This document shows positions 1-64,000 of a stretch of DNA of 64,000 nucleotides, one piece after another. Under the pieces are notes generated by a model. It saw only the letters and a list, made by a program, of their open reading frames with translations. It ran no database searches and was not told where the DNA came from. Numbering within the stretch: position 1 is the stretch's first letter; every line of letters begins with the position of its first letter. The stretch comes from a virus. Position numbers and translations under genes: made by a program. Location: IMG/VR virus record IMGVR_UViG_3300029049_000006, one strand, 5' to 3'.

Positions 1-1
1 G

Positions 2-181
2 TACGGCACCAGCCCTATGTTTACCATGCCCGTGTCCTCCGTGGATTCCGGGCGCAGCAATGATAACTACGGAAATTGGAACAATCCGTTTGTGTACCTC
101 GTCTGGATGTGGGCGTTCTCCATGTTCGGCGGCAATGGCCTGTGGGGCAACAGGAACGGAGTGGGAACCGTAGAAACCTAA
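2..181 (+). CDS. hypothetical protein, 5'-truncated at window edge
   Basis: Frame open from window start to TAA at 179-181; Gly/Trp/Asn-rich C-terminus; no recognisable family. Confidence 0.3.
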   Translation, partial: YGTSPMFTMPVSSVDSGRSNDNYGNWNNPFVYLVWMWAFSMFGGNGLWGNRNGVGTVET

Positions 182-265
182 GCGATTACCGCGTCTCAGG
201 TCGATGACATCAGGGCGCAGGTAGCCGCTATCCGTCAAGGGATTGAATGCGGCGACGCAAACATC

Positions 266-919
266 ATGCGGGCCGTTGACCAGCTCGCCGATACCGCACG
301 CGCCAACCAGATTAAAATTGACGGGGGCTTCACTGCCGTCAACCAAAACCTGTGTTCCGGCTTCGGCTCCGTCAACTCCAACATCTGCGACGCTAAGACG
401 GCTGTTCTTGGCGCCCTTTGCAACATCGAGCACAACCTCGCCATGCAGGGCTGCCAGTTCGCCAACCAAATGCAGCAGTGCTGCTGCGAACTCAAGACCG
501 CTATCGGCGATGTCGAATGCAGCATAGAAAAAGGCCTCCTGAATCAGACGATTCAGCTCAACCAGGGGCTGTGCGGCGTCAACCAGAACATTCAGCAGAC
601 TGGCACGCAAATTGCCAATGGCATTTCCAACCTCGGATTTACCATTCAGCAGCAGTTCTGCAACACGAACAGTCTGATTGAAGCGAACACGAGAGCCGTG
701 CAGGCGGAAGGCGCCATGACCCGTCAGCTGCTGGTTGACCAGGTGAAGGATGCCGAAATCTCCCGGCTTCGCGGCATCGTCGCAGAAAACAGCCAGCAAA
801 GGCAGACTACGGAACTGTTTGCCGCCCAGCAGGCCCAGACGGCTACTCTGCTGCCCCTGTTGCAGCAGATTATCAACAACACGACGAAGAACAACAGCTC
901 TGCTACGGCAACTGCCTAA
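266..919 (+). CDS. hypothetical Asn/Gln/Cys-rich repeat protein
   Basis: 217-aa ORF with reiterated NQ-x-I/C motifs and many Cys; upstream of head module. Confidence 0.4.
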   Translation: MRAVDQLADTARANQIKIDGGFTAVNQNLCSGFGSVNSNICDAKTAVLGALCNIEHNLAMQGCQFANQMQQCCCELKTAIGDVECSIEKGLLNQTIQLNQGLCGVNQNIQQTGTQIANGISNLGFTIQQQFCNTNSLIEANTRAVQAEGAMTRQLLVDQVKDAEISRLRGIVAENSQQRQTTELFAAQQAQTATLLPLLQQIINNTTKNNSSATATA

Positions 920-1020
920 TCGTCAATTCAGGCTTCCCGCCTTTTACCGGGCGGGGGCCTTTTTGAATCCTGGGGCGTTACCGCCCCTAAACATCAAGCC
1001 AGAAAGGAGAATTGACGACA

Positions 1021-1662
1021 ATGTTCGGAAATATGATGCCCGGAATGCCGGGCGCAAATCCCGCCGCAGGAGGTATGGGAATGCCTCCCATGTTTCCAGG
1101 CATGCCGGGCATGGGTTCCGCCATGCCTACTCAGGCGGAGGTGCAGGCTCAAATTGAGCGGCATATCCAAGAAACGATGGTCCGAATGCTCGAAGAACCG
1201 ACTCCGGAAGTGGAAACCGCCATACTAAAGGCGTGCAAGAAACTTCTCCGCAAGCACGGCTTCCTGGAATCGGACGCGATACGCAGCAAGCACCACCGCG
1301 AGGAGGCAGATAAGGAGGAACACGCCCATGACCCGTTTTCTGCGGACAACGAAGAGGCGGAAGACGAACACCGCTGCCATGCCTGGGATAAAAACCCTAT
1401 GGGGCGGCTGTTTCTGCTCGTCGATGAACTACAGGAGCTGGCCTACAAGGGCCACGGTCCGCAAGTCATCGAAAAGCGCTTCCGGGAAGCATGCTCGGAC
1501 GACGTGTGCGACGAAGAACTTAAAGTGATGGGCCGTCTGGTCATGGCTGACGGGTTCAGAAAGCACGCATCGGCGCTCGGAATGACCAAGGAAGCCTTCA
1601 AAAAGCATCTTGCGTCCATTGCCGACAAAATCAAACGCGAAAGCATGGACGACGAAGACTGA
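1021..1662 (+). CDS. hypothetical protein (Met/Pro/Gly-rich N-terminus, acidic C-terminus)
   Basis: ATG 1021 preceded by AGGAGA at 1005-1010; ORF-track start 1012 is TTG. Confidence 0.45.
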   Translation: MFGNMMPGMPGANPAAGGMGMPPMFPGMPGMGSAMPTQAEVQAQIERHIQETMVRMLEEPTPEVETAILKACKKLLRKHGFLESDAIRSKHHREEADKEEHAHDPFSADNEEAEDEHRCHAWDKNPMGRLFLLVDELQELAYKGHGPQVIEKRFREACSDDVCDEELKVMGRLVMADGFRKHASALGMTKEAFKKHLASIADKIKRESMDDED

Positions 1663-1766
1663 CGGCTTTTTATATTGGTTATTGCGAGGTTGCGGGCTTG
1701 ATTGGCTGGATGCCGTCAGGCCCGCAATTTTATTGACTTGACCCCGCGTTGTGCTATCCCGAAACC

Positions 1767-2210
1767 ATGTCTGTTACTACTATTTGCAGTACGACGGCAG
1801 CCGCCGTAATTGGCGCTCTGGCCATTTCATCCTGTTCCCAGGTGTGGGATGTGACAGCCCAGCGGCAGGCGAAAGAAGCCGTCATTTCCATTACCGTGTC
1901 GTCCAGGGTGCGGAATGACCCGAATCCCCCGCAGCGGGAAGTTGCGTACAAGACCGTGGCGGCGGTGTTGAGTGAATGCATTGATTCCGGGAACACCGAT
2001 TCCGCTACACTGAAATCCGGCATTTACTCCGCTCTGGATAAGGTGTTTTCCGCTAAACTGGCCGATAAAATCACCGGGGAAATCATGGACATGATTATCG
2101 ACCTGGCGGGTTCCGCCAAGGACCCGGACAAGCTGCTTGCTGCAGAAAAGCTGGTGCTGGACAGCATCAAAGCCGGGCTTGACATGTCGGAAACGGTCGT
2201 AGTACGGTAA
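1767..2210 (+). CDS. putative lipoprotein
   Basis: In-frame ATG 1767 gives MSVTTICSTTAAAVIGALAISSC, a signal peptide with lipobox-like LAISSC. Confidence 0.4.
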   Translation: MSVTTICSTTAAAVIGALAISSCSQVWDVTAQRQAKEAVISITVSSRVRNDPNPPQREVAYKTVAAVLSECIDSGNTDSATLKSGIYSALDKVFSAKLADKITGEIMDMIIDLAGSAKDPDKLLAAEKLVLDSIKAGLDMSETVVVR

Positions 2211-2269
2211 GGGCCGTCCTGACAGACGCACAGGATAAAGCCCAGTTGAAATCATGAGAGAGATGGCAG

Positions 2270-2316
2270 CCTGTCGGGGGAGTGGCGTGTAAAATCCCCT
2301 GACAGGTTGCTTTTTT
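2270..2316 (+). terminator. intrinsic terminator
   Basis: 12-bp stem CCTGTCGGGGGA/TCCCCTGACAGG (one G-U), 13-nt loop, followed by TTGCTTTTTTCTTG. Confidence 0.6.
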
Positions 2317-2355
2317 CTTGTTGACCTTCATATCCCTGCCTCGCAATATTCCGGT

Positions 2356-3171
2356 ATGCCGTTTGTTCGTGTTGTGAAAAAAGTTCCTGCCCGCCTGGCG
2401 CCCATAGTAAAAAAAACGGTTGACCCGCTAACCGGAAAAGTCGTCTTCTGGAAAACCCCGGAAGGCAAAACGTTGGCGGGAAAAGTAGCCTCGGTTCACG
2501 GCGGCACGGCTTCGGTGCAACTGGCCGCCCCCTGCGGGAAAAAAGAGCTTATGCTCTCGGATGCTACCGTCACCCTTCCTGCGGACCTTCTGGGAACGGT
2601 TGACCTTCCCGTGCATTCCGGGATTGCCAAGGCATGGGAGCAGTCATCGTTTTTCAAAAAGGTCATCGCCATCACGGAAAAGGACGAGGGCATGGAACGG
2701 GTTAAAGACTACCTTAACGTCACCATTGAAGGCTACGGCTCCACGTTTGAAAACTTTACCAAAGCCGACCGCGCCGGGGATAAGATTCTTCCTTCCGCGT
2801 TTGATGAGACGCTGGACGATTTCAGGCGCAATCCGGTGATGCTCCGGGACCACTGGATGGACACCGACCACACGATAGGCAAGTGGACCTCTGTGGAGAC
2901 GGACGCCAAGGGCCTTCGCATGGTAGGACAGCTTTCCAACGCTGACGACGTGCGGGATGTCCGGTTTAAGATTGCCGAGGGCATTTTGACTACCCTGTCC
3001 ATTGGCGGCCTCTTTCTTTATCAGGACGACAGCTCCACCATCGAAAAGATTTACCTGTATGAAACGTCCGTGGTTGTCGTGCCGTGCAATCCGGACGCGA
3101 CCTTTGCCGTGCGCTCGCTGGACATTGACACAGTTACCAAGGCATTTGATTTCAGGAGATTTTTTTCATAA
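2356..3171 (+). CDS. prohead maturation protease, HK97 family (Peptidase S78/U35-like)
   Basis: Motif IEGYGSTFENFTKADRAGDKILPSAFDETL matches the GYAS.F...D..GD.I..GAF signature of HK97 prohead proteases; sits just upstream of the capsid gene. Confidence 0.7.
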   Translation: MPFVRVVKKVPARLAPIVKKTVDPLTGKVVFWKTPEGKTLAGKVASVHGGTASVQLAAPCGKKELMLSDATVTLPADLLGTVDLPVHSGIAKAWEQSSFFKKVIAITEKDEGMERVKDYLNVTIEGYGSTFENFTKADRAGDKILPSAFDETLDDFRRNPVMLRDHWMDTDHTIGKWTSVETDAKGLRMVGQLSNADDVRDVRFKIAEGILTTLSIGGLFLYQDDSSTIEKIYLYETSVVVVPCNPDATFAVRSLDIDTVTKAFDFRRFFS

Positions 3172-3389
3172 TCAGCTTTCTTGCTCCGGATTGTCAGCCG
3201 GAATGTGAGGATAAACAAGGGAAACGCAAGGGACCGGAACGCCGGGAGGCGCCCCGCAATCCTTTGAGCATTTTCCGCTTCGTACATAGGAATATTGACG
3301 GGATGTACCCGCTTCCTGCTCCGCTCTGCCGGTCCGGGAGGCGGGTTTTCCTTTACTGGGATTGCCCGCGCCGATACTATGGCGGGGCA

Positions 3390-3839
3390 ATGATTGATAG
3401 AACTCAGACCAGAAAAGACCCGCAGGCATTCATACGTGCCATTGATTCCATGCATGATGCCCTGGAAACCGCCACCAGAAGTTTGCGCCGTGGGGCGCAG
3501 GTGTTCCGGTTTTCCGACTCCAAGGGGAACTACCCCCGCATTGATGACCTTTCCGCCACCGAACGGTTGGAGTTCCAGAAGAAACTTGCTGCCGTGTCGG
3601 ATGCCTTGCAGGATTTATACGCCTTTTTCGGATTTCCGGAAGACGTGCCCCCGGTGAAAACCGTCCTGCACCATATTCTGGATAGCACGCCGGATGCTGT
3701 TGCCGTCCCAAAAGTAATGGAGCCTGCACCCTGCGCCAAACCGCCAACGCAGATGCAGAAATCATGCCCGCTGGCAATCGCTACGCAGGCCGAACAGGAC
3801 AAACAGCGCATGGAAATTATCAAAGTAGAGGTGGACTAA
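3390..3839 (+). CDS. hypothetical protein (position suggests scaffold/head accessory)
   Basis: First in-frame ATG of the 3264..3839 frame; between protease and capsid genes. Confidence 0.35.
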   Translation: MIDRTQTRKDPQAFIRAIDSMHDALETATRSLRRGAQVFRFSDSKGNYPRIDDLSATERLEFQKKLAAVSDALQDLYAFFGFPEDVPPVKTVLHHILDSTPDAVAVPKVMEPAPCAKPPTQMQKSCPLAIATQAEQDKQRMEIIKVEVD

Positions 3840-3840
3840 A

Positions 3841-3861
3841 AATTTGCAATGATTGCAAATT
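3841..3861. promoter_or_regulatory. 21-bp palindrome copy (AATTTGCAAT-G-ATTGCAAATT)
   Basis: Perfect inverted repeat directly after stop codon 3837-3839, upstream of capsid gene. Confidence 0.8.
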
Positions 3862-4015
3862 TTATTGACGCCCTACTGCCCCTTTGTTAGTCAAACGTTA
3901 AGCACATGCGTATTTTTTACATGCAGCGCGTCCAGAAATCCGCGAAAGTACGGCGGCTGTCTGTGAGGAATGATTGCAGCATTTTCGCTTAACAGTCTAA
4001 CCGCTACAAAAAACA

Positions 4016-5674
4016 ATGTTGACCGAAGAACAGAAAAAGCGCCTTGCCGCTCTCCATATTAAGGATGCCGCAGCCCTCACCGAACAGGAACAGAAGGAAC
4101 TTGCCGCACTGACCACTATGGCCGAAGTGGACGGGTTATCTATTGACGACGCCTTTATGGCACAGTATGGCCCGACCGAAGACCGACCCCTGACCGGCGA
4201 CGAGCTGAAAAAGCACATTTCCGACGCCGTAACCGAGGGCCTGAAACACTACTCCGGGAATATGGACGTGTCCAAGCTGGCCGAGGAAATCACGAAAAGC
4301 CTGAACATTCCGGACACCGGGAAGGGGATTGCCCCCGAAGACCTGAAATCCGCGGTGGCTTCCGCCCTCAGCGCAGAAGCTATCATTGAGAGCCTGCAAA
4401 GCAAGCTGCCCACCGTACCGGGCGAGGACCAAATCAAGAAACTAGTGGAAGAAGTTGTGAACGCTAACCTGCGCAACCAGTCCAAGAACTTTTACCCCGT
4501 TGACGAAGACATCAACGTGCCGCTTTCCGGCCACAAGGGCAACCTGTCCGTGGCGGAATACCAGCTCCTGAACATCTGCAAGATGACCGGCAAGGTTATC
4601 GACGCGAAAAACGTCCCCACGGACATCAATGACGGCATCCCCGAATCCGTCCGGAAGTCCGCCGAACAGGCCGGGGCCAAGTTCGTTCAGTCGCTGAGGA
4701 TGGGCCGGAAGGATGTGTTCACCACCGGCGACGGGCACATCTTCCCGTCTGACCTGTCCAGCACTCTGCTTTACAGGCTGTATCTTGAGTCCCAGTTGGC
4801 CGCCGCGCTGATTTCCCAGGAAATCCCGATGCCGACCGACCCGTACACGCTGCCTATTGCCACCACCCGCATTAAGTACCGCAAAGGTTCCGAAGCCCCG
4901 GCTACTACGACTGCGGATAAAATCGGCCTGTCCGACGTTACGCTGAAAACGGCGAAACTTATCGGCATTACCGATTTCTCCTATGAAGCGGCCGAAGATT
5001 CCATCATTCCGGTGCTTCCCATGCTCATGGACGACCTGGCCAAAGGTGCGGTGGAATCCCTGGAAAACGCCATCATCAATGGCGACACGGCGTCAACCCA
5101 CCAGGACAAGGACATCACGGCAGCCGACGATGCCGCCAAGCTGTTTGACGGACTCCGCAAGTTCGCTCTGGCGCAGGCTTCCTGCAAGGTTGACATGGCA
5201 ACCGGCGGCATCTCCGCCGCGTCCATCCTCAAAATGAAAGCCTCTATGGGCAAATACGGCCTGCGCCCCTCCGACCTGCTTCTGGTCGTGTCCGCCTCCG
5301 GCTACAACACCATGCTTGGGCTGGATGAAACGCTGACCGTGGACAAGGCGGGGCCTGGGGTCGCAAGAATCCTTACCGGCGTTGTGCCGTCCATCTATAA
5401 CATCCCGATTATCGTGTCGGAAGCCATCAAGGCCACCAACACTTCCGGCGTTGTGGATGCCACGGACACCAACAACATCAAGGATTCCCTGCTTCTGCTC
5501 TACAAGCCGTCGCTGATTCTCGGCTCTCGACGGGGCTTCACCGTGGAATCCGAAGTGGACAAGAAGCGCCAGGTCAACAGCCTGATTGCTTCCTTCCGCA
5601 GGGACTTCAAACTTAAGGAGCCGCTTTCCAGTGCGCCTACGGTCATTCTCGGCTACGGTGCGCCTATCCTGTAA
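4016..5674 (+). CDS. major capsid protein (HK97-fold type) with N-terminal coiled-coil delta-like domain
   Basis: 552 aa; follows prohead protease; N-terminal ~120 aa EQKK/EL-rich coiled coil like HK97 gp5 delta domain; followed by strong terminator. Confidence 0.6.
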   Translation: MLTEEQKKRLAALHIKDAAALTEQEQKELAALTTMAEVDGLSIDDAFMAQYGPTEDRPLTGDELKKHISDAVTEGLKHYSGNMDVSKLAEEITKSLNIPDTGKGIAPEDLKSAVASALSAEAIIESLQSKLPTVPGEDQIKKLVEEVVNANLRNQSKNFYPVDEDINVPLSGHKGNLSVAEYQLLNICKMTGKVIDAKNVPTDINDGIPESVRKSAEQAGAKFVQSLRMGRKDVFTTGDGHIFPSDLSSTLLYRLYLESQLAAALISQEIPMPTDPYTLPIATTRIKYRKGSEAPATTTADKIGLSDVTLKTAKLIGITDFSYEAAEDSIIPVLPMLMDDLAKGAVESLENAIINGDTASTHQDKDITAADDAAKLFDGLRKFALAQASCKVDMATGGISAASILKMKASMGKYGLRPSDLLLVVSASGYNTMLGLDETLTVDKAGPGVARILTGVVPSIYNIPIIVSEAIKATNTSGVVDATDTNNIKDSLLLLYKPSLILGSRRGFTVESEVDKKRQVNSLIASFRRDFKLKEPLSSAPTVILGYGAPIL

Positions 5675-5714
5675 ATCTGTGTGACCCCATAGATTACTTG
5701 TAATTTGTATTTTA

Positions 5715-5758
5715 GCCGGGAGGCATACATTGTATGCTTTCCGGCTTTTTCTTTGATT
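5715..5758 (+). terminator. intrinsic terminator after capsid gene
   Basis: Hairpin CCGGgagGCATAC-att-GTATGCtttCCGG then CTTTTTCTTTGATTTT. Confidence 0.55.
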
Positions 5759-5785
5759 TTCAATTTTTTCCATCTCACCCACCGC

Positions 5786-6121
5786 ATGAATTCACAGCAA
5801 ATCAAGTTTTGGGCGCAACAGCACCCGGCGCTGGTCTGCGCCAATTTCATTGCCGACGCTTACGGCCTCGGCGCGGAAGAACTCAACCTGCTGACGGAAA
5901 AGCTTGACCGGAAAAGCCAGCTCGGAAAGCCGAAAAAAGTGCTAATCCGGACGTTGCAGCTTTTGAAATACCCGTCAATGGACGTAGCCCAGGCTTTTGA
6001 CACCACGCCTAAGTACATCACTTTGATATGGGGCAAGGTGCGGAAAGACCCGGAACTGGAACTGGTGGCGAACCGCATTTACCAGAAAACGATGCAAACG
6101 ATTAACCGTGTGAAACCGTAA
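5786..6121 (+). CDS. hypothetical protein
   Basis: ATG 5786 in frame of ORF 5705..6121; protein-like composition. Confidence 0.4.
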   Translation: MNSQQIKFWAQQHPALVCANFIADAYGLGAEELNLLTEKLDRKSQLGKPKKVLIRTLQLLKYPSMDVAQAFDTTPKYITLIWGKVRKDPELELVANRIYQKTMQTINRVKP

Positions 6122-6176
6122 TTGCCGGAAAAAGGTTTATCTTGTATTTTGGCTATTTTTTTTTACCGTTGCAGTC

Positions 6177-6752
6177 ATGAGAAATGCTACCTACTTAGGC
6201 CCCACAAAAAATATCGGCCGGTTTGGAATCTTACGAAAAAAGGATGTCGTATCTTTATACGAGTACGAAATCGAATCCATTGCCGGAACTAAGATTTTCC
6301 AGGTATCTGAATTGAGTTTTGGCGATTCCGTTCCTGAAAACGTCCAGCCGCTGGGAACCCCCGCTTACGACCTCCGCACCGTCCCCTGGAACCACCCCCA
6401 TTTGTTTAAGTGGCTGAAACGCCGTGGACACCAGACGTTGAAAAACATTGCCTGCGCCATAGAAAGCCTGGGCATCCAGTTGACTTTGGACAGCCGGAAA
6501 TCGGCCCTGTCCATAGCTGATGCTGTTTATGCGGCTGCCAAATATTTCAACTGGACGGCATTGACTGTTTCCGCCGTGAAAAGCCTGCCGTCCACCGTGG
6601 ACCGGACAACGCCTGAAATCCCGCAAACGGTCGAACCGGAAACAGAACCGGAACTGGAAGTGCAAGAAGAAGATGAAGAAAGCGGCGAAGCGGAAAAATC
6701 CTCCGCAATGTTCGGAGGGCAGGACGCGCAAACAAGACACAGAAGCCGGTGA
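6177..6752 (+). CDS. hypothetical protein with acidic C-terminus
   Basis: 191-aa ORF; EPETEPELEVQEEDEESGE tail. Confidence 0.4.
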   Translation: MRNATYLGPTKNIGRFGILRKKDVVSLYEYEIESIAGTKIFQVSELSFGDSVPENVQPLGTPAYDLRTVPWNHPHLFKWLKRRGHQTLKNIACAIESLGIQLTLDSRKSALSIADAVYAAAKYFNWTALTVSAVKSLPSTVDRTTPEIPQTVEPETEPELEVQEEDEESGEAEKSSAMFGGQDAQTRHRSR

Positions 6753-6756
6753 AGCA

Positions 6757-6948
6757 ATGACAGGAAATACCCATGATTTGAATGTCGCCAGTTTCCGCAG
6801 GCTTGCTTTGGACAGCGGCCATTCCGGTTCGGCTCTGGATACGATGGTAAAATCTTACGCCGCCGCGTCGTCTTCCGCCAAGCGCTGCATGGTGCAGGCG
6901 CTGATTCGTATCCGCTCGCAGAAAAACAAGGCCCCGCAAACCAAATAA
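6757..6948 (+). CDS. hypothetical small protein
   Basis: In-frame ATG 6757 of ORF 6673..6948. Confidence 0.3.
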   Translation: MTGNTHDLNVASFRRLALDSGHSGSALDTMVKSYAAASSSAKRCMVQALIRIRSQKNKAPQTK

Positions 6949-6960
6949 TCTGTTTCAGTC

Positions 6961-7542
6961 ATGGTTACTCCATTGCCTTATTGCACGCTCAGCGAAGTGC
7001 AGGCGGAAATTCGCAACTACGATGCCAACATCAACGATAAGTTGATTTCAGCCATTGAGCGGGCTACGGCATACATCGACGAGTACTGCCGGAAAACCTA
7101 TCAGCCTGTTGACCGGGTGTCGGTCCCTTTCCGCGTGCCGTCCCCCTGCGTTGCCGGAAAATCCATATTGCTTCCGTTTCCGGTCCGGGAACTGCTGAGC
7201 ATTGAGGACGGAGACCAGCACGGAGAAGCCCTCACCCCGCAAACGGTCGAATGGTACTCCGGTTCCACCCGCATTATCGCCCCAAGAAACCTTGTCAACC
7301 CGGTCAACATTTATGGCACGTTCGGCGGGGAATCCTCCAACAACGCGCAGGAACCTCCCTTGGATTTGCCCGCTGGAATACGGCGTGCCGCCGTGTTGAT
7401 TGCCGCCGCCTTTTCCGGGGAGTACAATCGCGAGCGCATTGACATCAATGGTGAGCGGCAAAACGTCCTCGAAACCTGGATTCCTAAAGAGGCCAAGGAG
7501 CTTCTGAATCGTTACGCCAGGACCCCCGCATCATATATTTGA
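6961..7542 (+). CDS. head-tail connector / adaptor (gp6-like)
   Basis: N-terminus LSEVQAEIRNYDANINDKLISAIERATAYIDEYCRKTY resembles the conserved gp6-like head-tail connector signature. Confidence 0.5.
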   Translation: MVTPLPYCTLSEVQAEIRNYDANINDKLISAIERATAYIDEYCRKTYQPVDRVSVPFRVPSPCVAGKSILLPFPVRELLSIEDGDQHGEALTPQTVEWYSGSTRIIAPRNLVNPVNIYGTFGGESSNNAQEPPLDLPAGIRRAAVLIAAAFSGEYNRERIDINGERQNVLETWIPKEAKELLNRYARTPASYI

Positions 7543-8174
7543 CGTTCATGGGCTGGATGCGCTGTAGATATGCTTCGGGCAATTTCAGCCGGGCGCTTTC
7601 CCGCATGGAAAAAGCCCTGTCGCCCCAGCGGCTGGACAAGGAGGTTGCCAAAAAGTGCGCGGATATTGTCAAGGCAAGGCTGGTGCGTCGCACCCCGAAA
7701 CGCTGGACGGGCCAGCTTCGCCGCAACTGGCGCACGGTGCAGTGGTCCACCGGAATATGGGTGGTGGAAAACCCGTCCCCGGTCATGTCGTATCTGGAAC
7801 ATGGCACCAGGCCGCATGGCGCTCGCGGATTCCGGCACACCAGCACCGGGAAGCGCGTCAGAAAAAAATTGTTCATCCCTCTGAATCGTCAAACCGCTAT
7901 GGCCTATTCAGCCCAGGGCGGCACGTTGGAATCAAAGCGCGAACTGTTCCGGAACGGTCGGTTTATCACGACAACCAGAAGAAACCGCCGGGGAATCAGA
8001 CAACAGCGCACCACGCAAAAGAAACTCATATACGGAAAAGATTATATACTGGCAAAACGAGTGAAAGGCATCCGGGCAAAGCATATTGTGGAAGGCATGC
8101 GGCCATTTGCCCGGAAGCTTCTCCGGATTGAAATGCGCCGGTATCTCCGGAAGGCGATTTTGGGCCGCATGTAA
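7539..8174 (+). CDS. HK97 gp10-family head-tail joining protein
   Basis: RRTPKRWTGQLRRNW matches tP.dTG.LR.S signature of HK97 gp10 family; ATGA overlap with upstream gene. Confidence 0.5.
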   Translation: MTFMGWMRCRYASGNFSRALSRMEKALSPQRLDKEVAKKCADIVKARLVRRTPKRWTGQLRRNWRTVQWSTGIWVVENPSPVMSYLEHGTRPHGARGFRHTSTGKRVRKKLFIPLNRQTAMAYSAQGGTLESKRELFRNGRFITTTRRNRRGIRQQRTTQKKLIYGKDYILAKRVKGIRAKHIVEGMRPFARKLLRIEMRRYLRKAILGRM

Positions 8175-8225
8175 ACCCGTCTTTTTTTTGTTTTGCCACG
8201 AACCGTTGCAGGCTATTTTAACCTT

Positions 8226-8825
8226 ATGAGCACTCAACCCATTGATACGTCAAAACTGCCTATGGCCCTGGCGCCGCTTTATGTTTTGCTGAACCGTCTG
8301 ACCGGGCACACAGATAAAGGGCGCATGCTTTACGGCCTGCGCCTGGAACTCTTCCCGGCAATGGCCAGGGTGCAAGGAAGAAAAGATTACCCGGTGCTTC
8401 GGATGCTGGTTCCAGCCCTTGGTTGCAGGCCCTCCGACGCGGGTTCCGGGTACCGGGCGGCAAAAAACCGGAACACGGAAGAATCTTCCTGCCTTACCCC
8501 GATGGACAGCCTGCTCACTGTGACATTTCAGTTGGAGACCTCCGCTGAGTCCGGCTGGTTCGGCCCGGAAGTCCCCAGGGGCCGCGACCGTTGCGCGCTG
8601 GGGCATCTTGACTGGCAATGCCTGATTATGGACGCAATGGAGACGGACTGGACCCGTGGAGACAATTTCATCGACATGCGTCTTTGCAAAACATTGCAAT
8701 CACCGTTTTCCATTGAGCTGACCGACGACCCAAGCCCCAACGAATCCAGTATTGCGTCATTGATTGTCGTCAACATGTCCCAGTCGTTCCTTCCGCGCGG
8801 TTCCCGGTATAGTACGCTTGTATAG
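8226..8825 (+). CDS. hypothetical tail-module protein
   Basis: ATG 8226 in frame of ORF 8193..8825; position between neck and tail tube genes. Confidence 0.35.
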   Translation: MSTQPIDTSKLPMALAPLYVLLNRLTGHTDKGRMLYGLRLELFPAMARVQGRKDYPVLRMLVPALGCRPSDAGSGYRAAKNRNTEESSCLTPMDSLLTVTFQLETSAESGWFGPEVPRGRDRCALGHLDWQCLIMDAMETDWTRGDNFIDMRLCKTLQSPFSIELTDDPSPNESSIASLIVVNMSQSFLPRGSRYSTLV

Positions 8826-8900
8826 CTTTATTTTTATTGACCCGCTATACAGCACCTAGCAAACTCTCACACAAACGGAGGAACCTTTTTTCACATTGCT

Positions 8901-9272
8901 ATGGCCGAAAGCAAATACAAACAATTTGGAGACGAGCTTACTTGGGGCGTACCCAAAGACGAAATGAGCTTGGTAACGCAGACTGTTACGTTTACGCAAA
9001 AATCCGACAAAAAGGAAGTGCGGGACCATGAAGGGGAAATCCGCACTGTCACTTATTACAACCAATCCGCGGATGTCACCATCGAAGGCTATGGCGACGC
9101 TTCCGCAAGCGTTGCTACCCGCATGACGATGCAAAACACGTTCCAGTCCGCCATGTCCGGGGCCTTGCTTATTGACCAGTGCCAGGTGTCCCTGTCAAAT
9201 GAGGACCACATCAAGTCATCCATCACGGCAGTGCTCTATCCGAACATTGCCGCATCGGGTTCAGAACCGTAA
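8901..9272 (+). CDS. putative major tail (tube) protein
   Basis: 123 aa; GGAGGA upstream; position ahead of chaperone-like ORFs and tape measure. Confidence 0.35.
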   Translation: MAESKYKQFGDELTWGVPKDEMSLVTQTVTFTQKSDKKEVRDHEGEIRTVTYYNQSADVTIEGYGDASASVATRMTMQNTFQSAMSGALLIDQCQVSLSNEDHIKSSITAVLYPNIAASGSEP

Positions 9273-9340
9273 GCGAATTTTCACGCTTTGAAAATTGACG
9301 CGCCCTTGCTGTTTTTTTACAGTAAGGGCGCATTGCCGTT

Positions 9341-9847
9341 ATGACCGATACCCCGAACTCGTCCCCTCCCGCCGCGTTTGCTTTTGAGCAGGCGCAATTA
9401 GATGCCATGCGCCTTAATGGCCAGCACTTCGTCTATACGAAAGACACGGAAATCGCCGCCATGCTCGCTATATGCGGATATCGGCTGAAAAGCCCGAAAA
9501 ACGATTATGTCATGGAGACCAAGGCGGGTAAAAAAGTGTATGCCTGGACATTTTATGATGACGTTATCGACATCAATCTTCCCCCCCCGTATAAAACGGC
9601 GTCGCTGAAAGCCGTTATGCAGCTTATTGCCAAGCACGGGGAATCGGGGTTTGCTTCCGAATTTCCCGACTGCATGCTTTCCCCGCTGCTCCTGCTGCGG
9701 ACCACCCGGAACAAGTTCCAGCAAAAGCTTGATGCCTGCGACCATACTTATGTTGTCTTCCTTGCCGGGGCTACGGACAGATACTGCTACCCCAAAAATT
9801 CCCCCAGGGCAAAGCTCTTCCGGGAAAAAGGCATCCCGCAATTATAA
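9341..9847 (+). CDS. hypothetical protein (possible tail assembly chaperone)
   Basis: Position upstream of tape measure gene. Confidence 0.3.
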   Translation: MTDTPNSSPPAAFAFEQAQLDAMRLNGQHFVYTKDTEIAAMLAICGYRLKSPKNDYVMETKAGKKVYAWTFYDDVIDINLPPPYKTASLKAVMQLIAKHGESGFASEFPDCMLSPLLLLRTTRNKFQQKLDACDHTYVVFLAGATDRYCYPKNSPRAKLFREKGIPQL

Positions 9848-9864
9848 CTTTGATTCTTCCCGCG

Positions 9865-9884
9865 AATTTGCAATCATTGCAAAT
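9865..9884. promoter_or_regulatory. 21-bp palindrome copy
   Basis: AATTTGCAATCATTGCAAAT between 9341..9847 and 9910..10485. Confidence 0.8.
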
Positions 9885-9909
9885 CGTCCATCCAACCGCA
9901 CAATCTACT

Positions 9910-10485
9910 ATGGCCGCACAATCATCATCTGATATTGCTTCACTTGCCGCGCAGCTGGCGGCAGCCCCGCTTCCGGGAGACGGAGGAAAAGCCTCCGCCA
10001 TTTCCGAACCTTCCCGCATGCTTCCGCAGGAAAAATATGACCATGACCTGTCGGAATTGTTTCTCACGGAGGGCACGACGGATATCGCCGGATATAAAGT
10101 CGCTTCTCCTACCCTGGCTTCATTTATGCTGCTGGAATTGCTCGGAAACAGTTTCGTCATGGTTGAAAATCTTGGCCAGATTCCGGCAAACCTGTTCACG
10201 TTTACTACCGTTCAGGCATTGGCCGTCCTGCGTTTCAAGGACACCTACAAACTGGTGAAAATGATTGCCGAAGACCGGGACGCTTTTGACCGTCTGGTGC
10301 TGCGCATGGCCGAAGAGCTTCCGGCATCAACCCCCGTACTGGACATAGCCGTTGCTATCGTTGAATTGATGAACAACGGAAAACGGTCGAGCGCCAAGGA
10401 ATCCCCCAACCCGAAAAAGCGTCAGGCCCCGGCAAAAGGAAAAAAAGCGTCAAGCCGCCGTGGTGGTTCATCACAGCCAGCATAG
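9910..10485 (+). CDS. hypothetical protein (possible tail assembly chaperone; basic C-terminus)
   Basis: ATG 9910; C-terminal KKRQAPAKGKKASSRRGG. Confidence 0.3.
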   Translation: MAAQSSSDIASLAAQLAAAPLPGDGGKASAISEPSRMLPQEKYDHDLSELFLTEGTTDIAGYKVASPTLASFMLLELLGNSFVMVENLGQIPANLFTFTTVQALAVLRFKDTYKLVKMIAEDRDAFDRLVLRMAEELPASTPVLDIAVAIVELMNNGKRSSAKESPNPKKRQAPAKGKKASSRRGGSSQPA

Positions 10486-10678
10486 CGGCGAAACAGAGCG
10501 GAACAACGTTCCACTATTGCCTTTACCGGATGCCCGCTATGGAGGCGTTTGCCCATGAGCATGTATGGATGCTGATGCAGGGCATTGAGTGCTATCTTCC
10601 ATTTTACGAGTCTTCATAAATCCATACACACACATTCTGGGTTGATTTACATCAACCCTTTTTTATTCTTTACCGTAT

Positions 10679-13600
10679 ATGGCCCAGGCGAATCAACAGG
10701 CGGAGCGTATTATTTTTGACGCGGAAATTTCTTCCGCGCAGTCAAACCTGGCAAAACTGCGCACGGAATTGAATCTGATAGTGGCGGCGGCGGCAAAGAC
10801 CAATGCCGCCCTTTCACGGATTAACCTGTCTGGGATGTTTGGCGGGGCCGGGGCGTCAGGAAAAGGGCTTTCCGGGATGGCGGGCGGCGTAAACGCGTCA
10901 AAGACACTTGCCGCAGCGCAGAATGCCGCCACTATGTCAACAAACAGACTGACCACGGCTATGCGGGCCGGGGTAGGCACGGCGGGAGCCTACAGCAGAG
11001 CATTGGCCGGGGCCGCCGCATCAGCCGGGCTATTATCCGGAAGCCGTATCGGCCAGACAATCAATACGGCGAGAGCACCCATGCGCGGGGCCAAAGCGGA
11101 ATCTGACGGGCTGCGTTCCAGCTTTTCCGGCGTAGGGCTTGCGGCTACAGGGGCCGCCGTGGCGGTGCTGGGCTTTGCCACCAAGCTCACGGGCATCATC
11201 CGGGAATCTTCGGAAGCCGCATCCAACATGCAGCAGCTGAATACTGTTTTTGGCGTATTGCTGCAAAGTCAGTCCAAAGGCTCTGCACTTCTTGAAGAGG
11301 TCACGCAGTTTGCCGCCGCCACGCCTATGAAGGTTCCGGAATTGGCCAATGCTACGCGGGTTTTGCTGGCCTACGGCGAAAGCTCCACAACCGTCATGAG
11401 CACTCTCCGGAGGCTGGGCGATATTGCGGCCGGCACAGGACAGCGCATTGATGAAATCGCCACCCTTATCGGTAAGGCGCGGCAGGCTGGCCGCCTGTAC
11501 GGGGACGACCTGAACCGCCTGAATGACCGCGGCATTCCTCTTACTGCTACATTGGCGAAGAATTTCGGCATCACCACCATGGAAGTCCGAAAGCTGGTAG
11601 AGCAGGGGCGGGTAGGGTTTTCCGCGCTGGAAGACGCTATCAACGAAGTAACCAACGAGGGCGGCCTTTTTTACGGCATGCTGGAAAAGCAGTCCAAAAA
11701 CTATGGCGGCGTGATGTCCACGTTGGAAGATAATATTACTCTGGCGAAAAAAGCATTTGGCGCACCTATCAACAACGCCCTGACGCCCATTCTGCAGGAT
11801 GCCATTGAAATGCTCAAGGAAATGAAACCCCAGTTCACCGAGCTGGGTGAGGCAATGGCCCCGGTAGTCGCCAGTCTGGTCACGGCGTTCAAAGACCTTG
11901 TCGTCTGGATTGGCGAAAATGGAAAGCAGGTTTTAAACCTTGTGCAAACCTACGGCCCCCTTGTGGCTAAGGCTTTGGCATTGGCGGCGGCAGTCAAAGC
12001 CGCCCAAATGGTGTTTGGCGCTCTTGGCGCCATTGTCCGGGGGATTACTGGAACCATAGGCGGGTTTACATCAATAATCACCACAGCCGCTTCGGCAGTG
12101 ATAAACCTGGGTTCCACCCTTGACCGCCTTGCGGTCAAATATGCGACTGCCGGGGCGGCGGCCAGTGCCGCAGGGGCACAGATAGCCGCCTCTTCCGCAA
12201 TGATGGGGGCTGCTTCCGCCGGGGCTGCTACCGCAGGCGCTGGCAGAGCTGCCGGGGCCGGAATTGCCGGGGCGGCTGCGGGGGGGGCCGCTGCATCAGC
12301 CGCAGGGGCGGCGATACGCGGTCTTTCCACCGGCTCAAAAGTGTGGTCAGTGGTAAAGGGTGTGGGAGGCAAGCTGGGGGGAATACTCGGCACTCTTACC
12401 GCGCTGGATATTTTGGGCAAGGTCAGCACAGGCCTGTTTTCCGGCGACGCTTCTCTGTCTTGGGGGGCCAAGCTTAATTATGGGATAGCCGGCGTTCTTG
12501 GCCTGGCAAGCTTCATCCCTAAAATCGGATGGATTACCGGCCCCCTGGGCGAGTGGTTTGCGTCAATGGGCAACGACATCAAGGAGGCGGACACGGCGAA
12601 ATACATGCAGGGCCAGTATTCACAGGCGCTTAAATCCGCACCCGGCAAAGGCCTTAAAAACGTTTACCGGAAACAGCTGCTCAATTTGTTTCAGTCGGAA
12701 GAATCCGGGACGCGGGGCGACCGAACGGTTTCCTCCGTGCAGGAAGAATTGCGGCAGGAAATCTCAAGGCAGACTGCGATACTTGATAAACAACTCCGCG
12801 ATAACACGGCTATTTCTGACGGGCAAAAAGCTTTGCTCAAGCGCCGCCTTGAATACCTTCGCAGCATTGACGATGCCACCATATCCCGGTGGACGGAGCA
12901 GTTGCTTGACGAGACGAAAAACGCAGCCGGACGGGCCAAGTATGATGCGGTCATTGCCGCCGAACAGGAAGCCGCCAGACGGGCGAATGAGGAACGGAGA
13001 GCCGCCGAACGTTATGGTCAGGTCAAGGACAACCGCGTTAAATTACAGGAAGCGGAAATCAGGTACGCGTCCGGAATAGACCAGCAGATGTTCTGGTGGC
13101 GCAGGCGGCGGACGGCATTGCAGGAAGCGCAGCCTGACGTTCAAGCGCTGCTGACCGGCCCGGACACCGGAGCCTACATGACGGAAAAGCTTGGAGCCGA
13201 TTTCCGCATCCGGGGGACCGAAGACATTAAAAAAGTGCTGGACGCGGCAGGGGAATCCGAAGACACGGTAATTTTTGCCAGCGAAAATGTGCTGAACCTC
13301 CAAAAAGCCTACGAGAAAATTCTCGACTACGAAAAGGAAGAGAAAAAACTCCGGGATTCCAAGCAGGAATATGACAAACAGGAGGAAGCGCGGACGCGGA
13401 GCCTCAACGTGCTTAAACAGAAACTCTATCTTGACCAGGCTTACGCCGCAGGGCTTATCAACGCGGAACAGCGGACGCAATACGAAGACCAGCTCAAGGC
13501 TATTGATGCGGCAAAATCTTTTATGGATGCCGGCATGGACCGGGAGGAAGCCATGCAGATGGGCGTGGCTTCGGTGGAAGCCGAACGGAAGGCGGCGGGA

Positions 13601-13867
13601 CAGGCCGCCATTGACAACGCGGCGGAAACCTATAAATCCGCCGCTACGGGAACCCTTGCACGGCAGGGCTGGGTGGATGTTATTTCCCTGGGCTGGCGCA
13701 AGGATTCCGCCGGGGCGTATCTGGACCCGAACCGTTATGACGAACAGACCACCGGCCCCTATCAGAACGAGGACACGGATTTGTTGAAAAAAATCAACGA
13801 TACACTGGAAGCCATTCAGGCGAATACCAACCCCGACCTGAAAAAGTCCTCGGTTGTGTGGGGATAA
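10679..13867 (+). CDS. tail tape measure protein
   Basis: 1062 aa; Ala/Gly-rich hydrophobic repeats; conserved TMP domain (GDIAAGTGQRIDEIATLIGKARQAGRLYGDDLNRLNDRGIPLTATLAKNFGITTMEVRKLVEQGRVGFSALEDAINEV...GGLFYGMLEKQSKNYGGVMSTLEDN); coiled-coil C-half. Confidence 0.85.
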   Translation: MAQANQQAERIIFDAEISSAQSNLAKLRTELNLIVAAAAKTNAALSRINLSGMFGGAGASGKGLSGMAGGVNASKTLAAAQNAATMSTNRLTTAMRAGVGTAGAYSRALAGAAASAGLLSGSRIGQTINTARAPMRGAKAESDGLRSSFSGVGLAATGAAVAVLGFATKLTGIIRESSEAASNMQQLNTVFGVLLQSQSKGSALLEEVTQFAAATPMKVPELANATRVLLAYGESSTTVMSTLRRLGDIAAGTGQRIDEIATLIGKARQAGRLYGDDLNRLNDRGIPLTATLAKNFGITTMEVRKLVEQGRVGFSALEDAINEVTNEGGLFYGMLEKQSKNYGGVMSTLEDNITLAKKAFGAPINNALTPILQDAIEMLKEMKPQFTELGEAMAPVVASLVTAFKDLVVWIGENGKQVLNLVQTYGPLVAKALALAAAVKAAQMVFGALGAIVRGITGTIGGFTSIITTAASAVINLGSTLDRLAVKYATAGAAASAAGAQIAASSAMMGAASAGAATAGAGRAAGAGIAGAAAGGAAASAAGAAIRGLSTGSKVWSVVKGVGGKLGGILGTLTALDILGKVSTGLFSGDASLSWGAKLNYGIAGVLGLASFIPKIGWITGPLGEWFASMGNDIKEADTAKYMQGQYSQALKSAPGKGLKNVYRKQLLNLFQSEESGTRGDRTVSSVQEELRQEISRQTAILDKQLRDNTAISDGQKALLKRRLEYLRSIDDATISRWTEQLLDETKNAAGRAKYDAVIAAEQEAARRANEERRAAERYGQVKDNRVKLQEAEIRYASGIDQQMFWWRRRRTALQEAQPDVQALLTGPDTGAYMTEKLGADFRIRGTEDIKKVLDAAGESEDTVIFASENVLNLQKAYEKILDYEKEEKKLRDSKQEYDKQEEARTRSLNVLKQKLYLDQAYAAGLINAEQRTQYEDQLKAIDAAKSFMDAGMDREEAMQMGVASVEAERKAAGQAAIDNAAETYKSAATGTLARQGWVDVISLGWRKDSAGAYLDPNRYDEQTTGPYQNEDTDLLKKINDTLEAIQANTNPDLKKSSVVWG

Positions 13868-13879
13868 TGTGATATTAGA

Positions 13880-13899
13880 AATTTGCAATCATTGCAAAT
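13880..13899. promoter_or_regulatory. 21-bp palindrome copy
   Basis: Immediately after TMP stop codon. Confidence 0.8.
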
Positions 13900-13907
13900 C
13901 AGGAATT

Positions 13908-14708
13908 ATGGCTATTTCACACAACGGACCACGGGAACCCATTGAACAGCCCGGAACGATGACCGTCGAACGAGTGTCGGAAGACGGCGTGGTCCGGTTT
14001 GAAAAATCAGCAACCAGAGTGTTTGAGGTCCCGAAAGATATGGCGGCGGCCTTCATGCTGACCCCCCCGGCAACCCCCATGCCGGGAACGATCTTTTTGG
14101 AGTCAAGGTGTGAGGAAGAAAATGCGGAGTGGTCCAAGGTGACATTCACCTACGGCGAAGACCCGGACGATTCATCCGGAAGCGGCGGGGACGATTCCGT
14201 GCGCCGAACGGTCAACGTCACTACCTCCCTGGTGGATATCCCTATCCAATGTTCGCCAAAGTACATTGACATGTCCGGTGATTCCCCGAAATCGAAAATT
14301 CCTGATGACGATTTAAAGCTTCTGGCCTATGCCATGTCCGGGCAGTTCAAAGACCCCCGGAACAACACCTATATTAAGGACAGCCTTACTTCGGACATGG
14401 CCCGCGAGATTTTCGACTACCTGACGCTCGGAATCACGCACTTTGCCTATCCGCAGACCGTGATACGCATTTCTTATCCAAAGTCCAAAGTAGGTTCCGG
14501 CCAGCAATTCGGCGTTCCCACCAAAACGCCCGGAAAAAAGGGAGATGCCATTCCGGTAAAACTCCCGGAAGACAGCAAAATTGATTTCACATTGATTTCC
14601 CGGTCTATCAACTACGACGGGAAATACCACACGACAGACGAAGAATACCAGTCATCGTCCCCGCTGGGCTGGATAAATGACCGGAAGTTCTGGGGGGAAG
14701 GGGAATAA
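13908..14708 (+). CDS. putative distal tail protein
   Basis: ATG 13908 right after palindrome; position after TMP. Confidence 0.3.
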   Translation: MAISHNGPREPIEQPGTMTVERVSEDGVVRFEKSATRVFEVPKDMAAAFMLTPPATPMPGTIFLESRCEEENAEWSKVTFTYGEDPDDSSGSGGDDSVRRTVNVTTSLVDIPIQCSPKYIDMSGDSPKSKIPDDDLKLLAYAMSGQFKDPRNNTYIKDSLTSDMAREIFDYLTLGITHFAYPQTVIRISYPKSKVGSGQQFGVPTKTPGKKGDAIPVKLPEDSKIDFTLISRSINYDGKYHTTDEEYQSSSPLGWINDRKFWGEGE

Positions 14709-14722
14709 ACCTGTAAAATATT

Positions 14723-17206
14723 ATGGCATTACGGCGAGTACAAAGAGGGGAACCCTTACGTATTGGACAGATTAACCAGTACGCCGAACTTCTCGGGCAG
14801 ATGGCCGGAGGCGGAAAGCTCTTCCGGGCCAACAGGACCGGCTACCAGATGGACCGGGACCTGAACCCCCTGTTCCCATTTGAGCTGATGGCCCTGGATG
14901 CCCAGTCAAGCACCGGGGAAGCTACAAAAGGCGTGCCGCTGGCGAAATCCAAGGATTTAATCGCGTTTCTCCACCCCGGTTCCGTCACGTTTATCGGACT
15001 GGACGGCGCGGCCTCGCAGGTGTTCCCGGTTATCAAAGACCCGAAATACGCCCCTACGGATTCCCCCGGCGGAGGAAACGAAGATGGAGCCGCCGTCAAT
15101 ACCTGGCCCCGCCCCGGTATTCAAATTGAGCTTGATACGGTATATGGCATCCACCTGTTCGCCAAATTAGAGCGGGTGACGATGCAGATAGGCCGTGACC
15201 GGATAATTCAGGTGTCGGTCAAGAAATGGTGTCGTGACCGCACCCCATTCATCGGCACGGAGGACGAAATGGACAGCTCCGCTTCGGATGATGAAGACAT
15301 TATCCGGACGTTCATTCCATTGTTCCGGCCCATTGAAGACAGCGCAATCGAAGGAAACGTTTATGTGGAAAACCTGCATGAAAGCGATTTGATTCTTCCG
15401 GACATTCCGCTTGAGGGCGGATCGTCGTCTTCCTCGGCATCCTCTTCATCCAGCAGCTCCAGTAGTTCGAGCGGCGGGGTATCGTTCAGCAGTTCAAGCA
15501 GCTCATCATCAAAATCAGAGGGTTCGGAATCCGCATCTTTTTCCTCGTCTTCGTCGTCAGTAGGACCCTACATTGACCCTACACTGATTTCCGTGCCGGC
15601 GCGGGAACCCAATTCGGAATTCGGCGGCATCTACCGCACTCTGAAAGGCTTTAATTTCCCGCCCAGCGACGACAAGCCGGGCATGGCCTACATTATCATT
15701 TTCAGCCCTGTCGAATCTTGCGACTGGGTAAACTTTTCCACAGCCGGATTGGTGGAAACCAAAACGGACAAGCAATGGGAAGGCTACGTCGCCATTGACG
15801 ACAACGGGAATTGGGATTGCAATGTCATCATTGACGAATTCACCGACCCGGAACATACCGGCGTCCACCGCTACAAAGATTTCAAAGTTGGCTACCGGGC
15901 TAAAAAGCAGAACATAGCCGTCGATATTCTCATTGTTGACCAGGCGCCCCCGGAAGTGTCCTCTTCCTCGTCTTCGTCGTCTGTGAGTTCATCTTCGGAA
16001 GAAAAGTATTATTTCCGGTTTGTCCCTAATAAAATTACGGTGGACAGCCAATTTCAGAAAGTACAGGGCTATATCCGCACCGACTCCCCCTACGGGTGGA
16101 AAATCCCAGAGGACTTTCCGGCGCAGTTCCCTTCCGGGAAATGGGTATCTATTTCCCCGCTGACCGGGAAAGACCACGATAATTTTGAGGTTACGTTCCA
16201 GAAAAACGAGGAAGGGACCACCCGCGATAATCTGGTAACAGGGTACGCATTGACCTCGCGCGGCACATTGATGCTGGAAGCAACCGACACCCTGAATGTC
16301 ACCCAGACCCCGGAAGCCTCTTTATCCAGCAGTTCAAGCAGTTCGAGCAGTTCCTCTTCATCTTCATCATCTTCATCATCTTCCTCTTCCTCTTCCGGCT
16401 CGTCAAGTTCGTCCCAGGCGGACTGGTTTGAAGTGTTCCCTACTTCTATGGCCTTTGGCGCGGACGGCAAGCCAAAAGATTCTAACAAGGTAAGGCTTCG
16501 CGGAACGGTCGGATGGCAGGCTGATACGCAAAAAGACTGGTGTTCCATGTCCCCGTCATCCGGCTCAGCGCCAGGGGATGCAGGGACAGAAGCCGTGATA
16601 ACCTGCCAACCGAACAAGGAGGTCAACGGAAGAAGCACACTGGTTGAAATTAGCGTCACCCTGAATGGGTCGCCGCAATATTACTACGTCAATGTCATCC
16701 AGGAAGGCAATCCTCCTGTTCCTTCGTCGGAAAGCGAATCTTCCTCATCCTCGGAAGCCTCTTCGGGAGCCAGTTCGGCTTCATCAAGCAAAACCGCCAT
16801 TTTGCCGGTGCGCGGAAAGTTCCTCGGAATGATGTGCATGGAATCCCCGGAAACCTGGTTTGTCGACTTCGCCACCATTCACCTTCCGCTTGGGCTGATG
16901 CTGGTTGACCAGACGTTCATTGATGTTACCGAGCCGGGTTCCATAGCGGTTGTGTCCGCCATAGATGACCGGGGCCGCCCCGCAAGAGCATGGCTGCGGC
17001 TGGAAGGCAGGGAAAAGAAATATCTGACCTTGTATGCCCGTCCGCAGGGGTTGGGCCGGATATTCAGGCCGGACCGCATTACCGTCCAACTGATAGGGAG
17101 ACGCCTCGGACACCGGAGCAGGTTCCCGGAATTTTCAGAAGCGCAGTTCCGGGCGAACGAAGCGTTCTATGCCCAGGCGCACAGGGAGGAACCCCCGGAA
17201 GAGTAA
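14723..17206 (+). CDS. tail fiber / tail tip protein with poly-Ser linkers
   Basis: 827 aa; three long Ser tracts (nt ~15421-15565, 16315-16415, 16735-16800) separating globular domains; position after TMP/Dit. Confidence 0.5.
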   Translation: MALRRVQRGEPLRIGQINQYAELLGQMAGGGKLFRANRTGYQMDRDLNPLFPFELMALDAQSSTGEATKGVPLAKSKDLIAFLHPGSVTFIGLDGAASQVFPVIKDPKYAPTDSPGGGNEDGAAVNTWPRPGIQIELDTVYGIHLFAKLERVTMQIGRDRIIQVSVKKWCRDRTPFIGTEDEMDSSASDDEDIIRTFIPLFRPIEDSAIEGNVYVENLHESDLILPDIPLEGGSSSSSASSSSSSSSSSSGGVSFSSSSSSSSKSEGSESASFSSSSSSVGPYIDPTLISVPAREPNSEFGGIYRTLKGFNFPPSDDKPGMAYIIIFSPVESCDWVNFSTAGLVETKTDKQWEGYVAIDDNGNWDCNVIIDEFTDPEHTGVHRYKDFKVGYRAKKQNIAVDILIVDQAPPEVSSSSSSSSVSSSSEEKYYFRFVPNKITVDSQFQKVQGYIRTDSPYGWKIPEDFPAQFPSGKWVSISPLTGKDHDNFEVTFQKNEEGTTRDNLVTGYALTSRGTLMLEATDTLNVTQTPEASLSSSSSSSSSSSSSSSSSSSSSSSSGSSSSSQADWFEVFPTSMAFGADGKPKDSNKVRLRGTVGWQADTQKDWCSMSPSSGSAPGDAGTEAVITCQPNKEVNGRSTLVEISVTLNGSPQYYYVNVIQEGNPPVPSSESESSSSSEASSGASSASSSKTAILPVRGKFLGMMCMESPETWFVDFATIHLPLGLMLVDQTFIDVTEPGSIAVVSAIDDRGRPARAWLRLEGREKKYLTLYARPQGLGRIFRPDRITVQLIGRRLGHRSRFPEFSEAQFRANEAFYAQAHREEPPEE

Positions 17207-17234
17207 CCTTCCCTGCCTTCCGGGGGCCTCCGGC

Positions 17235-17603
17235 CTATGCCCATATAACATTCCCCAGCCGGGAAATATCCACCGCCTTTTTCCCGGCGCGCACAGCCGC
17301 CCTCAGTTCCCCGTAGTTTCTGCGGATTTCATGCGTTACCGGGTAATCCCGGAACACGTTGATATAATTCAGCCACCGTTCCTTTTGCGTGTACACCGCC
17401 GAATCTTTTATTATGTAGATTGTTGCGCTTTCGTCAATTTTCCTGTCCGGGATGCACGTGCAGCAATACCACTGATACCACTCATGGATGAGGTACACCG
17501 TATTAAAGCCGCGCAGGGTCATGACAGCCGTATCGGCGATATATTTGGGGGCCAGATTAAAAAGCTGCTCTTTGGTCAGTTCAATTTTCTTTGGTGCTTT
17601 CAT
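17235..17603 (-). CDS. hypothetical protein (only minus-strand gene; moron-like)
   Basis: 122-aa protein-like ORF; reverse-complement upstream carries TCTTGCAATT ... TATGATAA promoter copy and shares palindrome 17675-17695; + strand frames here look non-coding. Confidence 0.5.
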   Translation of the reverse strand: MKAPKKIELTKEQLFNLAPKYIADTAVMTLRGFNTVYLIHEWYQWYCCTCIPDRKIDESATIYIIKDSAVYTQKERWLNYINVFRDYPVTHEIRRNYGELRAAVRAGKKAVDISRLGNVIWA

Positions 17604-17674
17604 TGTATCTTGATGCCCTTATCATAGCTATCTTTTTAAAAATTGCAAGAGAAAAATACACATTCCACGAGAAA

Positions 17675-17695
17675 AATTTGCAATCATTGCAAATT
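17675..17695. promoter_or_regulatory. 21-bp palindrome copy between divergent genes
   Basis: AATTTGCAATCATTGCAAATT. Confidence 0.8.
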
Positions 17696-17746
17696 TCAGA
17701 AATCAATGTTGCCCATGAAAATTCAGGCGGCTATAGTGTCAAAGAC

Positions 17747-18799
17747 ATGATAACCTTAAACCATCTCGGAATATCCCACGCGGTCATCATTGCCCTGCCG
17801 GAACGTGCCGAACATGTTTCCCGGCTGAAAAACTCCATGATTGACGGAGGCATCGACCCGGAAAGCGGCGTTACCATACTCCCTGCCTGGAACGGTCGTG
17901 AGCTGCACCCCCCGAAAAGCTGGAAGGGGACCCGTGGCGCATGGGGCTGCGTACAGTCCCACATCCGGGCCTTGCGGCTCGCAGTCAAAAACAATTGGGA
18001 ATCAGTGCTCATTTTGGAGGACGACGCCATATTTTGCCGCAATGCCGCCGTCAGACTGCAAACGTTGTTTGCCGCTCTGCCGAAAGACTGGCGGTTGCTC
18101 TACCTCGGAGGCCACCACCAAAACTGGCCGAAAGAAGTCCACGCGGATTACATTTTGGCTTCCGGCATGACGGCCACCCACGCCTACATCGTCAAACGGG
18201 AATCCGTGCCCTGGCTTATCAAGCACATCGCCTATTATCCCGACTACGAACAACAGCAATGGGGCGTTGACCAGCAAATCCGGAACGCCGTCTATCGGGG
18301 CGACATCCTCCAATACGCCCCGCGCTGGAATATTGTAGGGCAACAGCGTCAGGAGTACAGCACCATTGCCCATTCCAGAGCCGGAAACCGGGAACGCTGG
18401 TGGGAGCATTCGCAAAACGACCAGTTCCGCCTGCTTCCGCTCGTACTTCTCCAAGAGCCGTTAACCGTGGAAGACGTTGACGGGCTTGAGGAACTGGTGG
18501 ACATCGCCCCGGAAAAAAGCGTTGAATCCCTTCTGGAAAAAACGGAAGACATGGCCGGCGCCATCATTGAAGCACTTTCCTACAGCGCACGGGGAGCGTT
18601 CAGCCACCGGCGCGTTCCCGCCCTGTATTACAGCGACCGGAAAGCTGCGGACAGATGCGCCCGCCTGTGGTCTGCGGAATGCCTGTTTGCCGAAGCCGGT
18701 GATTCCGACCAAACCAGGGAACTTCTCGTTACCGCCCTGCGCCGCGTTGTCGATTATGCGGAAAACCCGGATATGAACCCGGACATGGGCGAAAACTAA
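17747..18799 (+). CDS. glycosyltransferase family 25 (Lic2A/LgtB-like) with ~130-aa C-terminal extension
   Basis: HAVIIALPERAEHVSRL N-terminus; KGTRGAWGCVQSHIRALRLAV and LILEDDAIF match GT25 GEiGC.lSH / lEDD signatures. Confidence 0.7.
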   Translation: MITLNHLGISHAVIIALPERAEHVSRLKNSMIDGGIDPESGVTILPAWNGRELHPPKSWKGTRGAWGCVQSHIRALRLAVKNNWESVLILEDDAIFCRNAAVRLQTLFAALPKDWRLLYLGGHHQNWPKEVHADYILASGMTATHAYIVKRESVPWLIKHIAYYPDYEQQQWGVDQQIRNAVYRGDILQYAPRWNIVGQQRQEYSTIAHSRAGNRERWWEHSQNDQFRLLPLVLLQEPLTVEDVDGLEELVDIAPEKSVESLLEKTEDMAGAIIEALSYSARGAFSHRRVPALYYSDRKAADRCARLWSAECLFAEAGDSDQTRELLVTALRRVVDYAENPDMNPDMGEN

Positions 18800-18821
18800 T
18801 TCTTTTTCCACGCACATTACT

Positions 18822-19862
18822 ATGGATTATTTATTTCCGCATTATTTTGACCGTATTGTCGTCATCAATCTCGCCAAAAACCCCGAACGGTTCACCCGCA
18901 TTGCCGACGAGCTGAAACATAAGTGCCTGGCCGGGCCGGATGATATTGTCAGGCATGAAGCCGTGCATGGGGATTCCATGCCGCACCCGGCATGGTACAG
19001 GGCCGGAAACGGAGCATGGGGGTGCTTGTCCAGCCACATTGAGGCGCTGGAAGATGCCTGGAACACCGGAAGCGAACATACTCTGATTATTGAGGATGAC
19101 ACCGTATTCGCCGACGACCTTTTGACACGGTTCCCGGAAATCATGAAAGAAGTTCCGAAGGAATACGGGCAGTTGTATCTTGGAGGCCAGCACCAACAGG
19201 CCCCGGAAGCCCTGTCTGACACGTTGTGGCGCGGCACGTCCATCAACCGGACGCACTGCTACGCCGTCACCCGGAAATTCATTCCGGAAATCCTCGCCCA
19301 TATCATGGACTGGGACACCCACATCAAGGCTGCGGGAAACCCGCTCCATATCGACCACACGCTGGAAATCGGACACCAGCGCCGGTACTGGCCCGTGTTC
19401 TGCCCCCGGTTCTGGTTCGCGGGACAGGGAGAAAACCAGTCCGACATCAACGGCAGGCCGCAGCGGGAAATGTGGTGGGAATACTCCGTGAAACAACAGC
19501 ACCTGGAACTTCCCCTGCTTGTGCTACGGACCGTTGACACGCCAAAACATATTAAAGGCCTTGTGTTTGCCGGTTGGCCGACAGATTTAGACGCCCGTGG
19601 CGTGAATAAAAAGATTGAGGATGCCAAAAAAGACAAGGCCACTCTGCTTCGGGAAATAAGCTGGCTGGCTTACGTGGGATTCCAGCACCACAGCCTTCCG
19701 GCGGTGTATCTTCCGGAGCCGGAACCTATCAGCGAGCTGCAACGCCTGTGGTCCGGGGAAGTCGTTGACACAGCCCGCATGGATGACGCGGACATTCACC
19801 GGATGCACCGCATTCTGGAATTCGCCAGCAACCCGGAGATGCTAAAGTATAGGTTCCGATAG
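18822..19862 (+). CDS. glycosyltransferase family 25, paralog 2
   Basis: RIVVINLAKNPERF, GNGAWGCLSSHIEALEDAW, LIIEDDTVF; paralogous to 17747..18799. Confidence 0.7.
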   Translation: MDYLFPHYFDRIVVINLAKNPERFTRIADELKHKCLAGPDDIVRHEAVHGDSMPHPAWYRAGNGAWGCLSSHIEALEDAWNTGSEHTLIIEDDTVFADDLLTRFPEIMKEVPKEYGQLYLGGQHQQAPEALSDTLWRGTSINRTHCYAVTRKFIPEILAHIMDWDTHIKAAGNPLHIDHTLEIGHQRRYWPVFCPRFWFAGQGENQSDINGRPQREMWWEYSVKQQHLELPLLVLRTVDTPKHIKGLVFAGWPTDLDARGVNKKIEDAKKDKATLLREISWLAYVGFQHHSLPAVYLPEPEPISELQRLWSGEVVDTARMDDADIHRMHRILEFASNPEMLKYRFR

Positions 19863-19890
19863 GTTGACGGCTTTTCCGGGCGCAAGTATC

Positions 19891-20508
19891 ATGACAGGCA
19901 TGAAACGGTTACGTTTGATGCCTGTCTTTTTTGTGATTGCCGGGTGCGCCCAGCAAAACCCGCAGCCGTCCATTACTACGCCCGTACCGGAGCCGGTTGT
20001 GGAAAAAACAGTCGTCCGGCCTGTAGCGTCGTCAACAGTCGAATGCGCGGCCACCGTCCAGGAAGCGGCTAACGCCGTGCAGAATAGTATTACGGCTATT
20101 GTCTCCACTCTGCAACAGGCGGAGGCCGCCACGCAGGAACCGCAAACCCCCGGATGGGCTGACATGTTGTCCGAGCTGGCAAAGCAGGCCGGAAACGCGG
20201 ACAAGCAGACCGCCGTACTGATAGACCGTTCCGACCGCCTGACCAAACAGGTGACCACTTTATCCAGAACGTGCGAACAACTGGCGGAAGAACGGGACGC
20301 GGCAATCAAAACCGCGCAGGAATCCAGAGACGCGGCCTCAGCAATCAAGGCGGAAGCCGCAGAGGTAAAAGCTGATGCACAGGCCCGCCTGTCCTCCATG
20401 TCGGACGAGCGTTCCTGGTGGCGGAAATGCGCCCTTTATACCTGGGCGGGCATTGCGGTTTTTTGTCTGGCGTGGCTCGGAATCCGGCTGGCAAGGGCCG
20501 TCAGGTAG
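19891..20508 (+). CDS. u-spanin-like protein (lipoprotein signal plus C-terminal TMD)
   Basis: MTGMKRLRLMPVFFVIAGCAQQ (lipobox VIAGC), coiled-coil middle, C-terminal TM WWRKCALYTWAGIAVFCLAWLGIRL; lies upstream of holin/endolysin. Confidence 0.4.
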   Translation: MTGMKRLRLMPVFFVIAGCAQQNPQPSITTPVPEPVVEKTVVRPVASSTVECAATVQEAANAVQNSITAIVSTLQQAEAATQEPQTPGWADMLSELAKQAGNADKQTAVLIDRSDRLTKQVTTLSRTCEQLAEERDAAIKTAQESRDAASAIKAEAAEVKADAQARLSSMSDERSWWRKCALYTWAGIAVFCLAWLGIRLARAVR

Positions 20509-20523
20509 CGGAAAAATATTCCC

Positions 20524-20542
20524 AATTTGCAATCATTGCAAA
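20524..20542. promoter_or_regulatory. 21-bp palindrome copy
   Basis: AATTTGCAATCATTGCAAA after spanin-like stop. Confidence 0.75.
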
Positions 20543-20569
20543 CCGGAAAAACCGGTAGTTCAAGGCCGT

Positions 20570-21060
20570 AATTTTACGGTCTTTTTTATTTGTCAATATT
20601 GTTTTTTACGTTTTTATAACTTATTGAGTACCATTTGGTTGCAAATAGTATGCACCAAGAAATTTCTAGTTTAGTTATTTGTCATTGAGTATTAGATACT
20701 TACAAATAATTTGCACTTTTATAAGTTCAGGGCATTTGCAGGCGTTTGAGTATCAATAAGTTATAAATGCACTAAATCCAGAAAAATGCGCTGAATCCGC
20801 AATGGGTGCAAATATAACCAGCTGATTATCATATCATTGTGCATAACTTGCACTTGCGCGGAAGTGCATTTATTTTACAAACTACTGAAAATGAACAGGT
20901 TATAAAGACAACCAGAAGGAAAAAACGTCAATTTTTGTTTTTATAAGTCATTGAACTATATGAAATTATAAAAAATTTGCACTTTGGGAGTGCATTAATA
21001 TATATATATATATAATGTTCGTTCCTCACATTAATATATATATACATTCTCCGTCCTTAC
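20570..21060. other. AT-rich non-coding region with TTGCAC/GTGCAA-type repeats and (TA)n tracts (candidate origin or late regulatory region)
   Basis: ~500 bp far below local GC; no ORF; repeated TTTGCAC/GTGCAT/TTATAAGT motifs; (TA)8 at ~20999-21014 and (TA)5 at ~21040-21049 flanking GTTCGTTCCTCAC. Confidence 0.5.
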
Positions 21061-21136
21061 CCTAAAGGGTAAGTACGGGGCCTGGGCTGTTTCGCCCAGG
21101 CACTCTGGGACAGGATTGGAAGAGTAGCCCAGAGTG
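21056..21136 (+). ncRNA. three consecutive perfect GC-rich hairpins (structured RNA/DNA element)
   Basis: CTTACCC-taaa-GGGTAAG (21056-21073); GCCTGGGC-tgtttc-GCCCAGGC (21080-21101); CACTCTGGG-19 nt-CCCAGAGTG (21101-21136). Confidence 0.35.
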
Positions 21137-21184
21137 TGAAATTTCCACTACTGTTCCGGCCAGTTTCATGTTACGGTTCCGGGG

Positions 21185-21535
21185 ATGAAAAACCTTCCGC
21201 AAATCGTCAAAGACAGTTGGCGCGATATTATCGCTTTTTTGCTCATCGGCATTTTCCTCTCCATCGGCGTGGAATACCTGATTCGCCTCTCAGTCATCAT
21301 GGACGTTACCGGGGCGGCTTCCTTCATTGCCTTGCTGCAGGGCTTCACCAAGTTCGCGGGAGCCAACCTCTGCGCATGGCTGCTGGGAGCCAATGTGGCC
21401 TTCCCGTACATTTCCCGTTGGGCCAGATTCGACTTCAATGCGACCTGGCGCACGATGGAGGGGTTCCGGAAAGCCCAATGCTTCCTCGCGGTTGCCATCG
21501 GGGAATTGCTCATGGCCGCCATCTGCTTTGCCTGA
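21185..21535 (+). CDS. putative holin
   Basis: 116 aa, 3-4 predicted TM segments; ends 9 nt before endolysin start. Confidence 0.45.
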   Translation: MKNLPQIVKDSWRDIIAFLLIGIFLSIGVEYLIRLSVIMDVTGAASFIALLQGFTKFAGANLCAWLLGANVAFPYISRWARFDFNATWRTMEGFRKAQCFLAVAIGELLMAAICFA

Positions 21536-21543
21536 TACGCCCC

Positions 21544-22236
21544 ATGAACGGTCGGAGTTTAATCGGTTTGGCCCTTGCGGCCCTGTCCGCGTTTTTCGCC
21601 TGCGGGGATATGCCGGCTTCCGGTCTGGTCCTAAGTGACCGGGCCGTAGATATGATTATCCGGTACGAGACCGGAGGGAAGGCGTACTACGTGAAAAAGC
21701 TCGTGCGGCCCACATGGCCCGGAGGGGACAGCGGGGTAACAATCGGCATCGGCTACGACCTGGGCTACTATTCGGCGGCGCAGATTCGTTCCGACTGGGC
21801 ATCGCTTCCGGAAAAAGACCTCCGGTTGCTTTGCACCGTGGCCGGGTTGAAGCGTCAGACGGCCCGCGCATCTGTGAGCCGGGTGCGGTCTGTCACCGTT
21901 CCGTGGGAGCTGGCGTTGGACGTGTACCGGAAAAAGACGATTCCCGCCTATGCGTACACGGCTAAAACCGCGTTTCAGGGGCTGGCCTTAACTCATCCCC
22001 ATGTGCAGGGTGCTATGGTGTCTTTGGTGTATAACCGGGGTGCTTCCATGTCGGGGGCCAGCCGGAAGGAGATGCGGGACTGCCGGGATGACATCAAGTC
22101 CGGGCAGGTGCGGCGGGTTCCTGCCCATATCCGGAGCATGAAACGGCTGTGGATTGGGAAGGGCCTGAACGGGCTGTTAATCCGCCGGGAAGAGGAAGCC
22201 TGCCTGGTTGAACTGGGGCTGAAAGAAAAAAATTGA
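21544..22236 (+). CDS. endolysin, GH24 (T4-lysozyme-like) with N-terminal signal peptide
   Basis: MNGRSLIGLALAALSAFFACG signal; IIRYETGGKAYYVKKL...GVTIGIGYDLG matches GH24 lysozyme catalytic region. Confidence 0.75.
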   Translation: MNGRSLIGLALAALSAFFACGDMPASGLVLSDRAVDMIIRYETGGKAYYVKKLVRPTWPGGDSGVTIGIGYDLGYYSAAQIRSDWASLPEKDLRLLCTVAGLKRQTARASVSRVRSVTVPWELALDVYRKKTIPAYAYTAKTAFQGLALTHPHVQGAMVSLVYNRGASMSGASRKEMRDCRDDIKSGQVRRVPAHIRSMKRLWIGKGLNGLLIRREEEACLVELGLKEKN

Positions 22237-22243
22237 TAAAATG

Positions 22244-22280
22244 TCTTGCAATTTTTTTGTGTTGTGGGTATAGTTTTCTC
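22244..22280 (+). promoter_or_regulatory. putative promoter (TCTTGCAATT ... TATAGTTT)
   Basis: -33-like TTG 22246-22248, -7-like TATAGTTT 22271-22278 just upstream of ATG 22281. Confidence 0.35.
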
Positions 22281-22490
22281 ATGCCTTACGATAAACATAC
22301 GTTAGAACTTACTCTGGAAGAGCTTACGACGTTTGCCTCGAAGAATCCGAACTCTGATGCCGGATTCGTTGAAGCGTTGAATGTGGTTCGTGATTTTCAG
22401 CGTCAGGGAAAACCTGTGGTTATTCTCTGGCCCAGCCGAAAACCGGTAGAGGTCCATGAGAGGGTCGAAAGGCGCCAAGAAGCGGAATAA
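22281..22490 (+). CDS. hypothetical small protein
   Basis: ATG 22281 in frame of ORF 22233..22490. Confidence 0.4.
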   Translation: MPYDKHTLELTLEELTTFASKNPNSDAGFVEALNVVRDFQRQGKPVVILWPSRKPVEVHERVERRQEAE

Positions 22491-22495
22491 TCGAA

Positions 22496-22516
22496 AATTT
22501 GCAATCATTGCAAATT
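22496..22516. promoter_or_regulatory. 21-bp palindrome copy
   Basis: AATTTGCAATCATTGCAAATT. Confidence 0.8.
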
Positions 22517-22548
22517 TTCATAATCCATAGCTATCGAGGGATAACATC

Positions 22549-25047
22549 ATGACATCACAAGAAAAATACATTCAAAAATTGGACGACATGTTCGCCAGCG
22601 CGGTGAGTGTCGTATTTACGCCAAGCCGTGAACCGCGCAGAACTGTAGAGGCTGTCAAGGCAATGGGGGCGCGGGACAATGTGCCGGTGTTCGTCTGGAA
22701 CGATGTGTACGGCTGGAAAGTCTTTACCGGACAGGACCGCACCGTAGGAGTCCCGGTTGACGCGGATTCCCCGGTAGGCAATTTTTATCAGGCGTTGCGC
22801 CGCATCCTGGGATTTAAAATCGGGGAAAACACCAGTAACGCGTCTTCCCGATTTGATTATGAAAAAGGCGCGGCGTATATCGTCATGGAGGGCACTAGCC
22901 CGCATCTTGGTTTGCTTCCAATGACGACAACTCTTCTCAAGGATTACGCCTATTCCTTCCCGGAAACGCTCATGAGCCTTGTGTTGATTACGTCGGAATC
23001 CTACACCATTCCGGAAGAGCTGGCCCACGACATTCTGGTTGTGGATTTTGACCTGCCGACAAAAACCGACTTGCGCCATGCATGGGAAAGCACCGTAGCT
23101 AATCAGTATGAGTCCAAGAACCTTCCGATTCCCGAAACCTATATTCCGGGGGACAGTGTGGATGCGCTTGTCAACGCGGCATCCGGCATGACGATTCTGG
23201 AAGCGGAAACTGCGTATTCAAGGGCTTTCACCCTTAATGACCGCCTGTTCCCGGATATTCCCGTTGAGAACCTTCTCGCGCAGGTACACCGCTCAAAGGA
23301 AGACATTGTGAAAAAGTCGCAGACGCTGGAAATGGTTAACCCCATTCCGGTTGATTCCATTGGCGGCCTGGAATTGCTGAAAGACTGGTTTATCACGCGG
23401 TCGGTATGTTTCAGCGAAGAGGCCCGCAAGGCGAAAGTTGATGCGCCTAAAGGCGTAGCCCTTATCGGGCCGCCTGGATGTATTGCCGCGCATACTGTCC
23501 TGCGTTACCGCCGTGGGAAGCGCAACAGCTCCCGTCAGATTACTGCGGAACGCCTGTATGCGAGATTCAACGGCCTTGAGGCGAATCCGGCGTGGTCATG
23601 GGACAATCAGCAGACTTACCTGCATTCTTACGACGTGAATACGGGCCGTGTCATGTACAACCGGGTTGAGGCCGTTACCGACGCCGGAGAAAAAGAATGT
23701 CTCCGCATCACGCTGTCCGACGGCTCAAGCTTTACTGCGTCCAGGAAGCACCCTGTATTGACCCCGGAAGGGTTTAAGCCGTTGCAGGAGATAGCCGCCG
23801 GTGATACGGTCCTGTCAAAAACAGATTTGCGTCCACGCAGGGCAGGCAAAAAAGCGGAGCGTCCGGAGCGGAAAACGGTCGAAGGCCTGAAATACTACTC
23901 TTCCGGGTGGAGGCACGCCGCCAACGGATGCGAGTACCGCAGGCAGCACCGCTCCCGGCTGGTCGTCGAGGCGTCGATGAACCGTCTGGACTACGATGAA
24001 TTCGTGCGTCGCCTTAAAACGGACCCGTCGGCATTGTGCCTTAAAGTGCTTGGACGTGAATACGACGTGCACCACATTGACGGGAATCCCATGAATGACC
24101 GCCTGGATAATCTACTGGTCATCCACAGAGCTGACCACAAAACTTTACACCACCATTCAGGTCAGGATAAATTCAACATCCAGTTCACAAAATCATTGCA
24201 GGTTGTCGCTGTCGAGGACGCCGGGGTTCAGCATTGCTTTGACATCCAAATGGCCCAGCCGTTCGACAATTTTTGCGTCGAATCCGGGCTCATTGTGCAT
24301 AATACGGGTAAGTCGGTATGCTCCAAGGCGGTGGCATCCATTCTCAATCTTCCCCTCGTGCGGGTGGATTTGGGGCGGCTGTTCGGGTCTCTCGTCGGCC
24401 AGACGGAAGCCCGTACCCGCACCATGTTGAAGGAATTGGAAGCTATGGCCCCCTGCATTGTCTGGGTGGATGAAGTTGACAAGGCGGGCCTGTCTTCCGG
24501 GGCTAATGGAGATTCCGGCGTATCTTCCCGCCTGCTGGGTTCTCTGCTGACCCACATGTCGGAAAACGAGTCCGGTTTGTTCTGGATTTTCACCGCCAAC
24601 CGGACGGAAAACCTTCCGTCGGAATTCTTGCGGAAGGGGCGGCTGGATGAAGTCTTTTCCGTCCTGCCTCCGACTTGGGCTGAACGCCGCCAGATTTTCG
24701 ATATCCACTTGAGCAAGCGCGGAATCAATATTGATGATATTGTTGACTTTGACCAGGTGCTGACGGAAAGCCGGGGATTCGTGTCTGCGGAAATTGAAGC
24801 CGCGTGCAAGGAAGCGAAAGTGCTTTCTTTTTATCGGAACGTTCCGGTTACGAGCAGCCTTTTGCGGTCCACCCTTAAAGGCATCATTCCAATTTCGGAA
24901 GCGTACAAAGACCAGTTTGACGCTATGACCGAGTGGGCGCAGAATAACGCGAGGCCGTCTTCCGAGCAAGAGGTTGACGTTGATGCTTCCAGCCCGCTTC
25001 CGTCCAGCATTCCGGAATCGTTGCGTGCCCGCCGCCGCAGGCATTGA
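22549..25047 (+). CDS. AAA+ ATPase interrupted by an intein (557-aa host protein plus 275-aa intein)
   Basis: Walker A split GVALIGPPG|C...HN|TGKS; downstream Walker B IVWVDEVDKA and AAA+ sensor region; N-terminal ~300 aa of unknown function. Confidence 0.7.
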   Translation: MTSQEKYIQKLDDMFASAVSVVFTPSREPRRTVEAVKAMGARDNVPVFVWNDVYGWKVFTGQDRTVGVPVDADSPVGNFYQALRRILGFKIGENTSNASSRFDYEKGAAYIVMEGTSPHLGLLPMTTTLLKDYAYSFPETLMSLVLITSESYTIPEELAHDILVVDFDLPTKTDLRHAWESTVANQYESKNLPIPETYIPGDSVDALVNAASGMTILEAETAYSRAFTLNDRLFPDIPVENLLAQVHRSKEDIVKKSQTLEMVNPIPVDSIGGLELLKDWFITRSVCFSEEARKAKVDAPKGVALIGPPGCIAAHTVLRYRRGKRNSSRQITAERLYARFNGLEANPAWSWDNQQTYLHSYDVNTGRVMYNRVEAVTDAGEKECLRITLSDGSSFTASRKHPVLTPEGFKPLQEIAAGDTVLSKTDLRPRRAGKKAERPERKTVEGLKYYSSGWRHAANGCEYRRQHRSRLVVEASMNRLDYDEFVRRLKTDPSALCLKVLGREYDVHHIDGNPMNDRLDNLLVIHRADHKTLHHHSGQDKFNIQFTKSLQVVAVEDAGVQHCFDIQMAQPFDNFCVESGLIVHNTGKSVCSKAVASILNLPLVRVDLGRLFGSLVGQTEARTRTMLKELEAMAPCIVWVDEVDKAGLSSGANGDSGVSSRLLGSLLTHMSENESGLFWIFTANRTENLPSEFLRKGRLDEVFSVLPPTWAERRQIFDIHLSKRGINIDDIVDFDQVLTESRGFVSAEIEAACKEAKVLSFYRNVPVTSSLLRSTLKGIIPISEAYKDQFDAMTEWAQNNARPSSEQEVDVDASSPLPSSIPESLRARRRRH
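23479..24303 (+). mobile_element. intein with HNH homing-endonuclease domain inserted in the P-loop
   Basis: Starts Cys (TGT 23479), ends ...GLIVHN (AAT 24301-24303) followed by Thr+1; block B TASRKHPVLT; block F/G HCFDIQMAQPFDNFCVESGLIVHN; HNH motif EYDVHHIDGNPMNDRLDNLLVIHRADHKTLHHH; excision restores GPPGTGKS. Confidence 0.7.
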
Positions 25048-25087
25048 TTAGCGTGGTGATTTTTTATCCTGCATTTTTTCAATATTT

Positions 25088-25125
25088 GTCTTGCAATTCT
25101 TAAATTAAAAGGGTATATTACTGAC
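25088..25125 (+). promoter_or_regulatory. putative promoter (GTCTTGCAATT ... TATATTAC) abutting ATG
   Basis: TTG 25091-25093, 20-nt spacer, TATATTAC 25114-25121, ATG 25126: would give a near-leaderless mRNA. Confidence 0.3.
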
Positions 25126-25767
25126 ATGAGCAATGATTTAAGCACTCTTGATACCGTCACCGGGGAAATGCAGACGCTGGTGAATGGGTATGTTAAAGTG
25201 ATTTTATTCAAGGTTCAGCTTCCGGGGCCGGGAACGCTGTACAAGGAAGATGGCATTTTCCGCAACAACGTTCCGGGCGTAAATCGTATCGGGTTCCCTG
25301 GGTCTATCGCCTCCCTGCAAAATGGGAGGCCGGAAGTGTGCGGAACGGTTTTTTCCGGGAAGTACAGCCTGACCCCAGGTTCTTTCCTTAAAATTTTTGT
25401 CAAGGCGCATCGGCGCAGGTCATTCCCGGAATCGGCCAGCCTGTTCATCAGGATGCGCCCTTCGGCCGCCTTGCGGCGCATTACCGTTTCCTGCCCGGAA
25501 GACCCTAAAGCCACCATTTCCGAGTTCAGCATTACCGGACGCTTCGACCTGGTAAAACCCATTGAGGCCATTGCCGCCGGGTGTAGAATCCCTGAGCAGT
25601 TCAAGCTTGGGTACGCTCCCACAGTGGTAAACCGTTTGATGCGGTTTAGCGTTCTGTCTCCGGAAACAGCCACCCGGACCGTAGTCCGCACGGCTTCCGG
25701 GGAGGAAAAAGAAGTCATTGTCGCCAAGAGGCGGCGGCGTTTGGGCGGGGTACGTTCCCACTCCTGA
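25126..25767 (+). CDS. hypothetical protein
   Basis: 213-aa ORF. Confidence 0.4.
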   Translation: MSNDLSTLDTVTGEMQTLVNGYVKVILFKVQLPGPGTLYKEDGIFRNNVPGVNRIGFPGSIASLQNGRPEVCGTVFSGKYSLTPGSFLKIFVKAHRRRSFPESASLFIRMRPSAALRRITVSCPEDPKATISEFSITGRFDLVKPIEAIAAGCRIPEQFKLGYAPTVVNRLMRFSVLSPETATRTVVRTASGEEKEVIVAKRRRRLGGVRSHS

Positions 25768-25801
25768 AAAATCTCTCATTATTAACAATAAAAAATAAAC
25801 C

Positions 25802-26287
25802 ATGAGCCATACAACTAAAGTCAAATCCGTAGTCATCCGGGATGTCCGGGCTATCCGTGCCGCTGTGCAGGAACTCCAACGCGCGGGGCGAAAAATCGTC
25901 TTGAAGGAAAATGCTGTTCCCCGCATGTATTACAAAGACCAGTTCCAGAACAGCACCAAGCGTCAGACGGCGGAATACGTCATTGAGTGCCAGGGGATGT
26001 CCAACATTACCGGAAAACCGTGTGATGTGGGCCTTGTCAAGCAGGATGATGGAACGTTTGTGCCGTATCTTGATACGTGGGGAAACTACGTCAAAGAGCA
26101 TTGCGGAAACCCGAAACTTACTGCCAAAGATGGCCTTACGGAGTCGGATATTGCCATTGCGGCTTTCTCCCAGGCGTATTCCAAGCACGCGGCCATTTTC
26201 GCGGCAACTGACCAGGGCTACACCGTGCAGGACTGCTACCTTGATTCCGCGGGCAATGTGCAGTTGACCGTAGCCACCGGATTCTAA
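25802..26287 (+). CDS. hypothetical protein
   Basis: 161-aa ORF, A-rich leader AAAAAATAAACC ATG. Confidence 0.4.
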   Translation: MSHTTKVKSVVIRDVRAIRAAVQELQRAGRKIVLKENAVPRMYYKDQFQNSTKRQTAEYVIECQGMSNITGKPCDVGLVKQDDGTFVPYLDTWGNYVKEHCGNPKLTAKDGLTESDIAIAAFSQAYSKHAAIFAATDQGYTVQDCYLDSAGNVQLTVATGF

Positions 26288-26293
26288 GCCTGA

Positions 26294-26312
26294 AATTTGC
26301 AACGATTACAAA
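26294..26312. promoter_or_regulatory. degenerate palindrome copy (AATTTGCAACGATTACAAA)
   Basis: 3 mismatches to consensus. Confidence 0.4.
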
Positions 26313-26322
26313 AATCAACAAC

Positions 26323-26526
26323 ATGGAAACAATTCACATTACGATTGACCCGGCAGGCCGCCCGACTCTGAAAGGGGAAGGATTCACCGGCACAAAATGC
26401 AACGACCGCATGAAAGCTATCGAGGATAAGCTTGGAGCCGGAAAAGGAGCCACGCGGACTGACCACCAGGAAATGTACGCGCCGGAAGACACGACCAGCA
26501 CGGAGCAGCCCATTCATATGTGGTAA
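26323..26526 (+). CDS. hypothetical small protein
   Basis: 67-aa ORF. Confidence 0.35.
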   Translation: METIHITIDPAGRPTLKGEGFTGTKCNDRMKAIEDKLGAGKGATRTDHQEMYAPEDTTSTEQPIHMW

Positions 26527-26549
26527 AAAATCAGCCCCCCCTTATTATC

Positions 26550-26870
26550 ATGAGCCAGCAAATCACTATCTATCCGGACGGCGGTATGGAATCGCTCAGG
26601 GTATCTTCCGGAAACGGGCTTGACCTGCGGATGTTCGGAACCGTGGAAGCCCGGCGTGTATCTGACATTGTTTTTGACGATGCGGCGCAGAAGTGGAAAA
26701 TTGACATACTTGGGCAAGGTCTATTGACCCTTTCCGAGTGGGCCAACGTGGCGAAGAAGCCTTTACCCTGCTTTGCACGTCTGGCGGCGGACGGCGTGAT
26801 TTTACTGGCGGAATATGAACAGGCGGTTGATGTCGAAGTGCAGTACTTTAACGCCCGGAGAGTCAAATGA
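26550..26870 (+). CDS. hypothetical protein
   Basis: ATG 26550 in frame of ORF 26520..26870. Confidence 0.35.
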   Translation: MSQQITIYPDGGMESLRVSSGNGLDLRMFGTVEARRVSDIVFDDAAQKWKIDILGQGLLTLSEWANVAKKPLPCFARLAADGVILLAEYEQAVDVEVQYFNARRVK

Positions 26871-26954
26871 CCGAAAAAATCCCCCTGCCAGCAATAATCG
26901 CCGGCAGGGGGACTGCAAGTTACTCTGAAAACACTATATCGTGCGCCGTGAATT

Positions 26955-27863
26955 GTGCCAAAATCTCATGTACAGTCAAGCGAAAATCAGGATTTTCACA
27001 AAATCTGGTGCTGGTTGTACCGAACGGTCCGCCCCGCAGTGGAAGCCGAATCCGCCACATTGTTTCCCGTGCTGGAATTCGTGTTCGACCGGACGCTAGC
27101 CTGCGGAAAAACCTGGGAAGTCATCAGGCTTTTTCAGTTTTCGGAAAATCTGACGTTGCACCGGAACACCATTTCCCGGAATATCAAGCGGCTGGTTGCG
27201 CTGGGGATTATCCTTACACGGAACCCGAAACATGGCCGGGCAATATACGCTATCAATTTAAACTGGACTGACACCGATATGATGAAAACTCCGAAGCGGG
27301 GCCGGACGGAAGCCCCTGTCATCCCTCTTTCCGAGATAGGCCGCATGGCGGCGGAAAAAGCGGCGGAAGCCAAAAAGAAAAAGCAACGCAAACTGTCGTT
27401 TGACGCGGTTTCCAGCCTGTGGGCTTCCACTGTCGTGGACCTGCTGGGAAGGGAGGCGTTTATTGCACCGACGAAAACAAACTACATGGCGCTGTTTTCT
27501 TACGCCAAACGGTTTACCTCCGAGGGTAAAACCTTCTCCGATTTTAAGGATTTTTTAACTTGGGCGATTGGGCGCTGGCAACTTATCATGCGAGATACTT
27601 TCCGCTGGACAAAAAACACCGCTCCGAAAGTGCCGTCCATTGGCTGGCTGGTAAAATTTTCCGCTCAATTCGAGGAAGCCTATCTGCTTTACCTCAATCC
27701 GGTCGCAGGAAAAAACCTTTCCGGCAATCCAGCCGTCAAACCGAAGAGCGCCCGACCCCGAACGGTCGAACCGAAAATGTCAAAACCTAAACCCCAGCCC
27801 CCGAAGCTTTTGAGGCCGTCAGGCGGTGGCGCTGGAATCGAAGAGCTTCCTGAATGGCGATAA
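26955..27863 (+). CDS. putative replication initiator / winged-helix DNA-binding protein
   Basis: LTLHRNTISRNIKRLVALGIILTRNPKHGRAIYAINL HTH-like; basic KK-rich linker; start uncertain (GTG 26955). Confidence 0.35.
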   Translation: MPKSHVQSSENQDFHKIWCWLYRTVRPAVEAESATLFPVLEFVFDRTLACGKTWEVIRLFQFSENLTLHRNTISRNIKRLVALGIILTRNPKHGRAIYAINLNWTDTDMMKTPKRGRTEAPVIPLSEIGRMAAEKAAEAKKKKQRKLSFDAVSSLWASTVVDLLGREAFIAPTKTNYMALFSYAKRFTSEGKTFSDFKDFLTWAIGRWQLIMRDTFRWTKNTAPKVPSIGWLVKFSAQFEEAYLLYLNPVAGKNLSGNPAVKPKSARPRTVEPKMSKPKPQPPKLLRPSGGGAGIEELPEWR

Positions 27864-27905
27864 CCGTAACCCTAACCCTTTATCTCTCTTTTACTTTTTT
27901 CCGAC

Positions 27906-28469
27906 ATGAACAATGCGATTTCCTGTGATGAAGTGGCTGCCGCGTTGCAGCGCAATGGCATTCCGAGAATGTTCACCCGCCCCGGATATTCCGGGCTTTC
28001 CGACATTAAAGGCCGGCAGGCCGTTAATACGCGGATGCTGTTGGTTGACCGGGTGGCGGATTGTTCCCCCGCCGCCCCGCTGGTGCTGGAATTGTCCGGG
28101 GACGGAAAAACGTCAATAGAGGTGTTTTACGGGGCAATCCGGGTGTTGGTCCTCCGATATAGGTTTTCGGTATTGGTGACTAACCTGGCAGATCTGTTGC
28201 CCCGGATTGATTCCTGTTTCGATTTTTTGAAGAATACCCAGCACCATGTGCTTGCTCTGTCCTCAATGGTGGAGGATGACCGGACGGCGGGCTACCTTTC
28301 CCAGCAGGAGCTGTACCGGTGTGAGCGTTTTGTTCAGGAGTGGCTAATGGCCGGAAAGCATCTTGTTTTTACCGGGGCAAGGCCGCTGAAAGATTCGGAG
28401 ATGTTCAGCCGGGGCTTTATCAATTTTTTGACCAGCCAGGATAATTACATTTTTGTTCCGGAGGATTGA
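27906..28469 (+). CDS. hypothetical protein (possible helicase loader; degenerate P-loop LSGDGKTS)
   Basis: Between initiator-like and DnaB genes. Confidence 0.3.
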   Translation: MNNAISCDEVAAALQRNGIPRMFTRPGYSGLSDIKGRQAVNTRMLLVDRVADCSPAAPLVLELSGDGKTSIEVFYGAIRVLVLRYRFSVLVTNLADLLPRIDSCFDFLKNTQHHVLALSSMVEDDRTAGYLSQQELYRCERFVQEWLMAGKHLVFTGARPLKDSEMFSRGFINFLTSQDNYIFVPED

Positions 28470-28472
28470 CGT

Positions 28473-29744
28473 ATGGCCGTAGGCATTGATTTTTTGCGTG
28501 CTGTTTGCGCCGAACAGAACGTGTCCCTGCTCCACCAGGTGGATGCTACCTACTTTCTTGATGACGAGCGCCCTTTTTATCAGTTTGTCCGCAACCACTA
28601 CGACAACTACCACTCATTGCCGGATGCAAGGGCGCAGGCCATAGGGAGGTTTACCTTTAACACGCCGTTGGTTAATAATGGGCAATACTGGTTTGCCACC
28701 CTCGTCAACCGGACGAGGTACAACGCTGTGCGGCGGTATTACTCTCAATTTCAGACGGCGATAAAGACTTACGATTGGGAGCAGCTTTTAGGCATCACTT
28801 CGGCCATACAATCGTCGGTGATGGCCGTCGGAGCAAGTCAGGGATATACCAACATGCATCAGCAGGCCCAGGCGGTGTGGGAGGATTACCAGATTGCCAG
28901 ACGGTCGTCCGACATGCGGGGAATACCTACCCCGTGGGCAACGCTGAACCAGGCAACCGGAGGCTGGGCAGGCGGCGATTTGGTGGTAATTGCCGGAAGG
29001 CCCGGTATGGGTAAATCCTGGTCGCTTCTCAAGTGCATGGAGGCGGCTTTCACCGCCGGGAAAAAATGCGGGTTTGTTTCAATGGAAATGTCTCCGATTC
29101 AAATTGCCCGCCGCTGGATAGGTCTTCGCGCCGGCATCAACCCTAATTTGATTCGGCAGGGGACCATGACTACATACTCCGAGCGCAGAATGCGGGATTT
29201 AATCGCCCGGATGGCGGATGAAGAAGCCCTTCATATCCTGTCCGGGGACATGTCAAAAACAACCGATAAAGTTGTGGGGATGATAGACCAGCTTCACCCG
29301 GACATCATGTTTGTTGATGCGGTGTACTTGCTTTCCCCTTCCGGAATGCGGCTTGGGTATGTAAAAAGGTGGGAGGCATTGACGGAAGTTATCCGGGAAT
29401 TGAAACAGTGCGCTATTAAAAACGGGATTCCGATTGTGATTACCGTCCAGCTCAACCGCAACGTGAAAACAAACTCACGCCGGGAACTGGATTCCGGGGA
29501 TATTTCCGGCTCTGATTCTATCCCTCAAGATGCGTCCATTTTGCTTGGCCAACGACATGGGCCGGGGCCTTTCGGCTACCGCTACCGCTACTATGACTTT
29601 ATGAAAAACCGTGACGGTGAAACCCCTGATTTTATGACGAATTTTGTTTTCGACCCGCCTAATTTTGACGAGGTTCCCATACCGGATGATGACGCTTCCG
29701 GGGAACCGGTAGAACCTGATGCTTCCACCGGATATACTTATTGA
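28473..29744 (+). CDS. dnaB: replicative DNA helicase, DnaB family
   Basis: VIAGRPGMGKSW Walker A, VSMEMS, IPIVITVQLNRNV (QLNR) motifs. Confidence 0.8.
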   Translation: MAVGIDFLRAVCAEQNVSLLHQVDATYFLDDERPFYQFVRNHYDNYHSLPDARAQAIGRFTFNTPLVNNGQYWFATLVNRTRYNAVRRYYSQFQTAIKTYDWEQLLGITSAIQSSVMAVGASQGYTNMHQQAQAVWEDYQIARRSSDMRGIPTPWATLNQATGGWAGGDLVVIAGRPGMGKSWSLLKCMEAAFTAGKKCGFVSMEMSPIQIARRWIGLRAGINPNLIRQGTMTTYSERRMRDLIARMADEEALHILSGDMSKTTDKVVGMIDQLHPDIMFVDAVYLLSPSGMRLGYVKRWEALTEVIRELKQCAIKNGIPIVITVQLNRNVKTNSRRELDSGDISGSDSIPQDASILLGQRHGPGPFGYRYRYYDFMKNRDGETPDFMTNFVFDPPNFDEVPIPDDDASGEPVEPDASTGYTY

Positions 29745-32601
29745 TTTTAACCCTCCATTTTACGTTCCCGCGATGAAAAAAACCAATACCGCTAATTTAA
29801 ACCTGCTGCTTCAAAATGACCGCAAAACGGTCAAGCCTCCAATTCTGGTGGTGTGCGAGCCTCCCGGAGAGCAGACTTTTTCGCAGGGTGGCGTCATGTC
29901 CCAATTTCACTTGAGCCGGTTTAACCGGATGTGCAATAATTGCGGCATTCCGCTTTCCATGCTGGAATTCATCACCCCATGCCCCCCAGTTCCGGAAGCC
30001 ATTACCAAGCGGGAAAAAAAGGTGCTTGAATATTTGAGTCAGTACCGGAACGAATTCATCACGGCTTTAAACCGGCTGCTTCCCGGAAAGCGTCTTGTGG
30101 TGTTTTTGGGCAAAAATGCGTTGAGGCAGTTCGCCGGGAAAAACGTTTCAATTAAGGAACTGCGCGGCTCGTTTGAGCGCATCGACCCTAAGCTGATGGC
30201 CGTTCCGGCATCCCTGCGTACCATAGCTATTTACGGCCCCGGACATTTCACCCGGTCACCGGAGGTGCTTCCGGTAGTGGAGGCGGATATGCGGCAGATT
30301 GGCAATCTCATCAAAAACAACTGGGATTATTCATGCTTCCGCTCGTCTATTGAGAGCGGGGAGTACACCTGGTGCCGGGATTTATCGCCCCTGCTGGAAA
30401 ACCCTCCGAAGTTTATCGGGCTTGACACGGAAACGCGGGGCCTGGATTACGCTATGGGGCGCAAAGCCATTTTGACCGTGCAGATAACAATTAAGGATGG
30501 AAAAAGCCTTGTCATTCCATTGGACCCGGATTTTTACAATGACCGGGCGTTGCGCGATGAAACGGTCGATTACGGGGAGGATTTAACCGCTGATGAGGTG
30601 TCCGGAATTATTGAACAACTGAAACAGCTACTATCTAATTCGAGCATCAAGGTTTTCGGACACAATCTCAAGTTCGACTTGCACCACCTGAAAAACTACG
30701 GGATAGAGGTCGCAAACTGGTTCGCAGATACAATGCAACTTTCTTACGTTGTCGATGACAACATGCAAGAGCGAAACCTTGATGAATGCACCCGCCGCTG
30801 GGTTAAGCCGATGGCCGGATATGCTGACGAGTTTAACAAAAAGGTGGATAAAAGCCACATGGAGACCGTGCATCACCGGGAGTTTCTGCGTTACGCTGGC
30901 GGCGATACTGATGCCGTATTCCGGCTTTACCGGGAGCTGGTCATCTTGGCGAAGCAGGACCGGAGGAACTGGAATTGTTTTTTGCGGGTGCAAATGCCCG
31001 CCTTGCGGGCGTTTTTGAAGATGGAGCACGTCGGTATGAATGTGGACCAGCAATCCCTGCGGTCTCTGGGTGATGAGCTGGACGTGATGGACGCTGAATT
31101 GGAGCAGGAGCTTTCCGAAACGGTCAAGCGCGACATACCGGAGGCGGTGAAAGAATTGTTCGCGGAGGGAAAGCCGCTTGACTTTAACTCGTCCAAGTGT
31201 GTATCGCACTTGCTGTTCAGCCGCTCCGGGTATGGCCTCGTCCCAAAAGTGTTTACTCAGGGCAGTACCAAAGATGCGCCGGTTCCGTCCGTGTCCATAA
31301 AAACGCATCTTCCTTTCTTTTCCGACTCCTGTCCGTTCGTGGCCCGCTATATTGAGTACAAGCAGCTTCAAATGCTTCGGAACACTTACGTCGGTAAACC
31401 GCGCCAGAGCAAAGAAACGCCTATCCTCCGTCTGAAAAATGGAAACTATCCTGCGGTGTACAAAAAAGCCCTTGAAGAGATGGACGCTCAAATCATGGCT
31501 AAAGTCCCCGCATTTACCCGGATAAGGGACACAGGCGGGGAATGCCCTCCGAACGGTCGAACCGTACTGGCCCAGGCAACAATACCCAAAGGCGTTGTGA
31601 CGCTATACCGGGGCGGGCAGGCCACAATCACCACCGAGCAGCCCCCGTCCGGATTCTGGCAAAACATCTGCGCTGACGGGTCAATCCACGCCACCTTCCG
31701 GCTGGACAAGACCGTCACCGGACGCTCGTCCTGCCAAAATCCGAATTTGCAGAACATTCCCAAGCGGGGCCGGTTGGCGAAAATGTTCCGCCGGGTATTC
31801 ACCGCCAGGCCGGGGAAAGTCATCATCGAATGCGACCTTTCCCAGGCTGAGCTGCGTATCGCGGCCTGGATGGCCAATGAGCGGCATATGATTGAGCTTT
31901 ATCGGAATGGCGTGGACATTCACGCGGCTACAGCCGCCAAGGCGGCACAAATGACGTTGGAGCAGTTTCAGGCCCTTCCGCATGACCAGTACAAAAAACT
32001 CCGGCAAAACGGGAAGCCCGTCAATTTTGGATTTTTGTACGGGATGGGTTGGGACAAATTCATGCGGTTCGCCCGAACGGATTACGGCGTGACGTTCACG
32101 CCGGAAGAGGCGCAGAATATGCGGAAACACTTTTTTGAGGCGTACCCGGCGTTGCAGGTGTGGCATAAAAACATGCGGGCATTCGTCCGCAAACATGGGT
32201 ATGTGCGTGCCCTCCACGGAAGCTTGCGGCGTCTTCCGGGGATTTACTCAACCGATGAGGCGGTCGTCGCTGAATGTGAGCGGCAGGCCATTAACTCCCC
32301 GGTTCAAAAATTCGCGTCGGACATAGGGCTGATGGCCTTAGCTGAATTTTCCAAGCACGATACCCCGGATTATTACGGGATTTCTTTTATTCACGACGCA
32401 AACTACATTGAGGTCAACGCCGAGGCGGCGTATGAGGTCACTGGGTGGTTGAAGTGGCAAATGCAAAATATTCCGTTTTATGACTGGTTTGGCTTGGAAC
32501 CTCCGCTTCCTATTATCGCCGATGCCGCAGTCGGTCCAAGTTTAGACAAGACGGAAGAGCAGGAAAATCAGGAAGTTATTGTGCCGCCGTGGGCAAAATA
32601 G
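29719..32601 (+). CDS. DNA polymerase I (family A) with 3'-5' exonuclease and N-terminal UDG-like region
   Basis: GLDTETRGLD exo I; motif A CDLSQAELRIAAW; motif B KLRQNGKPVNFGFLYG; HDANY motif C-like; alternative start ATG 29773. Confidence 0.85.
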   Translation: MLPPDILIDFNPPFYVPAMKKTNTANLNLLLQNDRKTVKPPILVVCEPPGEQTFSQGGVMSQFHLSRFNRMCNNCGIPLSMLEFITPCPPVPEAITKREKKVLEYLSQYRNEFITALNRLLPGKRLVVFLGKNALRQFAGKNVSIKELRGSFERIDPKLMAVPASLRTIAIYGPGHFTRSPEVLPVVEADMRQIGNLIKNNWDYSCFRSSIESGEYTWCRDLSPLLENPPKFIGLDTETRGLDYAMGRKAILTVQITIKDGKSLVIPLDPDFYNDRALRDETVDYGEDLTADEVSGIIEQLKQLLSNSSIKVFGHNLKFDLHHLKNYGIEVANWFADTMQLSYVVDDNMQERNLDECTRRWVKPMAGYADEFNKKVDKSHMETVHHREFLRYAGGDTDAVFRLYRELVILAKQDRRNWNCFLRVQMPALRAFLKMEHVGMNVDQQSLRSLGDELDVMDAELEQELSETVKRDIPEAVKELFAEGKPLDFNSSKCVSHLLFSRSGYGLVPKVFTQGSTKDAPVPSVSIKTHLPFFSDSCPFVARYIEYKQLQMLRNTYVGKPRQSKETPILRLKNGNYPAVYKKALEEMDAQIMAKVPAFTRIRDTGGECPPNGRTVLAQATIPKGVVTLYRGGQATITTEQPPSGFWQNICADGSIHATFRLDKTVTGRSSCQNPNLQNIPKRGRLAKMFRRVFTARPGKVIIECDLSQAELRIAAWMANERHMIELYRNGVDIHAATAAKAAQMTLEQFQALPHDQYKKLRQNGKPVNFGFLYGMGWDKFMRFARTDYGVTFTPEEAQNMRKHFFEAYPALQVWHKNMRAFVRKHGYVRALHGSLRRLPGIYSTDEAVVAECERQAINSPVQKFASDIGLMALAEFSKHDTPDYYGISFIHDANYIEVNAEAAYEVTGWLKWQMQNIPFYDWFGLEPPLPIIADAAVGPSLDKTEEQENQEVIVPPWAK

Positions 32602-32620
32602 CTGGTATTCTCTTCCTGCG

Positions 32621-32744
32621 AATTTGCAATGATTGCAAATTTTTTTCGTGAATTGAATACTTTTATCTTGCAATTTTCATTTTTTAGTGTTATAACAAAC
32701 CCATCAAAGGGCGAAAGCCCTGAATCAATAAAAACATCACCAAT
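32621..32744 (+). promoter_or_regulatory. palindrome plus promoter plus structured-leader cassette (variant)
   Basis: Palindrome 32621-32642; TCTTGCAATT ... TATAAC; leader hairpin GGGC-GAAA-GCCC (32709-32720); A-rich; ATG 32745. Confidence 0.6.
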
Positions 32745-34013
32745 ATGAGCAAGACCGAAATTGATATTACCAAGCCGCTTAATCTGGCTGACCGCCAAGA
32801 ACTCCGTTTTACCGGATACGCCACGCAGAACAATGACCCGAAGCTGTCTCCGGGAGATGTCATCTATTTTCTGAAACAGGCGCGGGACGATAAAAACATC
32901 CCTGTTTATGACGTTGCCACTACCAAAAAGGGCAAGGTAGCCGTGGAAAGTCTTTACGCTGACGAATTTGAAGTTGTGGATGCGGATTCCACGCCGGAAG
33001 CCGCCCCGGTTGCGGCCCCTGCCAAAAAGAAAAAGACGGAATTCAAGAAGGTGGAGGAACCCGGCGAAGAGCAGCCCGCCCCCAAGGCTAAGAAGGCCAA
33101 AGCCGTCAAAGCGGAAGCCGCCCCTGCTAAGAAGACCAAGAAGGAAAAAGTGAAGGCCGAAGCCCCCGTGGAAGTGCAGGAGCCGCAGGAAGTCCAGGAA
33201 CCTGCAGCTGAGGCTGAATCCGTTCCCGCCGTCCAGCCCGAAGCCGTCAAGGAAGTTGAAGACATCAAGCCCGCCTCCACTCCGGAATTGGGAATGGATG
33301 CCGTAACCCTTAACTTGATTCAGGAACACGGCGGGAATGCCTGTGCCGCCGCCCTTGCCATTGCCAAGGATTCTGAGGCTAAGCGATTCCTTCTTGGCGG
33401 CGTGCTGCTGTACATCCAAAAAACGAAAGTTTACGAGGAAGAAAAGGATTCTGCCGGAGTTCCCCGCTTCACCGGGCAAAAGGGCTTTGCCATGTTCTGC
33501 GAGCAGTATATCGGGCTTTCCTATTCTTCCGCAAAATTGTACCAGCGCATCTACGCTAATTTCACCAGCATGGGCCTCGGTGTTGAGGATTTTCGGAGAG
33601 TGGGCACGGCTAAGGCCCGTGAAATTGTGCAAATGATTGAGCTGGACTTTTCCAAGGCCGACGTTGAGGAGGCTATCCATATCGGCGAGACGAAAACGCA
33701 CGAAGAACTGCACTCCCACGTAAGTTCAAAAATGCAGGATGCCGAAATTGAGGGGCATGGATTACGCGATAAGGTTAAATGCACGCTCTACAAATTTGAG
33801 GTGTTTGCTGACCAGGAAGACATCATCAACGCCGCCATCCGGCTGGCAATGGACAATGGAGACATTAAGGACACCGACCAGAACGCCCTTGGGCGCGCGT
33901 TTGTTTCCATCTGTTCCGACTATTTGCAGGCGTACAGCAAAGTGGCGCAGCCGGTGGTAGATGAAACCGAAGAATTTCAGGAATCTGTAGCCCAGGAATC
34001 CGTCAATGCTTGA
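32745..34013 (+). CDS. Lys/Ala-rich (histone H1-like) DNA-binding protein
   Basis: AAPVAAPAKKKK...PKAKKAKAVKAEAAPAKKTKKEKVKAEAP low-complexity basic region flanked by globular domains. Confidence 0.5.
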   Translation: MSKTEIDITKPLNLADRQELRFTGYATQNNDPKLSPGDVIYFLKQARDDKNIPVYDVATTKKGKVAVESLYADEFEVVDADSTPEAAPVAAPAKKKKTEFKKVEEPGEEQPAPKAKKAKAVKAEAAPAKKTKKEKVKAEAPVEVQEPQEVQEPAAEAESVPAVQPEAVKEVEDIKPASTPELGMDAVTLNLIQEHGGNACAAALAIAKDSEAKRFLLGGVLLYIQKTKVYEEEKDSAGVPRFTGQKGFAMFCEQYIGLSYSSAKLYQRIYANFTSMGLGVEDFRRVGTAKAREIVQMIELDFSKADVEEAIHIGETKTHEELHSHVSSKMQDAEIEGHGLRDKVKCTLYKFEVFADQEDIINAAIRLAMDNGDIKDTDQNALGRAFVSICSDYLQAYSKVAQPVVDETEEFQESVAQESVNA

Positions 34014-34722
34014 TATTTCCAAATTTCGGTCTGAACTGGCCCGTTTCTTTTCGGAGGACGGGCCAGGCTCCCAGCCTACCTTCCCTGATGCCTGCGAGGG
34101 CGACTTGTGCCTATGGACGGACGGGTCAGCTCTTGGAGACGCAAGGCAACTGGGAACTGGCGGAGGTTCCGCTTTTGCAGTGACAATAGTAGCTGGAGGT
34201 GAGGAGCATTATGTAGCCTCCTATGCGGAGCGCTTGGAGCCGCAATCGGAATCCGACTGCGGGGTGACGGTAAACTACGCGGAAATTAAGGCTATCCACA
34301 ACGGGCTTTCCTACCTCCAAAAATTGGACGGGGCCGAGGACAAGACCATCCATGTGTTTTCCGATTCCGCTTACGCCGTTTCCGTCCTGTCTAAATGGGT
34401 TCATCGCTGGGAACGGTCGGAGCGTACTTTGGAATCTGTGGCAAAATCCGGCTGGTTGTGCGCTGATGGGTGGCCCGTGGCTAATGCCCGCCTGATAAAA
34501 GATACGCACCGGCTGAGAGTGGAATTTTTCCGGGTTGTGTATCATAAGATCGCCGGGCATTCCGGGTATTTTTTCAACGAGCATGCCGACTGTTTGGCAT
34601 CCATCGCCAGAAACGGTCAGCTTTCTGATGCGCTGGTTGCGGATTATAATTGGCGGGGCCAGCGGATAAAATCGGTGCGCTTCGATTACACAGCTGGAAA
34701 AGTGGTGCTGGAAGAGTATTAG
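34006..34722 (+). CDS. rnhA: ribonuclease HI
   Basis: LWTDGS, NYAEIKAI, VFSDSAY, HKIAGHSGYFFNEHADCLAS match RNase H catalytic DEDD and GH.G..NE.AD.LA. Confidence 0.75.
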   Translation: MLDISKFRSELARFFSEDGPGSQPTFPDACEGDLCLWTDGSALGDARQLGTGGGSAFAVTIVAGGEEHYVASYAERLEPQSESDCGVTVNYAEIKAIHNGLSYLQKLDGAEDKTIHVFSDSAYAVSVLSKWVHRWERSERTLESVAKSGWLCADGWPVANARLIKDTHRLRVEFFRVVYHKIAGHSGYFFNEHADCLASIARNGQLSDALVADYNWRGQRIKSVRFDYTAGKVVLEEY

Positions 34723-34729
34723 CGTTTTC

Positions 34730-34868
34730 AATTTGCAATCATTGCAAATTTTTTTCTCAAAAAAGATTCTTTTTCTCTTGCAATTCATCAAAAATAATGC
34801 TAAATTGTGTTCATCAAAGGGAGGAAAGCTCCTAAGAATAAAAAACCTAAATTAGAAAGACCAAAACA
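34730..34868 (+). promoter_or_regulatory. palindrome plus promoter plus structured-leader cassette
   Basis: Palindrome 34730-34750; TTTTTCTCTTGCAATT; TAATGCTAAATT; hairpin GGAG-gaaag-CTCC 34820-34832; AGAATAAAAAACCTAAA; ATG 34869. Confidence 0.65.
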
Positions 34869-35198
34869 ATGATTATCTCCATGAACCCTTACGATAACTG
34901 GAAAATTGAAGTTAGCGAATTTTCCCATCTCAATCTGGGCATCGAAGGTGATTCCACAACGCTTGAAGATGAATCCGATGTTGCCTGGCTTCAAAATAAA
35001 ATAGAAGCCCGTCTGAATGTGCTGTGGGACCAGATTGACGCGAACCCCGGAGATAAAACTCTGGAAGGCGACATGGAAGAGTTGGAAGAAGCGCTGGAAG
35101 ACCTTGCTGCCGCCCGCGAAGAGCAGGAAGCCTACGAAATTAGGGAAGCCGAAGAATTTTTCCAGGAACAGTGCATGGAACGCTGCTACGCTTATTGA
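34869..35198 (+). CDS. hypothetical highly acidic protein
   Basis: 109 aa, ~30% Asp/Glu. Confidence 0.45.
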   Translation: MIISMNPYDNWKIEVSEFSHLNLGIEGDSTTLEDESDVAWLQNKIEARLNVLWDQIDANPGDKTLEGDMEELEEALEDLAAAREEQEAYEIREAEEFFQEQCMERCYAY

Positions 35199-35238
35199 TT
35201 AAATCTTATTTAACCCATTAAAAAACCTACTAAAAAAA

Positions 35239-35688
35239 ATGAAAAAGAACACATACGTAAGAACACGCCGTCAGGAGCCGCTGAATTCCGAAGTGAAGCA
35301 GCCGACCCCCAAAGAATTGGAAGACATCGCTACGCTGGCCCGCCAGTTTTATCAGCAGAACAAGATTAAAAATGCTGCTTCGACCAAGGAGCGTTCCATA
35401 CGGTCCCGGCTTCTCTCCTTGTGCGTGGAAGCCGGGGTGAAGTCCCAGGAAGTGGACTGCATTACCGAAGATGGAACCAAGCTCGTGCTGTCTGTCACCG
35501 TGGCCCCAGGACAGAAAAGCGTTATTGACCTGGACACGCTGAAACGGCTCATTCCCGCAGAACTGTACGAAAAATGCCTGTCCGCCACCCAGTCGAAAGT
35601 GGAGGAAGTGGCCGGAAAGAGCATTGCACTGGCCGCGAGGCGCGTAGTGTCCACGGAAATGAACGTGTCCGTGTCCACGAAAAAGTAA
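35239..35688 (+). CDS. hypothetical protein
   Basis: 149-aa ORF with AAAAAAA ATG leader. Confidence 0.4.
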   Translation: MKKNTYVRTRRQEPLNSEVKQPTPKELEDIATLARQFYQQNKIKNAASTKERSIRSRLLSLCVEAGVKSQEVDCITEDGTKLVLSVTVAPGQKSVIDLDTLKRLIPAELYEKCLSATQSKVEEVAGKSIALAARRVVSTEMNVSVSTKK

Positions 35689-35708
35689 CTTTGGTTGGGC
35701 GAAAGGGC

Positions 35709-36728
35709 ATGAAAGAATCAAGCATTCGGGAAATCCTGGCCGAACTGGGCATAGATGCGGCCCATCTGTCTCCCACCGGCTGGCTAATCTGTTCATGCCC
35801 TTTTGCCCAGGCCACGCATCAATACGGGACTGACCGCAGGCCGTCTTTCGGCGTCAAGGTGGATTTGGAATCCCCCTCAGCGTATAAATGTTTCACATGC
35901 CACGAGCACGGACTGTTCACCGGGCTTCCCATCCGGCTGGGCACGCTGCTGGGCGACCCCGGCATGTATAAGCAGGTCCGCAATCGGGCCGTGTTTCTGG
36001 AATCCGCCACCCTCCCTGACTTTGATGAGGGAGTGGCCGCCCAAACGGTCGAATCTTTGAGGGTACTTGACGTGGCAATGCTTGACATTTACCCGTCGCC
36101 AATGGATTCGGAGGCTCCACGGAAATACCTGCTTGAGCGCGGCGTTTCAGAGCACGCCGCCCTCGTCATGGATTTACGGTTTGACCCAAAAGAAAACCGA
36201 ATTCTTTTCCCGCTGTTTTCCAGAGACCGGGAACTGCTTGGATTTTCAGGCCGGTCTATCCTGTCCCCGCTTCCGGACGATACGCCAAAGATAAAGACCT
36301 ACGCCGGAGTGAAAACCGACCGCTGCCTGCTGGGCATTCATCTGATTCCGCATCAGCCGGACGGCAAACCCATATTTGTGGTTGAGGGCTTGTTTGCGTA
36401 CGCACATTTAATCTCCATTGGCGCCCGCAGATTCTGCCACCCGGTGGCCACCCTCGGATGCCACCTTTCATTTCCGCAGCGGGATATGCTGGCAATGCTG
36501 GGGCGGCCTGTGTTTCTTTGCTACGACGGTGACGTTGCGGGCACAATAGGATTGTTCGGAAAATGGAACCGGCAGGCTAAAAAGTTTATGGGTGACGGGG
36601 CGGTGGACAGATTGAAAGACCATGTGCCCACGTTTGTCTGCAAGTACCCGGTGGGGCGTTCCGACCCTGATGATTTGAGGTTGTCGGACGTAACGCAGAT
36701 GCTCGACAAGTGGAACACGGGCTATTGA
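35709..36728 (+). CDS. DNA primase (DnaG-like: CHC2 zinc finger plus TOPRIM)
   Basis: CPFAQATHQYGTDRRPSFGV...CFTCHEHG zinc-binding; IFVVEGLFAYAHL...CYDGDVAG TOPRIM. Confidence 0.7.
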   Translation: MKESSIREILAELGIDAAHLSPTGWLICSCPFAQATHQYGTDRRPSFGVKVDLESPSAYKCFTCHEHGLFTGLPIRLGTLLGDPGMYKQVRNRAVFLESATLPDFDEGVAAQTVESLRVLDVAMLDIYPSPMDSEAPRKYLLERGVSEHAALVMDLRFDPKENRILFPLFSRDRELLGFSGRSILSPLPDDTPKIKTYAGVKTDRCLLGIHLIPHQPDGKPIFVVEGLFAYAHLISIGARRFCHPVATLGCHLSFPQRDMLAMLGRPVFLCYDGDVAGTIGLFGKWNRQAKKFMGDGAVDRLKDHVPTFVCKYPVGRSDPDDLRLSDVTQMLDKWNTGY

Positions 36729-36789
36729 TAGCCACTTCTAGCCTTTTTCTTTTATAGGACGTTATAACTTTTAATTTTTTTACTCTTTT

Positions 36790-36835
36790 TTCTTGCAATA
36801 AAAAAATATCATGCTTAATATTTCATTGTTCCCAT
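36790..36835 (+). promoter_or_regulatory. putative promoter (TCTTGCAATA ... TAATATTT)
   Basis: TTG 36793-36795, 20-nt spacer, TAATATTT 36824-36831. Confidence 0.4.
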
Positions 36836-36889
36836 CATGGAACATCAGTAAAAAAACAATACTCCCATTGGAGACATTAAAAAAATAAT

Positions 36890-37915
36890 ATGAATACAAA
36901 CCAACCATCACAGAGCGCAAGGCGCGGTAAATCCGCATTGGAGCAGGCCGCAAAAAGTCAGCAGCAGCAATTCAGCCGGCAGCGCATGCCGTTCAGGTTT
37001 TTCCTCCCCAAAGGCGGCGAGGCTAAAATCGTCATTCTTGATTATGCTTTTGCCACCGACGACGGAACCGGAAACGGGCTTGTCATCAAGGAGCATAATT
37101 TGAAAAAGCCTGACGGGACGTTCGGGGATTTTCAGCCCTGCACTTCGGAGCGCGGGCATTGTGATATTTGCGAAACCTATAAGAAAGAATTCGCCCCGTA
37201 TTACGCCGTAGTCATGTCCATTATTGACTGGCGGCCGTACACCAACAAAAACGGGGAGACCGTCCAAGGCTCCAAAAAGTTGCTGGTCATTAAAATGTGG
37301 CAGCGCGACAAGTGGTACGAGCTTCAAGAAGTCGCGTTCGCGCAGAACGGCAAGCGCGGCATGCGGGGCATGACCCTCCGGATGAAACGGAGTATGGACG
37401 CGAAGAGCAGCAGCATTGGCGAGCCTGTGGCGTTTACTTCCCCCGCATCAATGGCCGGGCGCATGTGCGGATTCATGTCGGAGGAAGCTATGTTGATACG
37501 ATTTGGCGGGCAGGATATTGTTGGACGCGACGGCAAGGTCTATCAGAAGGCCGGAGACGGCATCAAGCCGTTCAACTACGACGAGCTTTTCCCGGAACCG
37601 GAACCCATCAATGAATTTTCCAACTCCAATTCCCGGTCTTCCGGTGATGCGGATTTTGGTGACGATGAAGACTTCGGTCAGGATTTGCAGGACGGTAACA
37701 GCGCGTCCGGAGATTTCGACCCGGAAGATTTCCGCCCCTCGGCAGACCAGGACGGCGGGGAAGATTACCTTAACGCCGACGCGGATTTTGCCGGTGATGA
37801 AGATTTTGAGCAGGAGCCTCCCGCCCGCACCAGAGGACGTCGCGTGCCTGACCCGGAAGAACCGGGGCAGCCGGGCCAAAGCCAGGATGATTTCGATGAC
37901 GACATCCCCATGTAG
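36890..37915 (+). CDS. single-stranded DNA-binding protein (gp32-like Zn region; acidic tail ending DDDIPM)
   Basis: C-terminal ...SQDDFDDDIPM mirrors bacterial SSB tip DDDIPF; CTSERGHCDIC putative Zn site; long acidic C-terminal domain. Confidence 0.55.
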   Translation: MNTNQPSQSARRGKSALEQAAKSQQQQFSRQRMPFRFFLPKGGEAKIVILDYAFATDDGTGNGLVIKEHNLKKPDGTFGDFQPCTSERGHCDICETYKKEFAPYYAVVMSIIDWRPYTNKNGETVQGSKKLLVIKMWQRDKWYELQEVAFAQNGKRGMRGMTLRMKRSMDAKSSSIGEPVAFTSPASMAGRMCGFMSEEAMLIRFGGQDIVGRDGKVYQKAGDGIKPFNYDELFPEPEPINEFSNSNSRSSGDADFGDDEDFGQDLQDGNSASGDFDPEDFRPSADQDGGEDYLNADADFAGDEDFEQEPPARTRGRRVPDPEEPGQPGQSQDDFDDDIPM

Positions 37916-37943
37916 TCGCAACCATTAACCTTACCTGCCGGAA

Positions 37944-39368
37944 ATGGACGCTATTTTATCTCAACTTTGCTGGATTCCAAAAATGCGGTTAACGCCGACA
38001 CAGGAAGCGGAATTGATTTCCGACCTGACTATTTACCCACGGCTTTCCGGGTTTTCGGATGATGCAGCTCTGAAAAAGATTCAAACGTTCATTTCCGGCA
38101 AAACTTATATCGGCGTGCCGTGCTTTTACGGGCGGCAGTGGTGCGAGAAGCACCGCATTGCCATTAAGGATGACACGTCTTCCGGGTTTAACATTTCCCG
38201 GTACATCCGCAGGTTGCCCGACCCGCATCATCCGTCCGCTTCCCAGGGGCAGGAAGAATTCTTTTCTTCCCTTCTGGAAACGGTTAAATCCAACAATACC
38301 GTTTTGGCGGAAGCCCCCACCGGAAGCGGAAAAACCGTGACGGCGTTGAATGCCATTGGTCGCCTGGGGCGTTCCGCGCTGATAGTCGTCCCGAACGGTC
38401 CGCTGATGGAACAATGGAAAAAAGAGGCTATCCGGCATCTTGGACTGACCGAGGATGAAGTCGGCGTAATTGGCGGGGGCAAATCCGTTTGGAAGGACAA
38501 GCCGGTGGTGGTGGCTATCATCCACAATATCTGCATGGCCTCCATGCCGGATGCGTTTTACCGGGCGTTCGGAATTACGGTATGGGATGAAGCCCACGTT
38601 GTGGGTGCGGAATGGTTTAGCCTGTCCACGCAGCACCTGCGTTCAAAATACCGGATTGCCATTACCGCCACCCCAAACCGTTCTGATGGGTGCATGCGAA
38701 TTGTTACGGACGCATTCGGCCCCGTTGCCGTAAGGCATAGTGGGAACGCGGTTCCGCTGATTTACGCCCCGTTGAGTTACAATCTCCCGGCTAAACTGCG
38801 GGCCTGGGCTGACCGTGCCCAGGGTAAAGAGCTGTCCAGGGTGCTAAAGGCGTTGACCGCTGACCTGCCGCGTAATATTAAAATCGGGAGGCTGGCGCTT
38901 GCCGGATATAAAAAAAACCGTAATATACTGCTGATTTCCGACCGCATTTCCCATTTGGAGGCCATGCAGGGCATTTTAGTTCATCTCGGCATTCCGTCCG
39001 AACACATAGGCATGTTTTCCGGGGCGGTAAAGGGCGACAAGGACGTATCCGGGAAAAAAAAGTTGACCAAAAAACAAAAACTGGATGATGTGGTCAAAAA
39101 TCCTAAATACCGGGTGATTCTGGCGACTTATGCAATGATGAAACTCGGCATTGATATTCCCCGGCTTGACATGGGAATCGACATCAGCCCGAAGAGTGAG
39201 GCCGTGCAGACTGTGGGGCGTATCAGAAGGCCGTTCCCGAATAAGCCGACTCCGGTCTGGTTTACGGTTGTCGATTCCAGCCGGAAATTCCAGGCCCTGT
39301 ACCGCAGCCGGGAACGGGAACTGCTGTCGAAGGGCAGCGTAGAAATAAGACCGATTAAAACTTTATGA
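37944..39368 (+). CDS. SF2 DNA helicase (DEAH-type)
   Basis: LAEAPTGSGKT Walker A, VWDEAH, ITATP, QTVGRIRR motif VI. Confidence 0.75.
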   Translation: MDAILSQLCWIPKMRLTPTQEAELISDLTIYPRLSGFSDDAALKKIQTFISGKTYIGVPCFYGRQWCEKHRIAIKDDTSSGFNISRYIRRLPDPHHPSASQGQEEFFSSLLETVKSNNTVLAEAPTGSGKTVTALNAIGRLGRSALIVVPNGPLMEQWKKEAIRHLGLTEDEVGVIGGGKSVWKDKPVVVAIIHNICMASMPDAFYRAFGITVWDEAHVVGAEWFSLSTQHLRSKYRIAITATPNRSDGCMRIVTDAFGPVAVRHSGNAVPLIYAPLSYNLPAKLRAWADRAQGKELSRVLKALTADLPRNIKIGRLALAGYKKNRNILLISDRISHLEAMQGILVHLGIPSEHIGMFSGAVKGDKDVSGKKKLTKKQKLDDVVKNPKYRVILATYAMMKLGIDIPRLDMGIDISPKSEAVQTVGRIRRPFPNKPTPVWFTVVDSSRKFQALYRSRERELLSKGSVEIRPIKTL

Positions 39369-39910
39369 CATTAAGTGACACTAACAAAACTGCTGTTGAG
39401 GCCGGAGCCGGGAATGATTCTGCCCGGATTCCTGGCCGCAAAAAAAAATACGAGACAAAGCGTGAAATGCAGATAGCGAAAAACCGCTACCACAAAACGC
39501 TGACCTACAAAGTCAAAAACCGGGCGCGGTATCATGTGGATTCCGACTACCGGGAATCGGTACGATTGCAAAACCGGAAAGCAAATGAGCGGAAGAAACG
39601 CATCATGCTGGCGCAGGCAGTCGTCCGGGGAGGGAAGTACCTGCGTGCGGTGATGAATGAACCGCCCATTGTCGTTGCCGGAGAAGAGCTGATAACAAGA
39701 AAAAGATTTTTGGAGTTAATCAGCCGGTCATATCCAACCCTGGTACGGTGGAGGGCACACAGAAAATTTACCGTGGAGGAAGTGCATATTTCCGTGGTCC
39801 GGAACGGTCGAGTTGTCCCCCGTCTGGAACAGATAGCCTACCGGAAAAAAGATTTAATCCAATTCATCGATGCCAACCGTGAATATGTCGGACTGACGAA
39901 AACGAGCTAA
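39365..39910 (+). CDS. hypothetical basic protein
   Basis: 181 aa, Lys/Arg-rich; ATGA overlap with helicase stop. Confidence 0.4.
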   Translation: MTLSDTNKTAVEAGAGNDSARIPGRKKKYETKREMQIAKNRYHKTLTYKVKNRARYHVDSDYRESVRLQNRKANERKKRIMLAQAVVRGGKYLRAVMNEPPIVVAGEELITRKRFLELISRSYPTLVRWRAHRKFTVEEVHISVVRNGRVVPRLEQIAYRKKDLIQFIDANREYVGLTKTS

Positions 39911-39920
39911 CTCTTTTCCT

Positions 39921-39939
39921 ATTTGCAATGATTGCAAAT
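39921..39939. promoter_or_regulatory. 21-bp palindrome copy
   Basis: ATTTGCAATGATTGCAAAT followed by T7. Confidence 0.8.
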
Positions 39940-39972
39940 TTTTTTCGCAAAAACCAGAAACAGAAATAAACC

Positions 39973-40350
39973 ATGAGTCAAGAAACATCCAATCGTTCCA
40001 GAGCGTTGCCCCCGCAGGGAGGTTCCGCTATCGTAGAAACCGCCGTCACGCAGAACCGCGTTCCGGTAACGGGCGGCGCGCATTCCATGCCGCTGAATCC
40101 GTTGTACAATGATAACCGCCCGTCAAATAACCCGGCGTATGTGGCCGTCGGCGCGTCCTTGACGCTTCCGGGGCGGCAAATGTATTCATCCGTGAAAATT
40201 ATGGCCACAGTCACCCTTCCGGCTTTTCCGGACGATGAATCCATTCAGGCTGCGGCGCAGGCCGCCGGAAATATGGCGGAAACGTTTTTATACGAAGAAG
40301 CCGACCGTTTTAAAGACTTTCTTCCGGAAGAAGGGAGGGGGCGTTGCTGA
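39973..40350 (+). CDS. hypothetical protein
   Basis: 125-aa ORF. Confidence 0.4.
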   Translation: MSQETSNRSRALPPQGGSAIVETAVTQNRVPVTGGAHSMPLNPLYNDNRPSNNPAYVAVGASLTLPGRQMYSSVKIMATVTLPAFPDDESIQAAAQAAGNMAETFLYEEADRFKDFLPEEGRGRC

Positions 40351-41576
40351 TGGCCGGGGAATCGCCAAAACGGTCGAGGTCGCAAAAAGCATCCGCCCCG
40401 GCGGGGCTGGCCGAACTGCGTGCCGACCTCGTGAAAGGCGGGCGTGGGCGGGCTATGGACGGCAGCCGCATCGGCGTAGATGACTGGATGATTCCCACGG
40501 GAATCTTCCACTTGGATTACGCTTTTTTGGGCGGCATCCAGGAAGGCCAGGTGACGATGTTCCTGGGGCTTCCGTCCGCGCATAAAACGACTATCGCCCT
40601 GAAAACCATTGCCGGGCTGCACCGGAAATACCCGGATAAATGGGCGGTGCTTGTGGATGCGGAAGACAACTACGACCAGAAATATTCACAGGATTTGGGC
40701 ATTGATACCGACCGCCTGGAAGTCATCAAACCCTTTGACGGGCCTACCGCCGTTGATGCGCTGGAAGCCGCATTGCGCGTCCCGGAAGTAGGGCTTGTCG
40801 TGCTGGATTCCATCCCTGCCTGTTCCGGGATGCAGGTGCTTACCAAATCGGCGGAAGATGCGAGCGTGTCGGAATTGGCGACAATCATGAGCCGGATGGC
40901 AAGTAAAATCACCTCGACGCTGGTGACGGAAAAAGAAAAAGGGCATCTGGTGTCCGTTATTCTTTTAAATCAGTTCCGTTCTAAAATCGGCGTCATGTTC
41001 GGGAATCCGCTGACCAGCCCCGGAGGTTATTTTATCAACCACCTGGCGACGAGAAAAATCGTGTTCCGGTCAAAGTCCATTCTTCAAAGCACCAGCCTGG
41101 ATGAAAAAGCGGAAGGAGTGGCCCAGATTTCTTTCACGGTGGAAAAATCAAAGTTCGGCGGTCCTGTCCGGGCTGGGGAATTTTTCATGTCGCATCTTCC
41201 GCAGGGCTACCCGGTGATGAACCCGTCGGCAACCAAGGAAAGCACCCGCATCTGCGTCAACCGCCCCTATTTACAGGGGGAGGTGATTGAAGAGCCGCAG
41301 GTAGTCCAGCTGGCCGTGAAATACGGGCTGCTTTCCGGCGCGGGGGCCAACATGTCCTGTCCGCTTGTCTCCCAGGAAAAGATGTCCAAGACGCAATGGA
41401 TGCTGTGGCTTAGGGACCACCCGGAAGAATCGGCTGTGCTCAAGGCAAACCTTGTCGCTCTGTACCGGGCGTACTCCAACCGCCAAACGGTTCCGGTTGA
41501 CGGGTATCTGCTCGGAGTCGGAAAAGATAGGATTCTGCCGGAGGAAAGCCTCCGGAAGATTATCGCCAACATGTGA
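40344..41576 (+). CDS. RecA/UvsX-like recombinase
   Basis: FLGLPSAHKTTIALKTIAG Walker A; VLVDAEDNYDQKYSQDLGIDTDRLEV...GLVVLDSIPAC matches RecA core. Confidence 0.75.
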   Translation: MLMAGESPKRSRSQKASAPAGLAELRADLVKGGRGRAMDGSRIGVDDWMIPTGIFHLDYAFLGGIQEGQVTMFLGLPSAHKTTIALKTIAGLHRKYPDKWAVLVDAEDNYDQKYSQDLGIDTDRLEVIKPFDGPTAVDALEAALRVPEVGLVVLDSIPACSGMQVLTKSAEDASVSELATIMSRMASKITSTLVTEKEKGHLVSVILLNQFRSKIGVMFGNPLTSPGGYFINHLATRKIVFRSKSILQSTSLDEKAEGVAQISFTVEKSKFGGPVRAGEFFMSHLPQGYPVMNPSATKESTRICVNRPYLQGEVIEEPQVVQLAVKYGLLSGAGANMSCPLVSQEKMSKTQWMLWLRDHPEESAVLKANLVALYRAYSNRQTVPVDGYLLGVGKDRILPEESLRKIIANM

Positions 41577-41588
41577 GGTGGGGGGGGT

Positions 41589-41948
41589 ATGAAACAACCA
41601 AAACGTTTAGGGGTTTTGACGCAGAGCCGGGCCTATAACCACGCCCCGGTACAGGAGCGGGAAGCCGCGAAAAGGCTTGGCGGGCGTACCACTCCGGCAT
41701 CCGGCTCCCTCCGGGAAAAAGGTGATGTGCGTGTTTCCGGCATTCTTCGTTTGGAGTGTAAGGCGACTTCAAAAAAATCGTTTTCCGTCACCAGGGACAT
41801 GGTGCGGAAAATCACGGAAGCCGGAGAACTTTCCGGGGAGCTGCCCGCCATTGAAATTGAGTTTCTTCCCTTGGCCGGGCAATTTCACGGGAGGGTTGCC
41901 GTTGTTCCGGCATACGTTCTGAATCAACTTGTTACCGGGGAAAAATAG
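41589..41948 (+). CDS. hypothetical protein (possible PD-(D/E)xK-type nuclease)
   Basis: GDVRVSGILRLECK D...E.K-like pattern; weak. Confidence 0.3.
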   Translation: MKQPKRLGVLTQSRAYNHAPVQEREAAKRLGGRTTPASGSLREKGDVRVSGILRLECKATSKKSFSVTRDMVRKITEAGELSGELPAIEIEFLPLAGQFHGRVAVVPAYVLNQLVTGEK

Positions 41949-41949
41949 C

Positions 41950-42906
41950 ATGGATAAGCAACAATTACTTCGCCGCCTTGGCTGGGAGCGTTCCCAGCCT
42001 CGGATAACCGTATCGGAAGCGGCGCATCCGACACAGGGGCCGTCGTCATCATTGGGGAGGGTTGACCTCCCCTCGGCGATTTCCGGAACGGTCGAACTTG
42101 AATCGCTGTCCGATATTTTGAACCGGGCCAGCAGGCAGCTTCACGAGTCTGAAAGGGTGCATGCGGATTGCCTGCACGTATCAAGTCTGATAGGCGATTA
42201 TTTATGCCCCCGCCGGATTTGGCTTGCGAGGCATCACCACCTCACGGCTGTCAGCCGGGTCAGCCCCGCAATGAAAATTGTGTGGGACATGGGCCGGGCA
42301 TGCGAAAAAACTGTCCGCGATTTGCTGATTGCCGGAATGGGCCGGTCAAGAGTTCTTGGAAAGTGGTCATGTGCGTGCGGAAAAACGTCGCACGTCGGAC
42401 AGGGTCAGGAAATTCATTGCAGTATCTGCGATACCGACTGCGCTATTTATGGCGAAGCTGACCTGTACTATTCGCCGCTAAAGATTTTCGGGCATTCCGA
42501 TTTTATTTATCTGGACGAAAACCGGAACGTCAATGTCGTGGAGATTAAATCCATCAATAAATCCGACTGGCTTGCATTATCGGAGCCGAAGCGTGACCAC
42601 GTTGCCCAGGTCTCCATGTATTACTTTATGCTGCGGGAGTCGATGGGGCAGGAGCGCATGTATCCGGGTGCGCAGATTATTTATGTGTGCAAGGATTACA
42701 TTACGCGGCAAATGCCGTGGAAGTGCTACACCGTCCCGCAGGGAACCTGTGAAGCCGTATCCGAAGAGGTTTTACGCACGGCAACCGCAGTCCAGAGCGG
42801 ATACGCTCCCGCCTGCCCGCCCCGGCTGATGTGCTGCACGTCGCCGGATTGCCTCACGTCCCGAAATTGTATTGCATGCGCCGTTTGTTTTATGCACAAT
42901 GATTAA
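41950..42906 (+). CDS. PD-(D/E)xK nuclease, Cas4/RecB-like with Cys cluster
   Basis: IYLDENRNVNVVEIKS (D...EiK); N-terminal Cys plus C-terminal CPPRLMCCTSPDCLTSRNCIACAVC cluster suggestive of Fe-S. Confidence 0.5.
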   Translation: MDKQQLLRRLGWERSQPRITVSEAAHPTQGPSSSLGRVDLPSAISGTVELESLSDILNRASRQLHESERVHADCLHVSSLIGDYLCPRRIWLARHHHLTAVSRVSPAMKIVWDMGRACEKTVRDLLIAGMGRSRVLGKWSCACGKTSHVGQGQEIHCSICDTDCAIYGEADLYYSPLKIFGHSDFIYLDENRNVNVVEIKSINKSDWLALSEPKRDHVAQVSMYYFMLRESMGQERMYPGAQIIYVCKDYITRQMPWKCYTVPQGTCEAVSEEVLRTATAVQSGYAPACPPRLMCCTSPDCLTSRNCIACAVCFMHND

Positions 42907-42930
42907 ACATTAAAGATAGATAGACGATTT

Positions 42931-43158
42931 ATGTTTTCACAGCCAGTATCCCCCGCCGTAGTCCGTACTTGCCGGATGTACGGAGTTCCTGAGGCCCTTG
43001 CCCCGATATGCCGGAATTTGACGAAGACGGGAATCAAAAAATTAGGAAGAGCGTATAAGGATTATACCGTCAAATGCGGAGCTGACCTGACCTGCGCTGA
43101 TGCCAGCAACTGGGGCGGAACCGTCATGCGAATCTTACGTGATTACCGGAAAAAATGA
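42931..43158 (+). CDS. hypothetical small protein
   Basis: 75-aa ORF; ATGA overlap with ruvC start. Confidence 0.3.
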   Translation: MFSQPVSPAVVRTCRMYGVPEALAPICRNLTKTGIKKLGRAYKDYTVKCGADLTCADASNWGGTVMRILRDYRKK

Positions 43159-43724
43159 ACATCCTCGGCATTGACCCGTCCCTGACTGCTACCGGGCTTT
43201 ATTTGCGGGAAACCGGGCTTATGGCCGCCCCGGAATCCACGCTGATTGCCCCAAAAAATTTGAGGGACATGGAGCGGCTGTGTTTTATCCGCGACTTCCT
43301 TCTCGGATTCATCAACAGAGACCGGGCGTTTTCTCCTGAATTGGCAGTCATTGAAGGGTATGCAATGGGAGCGAAAACCCATACACATGACCTCGGCGAA
43401 GCCGGGGCTATGCTGAAAACTGCGGTTTACGAGGCGGGAATTGACCTGCTGATAGTCCCGCCCGCCACGCTGAAAAAGTTCATCACGGGAAGCGGGAACA
43501 GCAAAAAACAGGTGATGATGGTGGAAGCGCTTTCCCGGTATCATGTCAAAATTACCGATGATAATATTTGTGATGCGTTCTGCCTGACACATTTTGGGGA
43601 AGCCTGGTACGCGGCTAATGCTTTTGGCCGTACAGCGGGAAAAATCGGCATCACAAAAAGCCAGTATGCCTGCCTGTCCGCCGCCCGGCTGGTTCCTGGC
43701 CGCAAACGGTCGTCTCGGAGATAA
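43155..43724 (+). CDS. ruvC: RuvC-like Holliday junction resolvase
   Basis: MNILGIDPSLTATG; AVIEGYAMG; FITGSGNSKKQVMMVEAL; DDNICDAFCLTHFG. Confidence 0.75.
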   Translation: MNILGIDPSLTATGLYLRETGLMAAPESTLIAPKNLRDMERLCFIRDFLLGFINRDRAFSPELAVIEGYAMGAKTHTHDLGEAGAMLKTAVYEAGIDLLIVPPATLKKFITGSGNSKKQVMMVEALSRYHVKITDDNICDAFCLTHFGEAWYAANAFGRTAGKIGITKSQYACLSAARLVPGRKRSSRR

Positions 43725-43749
43725 CCGGCTGCCGGTTTTTCCTTTTTCC

Positions 43750-43893
43750 AATTTGCAATCATTGCAAATTTTTTTCGCTGATTGTGTAATTTTATCTTGC
43801 AATTTCTAAAAAATAATGCTAAATTACATTCATCAAAGGGAGGGAATCCCTGAGAGAAAAAACCTAAAAACCTAAAAAACCTGTTAGACTAAA
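43750..43893 (+). promoter_or_regulatory. palindrome plus promoter plus structured-leader cassette
   Basis: Palindrome 43750-43770; TCTTGCAATTTCTAAAAAATAATGCTAAATTAC; hairpin AGGGA-gggaa-TCCCT 43837-43851; A-rich; ATG 43894. Confidence 0.65.
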
Positions 43894-44481
43894 ATGAATG
43901 CGATTGAAACCATGAGCCAGAAAGAGCTGAAAGAATATTACGCCGCTCTCACTTGCGGGGAAGGAACCAAGGCGGCTAAATGGACTATATCCGGTGCTTT
44001 TGAGATTGTAAAATTGTCTGACGGAAAACTTTATAAAATAGAAAAGCACCAGCTGGAAACTTCCTTCTGCTTTGGCTACGACGTAACGGAAGAATCGGAA
44101 CGCCGCGCGGATTCCCTGGCAGCGGACGCTAAAACTTATGAGGCGTTTTTGGCCGCCAATCTGGAAACCATAGCGCGGGACATTAACCGGCTGGAAAAGG
44201 CTATCGCCAATGGCAATACACCGCAGTTCGACGGCACGAAAGCCTTCTACTCCTGCAACGCTTATGTCAACGGACCAGATACGGCGGTATGCGTATTTTT
44301 CATGAACTGGATGAACGATTTCCGGGGTATGGAAAACACACACCTTACTTCCGTGTCCGACCTTGAGCTGATTATTGCCGCCTTGAAGCGCAAGGCGGAA
44401 AACGTCCGGAAGCGTTGCCTTTCCTACTGGAAAAAATACGGGGCCAGCAAGCTTAATGTCTGGACGTATTACCGTGATTGA
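43894..44481 (+). CDS. hypothetical protein
   Basis: 195-aa ORF directly after cassette. Confidence 0.45.
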   Translation: MNAIETMSQKELKEYYAALTCGEGTKAAKWTISGAFEIVKLSDGKLYKIEKHQLETSFCFGYDVTEESERRADSLAADAKTYEAFLAANLETIARDINRLEKAIANGNTPQFDGTKAFYSCNAYVNGPDTAVCVFFMNWMNDFRGMENTHLTSVSDLELIIAALKRKAENVRKRCLSYWKKYGASKLNVWTYYRD

Positions 44482-44484
44482 ACA

Positions 44485-44623
44485 TTTGCAACGATTGCAA
44501 ATTTTTTTCTCAAAAAGATTCTTTTTTCTCTTGCAATTTCTAAAAAAGAATGATAAATTGAGTTCATCAAAGGGAGGGAAACCTCCCAAGAATAAAAAAC
44601 CTAAAAACCTGAAAGACAAGATT
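44485..44623 (+). promoter_or_regulatory. palindrome (1 mismatch) plus promoter plus structured-leader cassette
   Basis: ATTTGCAACGATTGCAAAT; TCTTGCAATTTCTAAAAAAGAATGATAAATTGAG; hairpin GGGAGG-GAAA-CCTCCC 44572-44587; ATG 44624. Confidence 0.65.
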
Positions 44624-44836
44624 ATGAACAACAAAGAAACATTCTATCTGGTTGAAGTTTACCACCTCGGAACTGCTGTTGGCAGCCTTATTTCCCTTGA
44701 CCATGTGCACCGTTGCAAGTCCCTGGAATCTGCGAAAGACTTTGGTTCCATCATGAAAGAAAAAAATGGGTGGTTTGAAGTAACGGAAATTACTTCCAAA
44801 GGCCGTTCCATTGTGTTTGACTCCCGCAACAACTAA
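44624..44836 (+). CDS. hypothetical small protein
   Basis: 70 aa. Confidence 0.4.
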   Translation: MNNKETFYLVEVYHLGTAVGSLISLDHVHRCKSLESAKDFGSIMKEKNGWFEVTEITSKGRSIVFDSRNN

Positions 44837-44848
44837 CCCGTCAGGACG

Positions 44849-45037
44849 ATGAAAGTACAGGCTAAAGTTATTACCGAACAGGAGTGCAAATGGCACGGGG
44901 TTGCCCTTCAAGATATGGAAGTGGCGGAAATCCGGGTTGCTGCCTGGTTCCTTACTGAAAAGTCTTGTGGAATAAAAAACCGTCAATATGATTTTGAAGG
45001 GGTCAAGGCTAAAAAAAAGCGGCATCCTCGGAAGTAA
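44849..45037 (+). CDS. hypothetical small protein
   Basis: 62 aa. Confidence 0.3.
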   Translation: MKVQAKVITEQECKWHGVALQDMEVAEIRVAAWFLTEKSCGIKNRQYDFEGVKAKKKRHPRK

Positions 45038-45276
45038 CGCAAATGCTGGTTCTGGGAGTCGTTTTTTCATGAAATCAAAAGCACAAGCCGCCATTGATAT
45101 CCTTCTCAAAATGCGGAACACGGAATGGGAAAATCGGTATAAAGAAAACGGCATTAAGTTTGAAACCTGCGTGAATATCTAAAATCCTCAAGCCCCTCTT
45201 TGGAGGGGCAAGACCCCTCCACCGCAACCAGAAAAACTTTTCAGCAGTAAAAATTTTCGGTGGTACTAATTAGGTT

Positions 45277-45324
45277 CTGCCCCCTTTTCCGGCATTCCGT
45301 TGCTGGGAAGGGGGCAGTTTTTTT
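45277..45324 (+). terminator. intrinsic terminator
   Basis: 10-bp stem CTGCCCCCTT/AAGGGGGCAG, ~21-nt loop, T7. Confidence 0.55.
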
Positions 45325-45488
45325 GCGTCAATTTGTAGTGGTATTTTTAATTTTAGCGCACAAATAACTATATATTGCGGCTATTTTCGTAAACGGTTGA
45401 CTTTGAGAAAAATAAACTCTTGAACCGGTTTGGCGGCAAGTTAAGATGCCGGAGGTTAAACACTAGTTTGGCTGTCTTCTATCTTTTC

Positions 45489-45532
45489 GGCCCCTAATTC
45501 GGAGTGATGCCCGGATTAGGGGCCTTTTTTTT
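45489..45532 (+). terminator. strong intrinsic terminator
   Basis: 10-bp perfect stem GGCCCCTAAT/ATTAGGGGCC, 16-nt loop, T8. Confidence 0.7.
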
Positions 45533-45536
45533 CTTC

Positions 45537-45681
45537 AATTTGCAACCATTGCAAATTTTTTTCTCAAAAAGATTCTTTTTTCTCTTGCAATTCAGAAAAA
45601 ATAATGCTAAATTACATTCATCAAAGGGAGGGAATCCCTAAGAGAAAAAACTTAAAAACCTAAAAAACCTGTTAGACTAAA
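45537..45681 (+). promoter_or_regulatory. palindrome (1 mismatch) plus promoter plus structured-leader cassette
   Basis: AATTTGCAACCATTGCAAATT; same cassette as 43750; ATG 45682. Confidence 0.65.
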
Positions 45682-45951
45682 ATGAATACCGTAACCGAAA
45701 CTGAAATCAAGTTAGGCTCCAAAATTAAACCGACTTGGAAGCTTTCCAGGGTGCGTGCGATTGTCGGAAAGGAAACCGAAAAGGCAATCCGTATTGACCT
45801 CGATTATAGCAGCAGGTCTGAATATCATTGGCTTCCAAAAAGCCTTATTGCAGCTATCGAAGAAAAAGAGGACGGAACATGGGCCGGGGATTCTTACATT
45901 ACTCTTCCCACCTGGTTTTGCATCGAAAATGGCTTTGTGACCGAACAATAA
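45682..45951 (+). CDS. hypothetical protein
   Basis: 89 aa. Confidence 0.45.
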   Translation: MNTVTETEIKLGSKIKPTWKLSRVRAIVGKETEKAIRIDLDYSSRSEYHWLPKSLIAAIEEKEDGTWAGDSYITLPTWFCIENGFVTEQ

Positions 45952-45958
45952 AACGCGT

Positions 45959-46153
45959 ATGAAATTCTTTCTGTCTTTCGTTTCCGAAGCAATGGGCGTT
46001 GCCGTGATTGGGTATATGGCCGTATGTGCTTACTGGCTTCTATTTTGCTATCTGGCAACCGACCAGGAGTTTAATTCAACCCTTTATCCTCCCCCGGCAT
46101 ATGTCCAGGCCGCTTTTAACGCGGCGGATTCCCTTTACCACCTGATATTTTAA
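45959..46153 (+). CDS. hypothetical small membrane protein
   Basis: 64 aa, two hydrophobic helices. Confidence 0.35.
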   Translation: MKFFLSFVSEAMGVAVIGYMAVCAYWLLFCYLATDQEFNSTLYPPPAYVQAAFNAADSLYHLIF

Positions 46154-46155
46154 TT

Positions 46156-46758
46156 ATGAAACCCGCTATGCAATCTCAAATGACTGATTTACTGCACGAC
46201 GCTGACCGCCTTTCAGAAGAGGCATATCGTTCCCGGCTGCGCTATCTGGGCAGGCTGGTTGATTCGCCCCAGAATGCCCCCATAGTGCGGAAAGTGCGGA
46301 ATATGGGCGCCAAACGCTGGAACAGCCTGATTCAGCTCGTGCATAACGTGTGCATTGCTTCCGACGAGCCTCTGGGGCTTCATGACCGGAACTGGCTGGA
46401 ATCGGCATTAGGCTACACAGCGTTGCATGTGTTTATTTCCGCCGGAAACCGAAGGCTGATGTTTATCCAGATTATGCTGGACGAGCTGTTTTCCGGGCGG
46501 GAATTCGCGGGCTTTGACCGCATCATCGCCCTTGTGGCCAAAGAGGCCCCCATTGTATATAATGGTTCCGGGCTTTATTACCATATCCCCCCGGTAATCC
46601 GTCAGGAGCTGGAATTAAACGCGGGAAGGGGAAGCGGCGCCAGCGTCCGGAAAAATCTGGAAGACAGCATCCGGCATTTGGACGGCATCAGCCGGAAATG
46701 CACGGGTGTTCCCGTCATCACCCATATGCTTTACTATGGCCTCCGTTTGTTCTCCTGA
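46156..46758 (+). CDS. hypothetical protein
   Basis: 200 aa. Confidence 0.4.
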   Translation: MKPAMQSQMTDLLHDADRLSEEAYRSRLRYLGRLVDSPQNAPIVRKVRNMGAKRWNSLIQLVHNVCIASDEPLGLHDRNWLESALGYTALHVFISAGNRRLMFIQIMLDELFSGREFAGFDRIIALVAKEAPIVYNGSGLYYHIPPVIRQELELNAGRGSGASVRKNLEDSIRHLDGISRKCTGVPVITHMLYYGLRLFS

Positions 46759-47509
46759 TTCCCGGCCCGTTGAGGGCAGTCTGGTAAAACCGGGCTTTTA
46801 CTCTGTGCTGGAAAAATTGCCGCTGGAATACATAGGCCCCTCCGAACGGTTTTTCCTGTGGTTGGAATTTGCTTTTTCCGTCATGTCCGGAACGCCCCTG
46901 AATTCTTCCGTTACCGAAAAAATGAGCGCGGGAAGGGAAGGTTATGAGGCTATCCAGCGCGGGTTTCTGGACTGCATCAGGCTTCTTGGGGACGACATGG
47001 AGCGGAAGCCCTATGAAGACCTGCTGGGAGGTTACCATGAAATGTTGAACAGTCAGATGACCCGGACGGCAAACGGTCAATTTTATACCCCGATGCATGT
47101 CTGCCGTCTTATGGCTAAAATCACCGTATCGGAACAGCTCGTGGAAAAACTGAAACTTGGGGAAGTGATAAAAATGAACGAGCCCGCCTGCGGCTCCGGG
47201 CGCACTATGCTTGCCGTAGCGGAAATACTTTCCGAACACCGCTCCAAGATGCGTGTGATTTGCACCGACATCGACATCCGGGCCTGCTGGATGTGTTTCA
47301 TCAACTTGACTATGTGGGGCATCCCGGCAACGGTCATCCACGGGGATACGCTGTCTGGGAAAGAGTGGGGGCGCTGGGTCAATATGTTTTGGTTGATTGG
47401 AGAGGCGGAAAGAAAACGCCAGCTCAAGGTCAAAAAAATTATAGACGCAGTGCAGAAGCTTTGCCCTGATGAACAAAATATTCCGGCATTTCCCCGGTGC
47501 AGAGACTAA
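46706..47509 (+). CDS. HsdM/N6-adenine-methyltransferase-like protein lacking catalytic motif IV
   Basis: GQFYTPMHVCRLMAKI (TP motif), NEPACGSGRTML (motif I), ICTDIDIRACWMCFINLTMWGI; no NPPF/DPPY downstream before stop; start may be ATG 46883. Confidence 0.45.
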   Translation: MFPSSPICFTMASVCSPDSRPVEGSLVKPGFYSVLEKLPLEYIGPSERFFLWLEFAFSVMSGTPLNSSVTEKMSAGREGYEAIQRGFLDCIRLLGDDMERKPYEDLLGGYHEMLNSQMTRTANGQFYTPMHVCRLMAKITVSEQLVEKLKLGEVIKMNEPACGSGRTMLAVAEILSEHRSKMRVICTDIDIRACWMCFINLTMWGIPATVIHGDTLSGKEWGRWVNMFWLIGEAERKRQLKVKKIIDAVQKLCPDEQNIPAFPRCRD

Positions 47510-48095
47510 CAAAAAAATGAAAGCTAAGAAAAGAGTATTTAACCCGGAAATGCGGGAAGAAATCCGCACGTTTATTACCGACATGATTAGCCGGGGGGCG
47601 GCCTATAATTCCATTGATTTTATCCTGGATTCCCTGGCCGACGATATTAAATCCCTCCGGGAATCCCCAGACTTGTCGCGGAAAGCGGAAACGGAAACCG
47701 CCATTGCCTGGTGTGAGGAACTTTGCAAGCATATTGCGCGTTTGCGCGGAAAATATAACTCCGTAAAAAATCCGTATGACGAAGGTCTGGCGGCCTGCAA
47801 CGTATTGGCTCAAATCAGGATAGACTTGTTGGAACGGTCCACCTCGAAAGAATTTCACCGTAATAACAGCCCGGACGGGAAGACACCGCGGTCAAGCCCT
47901 AATATCAATTATGAGCTTTGCATCGCCATCACGTCCGCTGCGATAAATAATCTGTACCGTCAGATTGATGCGGCGGTGAATTTGCATAACATGAATATCC
48001 TCCTGGGCTTTTACGACGACATCCAGAATGACCGAATCACGCCCCATCTTACCGGATGGGGAGGAAGCCCCGCCGGGGAACCTGAAACCCGTTAA
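47469..48095 (+). CDS. hypothetical protein
   Basis: Alternative start 47517. Confidence 0.4.
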   Translation: MNKIFRHFPGAETNKKMKAKKRVFNPEMREEIRTFITDMISRGAAYNSIDFILDSLADDIKSLRESPDLSRKAETETAIAWCEELCKHIARLRGKYNSVKNPYDEGLAACNVLAQIRIDLLERSTSKEFHRNNSPDGKTPRSSPNINYELCIAITSAAINNLYRQIDAAVNLHNMNILLGFYDDIQNDRITPHLTGWGGSPAGEPETR

Positions 48096-48123
48096 GTTTA
48101 CTTAAACGTCAAAAAAGAAAAAG

Positions 48124-48756
48124 ATGAATACAGCACCAAAAAAACATTCCTGGGTAAGCTGGTTTTACCCGTTTCCCGCCCATTGCGTTATTCTAAACCG
48201 GCTATTCTGCCGGCTTGCAATAGCGAGTCTGGCGCTTCTGGTCGTCCTGCCTCTTTACTGGTTTTTCTTCCCGGACTTGTGGGAGGGCTGGGTGACGGAA
48301 GGGCAGACCATATATTGGATGCTGATTGCCGTTATTTCTGCGGTGGAATGTTCCGACGTTTGGATTTCCCGGTTGAAAATATCCTTGTTCCGGAGGCATT
48401 GCTCCAAGAAAAAAATGCACGATTTATACTTCCGGCAGCAGGTACGGCAGCTTATTATCCAGGAGCGGGGCGTAGTTTACTTTTCCGACTATTTAATTGA
48501 CGGAGAATTTACGCGGAAGCATTTTTTATTTTTATACTGGGAATTTAAATGGGGCCGCTTTCTGACTTTCCGGGAACCCTGGAAAGTGTATGTCGTGATG
48601 CACGAGGATAAGGATTGTGCGTCTATTTTTTCCCGCGATACCTCTTCGGATTTTCATTTGGAGCTTGCTAGACATTTGCCGAGCATTAAAATGGCCGACG
48701 CACACGTTTGTGGCCGCGCCATTTCTATCGACTATGACCATCCCGCTGTTCCGTAA
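48124..48756 (+). CDS. hypothetical membrane protein
   Basis: N-terminal hydrophobic helices. Confidence 0.4.
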   Translation: MNTAPKKHSWVSWFYPFPAHCVILNRLFCRLAIASLALLVVLPLYWFFFPDLWEGWVTEGQTIYWMLIAVISAVECSDVWISRLKISLFRRHCSKKKMHDLYFRQQVRQLIIQERGVVYFSDYLIDGEFTRKHFLFLYWEFKWGRFLTFREPWKVYVVMHEDKDCASIFSRDTSSDFHLELARHLPSIKMADAHVCGRAISIDYDHPAVP

Positions 48757-49201
48757 AAAAAAATATGTGCCGAATCCTGATTTAATTTTTCCCGATACGC
48801 AGGATGAATATCTGTTCAGATTCCGGGAAGCCTCAATGGCTCACAAGGCTATCCATTTTGAGATAACCGGATATCCGGGGGATTCAAGGGCATTTTTGTA
48901 CAAAGTCCACCACCTCGACGGTACTTGCATGGAGCACCGCTGCCCCAACAGGCGGGCAGTTAGCCGCCTGTCCGCTTATGACGATTTGTTCTCAATATAC
49001 TGCAACCGGAAATTTTGGTTGTACGTCAAAGACTACGTTGACCCCAAGTGGTTCCGCTCCATGAGCACGATTTTATTTCTGGCCGCAAAAAAAGGGCATC
49101 GGATGCGCCGGGAAGATTTGATTCATAAAGTGTTTTTGGAGGGCTACTGCTACGACCCGGATGTCGATTACGACGGGTTGACGGTGGCTTTATTTTCCTG
49201 A
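48734..49201 (+). CDS. hypothetical protein
   Basis: ATG 48734 in frame of ORF 48617..49201. Confidence 0.35.
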   Translation: MTIPLFRKKKYVPNPDLIFPDTQDEYLFRFREASMAHKAIHFEITGYPGDSRAFLYKVHHLDGTCMEHRCPNRRAVSRLSAYDDLFSIYCNRKFWLYVKDYVDPKWFRSMSTILFLAAKKGHRMRREDLIHKVFLEGYCYDPDVDYDGLTVALFS

Positions 49202-49216
49202 TAGACTTCCCGGCAT

Positions 49217-50071
49217 ATGGCAACTGATAATGATGACGAGTTTTCCGGTTTTTTCGGGGACGATTCCGGCGGATTTTTCGATGAACCCCAGGAACCTTCC
49301 AGCGCCCCAGATACCCCGGAATCACAGGAGGAAGCCCCGCCGGAGGAACCTGACGAAGACGAGGATGACGGGGAACTTAATGAGCTTGCCGGGACTGGCG
49401 CCGGAACGGTCGCACGCCTGAACCCGGAGATTCGACATCAGATTATGGCCCAGGCCAATTCCCGCGCCTGGACGCGCCATGAACGCCATGTTGTCATGCG
49501 CCGGGCCATGTCGGCGGGAAAGCTGGAAGAGATTATTGACTGGTACCCGCGTTCCGGACAGAGCATCCACATTTTATCTTGTGGGGAGGTAGATTTGTTT
49601 TCCTACTTGCATTTCATGCTCCGTCAACGCCCCTATGCCTACATTTTGCTTTCGACATTCAGCCTCGGCTACATGGAAATTCGCAACCTGCACGAGTATC
49701 TGGAAAAAGGAGTGATTGGCCGCCTGGATGTGTATGCCGGAAGCATTTTCCGCAACCGGACTATCCGGACGCGGGAATATGATGCGCTGGTTGCCCTGCA
49801 CCAGAGATTTCCGCATTGTTTTTGCGGTCTGGCAAATGTCCACGCGAAAGTCATTGCCGGGATTGACCGGGACAATGGGGAAGGCGACTTTGTTGTAGAG
49901 GCCAGTGCTAATGCCAACCTGAATTTCCGCGTTGAGCAGGCTTGTCTGACGATGGACACCGATTTGGCGCTTTTTTACAAGGAGGCGTTTGACGGCGTGG
50001 ATTGCCCGCAGGATGCCCAGTATTTTAAGGATGTGAGGCGGACTCCGTGGGTGGTTGACCGGAAAAGCTGA
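49217..50071 (+). CDS. hypothetical protein with acidic N-terminus
   Basis: 284 aa. Confidence 0.4.
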   Translation: MATDNDDEFSGFFGDDSGGFFDEPQEPSSAPDTPESQEEAPPEEPDEDEDDGELNELAGTGAGTVARLNPEIRHQIMAQANSRAWTRHERHVVMRRAMSAGKLEEIIDWYPRSGQSIHILSCGEVDLFSYLHFMLRQRPYAYILLSTFSLGYMEIRNLHEYLEKGVIGRLDVYAGSIFRNRTIRTREYDALVALHQRFPHCFCGLANVHAKVIAGIDRDNGEGDFVVEASANANLNFRVEQACLTMDTDLALFYKEAFDGVDCPQDAQYFKDVRRTPWVVDRKS

Positions 50072-50206
50072 TTTGCAATCATTGCAAATTTTTCCCGGCA
50101 ATCCTGATTTTTTCTCTTGCAATTTGTCAAAAAGAATGCTAACTTATATTCATCAAAGGGAGATAAAACCTTAAAAATAAAAAACCTAAAAACCTGTTAG
50201 AATAAG
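50071..50206 (+). promoter_or_regulatory. palindrome plus promoter plus leader cassette
   Basis: ATTTGCAATCATTGCAAATT abutting stop 50069-50071; TCTTGCAATTTGTCAAAAAGAATGCTAACTTATATTC; degenerate hairpin; ATG 50207. Confidence 0.6.
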
Positions 50207-50479
50207 ATGACCGGAATTACACTGCAAGACGGAGTTTCAGAAATCAATAAGTATTTTCAGAAGTATTGCCGCCCCAGTAAGGTGCGTAACGCTTCTCTTA
50301 TTTCTCAGCATTCCGTAATGATAAAGGCAGACCCCAGTGACATCAAAGACGATTCCAGCTGTGATAAGGCCCTCCGCCATTTGAAGCAGCTCGTGCAGGA
50401 CATGACCTGCATGGAGGTGGAATCCGTGGATATTGACCGCTATTCCAGCGGGTACGAGTTCACTTTTACCTTGCGTTGA
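50207..50479 (+). CDS. hypothetical protein
   Basis: 90 aa. Confidence 0.4.
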   Translation: MTGITLQDGVSEINKYFQKYCRPSKVRNASLISQHSVMIKADPSDIKDDSSCDKALRHLKQLVQDMTCMEVESVDIDRYSSGYEFTFTLR

Positions 50480-50538
50480 TTTTTGCATTGCGGAGGGGGG
50501 AACAATCCCCCTCCGAGAATAAAAATCTGACAGCAACT

Positions 50539-50760
50539 ATGGAGCCGCAGCGGGACAGGGACGGGTACTGGCGCAGTTTATCGGAATCTATCAATAAAAT
50601 TGCGGAAGACTACCGGCTATCCAGTGCCGAGCTTGCACAGAGCGCGATTGCTTTTCACCGCGCCGCGCAGCAGCTGCTGGAACTGCGGAAAAAGTCAAGC
50701 AATCCTCCCAAGTCTCCGGAAGTAATAGTACGCCGGGTTCCGCGTAAATTCCGCGGCTAA
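50539..50760 (+). CDS. hypothetical small protein
   Basis: ATG 50539 in frame of ORF 50476..50760. Confidence 0.3.
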   Translation: MEPQRDRDGYWRSLSESINKIAEDYRLSSAELAQSAIAFHRAAQQLLELRKKSSNPPKSPEVIVRRVPRKFRG

Positions 50761-50791
50761 ATGACAATTTTTTTTTAACAAAAATATACAT

Positions 50792-51124
50792 ATGGAAGAC
50801 GAGCCGAAAATTGCATCACCAAGAAAAATTAAACCGGTGTTCCGGAAATGGGGATTTGACTACCGCCTAATCCGAAGGCAGGGGAATGTGGTCTTGTACG
50901 AGCAGAAATCCAAATACGGGAATATCATATCGTATGAGGTCATGCGCGTCCAAACGGTCAAGTCCCCCACGGAGTTTCATCAGGTCGGCGACGAGTACCT
51001 TCCCGGAACCAACTCCTGGGGAACTCTGGGCTGGACACTCGGCACGCTGAAAGATGCTGAAAAGCGTTTTGCCGAAATAGTGTACCGGTATGAGCCTTCC
51101 GAGGTAAAAATCTCAAGACGCTAG
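50792..51124 (+). CDS. hypothetical protein
   Basis: 110 aa. Confidence 0.4.
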   Translation: MEDEPKIASPRKIKPVFRKWGFDYRLIRRQGNVVLYEQKSKYGNIISYEVMRVQTVKSPTEFHQVGDEYLPGTNSWGTLGWTLGTLKDAEKRFAEIVYRYEPSEVKISRR

Positions 51125-51144
51125 CGCGGGCTGGCTACCGACTG

Positions 51145-51318
51145 ATGTTTCTGCAGTTTTTAGCTTCCGGGGCCGTGACAGTTCTAGGCGCTCAAATGTT
51201 GCTTTGCACCTTTTCCTGCATCAGACACCGGATGCTGGTTGGAGCAATCCTTAACTGGCTGGCGGGCATTGCGCTGATTAAATGCGGGTATTATTTATTA
51301 CTGGATATTTTCATGTAG
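51145..51318 (+). CDS. hypothetical 57-aa membrane peptide
   Basis: MFLQFLASGAVTVLGAQMLLCTFSCIRHRMLVGAILNWLAGIALIKCGYYLLLDIFM; below ORF-track cutoff. Confidence 0.25.
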   Translation: MFLQFLASGAVTVLGAQMLLCTFSCIRHRMLVGAILNWLAGIALIKCGYYLLLDIFM

Positions 51319-51319
51319 T

Positions 51320-51437
51320 TAAAAAATTATTTTTTGTGTTTTTTATCTTGCAATTTCTGAAAAATAATACTAAAGTACATTCATCGGGGGGGAGAGAAAA
51401 ACCCTGAGAATAAAAACCTGAAATATAATAAAACACG
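51320..51437 (+). promoter_or_regulatory. promoter plus leader cassette without palindrome
   Basis: TCTTGCAATTTCTGAAAAATAATACTAAAGTACATTCATCGGGGGGGAGAGAAAAACCCTGAGAATAAAAACC; ATG 51438. Confidence 0.55.
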
Positions 51438-51821
51438 ATGAGCAACAATTATTGTTTAAAAGCTTCCGGCAAGCAGATTGTCGAACTCGCGCGGTTAATG
51501 GATGTGCATTCCAGACGCACCGGATTTGATGAGCCGATATTGTACCTGGGAGATGCCTGCCGCCTGGAACCCATTCCCTACTCCAAAGTGTATGCGACTT
51601 GCGACACGCCCCGGATATTTTCCGCATGTCTGGTGGATGAATCCAGCTCCCATGACCTGATGGAGCTGACTGACCTGTTTGGTGTGGTAGGCTTGTTCCC
51701 TCATCACCCCCGGCTGCTTCCGTCTTATTTCAGCACGCAAAAATTAAAGTTCTGCGGGGAATATGTCTCCGTATATTGCGCGTATATTTACGTTCCTGAA
51801 CATCCTGATTTTTTGCAATGA
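51438..51821 (+). CDS. hypothetical protein
   Basis: 127 aa; stop codon lies inside palindrome. Confidence 0.4.
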   Translation: MSNNYCLKASGKQIVELARLMDVHSRRTGFDEPILYLGDACRLEPIPYSKVYATCDTPRIFSACLVDESSSHDLMELTDLFGVVGLFPHHPRLLPSYFSTQKLKFCGEYVSVYCAYIYVPEHPDFLQ

Positions 51822-51831
51822 TTGCAAATTC
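51811..51831. promoter_or_regulatory. 21-bp palindrome copy
   Basis: TTTTGCAATGATTGCAAATTC. Confidence 0.75.
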
Positions 51832-51866
51832 AAAAACTTTTTTATCAATTACAATAATTTAATTTT

Positions 51867-52934
51867 ATGAAGTTCTACACGAAAATCCCTAAGAATCCTT
51901 CCAACGTTTCCCACACCTCTTCCCTTACAGGCGAATATCAGGAATATCTTAAACACGGGTTTATTTACGATAAACTTCCAGCTTACAAACCAAAGCGAAA
52001 AACGATGTTCCAGGCGCTTTCTTCCATAGCAGGGCTGAAAGCTACCCGGAATCCGGGCTACTTTTCTCCGGTAGTGCATAACAATATCGCTTACGCTACA
52101 AACGGTTGTATTCTGGTCTGGATAGACTTGTCCCTGGTGGACGAGGCGGAAAGAATGGATGAAGGCATTCATTTTAATTCGACATTGTGGACAGGAGACC
52201 TGGACAAAACGGAAATGGTGGAAGCTTCCATTCGCCGGCTGGCGGAATCCAGCTGGGGCGAGTTTAAACAGCTGCTGGAAAAATCCGGGGAAGCCGATTA
52301 CGTCACACGGCAATTCCGCATTGAGCATATGCCGGTGCTGAAAAAAGCCGGGCAAAGTTTTTATTGTCTGGATGCGGGTACACAGGCAGTTTGGGCCGCA
52401 GTCAATATTCCGGTGTGCCCGATTGTCCACGTATCAAGTGCGTCCCTATACACGTGGATGGATGCCGTTTATTCCCTGATGCCGGAAAAACAGTTTCCCG
52501 CCATTACCGCGCACCTGTCCGTTCCGAAGGAATCCGGGCGGAAAAATAGCATCTATCTATCTGTGGAAGGGTTTGAATACAACCGGCTTGGCGCCTTCGT
52601 TTATGGTACTGACCATTTTCCGGAAAGGCTGACCTACCTATGGACTGACCCGGATGCGGACCCCAAAGCCGGAGGGCTGACTTTGCCGATACAAAAAGAC
52701 CCGGAGAACGATGGCCCAAGATGGAGTGAAGCGCGTCTTGTCCCTGTACATGACCCGACGGACCGTTCCATGATTATTTCCGTGCCGGGAAGAGTAAGTG
52801 ATTGCGTCCAGGTAAAAGGAAACAATGGAGGCCCGGAACTGCATTTTTACTGTGATGAGCGTTCTATGCGCCGGTTTTATCAGTCTTTAGGGGAATACTT
52901 TAGCCGACGGGACGCGGGAAAAAGTGAATCATAA
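51867..52934 (+). CDS. hypothetical protein
   Basis: 355 aa. Confidence 0.45.
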   Translation: MKFYTKIPKNPSNVSHTSSLTGEYQEYLKHGFIYDKLPAYKPKRKTMFQALSSIAGLKATRNPGYFSPVVHNNIAYATNGCILVWIDLSLVDEAERMDEGIHFNSTLWTGDLDKTEMVEASIRRLAESSWGEFKQLLEKSGEADYVTRQFRIEHMPVLKKAGQSFYCLDAGTQAVWAAVNIPVCPIVHVSSASLYTWMDAVYSLMPEKQFPAITAHLSVPKESGRKNSIYLSVEGFEYNRLGAFVYGTDHFPERLTYLWTDPDADPKAGGLTLPIQKDPENDGPRWSEARLVPVHDPTDRSMIISVPGRVSDCVQVKGNNGGPELHFYCDERSMRRFYQSLGEYFSRRDAGKSES

Positions 52935-53006
52935 ATAGCCGCAAGGGAACTCCGGGGAAATAATCTTCCCCGGAGCTTTTTTATTCCTCCCCCGATTTCC
53001 TTTTCC

Positions 53007-53144
53007 AATTTGCAACGATTGCAAATTTTTTTCTCAAAAAAGATTTTTTTCTCTTGCAATTTCTAAAAAAGAATGATAAATTACATTCATCAAAGGGAGG
53101 GAATCCCTGAGAGAAAAAAACAAAAAACCTAAATTACTGATACC
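53007..53144 (+). promoter_or_regulatory. palindrome (1 mismatch) plus promoter plus structured-leader cassette
   Basis: AATTTGCAACGATTGCAAATT; cassette as 44485; hairpin AGGGA-gggaa-TCCCT; ATG 53145. Confidence 0.65.
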
Positions 53145-53405
53145 ATGAATGCTAAAACCAAAACCAAAACGACAATGTACAAATGGACTGCTTGCAACCC
53201 TTACAGCTACCTCAATGGAGTTGTAGAAGCCCGCACTTTGCTTGGAGCTGTCCGGGCGGGGCGTAAGTATGTGGAAGATGAACTTGGCGGCGAGGGAGAA
53301 ATCCGCATCTGGGAAAGCATTGACGGAGGCCGCACATGGAAGCTGGTGAGGACGGATGAGAAAGGCATCTTTTCCATGACTGGATGGGCAGTTCGGCACG
53401 AGTAA
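53145..53405 (+). CDS. hypothetical protein
   Basis: 86 aa. Confidence 0.4.
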   Translation: MNAKTKTKTTMYKWTACNPYSYLNGVVEARTLLGAVRAGRKYVEDELGGEGEIRIWESIDGGRTWKLVRTDEKGIFSMTGWAVRHE

Positions 53406-53484
53406 TCGTGCCTTTCCCCCCCCCTATTTTTAATTAACCAAGCAAAAAGATATACCAAACAAAAAAAACGAAAGGAACTGAAAC

Positions 53485-53634
53485 ATGTATAAAATGTGCC
53501 GTGATTGCAGTTGGAGAGACCAGGAAGACGGCTGTTGCTGGAATTCGCGAAGCTTTCGATACCTTACCGAAGTGGACGAAGATGAGGAAATCTGCGGAGA
53601 ATACGAACCGGATGAAGAAACCCAGGACGCGTAA
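53485..53634 (+). CDS. hypothetical 49-aa CxxC peptide
   Basis: MYKMCRDCSW...; TAATG overlap with next gene. Confidence 0.3.
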   Translation: MYKMCRDCSWRDQEDGCCWNSRSFRYLTEVDEDEEICGEYEPDEETQDA

Positions 53635-54014
53635 TGGTAATGAAAACTCCTAAATGCTGGATGTGCGGACAAAAGCTGACCACAAACTGGGTACCTTCTG
53701 TGGTGGATTATCACACCGGATGCTACCGCGTTGGATGCCGTCATTGCGGCTGGGCAACTTATCTTACAAGTGCAACGGAGGAACAGGCGATAGATTCCGC
53801 GAAAGAATTCATGGCGAAAATTCCTCCCACCATGCGGGTGCGGGAAGGGGACACCGTCCTCATGCGGTTCGGGGAAGAGGCCAAAAGCGTAAAAATACGA
53901 GCCGTAACTAATACGACCTTATTTGAAACCGATGAAGGAATCGTATCCCCGGACAGCATCGAAAAATGGCCCTGGGAACTTGAAGAAGAGGAAGGGGGAG
54001 AATGGGAAGAATAA
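53634..54014 (+). CDS. zinc-ribbon protein
   Basis: CWMCG ... CRHCGW CxxC pairs; TAATG overlap with next. Confidence 0.4.
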   Translation: MVMKTPKCWMCGQKLTTNWVPSVVDYHTGCYRVGCRHCGWATYLTSATEEQAIDSAKEFMAKIPPTMRVREGDTVLMRFGEEAKSVKIRAVTNTTLFETDEGIVSPDSIEKWPWELEEEEGGEWEE

Positions 54015-54268
54015 TGAAACGGAACCCTCACATCATCGTCCAGCAGGTTTGCCCCATGAAAAAAATTGACAATGGGAAATACGAAGTGCAGGCCGCGATT
54101 GTGCACCACAAAGGGATTATCGCCCGATTTCGCATGGAGTACCCCACGAAACGGCATGCCCGGTGGGCGCAGCACCTTATTTGCACGACAAGGAATCATA
54201 CCCGCAGGCGAGCATTTGGTGAATTAAAGGCTATCATTGACGGGAAGGTGGCACATAGTGCTGTTTGA
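54014..54268 (+). CDS. hypothetical protein
   Basis: ATG 54014 in frame of ORF 54002..54268. Confidence 0.3.
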   Translation: MKRNPHIIVQQVCPMKKIDNGKYEVQAAIVHHKGIIARFRMEYPTKRHARWAQHLICTTRNHTRRRAFGELKAIIDGKVAHSAV

Positions 54269-54309
54269 CCTTGCACAGCTTATAATTTTAAAACAGAGAA
54301 AAGAAGAAA

Positions 54310-54630
54310 ATGAAACTGACGCCTGAACAGAAAGTATTTATCGAATACGGAAAAGCAAAGAAAGCTCTTGAGATAGCTAAAAAGCAATTAGCGAAAGAAA
54401 TGCGCCGGTATTTATCCCGGCATCAGGCGCGGGATTATAATAATATTGATATTTTAATCCGGGATGTCTGGCGGAAGCGTGCCGCGTGCAGGGACTGGGT
54501 GGCAGTCCCTCTGGCGAATCGTAATTGTGAGAATTGCGCTAATAGCGTAGTTAATCCGATTCCGGAAGTTTGCAAGATTTGCATGATGACTAACTTTTCC
54601 GGCTGGGAACCTATAAAATGGAATAAATAA
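54310..54630 (+). CDS. zinc-ribbon protein, tandem paralog 1
   Basis: N-terminal TPEQ..F.EYGKA; C..W...P...R.C..C-x11-C..C; ends WEP. Confidence 0.5.
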   Translation: MKLTPEQKVFIEYGKAKKALEIAKKQLAKEMRRYLSRHQARDYNNIDILIRDVWRKRAACRDWVAVPLANRNCENCANSVVNPIPEVCKICMMTNFSGWEPIKWNK

Positions 54631-54631
54631 A

Positions 54632-54982
54632 ATGACACCTGAGCAAGAAACATATAAAGAATATGGAAGGGCGCAAGAAGCCCTTCATCAGACAATCAAG
54701 GAGATAAAAAAAGAATCCTTTTTTACTTTTGGGAAGCCATATTGCAAGCTTACGAAGTTGGAAAGGGAGAGTATATCCCATGCTTTGGGTTTATGCGATA
54801 AAGTCCGCTATGTCCGCAAAATGCGTACCGCATGCCGGACATGGGCATTCACGCCCATGAACAAACGCTATTGTGATGACTGTCGATATTACTGCACATC
54901 CGTCTCGGATGGCCCCTGCAGAGAATGTTGCCGGCGGCTGGAACCTGTAAATTGGGAACCTAGAAAGGAGAACAAAAACTAA
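54632..54982 (+). CDS. zinc-ribbon protein, tandem paralog 2
   Basis: Same architecture; starts 2 nt after paralog 1 stop. Confidence 0.5.
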   Translation: MTPEQETYKEYGRAQEALHQTIKEIKKESFFTFGKPYCKLTKLERESISHALGLCDKVRYVRKMRTACRTWAFTPMNKRYCDDCRYYCTSVSDGPCRECCRRLEPVNWEPRKENKN

Positions 54983-55353
54983 TGAAAATGACACCTGAAC
55001 AAAGAGCCTTTTTTGAGTATGGGAAAGTACAAGGAGTTGTCGAAGATACGGAAATCGAGATTAACCTTGCCTCCCCTAAAGGGGGTATGCCGCCTATAAC
55101 GTTTAATAAGGAGTTTTCTTTAAAAGAGGGCAAAAAACTAGCCGAGAAAAAACAGGAGATATGTCTGGGCTGGGCAATTCCATACCGCAAAAGGCGGTGC
55201 GTAAACTGCCTGCACCGGAAAACGCGTTCATGTGACCCTCCATGTGATTTGTGCTTCCGTAATGTTAAAGGCGGCTTATTCGACTGTTCGGACAGGGAGG
55301 GTAAAGAAGAATATGGGGATTTCTGGGAGCCGGAAACCGGGAAGGAAGAATAA
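54982..55353 (+). CDS. zinc-ribbon protein, tandem paralog 3
   Basis: Same architecture; TAATGA junction. Confidence 0.5.
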   Translation: MKMTPEQRAFFEYGKVQGVVEDTEIEINLASPKGGMPPITFNKEFSLKEGKKLAEKKQEICLGWAIPYRKRRCVNCLHRKTRSCDPPCDLCFRNVKGGLFDCSDREGKEEYGDFWEPETGKEE

Positions 55354-55354
55354 A

Positions 55355-55468
55355 ATGATTGATGCAATCTCCAATATGCTGGGCATGGCTCTCATATTTA
55401 CCATAGCGTACTTGTCTTATTTAATCGGCAGGCAGGACGCTGGCAAAAATGAAAAAAGAAAGAAATGA
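55355..55468 (+). CDS. hypothetical 37-aa membrane peptide
   Basis: MIDAISNMLGMALIFTIAYLSYLIGRQDAGKNEKRKK. Confidence 0.25.
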   Translation: MIDAISNMLGMALIFTIAYLSYLIGRQDAGKNEKRKK

Positions 55469-55842
55469 AAAAGACTACTGAACAAACAGCCTTTTATTGG
55501 TACGGATTTTATAAAGCCTGCCTGAAATTAAAAATTAAAGAGGCCCGCAATTATGCTGAGTGTGAATACGGGAGGCAATACGGTGAGCTGGCATCAGCGG
55601 GGCGAGAAGAGTGCCTGGTATATGCCGGGGTCAGGTCTTACATTATTCTGACCCGAAGAGCACGCCGCTCATGCCGGTTATTTGGCATACCCAGCGCTGA
55701 ACGGTCATGTGTTAATTGTGCGTATGTCGATTTATTGCATTACCAGCCGCCATGTAATAATTGCCTTCGTTCCCCGTATGCCGTGCATGGAGAAACAACC
55801 GACGATGCCTGGAAGCCGACTGGAAAATGGCAAATTCCATAA
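55465..55842 (+). CDS. zinc-ribbon protein, tandem paralog 4
   Basis: Same architecture; ATGA overlap. Confidence 0.5.
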   Translation: MKKTTEQTAFYWYGFYKACLKLKIKEARNYAECEYGRQYGELASAGREECLVYAGVRSYIILTRRARRSCRLFGIPSAERSCVNCAYVDLLHYQPPCNNCLRSPYAVHGETTDDAWKPTGKWQIP

Positions 55843-55946
55843 CAAGCGGGCTTGATTTTTCAGCCTGTAAACTATAAGCTGGGGCCGTTTCCCCCGGCAG
55901 AAAAAGGGAAAGGGGAACAGGCGTTCTCTCTTTCCTTTTTTCAGGC

Positions 55947-56702
55947 TTGGAATCTGCGTTGGTATTGCCGCAAGCCGCAAGGGGGGATGGAAAGACAGAT
56001 ACCCCCGCCATGCAGGAAGAAAAGCCCAATACACCCGCCAGACCCGCCCCGCACCGAGCCAGGAAAAGACACAGGCCCATTCCCGTGCCGGGTGATTTGC
56101 CGGCCCCTCCGTCCAACAGGATTATCGGCCGTATTGTTTCTGACGACAGCGTCCGGCAAAAAGCCCTGGAAGTTCAGCGGGCGGCACAGGCGCAGAAAAA
56201 GAAGGAAGAACAGGAAGCTTTTTTAACTGCTTACAGGGATTCGTTCGCCCTGCCGCACATTGCCGCGAAAAAATGCCGGATTTCCGTTACCAAGCATAAC
56301 CAGTGGTTCAGCACGGATATGGACTACCGCCGCCGGGCGGAGGAAATCAAGGAATTCTGCGCTGAGCATTTGCAGGCGAAAATGTATAAGAGCGCCCTTG
56401 CCGGTGACGGCCAGATGCTCCGGTATCTGGACCAGCGCCGGATTGCCGCTGAGCAGAGCGCGGCATTGAAGATTGCCGTCGAACACTCCGGAACGGTCGG
56501 ATGTTCATTCACGTCGGAAGAAGACATGAAGGAAAAGACCGGGTTCACTGTGCGTCGCATGGAACATACCCTGAAAATGCTTGCCGACTACGCCCCGGAA
56601 GCGCTGCGGCAGATTCTTGTCGCCCCGAACGAAATACCGGACAAGGCCCCGGACCTCAGAAAAATGGGGAGGAAGCCTTCGGAGAGGCGTAAATCCCTGT
56701 AA
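55947..56702 (+). CDS. putative terminase small subunit
   Basis: HTH-like FLTAYRDSFALPHIAAKKCRISVTKHNQWF immediately upstream of TerL; start uncertain (ATG ~56010 possible). Confidence 0.45.
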   Translation: MESALVLPQAARGDGKTDTPAMQEEKPNTPARPAPHRARKRHRPIPVPGDLPAPPSNRIIGRIVSDDSVRQKALEVQRAAQAQKKKEEQEAFLTAYRDSFALPHIAAKKCRISVTKHNQWFSTDMDYRRRAEEIKEFCAEHLQAKMYKSALAGDGQMLRYLDQRRIAAEQSAALKIAVEHSGTVGCSFTSEEDMKEKTGFTVRRMEHTLKMLADYAPEALRQILVAPNEIPDKAPDLRKMGRKPSERRKSL

Positions 56703-56765
56703 TGGCAGGGCGGGCGTAAGAGCCTCTTTTTTCCTGTTTTCCGTTTTTCATTTTTTCCTTTTTCC

Positions 56766-58256
56766 ATGCACCAGGACACCGACGCAGAAAATGCCGCCAG
56801 TCAGAGCCGGTTGAACGAAACCGCCATGCTGATTCCCCGGCTGCTGTTAAAAGCCCGTACTGATTTTATTGCATTTTTGCTTGCCATTTCCGACGACGAA
56901 TCCGGCTACATCCTGTCCCGAATGCACCTGTTTATTGCGGGCAAGCTCAATGATACCGTCACCCGGAAGGACGTGCCGAGGAATTACACTATTTCCGTAC
57001 CACCCCAGCACGGGAAGTCCTCCCTGATTGTGCGGTATGTCGCGTGGCTGGTTGGGTCTTATCCCAGATTGTGCGTTGCCCTGACCGGCTTCTCCGCTGA
57101 ATTGATGGGTCAGATGCTCCGGCAGGTCACATCCATTATGGATTTGCCCGTGTACCAGGTAATTTTTCCCGGAGTGAAAGTGAAGCCGAAGGATGACCGC
57201 TGGGACTATAAACGGTTCACCAATGACGCTATTATTTATGCTAAGCCGGCAGGCTCCAAGCTGACCGGGAGGCGGGTGGACATCCTCATTATTGACGACC
57301 CCCATGCCGGACGTGCCGAAGCCGAATCCCCCACTATCCGCAACCGCGTTGTGCAGTGGGCAGTTGCAGACTGCTTTTCCCGCCTTTCGCCTCATTGGCG
57401 GGTGTTTGTCATTGGAACCCGGTGGCATCCGGAAGACCTCATTGGACATCTCACCGGGCGGGAATACAATAAACGGCTTGAAATGCTTGGCAATACCGCC
57501 ATGAAATTTGAAGTCATCAAGATTCCCGCTATCTGCGAAGACCCGGCTACCGACCCCCTGGGGCGGAAGGCTGGGGAAGTAGCATTCCCGGAAGAGCGTG
57601 ACTTGGAGTTTTTAACATCCATCCGTGGGGCCATGACTACGACAGAATGGAAATCCCAGTATCAGCAGGAGCCGGTCACGTCCAAGGGCGGGCAGGTCAA
57701 CGCGGACGATTTTAACCTCATTTCCCCGGAGGAAGTGCCGTGGAGCGAGCTGACGGCCATAGGCTCCGGCTGGGACTTGGCCGCAACCGACAAAACGGCA
57801 TCCGACTGGACCGTGGGCGCATGCGGGGCGCGGACAAAGGATGGCCGCCTGTATATTTTCGACCAGTTCCGCAGGCAAATGCAGATTCCAAAACTGCTTC
57901 CGGCCATTGAAGCCCGCGCCCTGGCGTGGAAAGATATGTACGGGGCCAATCAGCTGGGCGTGGAAGGCGTGGGGGGCATGGTGGGGTATTATCAGCAGCT
58001 CCGGCAAATGCTCCTGGGAAAAATCAGCGTGCGGCTCAAAAATCCCCCGGTCAAAGGAGGGGGAAAACTGGTGCGGGCGCAAAACTGGCTGGCTCTGGTG
58101 GAGGCAAAAAAAGTGTATCTGGTACAGGCTCCCTGGGTGCGGTCGTTTCTGGAAGAGGTGGAAGTATTCCCGGACGGGGACCACGATGACCAGGTGGACA
58201 GCGTATCCATTCTTTACGAGCTTCTGTTTCTCTCCGCCCGCATTCTGGTCGGATAG
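56766..58256 (+). CDS. terminase large subunit
   Basis: PQHGKSS P-loop, VDILIIDDPH Walker B, VIGTRWH, C-terminal RNase-H-like nuclease with DLAATDK and DHDDQVDS. Confidence 0.8.
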   Translation: MHQDTDAENAASQSRLNETAMLIPRLLLKARTDFIAFLLAISDDESGYILSRMHLFIAGKLNDTVTRKDVPRNYTISVPPQHGKSSLIVRYVAWLVGSYPRLCVALTGFSAELMGQMLRQVTSIMDLPVYQVIFPGVKVKPKDDRWDYKRFTNDAIIYAKPAGSKLTGRRVDILIIDDPHAGRAEAESPTIRNRVVQWAVADCFSRLSPHWRVFVIGTRWHPEDLIGHLTGREYNKRLEMLGNTAMKFEVIKIPAICEDPATDPLGRKAGEVAFPEERDLEFLTSIRGAMTTTEWKSQYQQEPVTSKGGQVNADDFNLISPEEVPWSELTAIGSGWDLAATDKTASDWTVGACGARTKDGRLYIFDQFRRQMQIPKLLPAIEARALAWKDMYGANQLGVEGVGGMVGYYQQLRQMLLGKISVRLKNPPVKGGGKLVRAQNWLALVEAKKVYLVQAPWVRSFLEEVEVFPDGDHDDQVDSVSILYELLFLSARILVG

Positions 58257-58266
58257 GCCGTCAATA

Positions 58267-58289
58267 AAATTTGCAATGATTGCAAATTT
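58267..58289. promoter_or_regulatory. 21-bp palindrome copy
   Basis: AAATTTGCAATGATTGCAAATTT. Confidence 0.8.
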
Positions 58290-58608
58290 CAGAGACCGCG
58301 CCCAAAAGCTTTTTTCCTTTACTTTTCACTTTTCCGGCACAAACAATACCAGCCCATGAAGTTCCACAGCCTTTCCATGCTTTTTACGCTCCGTGGCCCT
58401 CCCCGCCCTGTTTTTCAGCTTGTCCCCCAGGCAATCCGCGAACGGTCGGATGCGCGAGGACGGGAACGCATCATTTCCCGCGTCTGAAATAAATGGCTTT
58501 CACCATCAGGCGCAATCTCCGCATTTCCTTTTTCTGTTGCCTTCGCCGGATTGCCCCCCCTCGTCAGGAAGGGAACGGCAAACCGTAACCATAAACAAAA
58601 AGATAGAA

Positions 58609-59484
58609 ATGACAGTTCAAACCTTACCGGCAACCGTGCCGGACAGCGTTTCTGCGACCTTGCGCGTCGTCATGAAGCCCGTGGAATCAATTCACCCCTA
58701 CGAAAATAACCCCCGCTACAACGACAGCGCGGTTCCCTACGTCAAAAACTCAATTCAGGAGTTCGGCTTCAAGGTTCCGATTATCGTCGATGAAGCCGGA
58801 AGCATTGTCTGCGGTCACACGAGGTACAAGGTGGCCCTGGAATTGGGCATGAGCCATGTGCCTTGCATTGTCGCTTCGGATTTGACCCCAAAGCAGATTC
58901 AGGCGTTCCGCCTTGTTGATAACAAGGTGTCGGAGTTTTCAAGCTGGGATTTTTCCAAACTTGAAATTGAGATAGGGGAGCTGGATGCCGAATTTAATCT
59001 TGATGACTTCGGTTTTTTCTCCGATTCAGAGCGGGCGGGAAGCTCGCCGGCGGATGTGGGCAGTGCCGCAGAAATGCAGGATGATACTGCGAGGGATGAC
59101 CGGAATATCTATACAGGACGCATCATTACTCCGGTTTATGAAATTACCGGGGATTGTCCAAAAACCGAAGAGCTGGTTGACCGCACCAGAGCGGAATCCC
59201 TGCTGGAAGAGATTGACCGGACCCCAGGGCTTCCGGATGCCGTGCGTGACTTTTTGCGTATTGCCGCCATGCGGCACTATGTCCTGCATTTCGACAGGAT
59301 AGCCGAGTTTTACGCCCATGCGGTCCCTCCTGTGCAGCGGCTCATGGAAAACTCCTGTCTGGTCATTATTGATTATGACCGCGCCATTGAACTTGGATAT
59401 GTGCAAATGGCACGTGCCCTGGCCGATGAATATGACCGAGAATACCCGGAAGGGGAAGAACAGGAAGGAGGCAGCGAATCATGA
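58609..59484 (+). CDS. ParB-like nuclease-domain protein with conserved C-terminal domain (paralog A)
   Basis: IHPYENNPRYNDSAVPYVKNSIQEFGFKVPIIVDEAGSIVCGHTRYKVALELG matches ParB/Srx N-terminal domain (NPR...SI...G...P..V....G..R..A); C-terminal domain shared with 62638..63480. Confidence 0.6.
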   Translation: MTVQTLPATVPDSVSATLRVVMKPVESIHPYENNPRYNDSAVPYVKNSIQEFGFKVPIIVDEAGSIVCGHTRYKVALELGMSHVPCIVASDLTPKQIQAFRLVDNKVSEFSSWDFSKLEIEIGELDAEFNLDDFGFFSDSERAGSSPADVGSAAEMQDDTARDDRNIYTGRIITPVYEITGDCPKTEELVDRTRAESLLEEIDRTPGLPDAVRDFLRIAAMRHYVLHFDRIAEFYAHAVPPVQRLMENSCLVIIDYDRAIELGYVQMARALADEYDREYPEGEEQEGGSES

Positions 59485-60416
59485 TGCGGCACTCTGATTT
59501 CTGCGTCCTGATTATTTCCCATGGACGGGCCGGGAGGGTGAAAACCCTGAACGCGCTTGAGCGTTTTGGCTATAGCGGCCCCTGGTACATTATTATCGAC
59601 AATGAGGATTCACAGGCCGGGGACTACCTTAATTGCTATGGGAGTGACCACGTTGTTGTTTTTGATAAACCCCTTGAGGCATCCAGGCTGGACATAGCGG
59701 ATAATTTTACAGGCCGTCTTGGGCGCAAAAGTACCGTGTACGTACGCAATGCGAGCTTTGACATTGCCCGCCGCCTGGGATTCCGGTATTTCATGGTGCT
59801 GGACGACGATTACGACTATTTCCGTTTCGTATTGGACAGCAACCGCCGCTATACTTGCCGGCGCTGTACCTGTCTGGACACAATCCTTGACATCTGCCTC
59901 GATTACTTCACCCGTACACCGGCCCTTGCCACCATAGCGTGGCTTCAAGGCGGCGACCTGCTGGGAGGGGCCAACTCCAACAGCCTTTTCAGCCTCCGGC
60001 GAAAAGCCATGAACAGTTTTATCTGTGACACGGAACGCCCCTTTTCCTTCATGGGCCGGTTTAATGAAGACGTGAACACCTACATCACTCACGGAAACCG
60101 GGGAGTGATCATGTTCTCAATTACGGAATTGGCGCTTAACCAGGCCAGCACCCAGCAGACGACGGGAGGGATGACGGAAGCCTACCAGGAAAACGGAACC
60201 TACGTGAAATCGTTTTACAGTGTCATGCATATGCCGTCTGCGGTGAAAATCCGGACAATGGGCGAACATTACCGAAGAATCCACCATGCTATTACATGGA
60301 ATAATTGTGTGCCGAAAATCATCCGTCCGGAGTACCAGAAACCGGATATTGTGCGGGGTGACAGAAGAAAACGCGGCAGGAGCCGAAAAAAACTGCTTGC
60401 AATTCCGGCCCCTTAA
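59481..60416 (+). CDS. hypothetical protein with DxD-like LDDDY motif (possible GT-A-fold nucleotide-sugar transferase), paralog A
   Basis: FCVLIISHGRAGRV...WYIIIDNEDS...FMVLDDDYDYF pattern resembles GT-A strand-loop-DxD layout; ATGA overlap with ParB-like gene. Confidence 0.4.
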   Translation: MMRHSDFCVLIISHGRAGRVKTLNALERFGYSGPWYIIIDNEDSQAGDYLNCYGSDHVVVFDKPLEASRLDIADNFTGRLGRKSTVYVRNASFDIARRLGFRYFMVLDDDYDYFRFVLDSNRRYTCRRCTCLDTILDICLDYFTRTPALATIAWLQGGDLLGGANSNSLFSLRRKAMNSFICDTERPFSFMGRFNEDVNTYITHGNRGVIMFSITELALNQASTQQTTGGMTEAYQENGTYVKSFYSVMHMPSAVKIRTMGEHYRRIHHAITWNNCVPKIIRPEYQKPDIVRGDRRKRGRSRKKLLAIPAP

Positions 60417-60538
60417 TAGGATATTGCGATTGTTACCCGCCCAACGGGAACCCGACAACAACCAATAATAGCTGCTATCCAGAAAAGACAAGCCCCCGGC
60501 CCCTTCCTGCATCCCACCCGCGTATCGGATTGCCTGTC

Positions 60539-60928
60539 ATGTGTACTGCAGGAAACCGGGGGCTTGTTTTCTTTCCCCCCTCAGGGTATAACGGCGGCGT
60601 TATGATTGCCTTGAATACTCCTATTGCCACCATACCGGGGCGCCGGTACTGCATCACCACAGTATCTTCCGTCCAGGTGATTGCCGTCATTGACGACGAA
60701 GAGTTTGATTTGCTGGGGGGCCTTCCCATTACTGGCCAGGCGCAATTTGTCGCCCCCACGGACCACATTGAGGTGCGTGACGCGTCAGCCCCGGAAGAAG
60801 GGGCGGCGGCCAGCGCATCGGAATCATCCCCAGAAACGTCAAGCGTCATGTTTGACGGCTCTGCAACGCCCCTTGCCGGAGACGCGGCTTCCGTGTCCGG
60901 GAGCATCGTCGAAATTGTACGCAGTTGA
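60539..60928 (+). CDS. hypothetical protein
   Basis: In-frame ATG of ORF 60530..60928; opposite-strand ORF looks like an antisense artifact. Confidence 0.3.
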   Translation: MCTAGNRGLVFFPPSGYNGGVMIALNTPIATIPGRRYCITTVSSVQVIAVIDDEEFDLLGGLPITGQAQFVAPTDHIEVRDASAPEEGAAASASESSPETSSVMFDGSATPLAGDAASVSGSIVEIVRS

Positions 60929-61220
60929 CAAGCTATCCCGGATTTGGCAGGATGCTCCCTGCATGCGCGACGCGCTTCAAAGGCGTGGATTGAGGCGATA
61001 AGGGCATGCTTTCGCAGGGTGTATGTGTGGGAGACGTAATGAGCTCTCCCCTTCCCCTGCGGCAAACGGGAACAACAAAAAAGGGGATGCCCTTCCTTTT
61101 TTCCAGGATGGCCGCAGTTTTCCGCTGTGGGGAAAGAAGGAAGGGTATTTTTCCGCCTCCAATTTTTCTTTTTATTCTTTGTGCCTGATGCAGATTCCTC
61201 CCCCCCCTGATAAATTCCGA

Positions 61221-61979
61221 ATGCACTGTATCATTCCCCTGAAAGCACGCTCTATGCGTTGCCCAGGAAAAAATTTCAGAACCTGCAACCCGTATCTTTC
61301 CGGGGGCCTGATTCCGCTGTGGGAAGTGTCGGCCAGGTACGTCAGGGGCGAGGGATGGGAACCAGTTATTTCCTGTGACAGTCCGGAATTGTTGCATGAT
61401 ATTTCCCGGCGCGGATATGAACGCACTGTTTTATGGCATCCTGACCCGGAATCCCCATATATGCAGGGCCACATCAGTCAGGTTGCCGCGCAGATTAACG
61501 CCGGGGATTCCGACCTGCTTTGCGTAGTCCAGGCAACTTCCCCGGTAAGACGGCCCGGACTGCTTCGGGACATGCACACCTTGATGTCATCCGATACCAA
61601 TATTCAGGTGGCTTTTACAGGGGAACGCCTGAAAATTTGCGGCATCCTGAATGGCTCTCTTTTTGGGCAGGATGAAAGCCAGTCCGCCCGGCACTGGTAC
61701 GACCACTATGACGGGGCGCTTTTACTACTGCGCTATGATACTCTGAAACGCTGCCCCCCCCGAACAGTCGTGCATCCAGGGCTGCTGTCCGGCCCCAGTG
61801 ATAAAGTGGCCGTGTTTTACCAGACCCTGCCTTGGTCATTCCAAATCGACACGGAAGACGATTATTCCTTTTATCTGCAACTGCGGCGGCCTGATGCGGA
61901 AAAACAGTCAGCCTTCCGCAAACGGTCGAACCCGTACCGGGTATATACAAAAAGCGCAGCCCCTGATGAATTGGCATGA
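61221..61979 (+). CDS. CMP-sugar synthetase (acylneuraminate/KDO cytidylyltransferase family, CTP_transf_3-like)
   Basis: HCIIPLKARSMRCPGKNFRTCNPYLSGGLIPLWEV (ilAR.nSKglP.KNl...G.pLi); VISCDSPEL; LLCVVQATSPVRRPGLLRD (QPTSPLR). Confidence 0.65.
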   Translation: MHCIIPLKARSMRCPGKNFRTCNPYLSGGLIPLWEVSARYVRGEGWEPVISCDSPELLHDISRRGYERTVLWHPDPESPYMQGHISQVAAQINAGDSDLLCVVQATSPVRRPGLLRDMHTLMSSDTNIQVAFTGERLKICGILNGSLFGQDESQSARHWYDHYDGALLLLRYDTLKRCPPRTVVHPGLLSGPSDKVAVFYQTLPWSFQIDTEDDYSFYLQLRRPDAEKQSAFRKRSNPYRVYTKSAAPDELA

Positions 61980-62575
61980 TTGTATTGGTAGGAAATGCCC
62001 AGGAATCCGAACACCGGCTTAAAGACTGCTCCGCTTTTATTGATTCCGGCAAGCCCCGGCTGGTGGTGAGGGTGTCGAAAATGTGCAACTATGATTCCGG
62101 AAAAACCGGAACGCGCTGTGACTGGGTGTTCCTCAACCCTAATCCCATGTACTGGACCTTTCCGCCAGAGCGCCGCCATTGGAATGTGCTTGCCGGGGCC
62201 AGTAAAATCATCATCACCTATCCCCCTCCCGGAAGCCTGAAAGAAGGGCCTTGCATTCCTCCGTACTGGCAAAAGGAAGAATACCGGTTTCTGCACCAGC
62301 ACCCTTTTCTGGAATATTTGCCGGAGGCGGTGTTCCGGGAAGGGATGGACCGGCGGCTGACGACGTTCGGATTTGCCCTGTGGGTGCTTTCGCGGCGTTT
62401 CCCGCATGAGCAGATAGCCCTGCATGGGTGCATTACCTCGCAGAATGCGTGGCGCCGTGTCCGCTGGTGCCCCTGGCACAATGGCGTTGGCGAGTTTGCC
62501 CTGTATGCCAATCTGTCCCGGAACGGTCGGATTTTCAGGCTGGACGGCGGCGAATTATGCTTTAATGAGGATTGA
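61976..62575 (+). CDS. hypothetical protein, CstII/GT42 sialyltransferase-like (tentative)
   Basis: MIVLVGNAQES ~ CstII KKVIIAGNGPS; GTRCDWVFLNPNPMYW ~ GKKCKAVFYNPSLF; ATGA overlap with cytidylyltransferase. Confidence 0.35.
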   Translation: MIVLVGNAQESEHRLKDCSAFIDSGKPRLVVRVSKMCNYDSGKTGTRCDWVFLNPNPMYWTFPPERRHWNVLAGASKIIITYPPPGSLKEGPCIPPYWQKEEYRFLHQHPFLEYLPEAVFREGMDRRLTTFGFALWVLSRRFPHEQIALHGCITSQNAWRRVRWCPWHNGVGEFALYANLSRNGRIFRLDGGELCFNED

Positions 62576-62597
62576 AACCATGCTAAGAATCCATGAG

Positions 62598-62619
62598 AAT
62601 TTGCAATCATTGCAAATTT
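62598..62619. promoter_or_regulatory. 21-bp palindrome copy
   Basis: AATTTGCAATCATTGCAAATTT. Confidence 0.8.
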
Positions 62620-62637
62620 CAAAAATCATTTTTACAC

Positions 62638-63480
62638 ATGGAAATTGTAGATATTGCCGTAAAAGACCTGGTTCCTTACGATAAAAATCCGCGCCGTAAT
62701 GATGAAGCGGCCGTCAAGGTGGCGGAATCCATTAAACAGTTCGGCTTTAAGATTCCTCTTGTGGTTGACCGCAATAATGTTGTTGTCTGCGGACACACCC
62801 GTTTAAAGGCCGCAAAAAAGTTAAAGCTTAAAACTGTTCCTTGCATCCGGGCTGACGATTTGTCGGAAGACCAAATCAAGGCGTTCCGTCTGGTGGACAA
62901 TCGGACGGCGGAAATCGCCGAATGGGATTTTGCCCTTTTAGAAGAGGAACTGGCGGACGTGCAGCTTGACATGACCGCCTTTGACTTCGGTGGGCTTTTG
63001 CCGGAAGAAGAGGGTGGGGGCGAAAACGGTCAGACCTCGGCGGGGGCCGGAAATGGAAGGGAGGAAGAAAGTGCATTACCGGATTCGCAAACTGCGGAAA
63101 ATATGTACACGCAGCGCATCGTCACTCCGGTTTATGAAGTTACCGGGGATTGCCCGGAAGTGTCTTCTCTGGTGGACAAGGGCAAAGCGGAAGCGCTGCT
63201 GGAATCCATTGACCAAGCCCAGGAACTCCCGGATGATGTGCGGGAGTTTTTACGCATCGCCGCTGCCAGGCATTATGTTTTGCATTTTGACCGCATTGCC
63301 GAATACTACGCCCATGCCCCGGCCCATATTCAGCGGCTCATGGAAGATTCCTGTCTGGTCATCATTGATTTTAATAAAGCCATTGAGCAGGGATATATCC
63401 GCATGTCCGAACGGTTGGCCGCGCTGGCCAGCATAGACGAACAGGGCGCAACGGAAGAAGAAGACGAAGCGGGCGAATAA
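62638..63480 (+). CDS. ParB-like nuclease-domain protein (paralog B)
   Basis: LVPYDKNPRRNDEAAVKVAESIKQFGFKIPLVVDRNNVVVCGHTRLKAAKKL; C-terminal domain nearly colinear with paralog A. Confidence 0.6.
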   Translation: MEIVDIAVKDLVPYDKNPRRNDEAAVKVAESIKQFGFKIPLVVDRNNVVVCGHTRLKAAKKLKLKTVPCIRADDLSEDQIKAFRLVDNRTAEIAEWDFALLEEELADVQLDMTAFDFGGLLPEEEGGGENGQTSAGAGNGREEESALPDSQTAENMYTQRIVTPVYEVTGDCPEVSSLVDKGKAEALLESIDQAQELPDDVREFLRIAAARHYVLHFDRIAEYYAHAPAHIQRLMEDSCLVIIDFNKAIEQGYIRMSERLAALASIDEQGATEEEDEAGE

Positions 63481-63525
63481 CACAGGCCGCTTTGATTTTT
63501 TTACCGCAATAACTTTTCTTTTTTT

Positions 63526-64000
63526 ATGCTGACGCATTCCGATTTTTGTACGTTTATTTTGTCTCATGGGCGGCCAAATAACATCAGAACTCTGCACCCA
63601 TTGTTAAACACCGGAAACTACAGCGGCCCCTGGTACATCGTCATCGACAATGAGGACCCCACGGCGGAAACCTATTATCAGCTTTACGGCTCCAACCGGG
63701 TAATCATGTTTGACAAGGAGGCCGAAGCCCGCCGTCTGGATATTGCAGATAATTTCATCCACATGAGCCGCAAGACTATTACCTATGCTCGTAATGCCTG
63801 TTATGACATTGCCAGAAACTTAGGCTACACGTATTTTTGGCAACTGGATGACGATTATTGCCGGTTCCGGTACGTAACCGACCAGGCCGGAAAATACGTG
63901 TACCACAGCATCCGCCACATGGACGAGGCGTTGAACGCGACGCTTGATTATTATAAAAGCGTTCCTTCCCTGACCCTGCTGTCCTGGATGCAGGGCGGGG
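63526..64000 (+). CDS. DxD-motif protein paralog B, 3'-truncated at window edge
   Basis: MLTHSDFCTFILSHGRPNN...WYIVIDNEDP...FWQLDDDYCRF colinear with 59481..60416. Confidence 0.45.
   Translation, partial: MLTHSDFCTFILSHGRPNNIRTLHPLLNTGNYSGPWYIVIDNEDPTAETYYQLYGSNRVIMFDKEAEARRLDIADNFIHMSRKTITYARNACYDIARNLGYTYFWQLDDDYCRFRYVTDQAGKYVYHSIRHMDEALNATLDYYKSVPSLTLLSWMQGG

Follow-up and report, generated by a model that had tools for sequence, protein, structure and literature searches.

Two overlapping genes close to the end of a 64,000-nt stretch of phage DNA (IMG/VR record IMGVR_UViG_3300029049_000006; hereafter the window) raise the question whether a gut phage can activate an acidic sugar and attach it to an acceptor by its own means, and which acceptor this would be. 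The two genes, here termed ORF A and ORF B, are listed with their neighbors in Table 1. An initial annotation, made from the sequence alone, had read them as a CMP-sugar synthetase and a sialyltransferase-like protein. Its coordinates and the ATGA at 61976-61979, in which the stop codon of ORF A overlaps the start codon of ORF B, were confirmed directly in the sequence, and every peptide quoted in it (IIPLKARSMRCPGKNF, QATSPVRRP, IVLVGNAQES, and GTRCDWVFLNPNP) was found.

Table 1. Features of the locus, in coordinates of the window.
Feature	Coordinates	Strand	Description
ParB-like protein 1	58609..59484	+	mechanical ORF from 58393, likely ATG 58609; Pfam ParB_N, PHROG 620
TAGT-family glycosyltransferase 1 (TAGT1)	59481..60416	+	Pfam PF20691 E=1e-27; PHROG 842 E=9e-63
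Small acidic ORF between TAGT1 and ORF A	60530..60928	+	kept in all related loci
Poly-C tract C8	61200..61207	+	13-21 nt upstream of ORF A start; length 8-10 in close relatives
ORF A	61221..61979	+	ATG to TGA, 252 aa; predicted cytidylyltransferase-like protein, divergent clade of the CMP-nonulosonic / CMP-Kdo synthetase superfamily
Poly-C tract C8 inside ORF A	61754..61761	+	codons for C-P-P-R; length 7-8 among loci
ORF B	61976..62575	+	ATG to TGA, 199 aa; predicted compact sialyltransferase-like glycosyltransferase
ParB-like protein 2	62593..63480	+	48% identical to ParB-like protein 1
TAGT-family glycosyltransferase 2 (TAGT2)	63526..64000	+	cut by window end; E 7e-30

Mechanically, the reading frame of ORF A opens earlier, at 61023. 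Upstream of 61221, close homologues are found in two different reading frames because the poly-C tract at 61200-61207 differs in length, and both fused and stand-alone relatives of ORF A start right at the IIP motif. These observations support 61221 as the start. From many metagenomes, 17 clusters of homologous proteins were obtained for ORF A and nine for ORF B; the k-mer-seeded search reached relatives of at least 79% identity only (69% for ORF B), and the distant homologues, including the fusions discussed below, came from an exhaustive phmmer search. No related phage was found in GenBank by DNA search. Compared with a sister lineage of 83% identity, dN/dS is 0.18 for ORF A and 0.11 for ORF B. 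Both are real genes under purifying selection; an interpretation of the pair as decaying pseudogenes was dropped due to these low ratios.

In direct searches, ORF A is inconspicuous. Pfam gave no match at E<=1, such that the threshold of CTP_transf_3 was not reached, and no PHROGs or NCBIfam model matched above its curated threshold. Among sub-threshold signals, the NCBIfam model for PseF scored 12 bits (cut-off 206; E=0.11), and PpNeuA was matched at E=1 and 0.38; single-sequence searches of the PDB gave matches of E~1 only. ORF A is, however, 25-29% identical, over essentially the whole domain, to domains of fusion proteins (pairwise E 2e-20, 5e-18, and 9e-13) which themselves pass Pfam CTP_transf_3 with 31-56 bits (cut-off 22.6). 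Two profiles were compared with the PDB, A5, which combines ORF A with the fusion domains, and A11, which is composed of stand-alone phage members only. A5 matches NeuA (1.5e-14 to 5e-11) and KdsB (~5e-8) and nothing else significantly, and its match to NeuA 1EYR spans 2-215 of 223 profile positions. A11 finds the same two enzyme classes, NeuA at 8e-13 and KdsB at 8e-11. Transitive homology of this kind supports the membership of ORF A in the CTP_transf_3-type superfamily, and the NeuA/KdsB assignment of the initial annotation can be upheld at superfamily level.

Three motifs of ORF A bear on its predicted activity: IIPLKARSMRCPGKN (residues 4-18), Q104-A-T-S-P108, and Q208-I-D210. The first two belong to the P-loop-like pattern IIPxKxxSxRxPxKN and to QxTSP, which are kept in the ORF A family and pair with the corresponding segments of NeuA: K8, S11, and K17-N18 align to the NeuA loop, and Q104-A-T-S-P108 to LQPTSP. 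Q104, T106, S107, and P108 are invariant across the phage clade. The third motif occupies the position of the D-I-D (D209/D211) of NeuA, which binds metal near the C-terminus and is essential in N. meningitidis. Q-I-D is found there in all nine aligned stand-alone phage members, while among the fusions one protein has D-I-D (P0040) and another Q-I-N (P0039). With Q-I-D replacing D-I-D, the chemistry or metal use of ORF A may differ from that of NeuA. The AF2 model of ORF A, based on a shallow alignment of 12 near-identical homologues, has a pLDDT of 33.6.

NeuA (1EYR, with PseF- and LegF-type relatives) is the best profile match of ORF A, and it is similar in size (~220-250 aa), shares the nucleotide-binding loop IIPxxxxSxxxPxKN and QxTSP in collinear order, and is likewise encoded beside its transferase. 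ORF A differs by its identity of ~20-25% at most, by Q-I-D, by being phage-borne, and by falling below the Pfam and NCBIfam thresholds. KdsB belongs to the same superfamily and forms the second-best match class. At the position of QATSP, which is of NeuA type, KdsB-type enzymes carry QGDEP, and NeuA outscores KdsB with both profiles. The scores of the two classes in the phage-only profile lie within about two orders of magnitude and are so close that this profile does not single out one sugar.

ORF B is similarly invisible to direct scans: it has no match in Pfam, GT29 (PF00777) and GT42 included, none in PHROGs or NCBIfam above the curated threshold, and only matches of E~1 in a single-sequence search of the PDB. 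In the profile searches for CTP_transf_3 and glycosyltransferase families proposed in the initial annotation, direct Pfam, PHROG, and NCBIfam scans were negative or sub-threshold, and matches came from remote profiles. With the ORF B family profile, each of the top 11 PDB matches is a sialyltransferase (E 5.5e-6 to 0.35), led by the GT29 enzyme ST3Gal-I (E 5.5e-6). The L-like segment of ORF B (VGN7 ... ID23S ... VVR32V) lies in a stretch where VGN..IDsxDxVxRxN of the profile stands opposite CAVVGN..IDSHDFVLRMN of ST3Gal-I; for the S-like segment (T129-T130), xTTgalal..ygfd stands opposite PSTGILSV..LYGFG. Several relatives of ORF B connect to Pfam GT29 itself, three by precomputed PF00777 matches (P0051, P0058, P0059), one with 22.9 bits, just short of the cut-off of 23 (P0040), and one with 13 bits (P0032). 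A candidate VS-type motif is H168-NGVG-E173, of which E173 is invariant in alignment A6; the candidate catalytic histidine is absent from some relatives as aligned, and the PDB alignment ends before that region.

The structure model of ORF B, a confident one (pLDDT 85), matches GT29 and GT42 sialyltransferases, including CstII, and shows a sialyltransferase (GT-A-variant) fold. A non-glycosyltransferase fold, which would have spoken against the initial annotation, was not obtained, and its view of ORF B as sialyltransferase-like stands at superfamily level. Its more specific comparison with CstII is borne out by the fold, but by sequence the nearest solved relative is ST3Gal-I of GT29, and the family profile aligns with CstII over the first ~60 residues only (E 4e-3 to 1e-2). 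CstII and CstI of C. jejuni (GT42) measure 291 aa, compared with 199 aa for ORF B and 170-217 aa for its relatives. CstII has a C-terminal membrane-association region; such a region, with its oligomerisation function and the ~290-aa architecture, is absent from ORF B. Relative to eukaryotic and viral GT29 sialyltransferases such as porcine ST3Gal-I (2WNB), ORF B is ~100 residues shorter and lacks the transmembrane stem and the conserved disulfide cysteines. The Maf flagellin nonulosonic-acid transferases (MptE-like / DUF115) are much larger multi-domain proteins and show no sequence-level match to it.

That both proteins act together is indicated by distant relatives. A CTP_transf_3 domain passing the Pfam threshold precedes the ORF B-like domain in three protein clusters (P0038, P0039, P0043), follows it in another (P0040), and is located inside a GT10-CT-B protein in a fifth (P0041). 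Ten genome loci carry both domains, eight of them as a single fused frame, and seven of the ten belong to Akkermansia/Verrucomicrobiales MAGs; for the search of related loci, a seven-sequence subset was used, as the full alignment of 23 sequences was too diverse. In addition, 11 distant IMG/VR contigs keep the A-then-B order, and three of these have B in three copies. The proposal of an activate-and-transfer pair is thus backed by natural fusions in both orders and by adjacency in other phages. As to the statement that such a pair is very unusual in a phage, these contigs show that other phages carry the cassette as well. Its surroundings in these phages comprise a tail protein, an amidase, and a peptidoglycan-binding protein, and a conserved neighbor of ~245 aa ("C" family) to which Pfam, PHROGs, and PDB profile searches assigned no identity. 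The bacterial fused form resides in glycan loci together with GT31, GT11, GT6, GT10, and GT4. Sequence comparison supports the view that A-B represents a compact, uncharacterised clade of activate-and-transfer cassettes for a 2-keto-3-deoxy sugar acid. It brings together a sialyltransferase-like clade of ~170-200 aa and a Q-x-D cytidylyltransferase clade, both missed by current family models; the natural fusions might be of use in glycoengineering.

Taken as a whole, we put at roughly 70% the probability that A-B is a self-contained cassette which turns a host-supplied acid into a CMP-sugar and transfers the sugar to an acceptor. As homology suggests, ORF A would join CTP and a free, host-made 2-keto-3-deoxy sugar acid to form the CMP-sugar, the acid being a nonulosonic acid of sialic, legionaminic, or pseudaminic type, or possibly Kdo. 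ORF B, judged from homology and fold, would then move the sugar from CMP to the acceptor, and His168-x4-Glu173 is the motif that likely contains the base. Neither protein has a signal or membrane segment and both are soluble; transfer would therefore take place in the cytoplasm. The initial annotation had expected the substrate to come from the host. This agrees with our finding that Pfam detects no genes for sugar-acid synthesis (NeuB-type) in the inspected parts of the ~88-kb phage, which comprise all but about 4 kb and many ORFans. The host of this gut phage is probably Akkermansia, a mucin specialist, and Kdo is the one ulosonic acid to be expected from a Gram-negative host such as this. 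A gut phage would thereby possess its own minimal predicted machinery to activate and attach a sialic-type sugar.

The weakest step is the acceptor. That it is a glycoconjugate, whether a precursor of the host's envelope glycans or a protein of the virion, we consider about an even bet; it is favored because the cassette occurs among tail and lysis genes in other phages and its fused form in bacterial surface-glycan loci. Sialic-acid-type sugars are a mark of "self" on animal mucosa, and bacteria displaying them evade immunity. If the target were the virion or the host surface, the cassette would let the phage drive glycan mimicry within the mucus layer.

The duplicated ParB-like modules between which the initial annotation had placed A-B are confirmed. 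Each ParB-like gene is followed by a TAGT-family glycosyltransferase gene that had been overlooked; the immediate neighbors in this phage are DNA-type glycosyltransferases rather than envelope genes. The stop codon of ParB-like protein 1, whose relatives measure 286-291 aa, overlaps the start of TAGT1, which has a DDD motif and a basic C-terminal tail. The complete TAGT2 gene in locus L001 (12507-13370) is 54% identical to TAGT1. No family match was found for the small ORF upstream of ORF A.

These ParB and TAGT neighbors prompt the question whether the acceptor might be DNA. The TAGTs, with ParB-like proteins as partners, would sugar a hydroxymethylated pyrimidine in phage DNA, and ORF B would add the acid to that sugar to yield a negatively charged DNA glycan. 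In both sister lineages A-B is flanked by the two ParB-TAGT pairs, next to the terminase gene, and phage DNA glycosyltransferase clusters have been reported with ParB-like, terminase, and secondary glycosyltransferase genes, one tested contig (53) including a cytidylyltransferase. In T6, the second glucose on glucosyl-hmC is attached by an enzyme of the TAGT family, one reported phage glycosyltransferase tentatively places Kdo on 5hmC, and ParB-like proteins activate phage DNA-modifying dioxygenases. ORF B, as a soluble, basic protein (pI 8.9) without the membrane-association region of CstII, would also suit such a role, but charge spans -11 to +7 in its family and did not discriminate a DNA from a non-DNA acceptor. 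Phage clusters for sugar hypermodification of DNA, which this locus resembles in its two TAGT and two ParB-like genes beside the terminase, contain 5mYOX or ThyS. Here, neither Pfam nor PHROGs detected such a source of hydroxymethylpyrimidine, be it a 5mYOX or TET/JBP-type dioxygenase, a ThyS-type hydroxymethylase, or a C5-methyltransferase, in the window and ~18 kb of flanks (L001, L002, L015), a search that covered all but about 4 kb and several ORFans and that divergent dioxygenases could escape. Furthermore, the cassette lies without ParB or TAGT nearby in the 11 other phages, and the location of its relatives near tail and lysis genes and of the fusions in surface-glycan loci speaks against DNA. 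The reported DNA glycosyltransferases have a GT-A or GT-B fold, in contrast to the modeled sialyltransferase fold of ORF B, and to our knowledge no enzyme of this fold acts on DNA. We regard a DNA acceptor as unlikely, though as the main alternative. If it were true, DNA hypermodification would gain an acidic sugar of 8 or 9 carbons as well as an enzyme fold new to it, and this would be the first case of "sialylated" DNA and of a sialyltransferase-fold enzyme on a nucleic-acid-linked glycan.

Between near-identical genomes, homopolymer length differs in and just upstream of ORF A, as is characteristic of phase-variable (contingency) glycosylation genes. In locus L001 the internal tract at 61754 is C7, which shifts the frame of the C-terminal ~70 residues (protein clusters P0013 and P0014), and in the sister lineage this tract is interrupted (CCCTGCCC). 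Among six loci with 96-97% identity, the tract at 61200 is 8-10 and that at 61754 is 7-8 nt long, and every indel in the 1.5-kb region falls in a homopolymer; five control tracts elsewhere reveal no length variation. The tracts may switch expression of the cassette. A combined scheme, in which the ParB-TAGT modules glycosylate a modified pyrimidine, ORF B caps the attached sugar with a nonulosonic acid or Kdo, and the poly-C tracts may act as an expression switch, appears rather improbable.

Apart from the acceptor, the substrate itself could differ from our preferred reading of a 2-keto-3-deoxy sugar acid: ORF A might activate a sugar phosphate or another alcohol, and ORF B would transfer this non-sialic moiety. 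The family-wide Q-I-D and differences at sugar-contacting positions point in this direction, as do a weak NTP_transf_3 co-match in fused relatives and a cytidylyltransferase for the heptose pathway in one phage DNA-modification cluster. However, all significant PDB matches of A5 and A11 are CMP-Neu5Ac or CMP-Kdo synthetases, with IspD, MobA, and sugar-1-phosphate transferases absent, QxTSP of ORF A is of NeuA type, and the fold of ORF B is used, among glycosyltransferases, for CMP-ulosonic acid donors, all of which makes such a substrate very unlikely. That ORF B instead binds nucleotides as a relative of pyrophosphokinases (thiamine pyrophosphokinase, MptE-type HPPK, or SteA fold) and, for example, pyrophosphorylates a small molecule or modified base is hardly to be expected, as its profiles match sialyltransferases and no kinase, Pfam matches in its relatives are to GT29 only, Foldseek ranks 1-14 are sialyltransferases, and repeated fusion or adjacency with a CMP-sugar synthetase suits a user of CMP-sugars, not an ATP pyrophosphokinase.

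A scan of the locus for promoters and terminators gave results no better than chance, and no tRNAs were found. Other glycan enzymes of the ~88-kb phage comprise a GT11, two GT25, the two TAGT proteins, and a sulfotransferase, an unusually large set.

We propose that ORF A, a cytidylyltransferase-like gene, and ORF B, a sialyltransferase-like gene, form a cassette in which the former makes a CMP-sugar acid and the latter transfers the sugar in the cytoplasm, a reading to which we assign a probability of roughly 0.7. We infer the reaction along with its sugar and acceptor: ORF A would turn CTP and a host-supplied sugar into a CMP-activated 2-keto-3-deoxy sugar acid, and ORF B would pass it on to an acceptor. 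Support comes from homology and, for ORF B only, from the fold, as well as from gene fusion, conserved gene adjacency and selection of the purifying type. The same activate-and-transfer logic is found in the LOS loci of Campylobacter, which carry neuA and cstII.

Both reading frames, sharing the tetranucleotide ATGA (61976-61979), are seen directly in the sequence as the initial annotation had given them, and all peptides quoted there occur in the translations. A mechanical ORF for A starts at 61023, but the stretch upstream of 61221 is not constrained. Among close homologues this stretch is in two different frames, which converge just before MHCIIP, because the adjacent poly-C tract varies in length between genomes; all distant relatives start at the IIP motif. 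ORF A and ORF B recur across many metagenomes as 17 and 9 protein clusters, respectively. In a comparison with a sister lineage of 83% identity, ORF A has a dN/dS of 0.18, ORF B of 0.11 and the neighbouring gene of the TAGT glycosyltransferase family of 0.10, a similar value. Both are real genes under selection.

Three poly-C tracts of the glycosylation island vary in length among genomes 96-99% identical, while five homopolymers outside it that served as controls (C8 at 9581, A8, T9, T8, A7) are of constant length. In one case, flank contig L001, the shorter tract frameshifts the C-terminal ~70 residues of ORF A (protein clusters P0013 and P0014). This variation resembles the phase variation by slipped-strand mispairing known from sialyltransferase loci of bacteria; it could equally represent fixed differences between lineages. 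The window holds 18 homopolymer runs of at least 8 bases, six of them G/C runs, against ~3 expected from base composition, an about six-fold excess.

An exhaustive phmmer search with ORF B against 1.84 billion representative proteins returned 25 matches. Among them are stand-alone proteins, 170-180 aa long with 30-50% identity, and several longer ones, in which an ORF B-like domain is fused to a domain above the Pfam threshold of the cytidylyltransferase family CTP_transf_3. The latter is N-terminal in the fused relatives P0038, P0039 and P0043, C-terminal in P0040, and located behind a GT10 fucosyltransferase in P0041. ORF A aligns with the cytidylyltransferase domains of the fusions along practically their full length, with 25-29% identity (pairwise E 2e-20, 5e-18 and 9e-13). 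Proteins that are separate here thus form one polypeptide elsewhere, in both domain orders, which is strong evidence that ORF A and ORF B share a pathway.

Pfam and PHROGs scans matched neither ORF, even at E<=1. For ORF A, NCBIfam yielded PseF alone (E=0.11) and a single-sequence PDB search one match, NeuA at E=1, via the QATSP segment. A profile of close homologues aligned with the same NeuA at the N-terminal loop and, collinearly, at the QATSP segment, yet at E=0.38, and an AlphaFold model from near-identical homologues was of low confidence (pLDDT 34). The profile combining ORF A with the fusion domains matched CMP-Neu5Ac synthetases in the PDB (E 1.5e-14 to 5e-11), with N. meningitidis 1EYR aligned across nearly the whole profile; CMP-Kdo synthetases followed at ~5e-8, and nothing else was significant. 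To avoid circularity, a second profile was built from stand-alone phage proteins only, and it matched only NeuA (8e-13) and KdsB (8e-11). The NeuA/KdsB-family assignment of the initial annotation is borne out at superfamily level by significant profile matches to these two alone, though direct scans were empty or sub-threshold. By the curated threshold ORF A falls outside CTP_transf_3, and it does not have the D-x-D motif. K8, S11 and K17-N18 correspond to the NeuA nucleotide loop, and Q104-x-T-S-P108 to its LQPTSP segment, QxTSP being invariant across the aligned stand-alone phage clade. Equally invariant in this clade is Q-I-D, where NeuA has D-I-D with the two metal-binding aspartates; we treat this as a real departure from NeuA, not as decay. 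A nonulosonic acid appears somewhat more likely than Kdo, because NeuA outscores KdsB in both profiles and QATSP is NeuA-type, though the phage-only profile separates the two by just two orders of magnitude.

With ORF B as a single sequence, nothing meaningful was matched in the PDB. For a 23-sequence profile, the best 11 PDB matches were all sialyltransferases, among them porcine ST3Gal-I (GT29; E 5.5e-6 over ~150 residues, in an alignment that pairs the segments of motifs L and S) and C. jejuni CstII (GT42; E 4e-3 to 1e-2, first ~60 residues). The CstII-like N-terminal segments noted initially are the ones aligned here. Some relatives have borderline or precomputed Pfam GT29 matches. The AlphaFold model from the 23-sequence alignment is confident (pLDDT 84.9, pTM 0.87), and Foldseek ranks 1-14 against the PDB were all sialyltransferases (E 1e-4 to 9e-3, TM about 0.52-0.57), including ST8SiaIII, CstII, ST6GalNAc2, ST3Gal-I and CstI; the concern that ORF B might adopt a non-glycosyltransferase fold is not supported. 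H168-x4-E173 is similar to the VS motif of GT29; closer relatives all have E173, whereas the His is not universal as aligned. ORF B is no formal member of GT29 or GT42; it is ~100 residues shorter and has neither stem nor membrane region.

A pattern scan of IMG/VR revealed four near-identical and twelve distant viral contigs, and in 11 of the latter an ORF A-like gene adjoins an ORF B-like gene. In three of the contigs, diverged ORF B paralogues are triplicated in tandem beside one ORF A-like gene, which suggests that a single activated donor serves more than one acceptor or linkage. Genes near the cassette in the distant contigs encode, among others, a tail protein, an amidase, a protein that binds peptidoglycan and a conserved protein of ~245 aa; no ParB or TAGT genes were found nearby. 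The motifs of the ~245-aa family, VVDDxSxP and KIDSDT, look GT-A-like, with no Pfam, PHROG or PDB-profile match to the family and no member in the window. In BFVD, the ORF B family has a 170-aa member in a human-associated 'Myoviridae sp.' (31% identity, TM 0.71/0.82), and proteins of phages and giant viruses are annotated GT29 there. All ten loci matched in GTDB genomes carry both domains on one contig, mostly as a single fused ORF; genes around them include GT4, GT31, GT11 and one for a BNR (sialidase-like) protein. Such loci make surface glycans and consist of families usual for glycans of mammalian type, and the gene set of the bacterial P0041 locus, typical of blood-group/Lewis-type glycans, suggests host-glycan mimicry. 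The cassette, initially considered very unusual in a phage, is thus not unique to this one. Together, the two families define a compact sister clade, paired in phages and fused in bacteria; our literature search found no paper describing the cassette, and no member bore a functional name in the sources searched.

Judging from the envelope- or virion-related surroundings of the cassette elsewhere, in phages as well as bacteria, and by analogy to Maf enzymes, we give even odds to a glycoconjugate acceptor, either a precursor of the host envelope or a protein of the virion. Maf enzymes have the same fold as ORF B and sialylate proteins directly. A DNA-linked sugar is a serious, though clearly less probable, possibility, to which the local context points. 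As initially described, the cassette lies between duplicated ParB-like modules. In the full gene order, TerL is followed by ParB-like 1, TAGT1, a small acidic ORF, ORF A, ORF B, ParB-like 2 and TAGT2 (48% identity between the ParB-like proteins, 54% between the TAGTs), the ParB-like 1 stop overlapping the TAGT1 start. A sister lineage has only the first pair, then the cassette. The T6 enzyme responsible for the second glucose on glucosyl-hmC belongs to the TAGT family, and ParB-like and terminase neighbours are typical of phage DNA glycosyltransferase clusters. Recent work describes phage clusters that attach a wide range of sugars to 5hmC, Kdo tentatively among them, and one cluster requires a cytidylyltransferase. 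Phage thymine dioxygenases can be activated by ParB-like proteins; here the partner is a glycosyltransferase rather than a dioxygenase, which may indicate ParB-assisted DNA glycosylation. Against DNA, Pfam/PHROG scans, which took in the majority of plus-strand ORFs with ~70 aa or more from the window and from ~18 kb of flanking sequence on related contigs, revealed no TET/JBP dioxygenase, thymidylate-synthase-type hydroxymethylase or C5-methyltransferase; the only methyltransferase type was N6. A formal rival for ORF B itself, a pyrophosphokinase, has no sequence support and leaves the repeated coupling to a CMP-sugar synthetase unexplained.

The same scans revealed no NeuB/NeuC-type or Kdo-synthesis genes, and therefore the host would have to supply the sugar acid, as anticipated initially. 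This host is probably Akkermansia or another member of the Verrucomicrobiales, because 7 of the 10 fused loci stem from such MAGs and GC is similar (50-56% there, 51-57% over most of the window). Genome contig L043 shows weak matches to tail genes of this phage. Beyond the cassette and the two TAGTs, the genome (about 88 kb) encodes an unusually large glycan toolkit: a pair of GT25 genes that follow the tail genes, a gene of the GT11 fucosyltransferase family located between those for portal and protease, and Sulfotransfer_2 and low-molecular-weight phosphatase-like genes. A large tail-region protein carries carbohydrate-binding domains, and an AAA ATPase gene is apparently interrupted by an intein (residues ~360 to 585; Pfam Intein_splicing and HNH_3, both sub-threshold).

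Coordinates of the cassette, its surroundings and related loci
Feature	Sequence	Coordinates	Strand	Remarks
ORF A	window	61221-61979	+	ATG to TGA, 252 aa; read from sequence
ORF B	window	61976-62575	+	ATG to TGA, 199 aa; read from sequence
TerL	window	56766-58256
ParB-like/TAGT pairs	window	58609-60416; 62593-64000		very acidic ParB-like protein (pI ~4.5) directly before each TAGT
Poly-C tract	window	58554-58560		~50 nt upstream of ParB-like 1 start; C5-C8 among genomes
Poly-C tract	window	61200-61207		13-21 nt upstream of ORF A; C8-C10 among genomes
Poly-C tract	window	61754-61761		inside ORF A; C8, C7 in L001
BACON / viral BACON domains	window	14723-17206
GT25 genes	window	17591-18799; 18822-19862
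AAA ATPase gene	window	22549-25047		HNH endonuclease domain in apparent intein
GT11, Sulfotransfer_2, phosphatase-like	flanks L015; L002; L001	8805-9521; 15480-15800; 20382-20951		listed jointly
Three ORF B paralogues	L022; L023; L025	7992-9587; 7992-9584; 6692-8540
~245-aa family	L026; L024; L022; L028	6712-7449; 6684-7418; 5308-6156; 10248-10991		accompanies cassette
~245-aa family	L025	5343-6065	-	accompanies cassette
P0041 locus	L014 (metagenome contig)	1-19225		GT4, GT31/GT11, GT6, GT10-cytidylyltransferase-sialyltransferase-like fusion, second GT10
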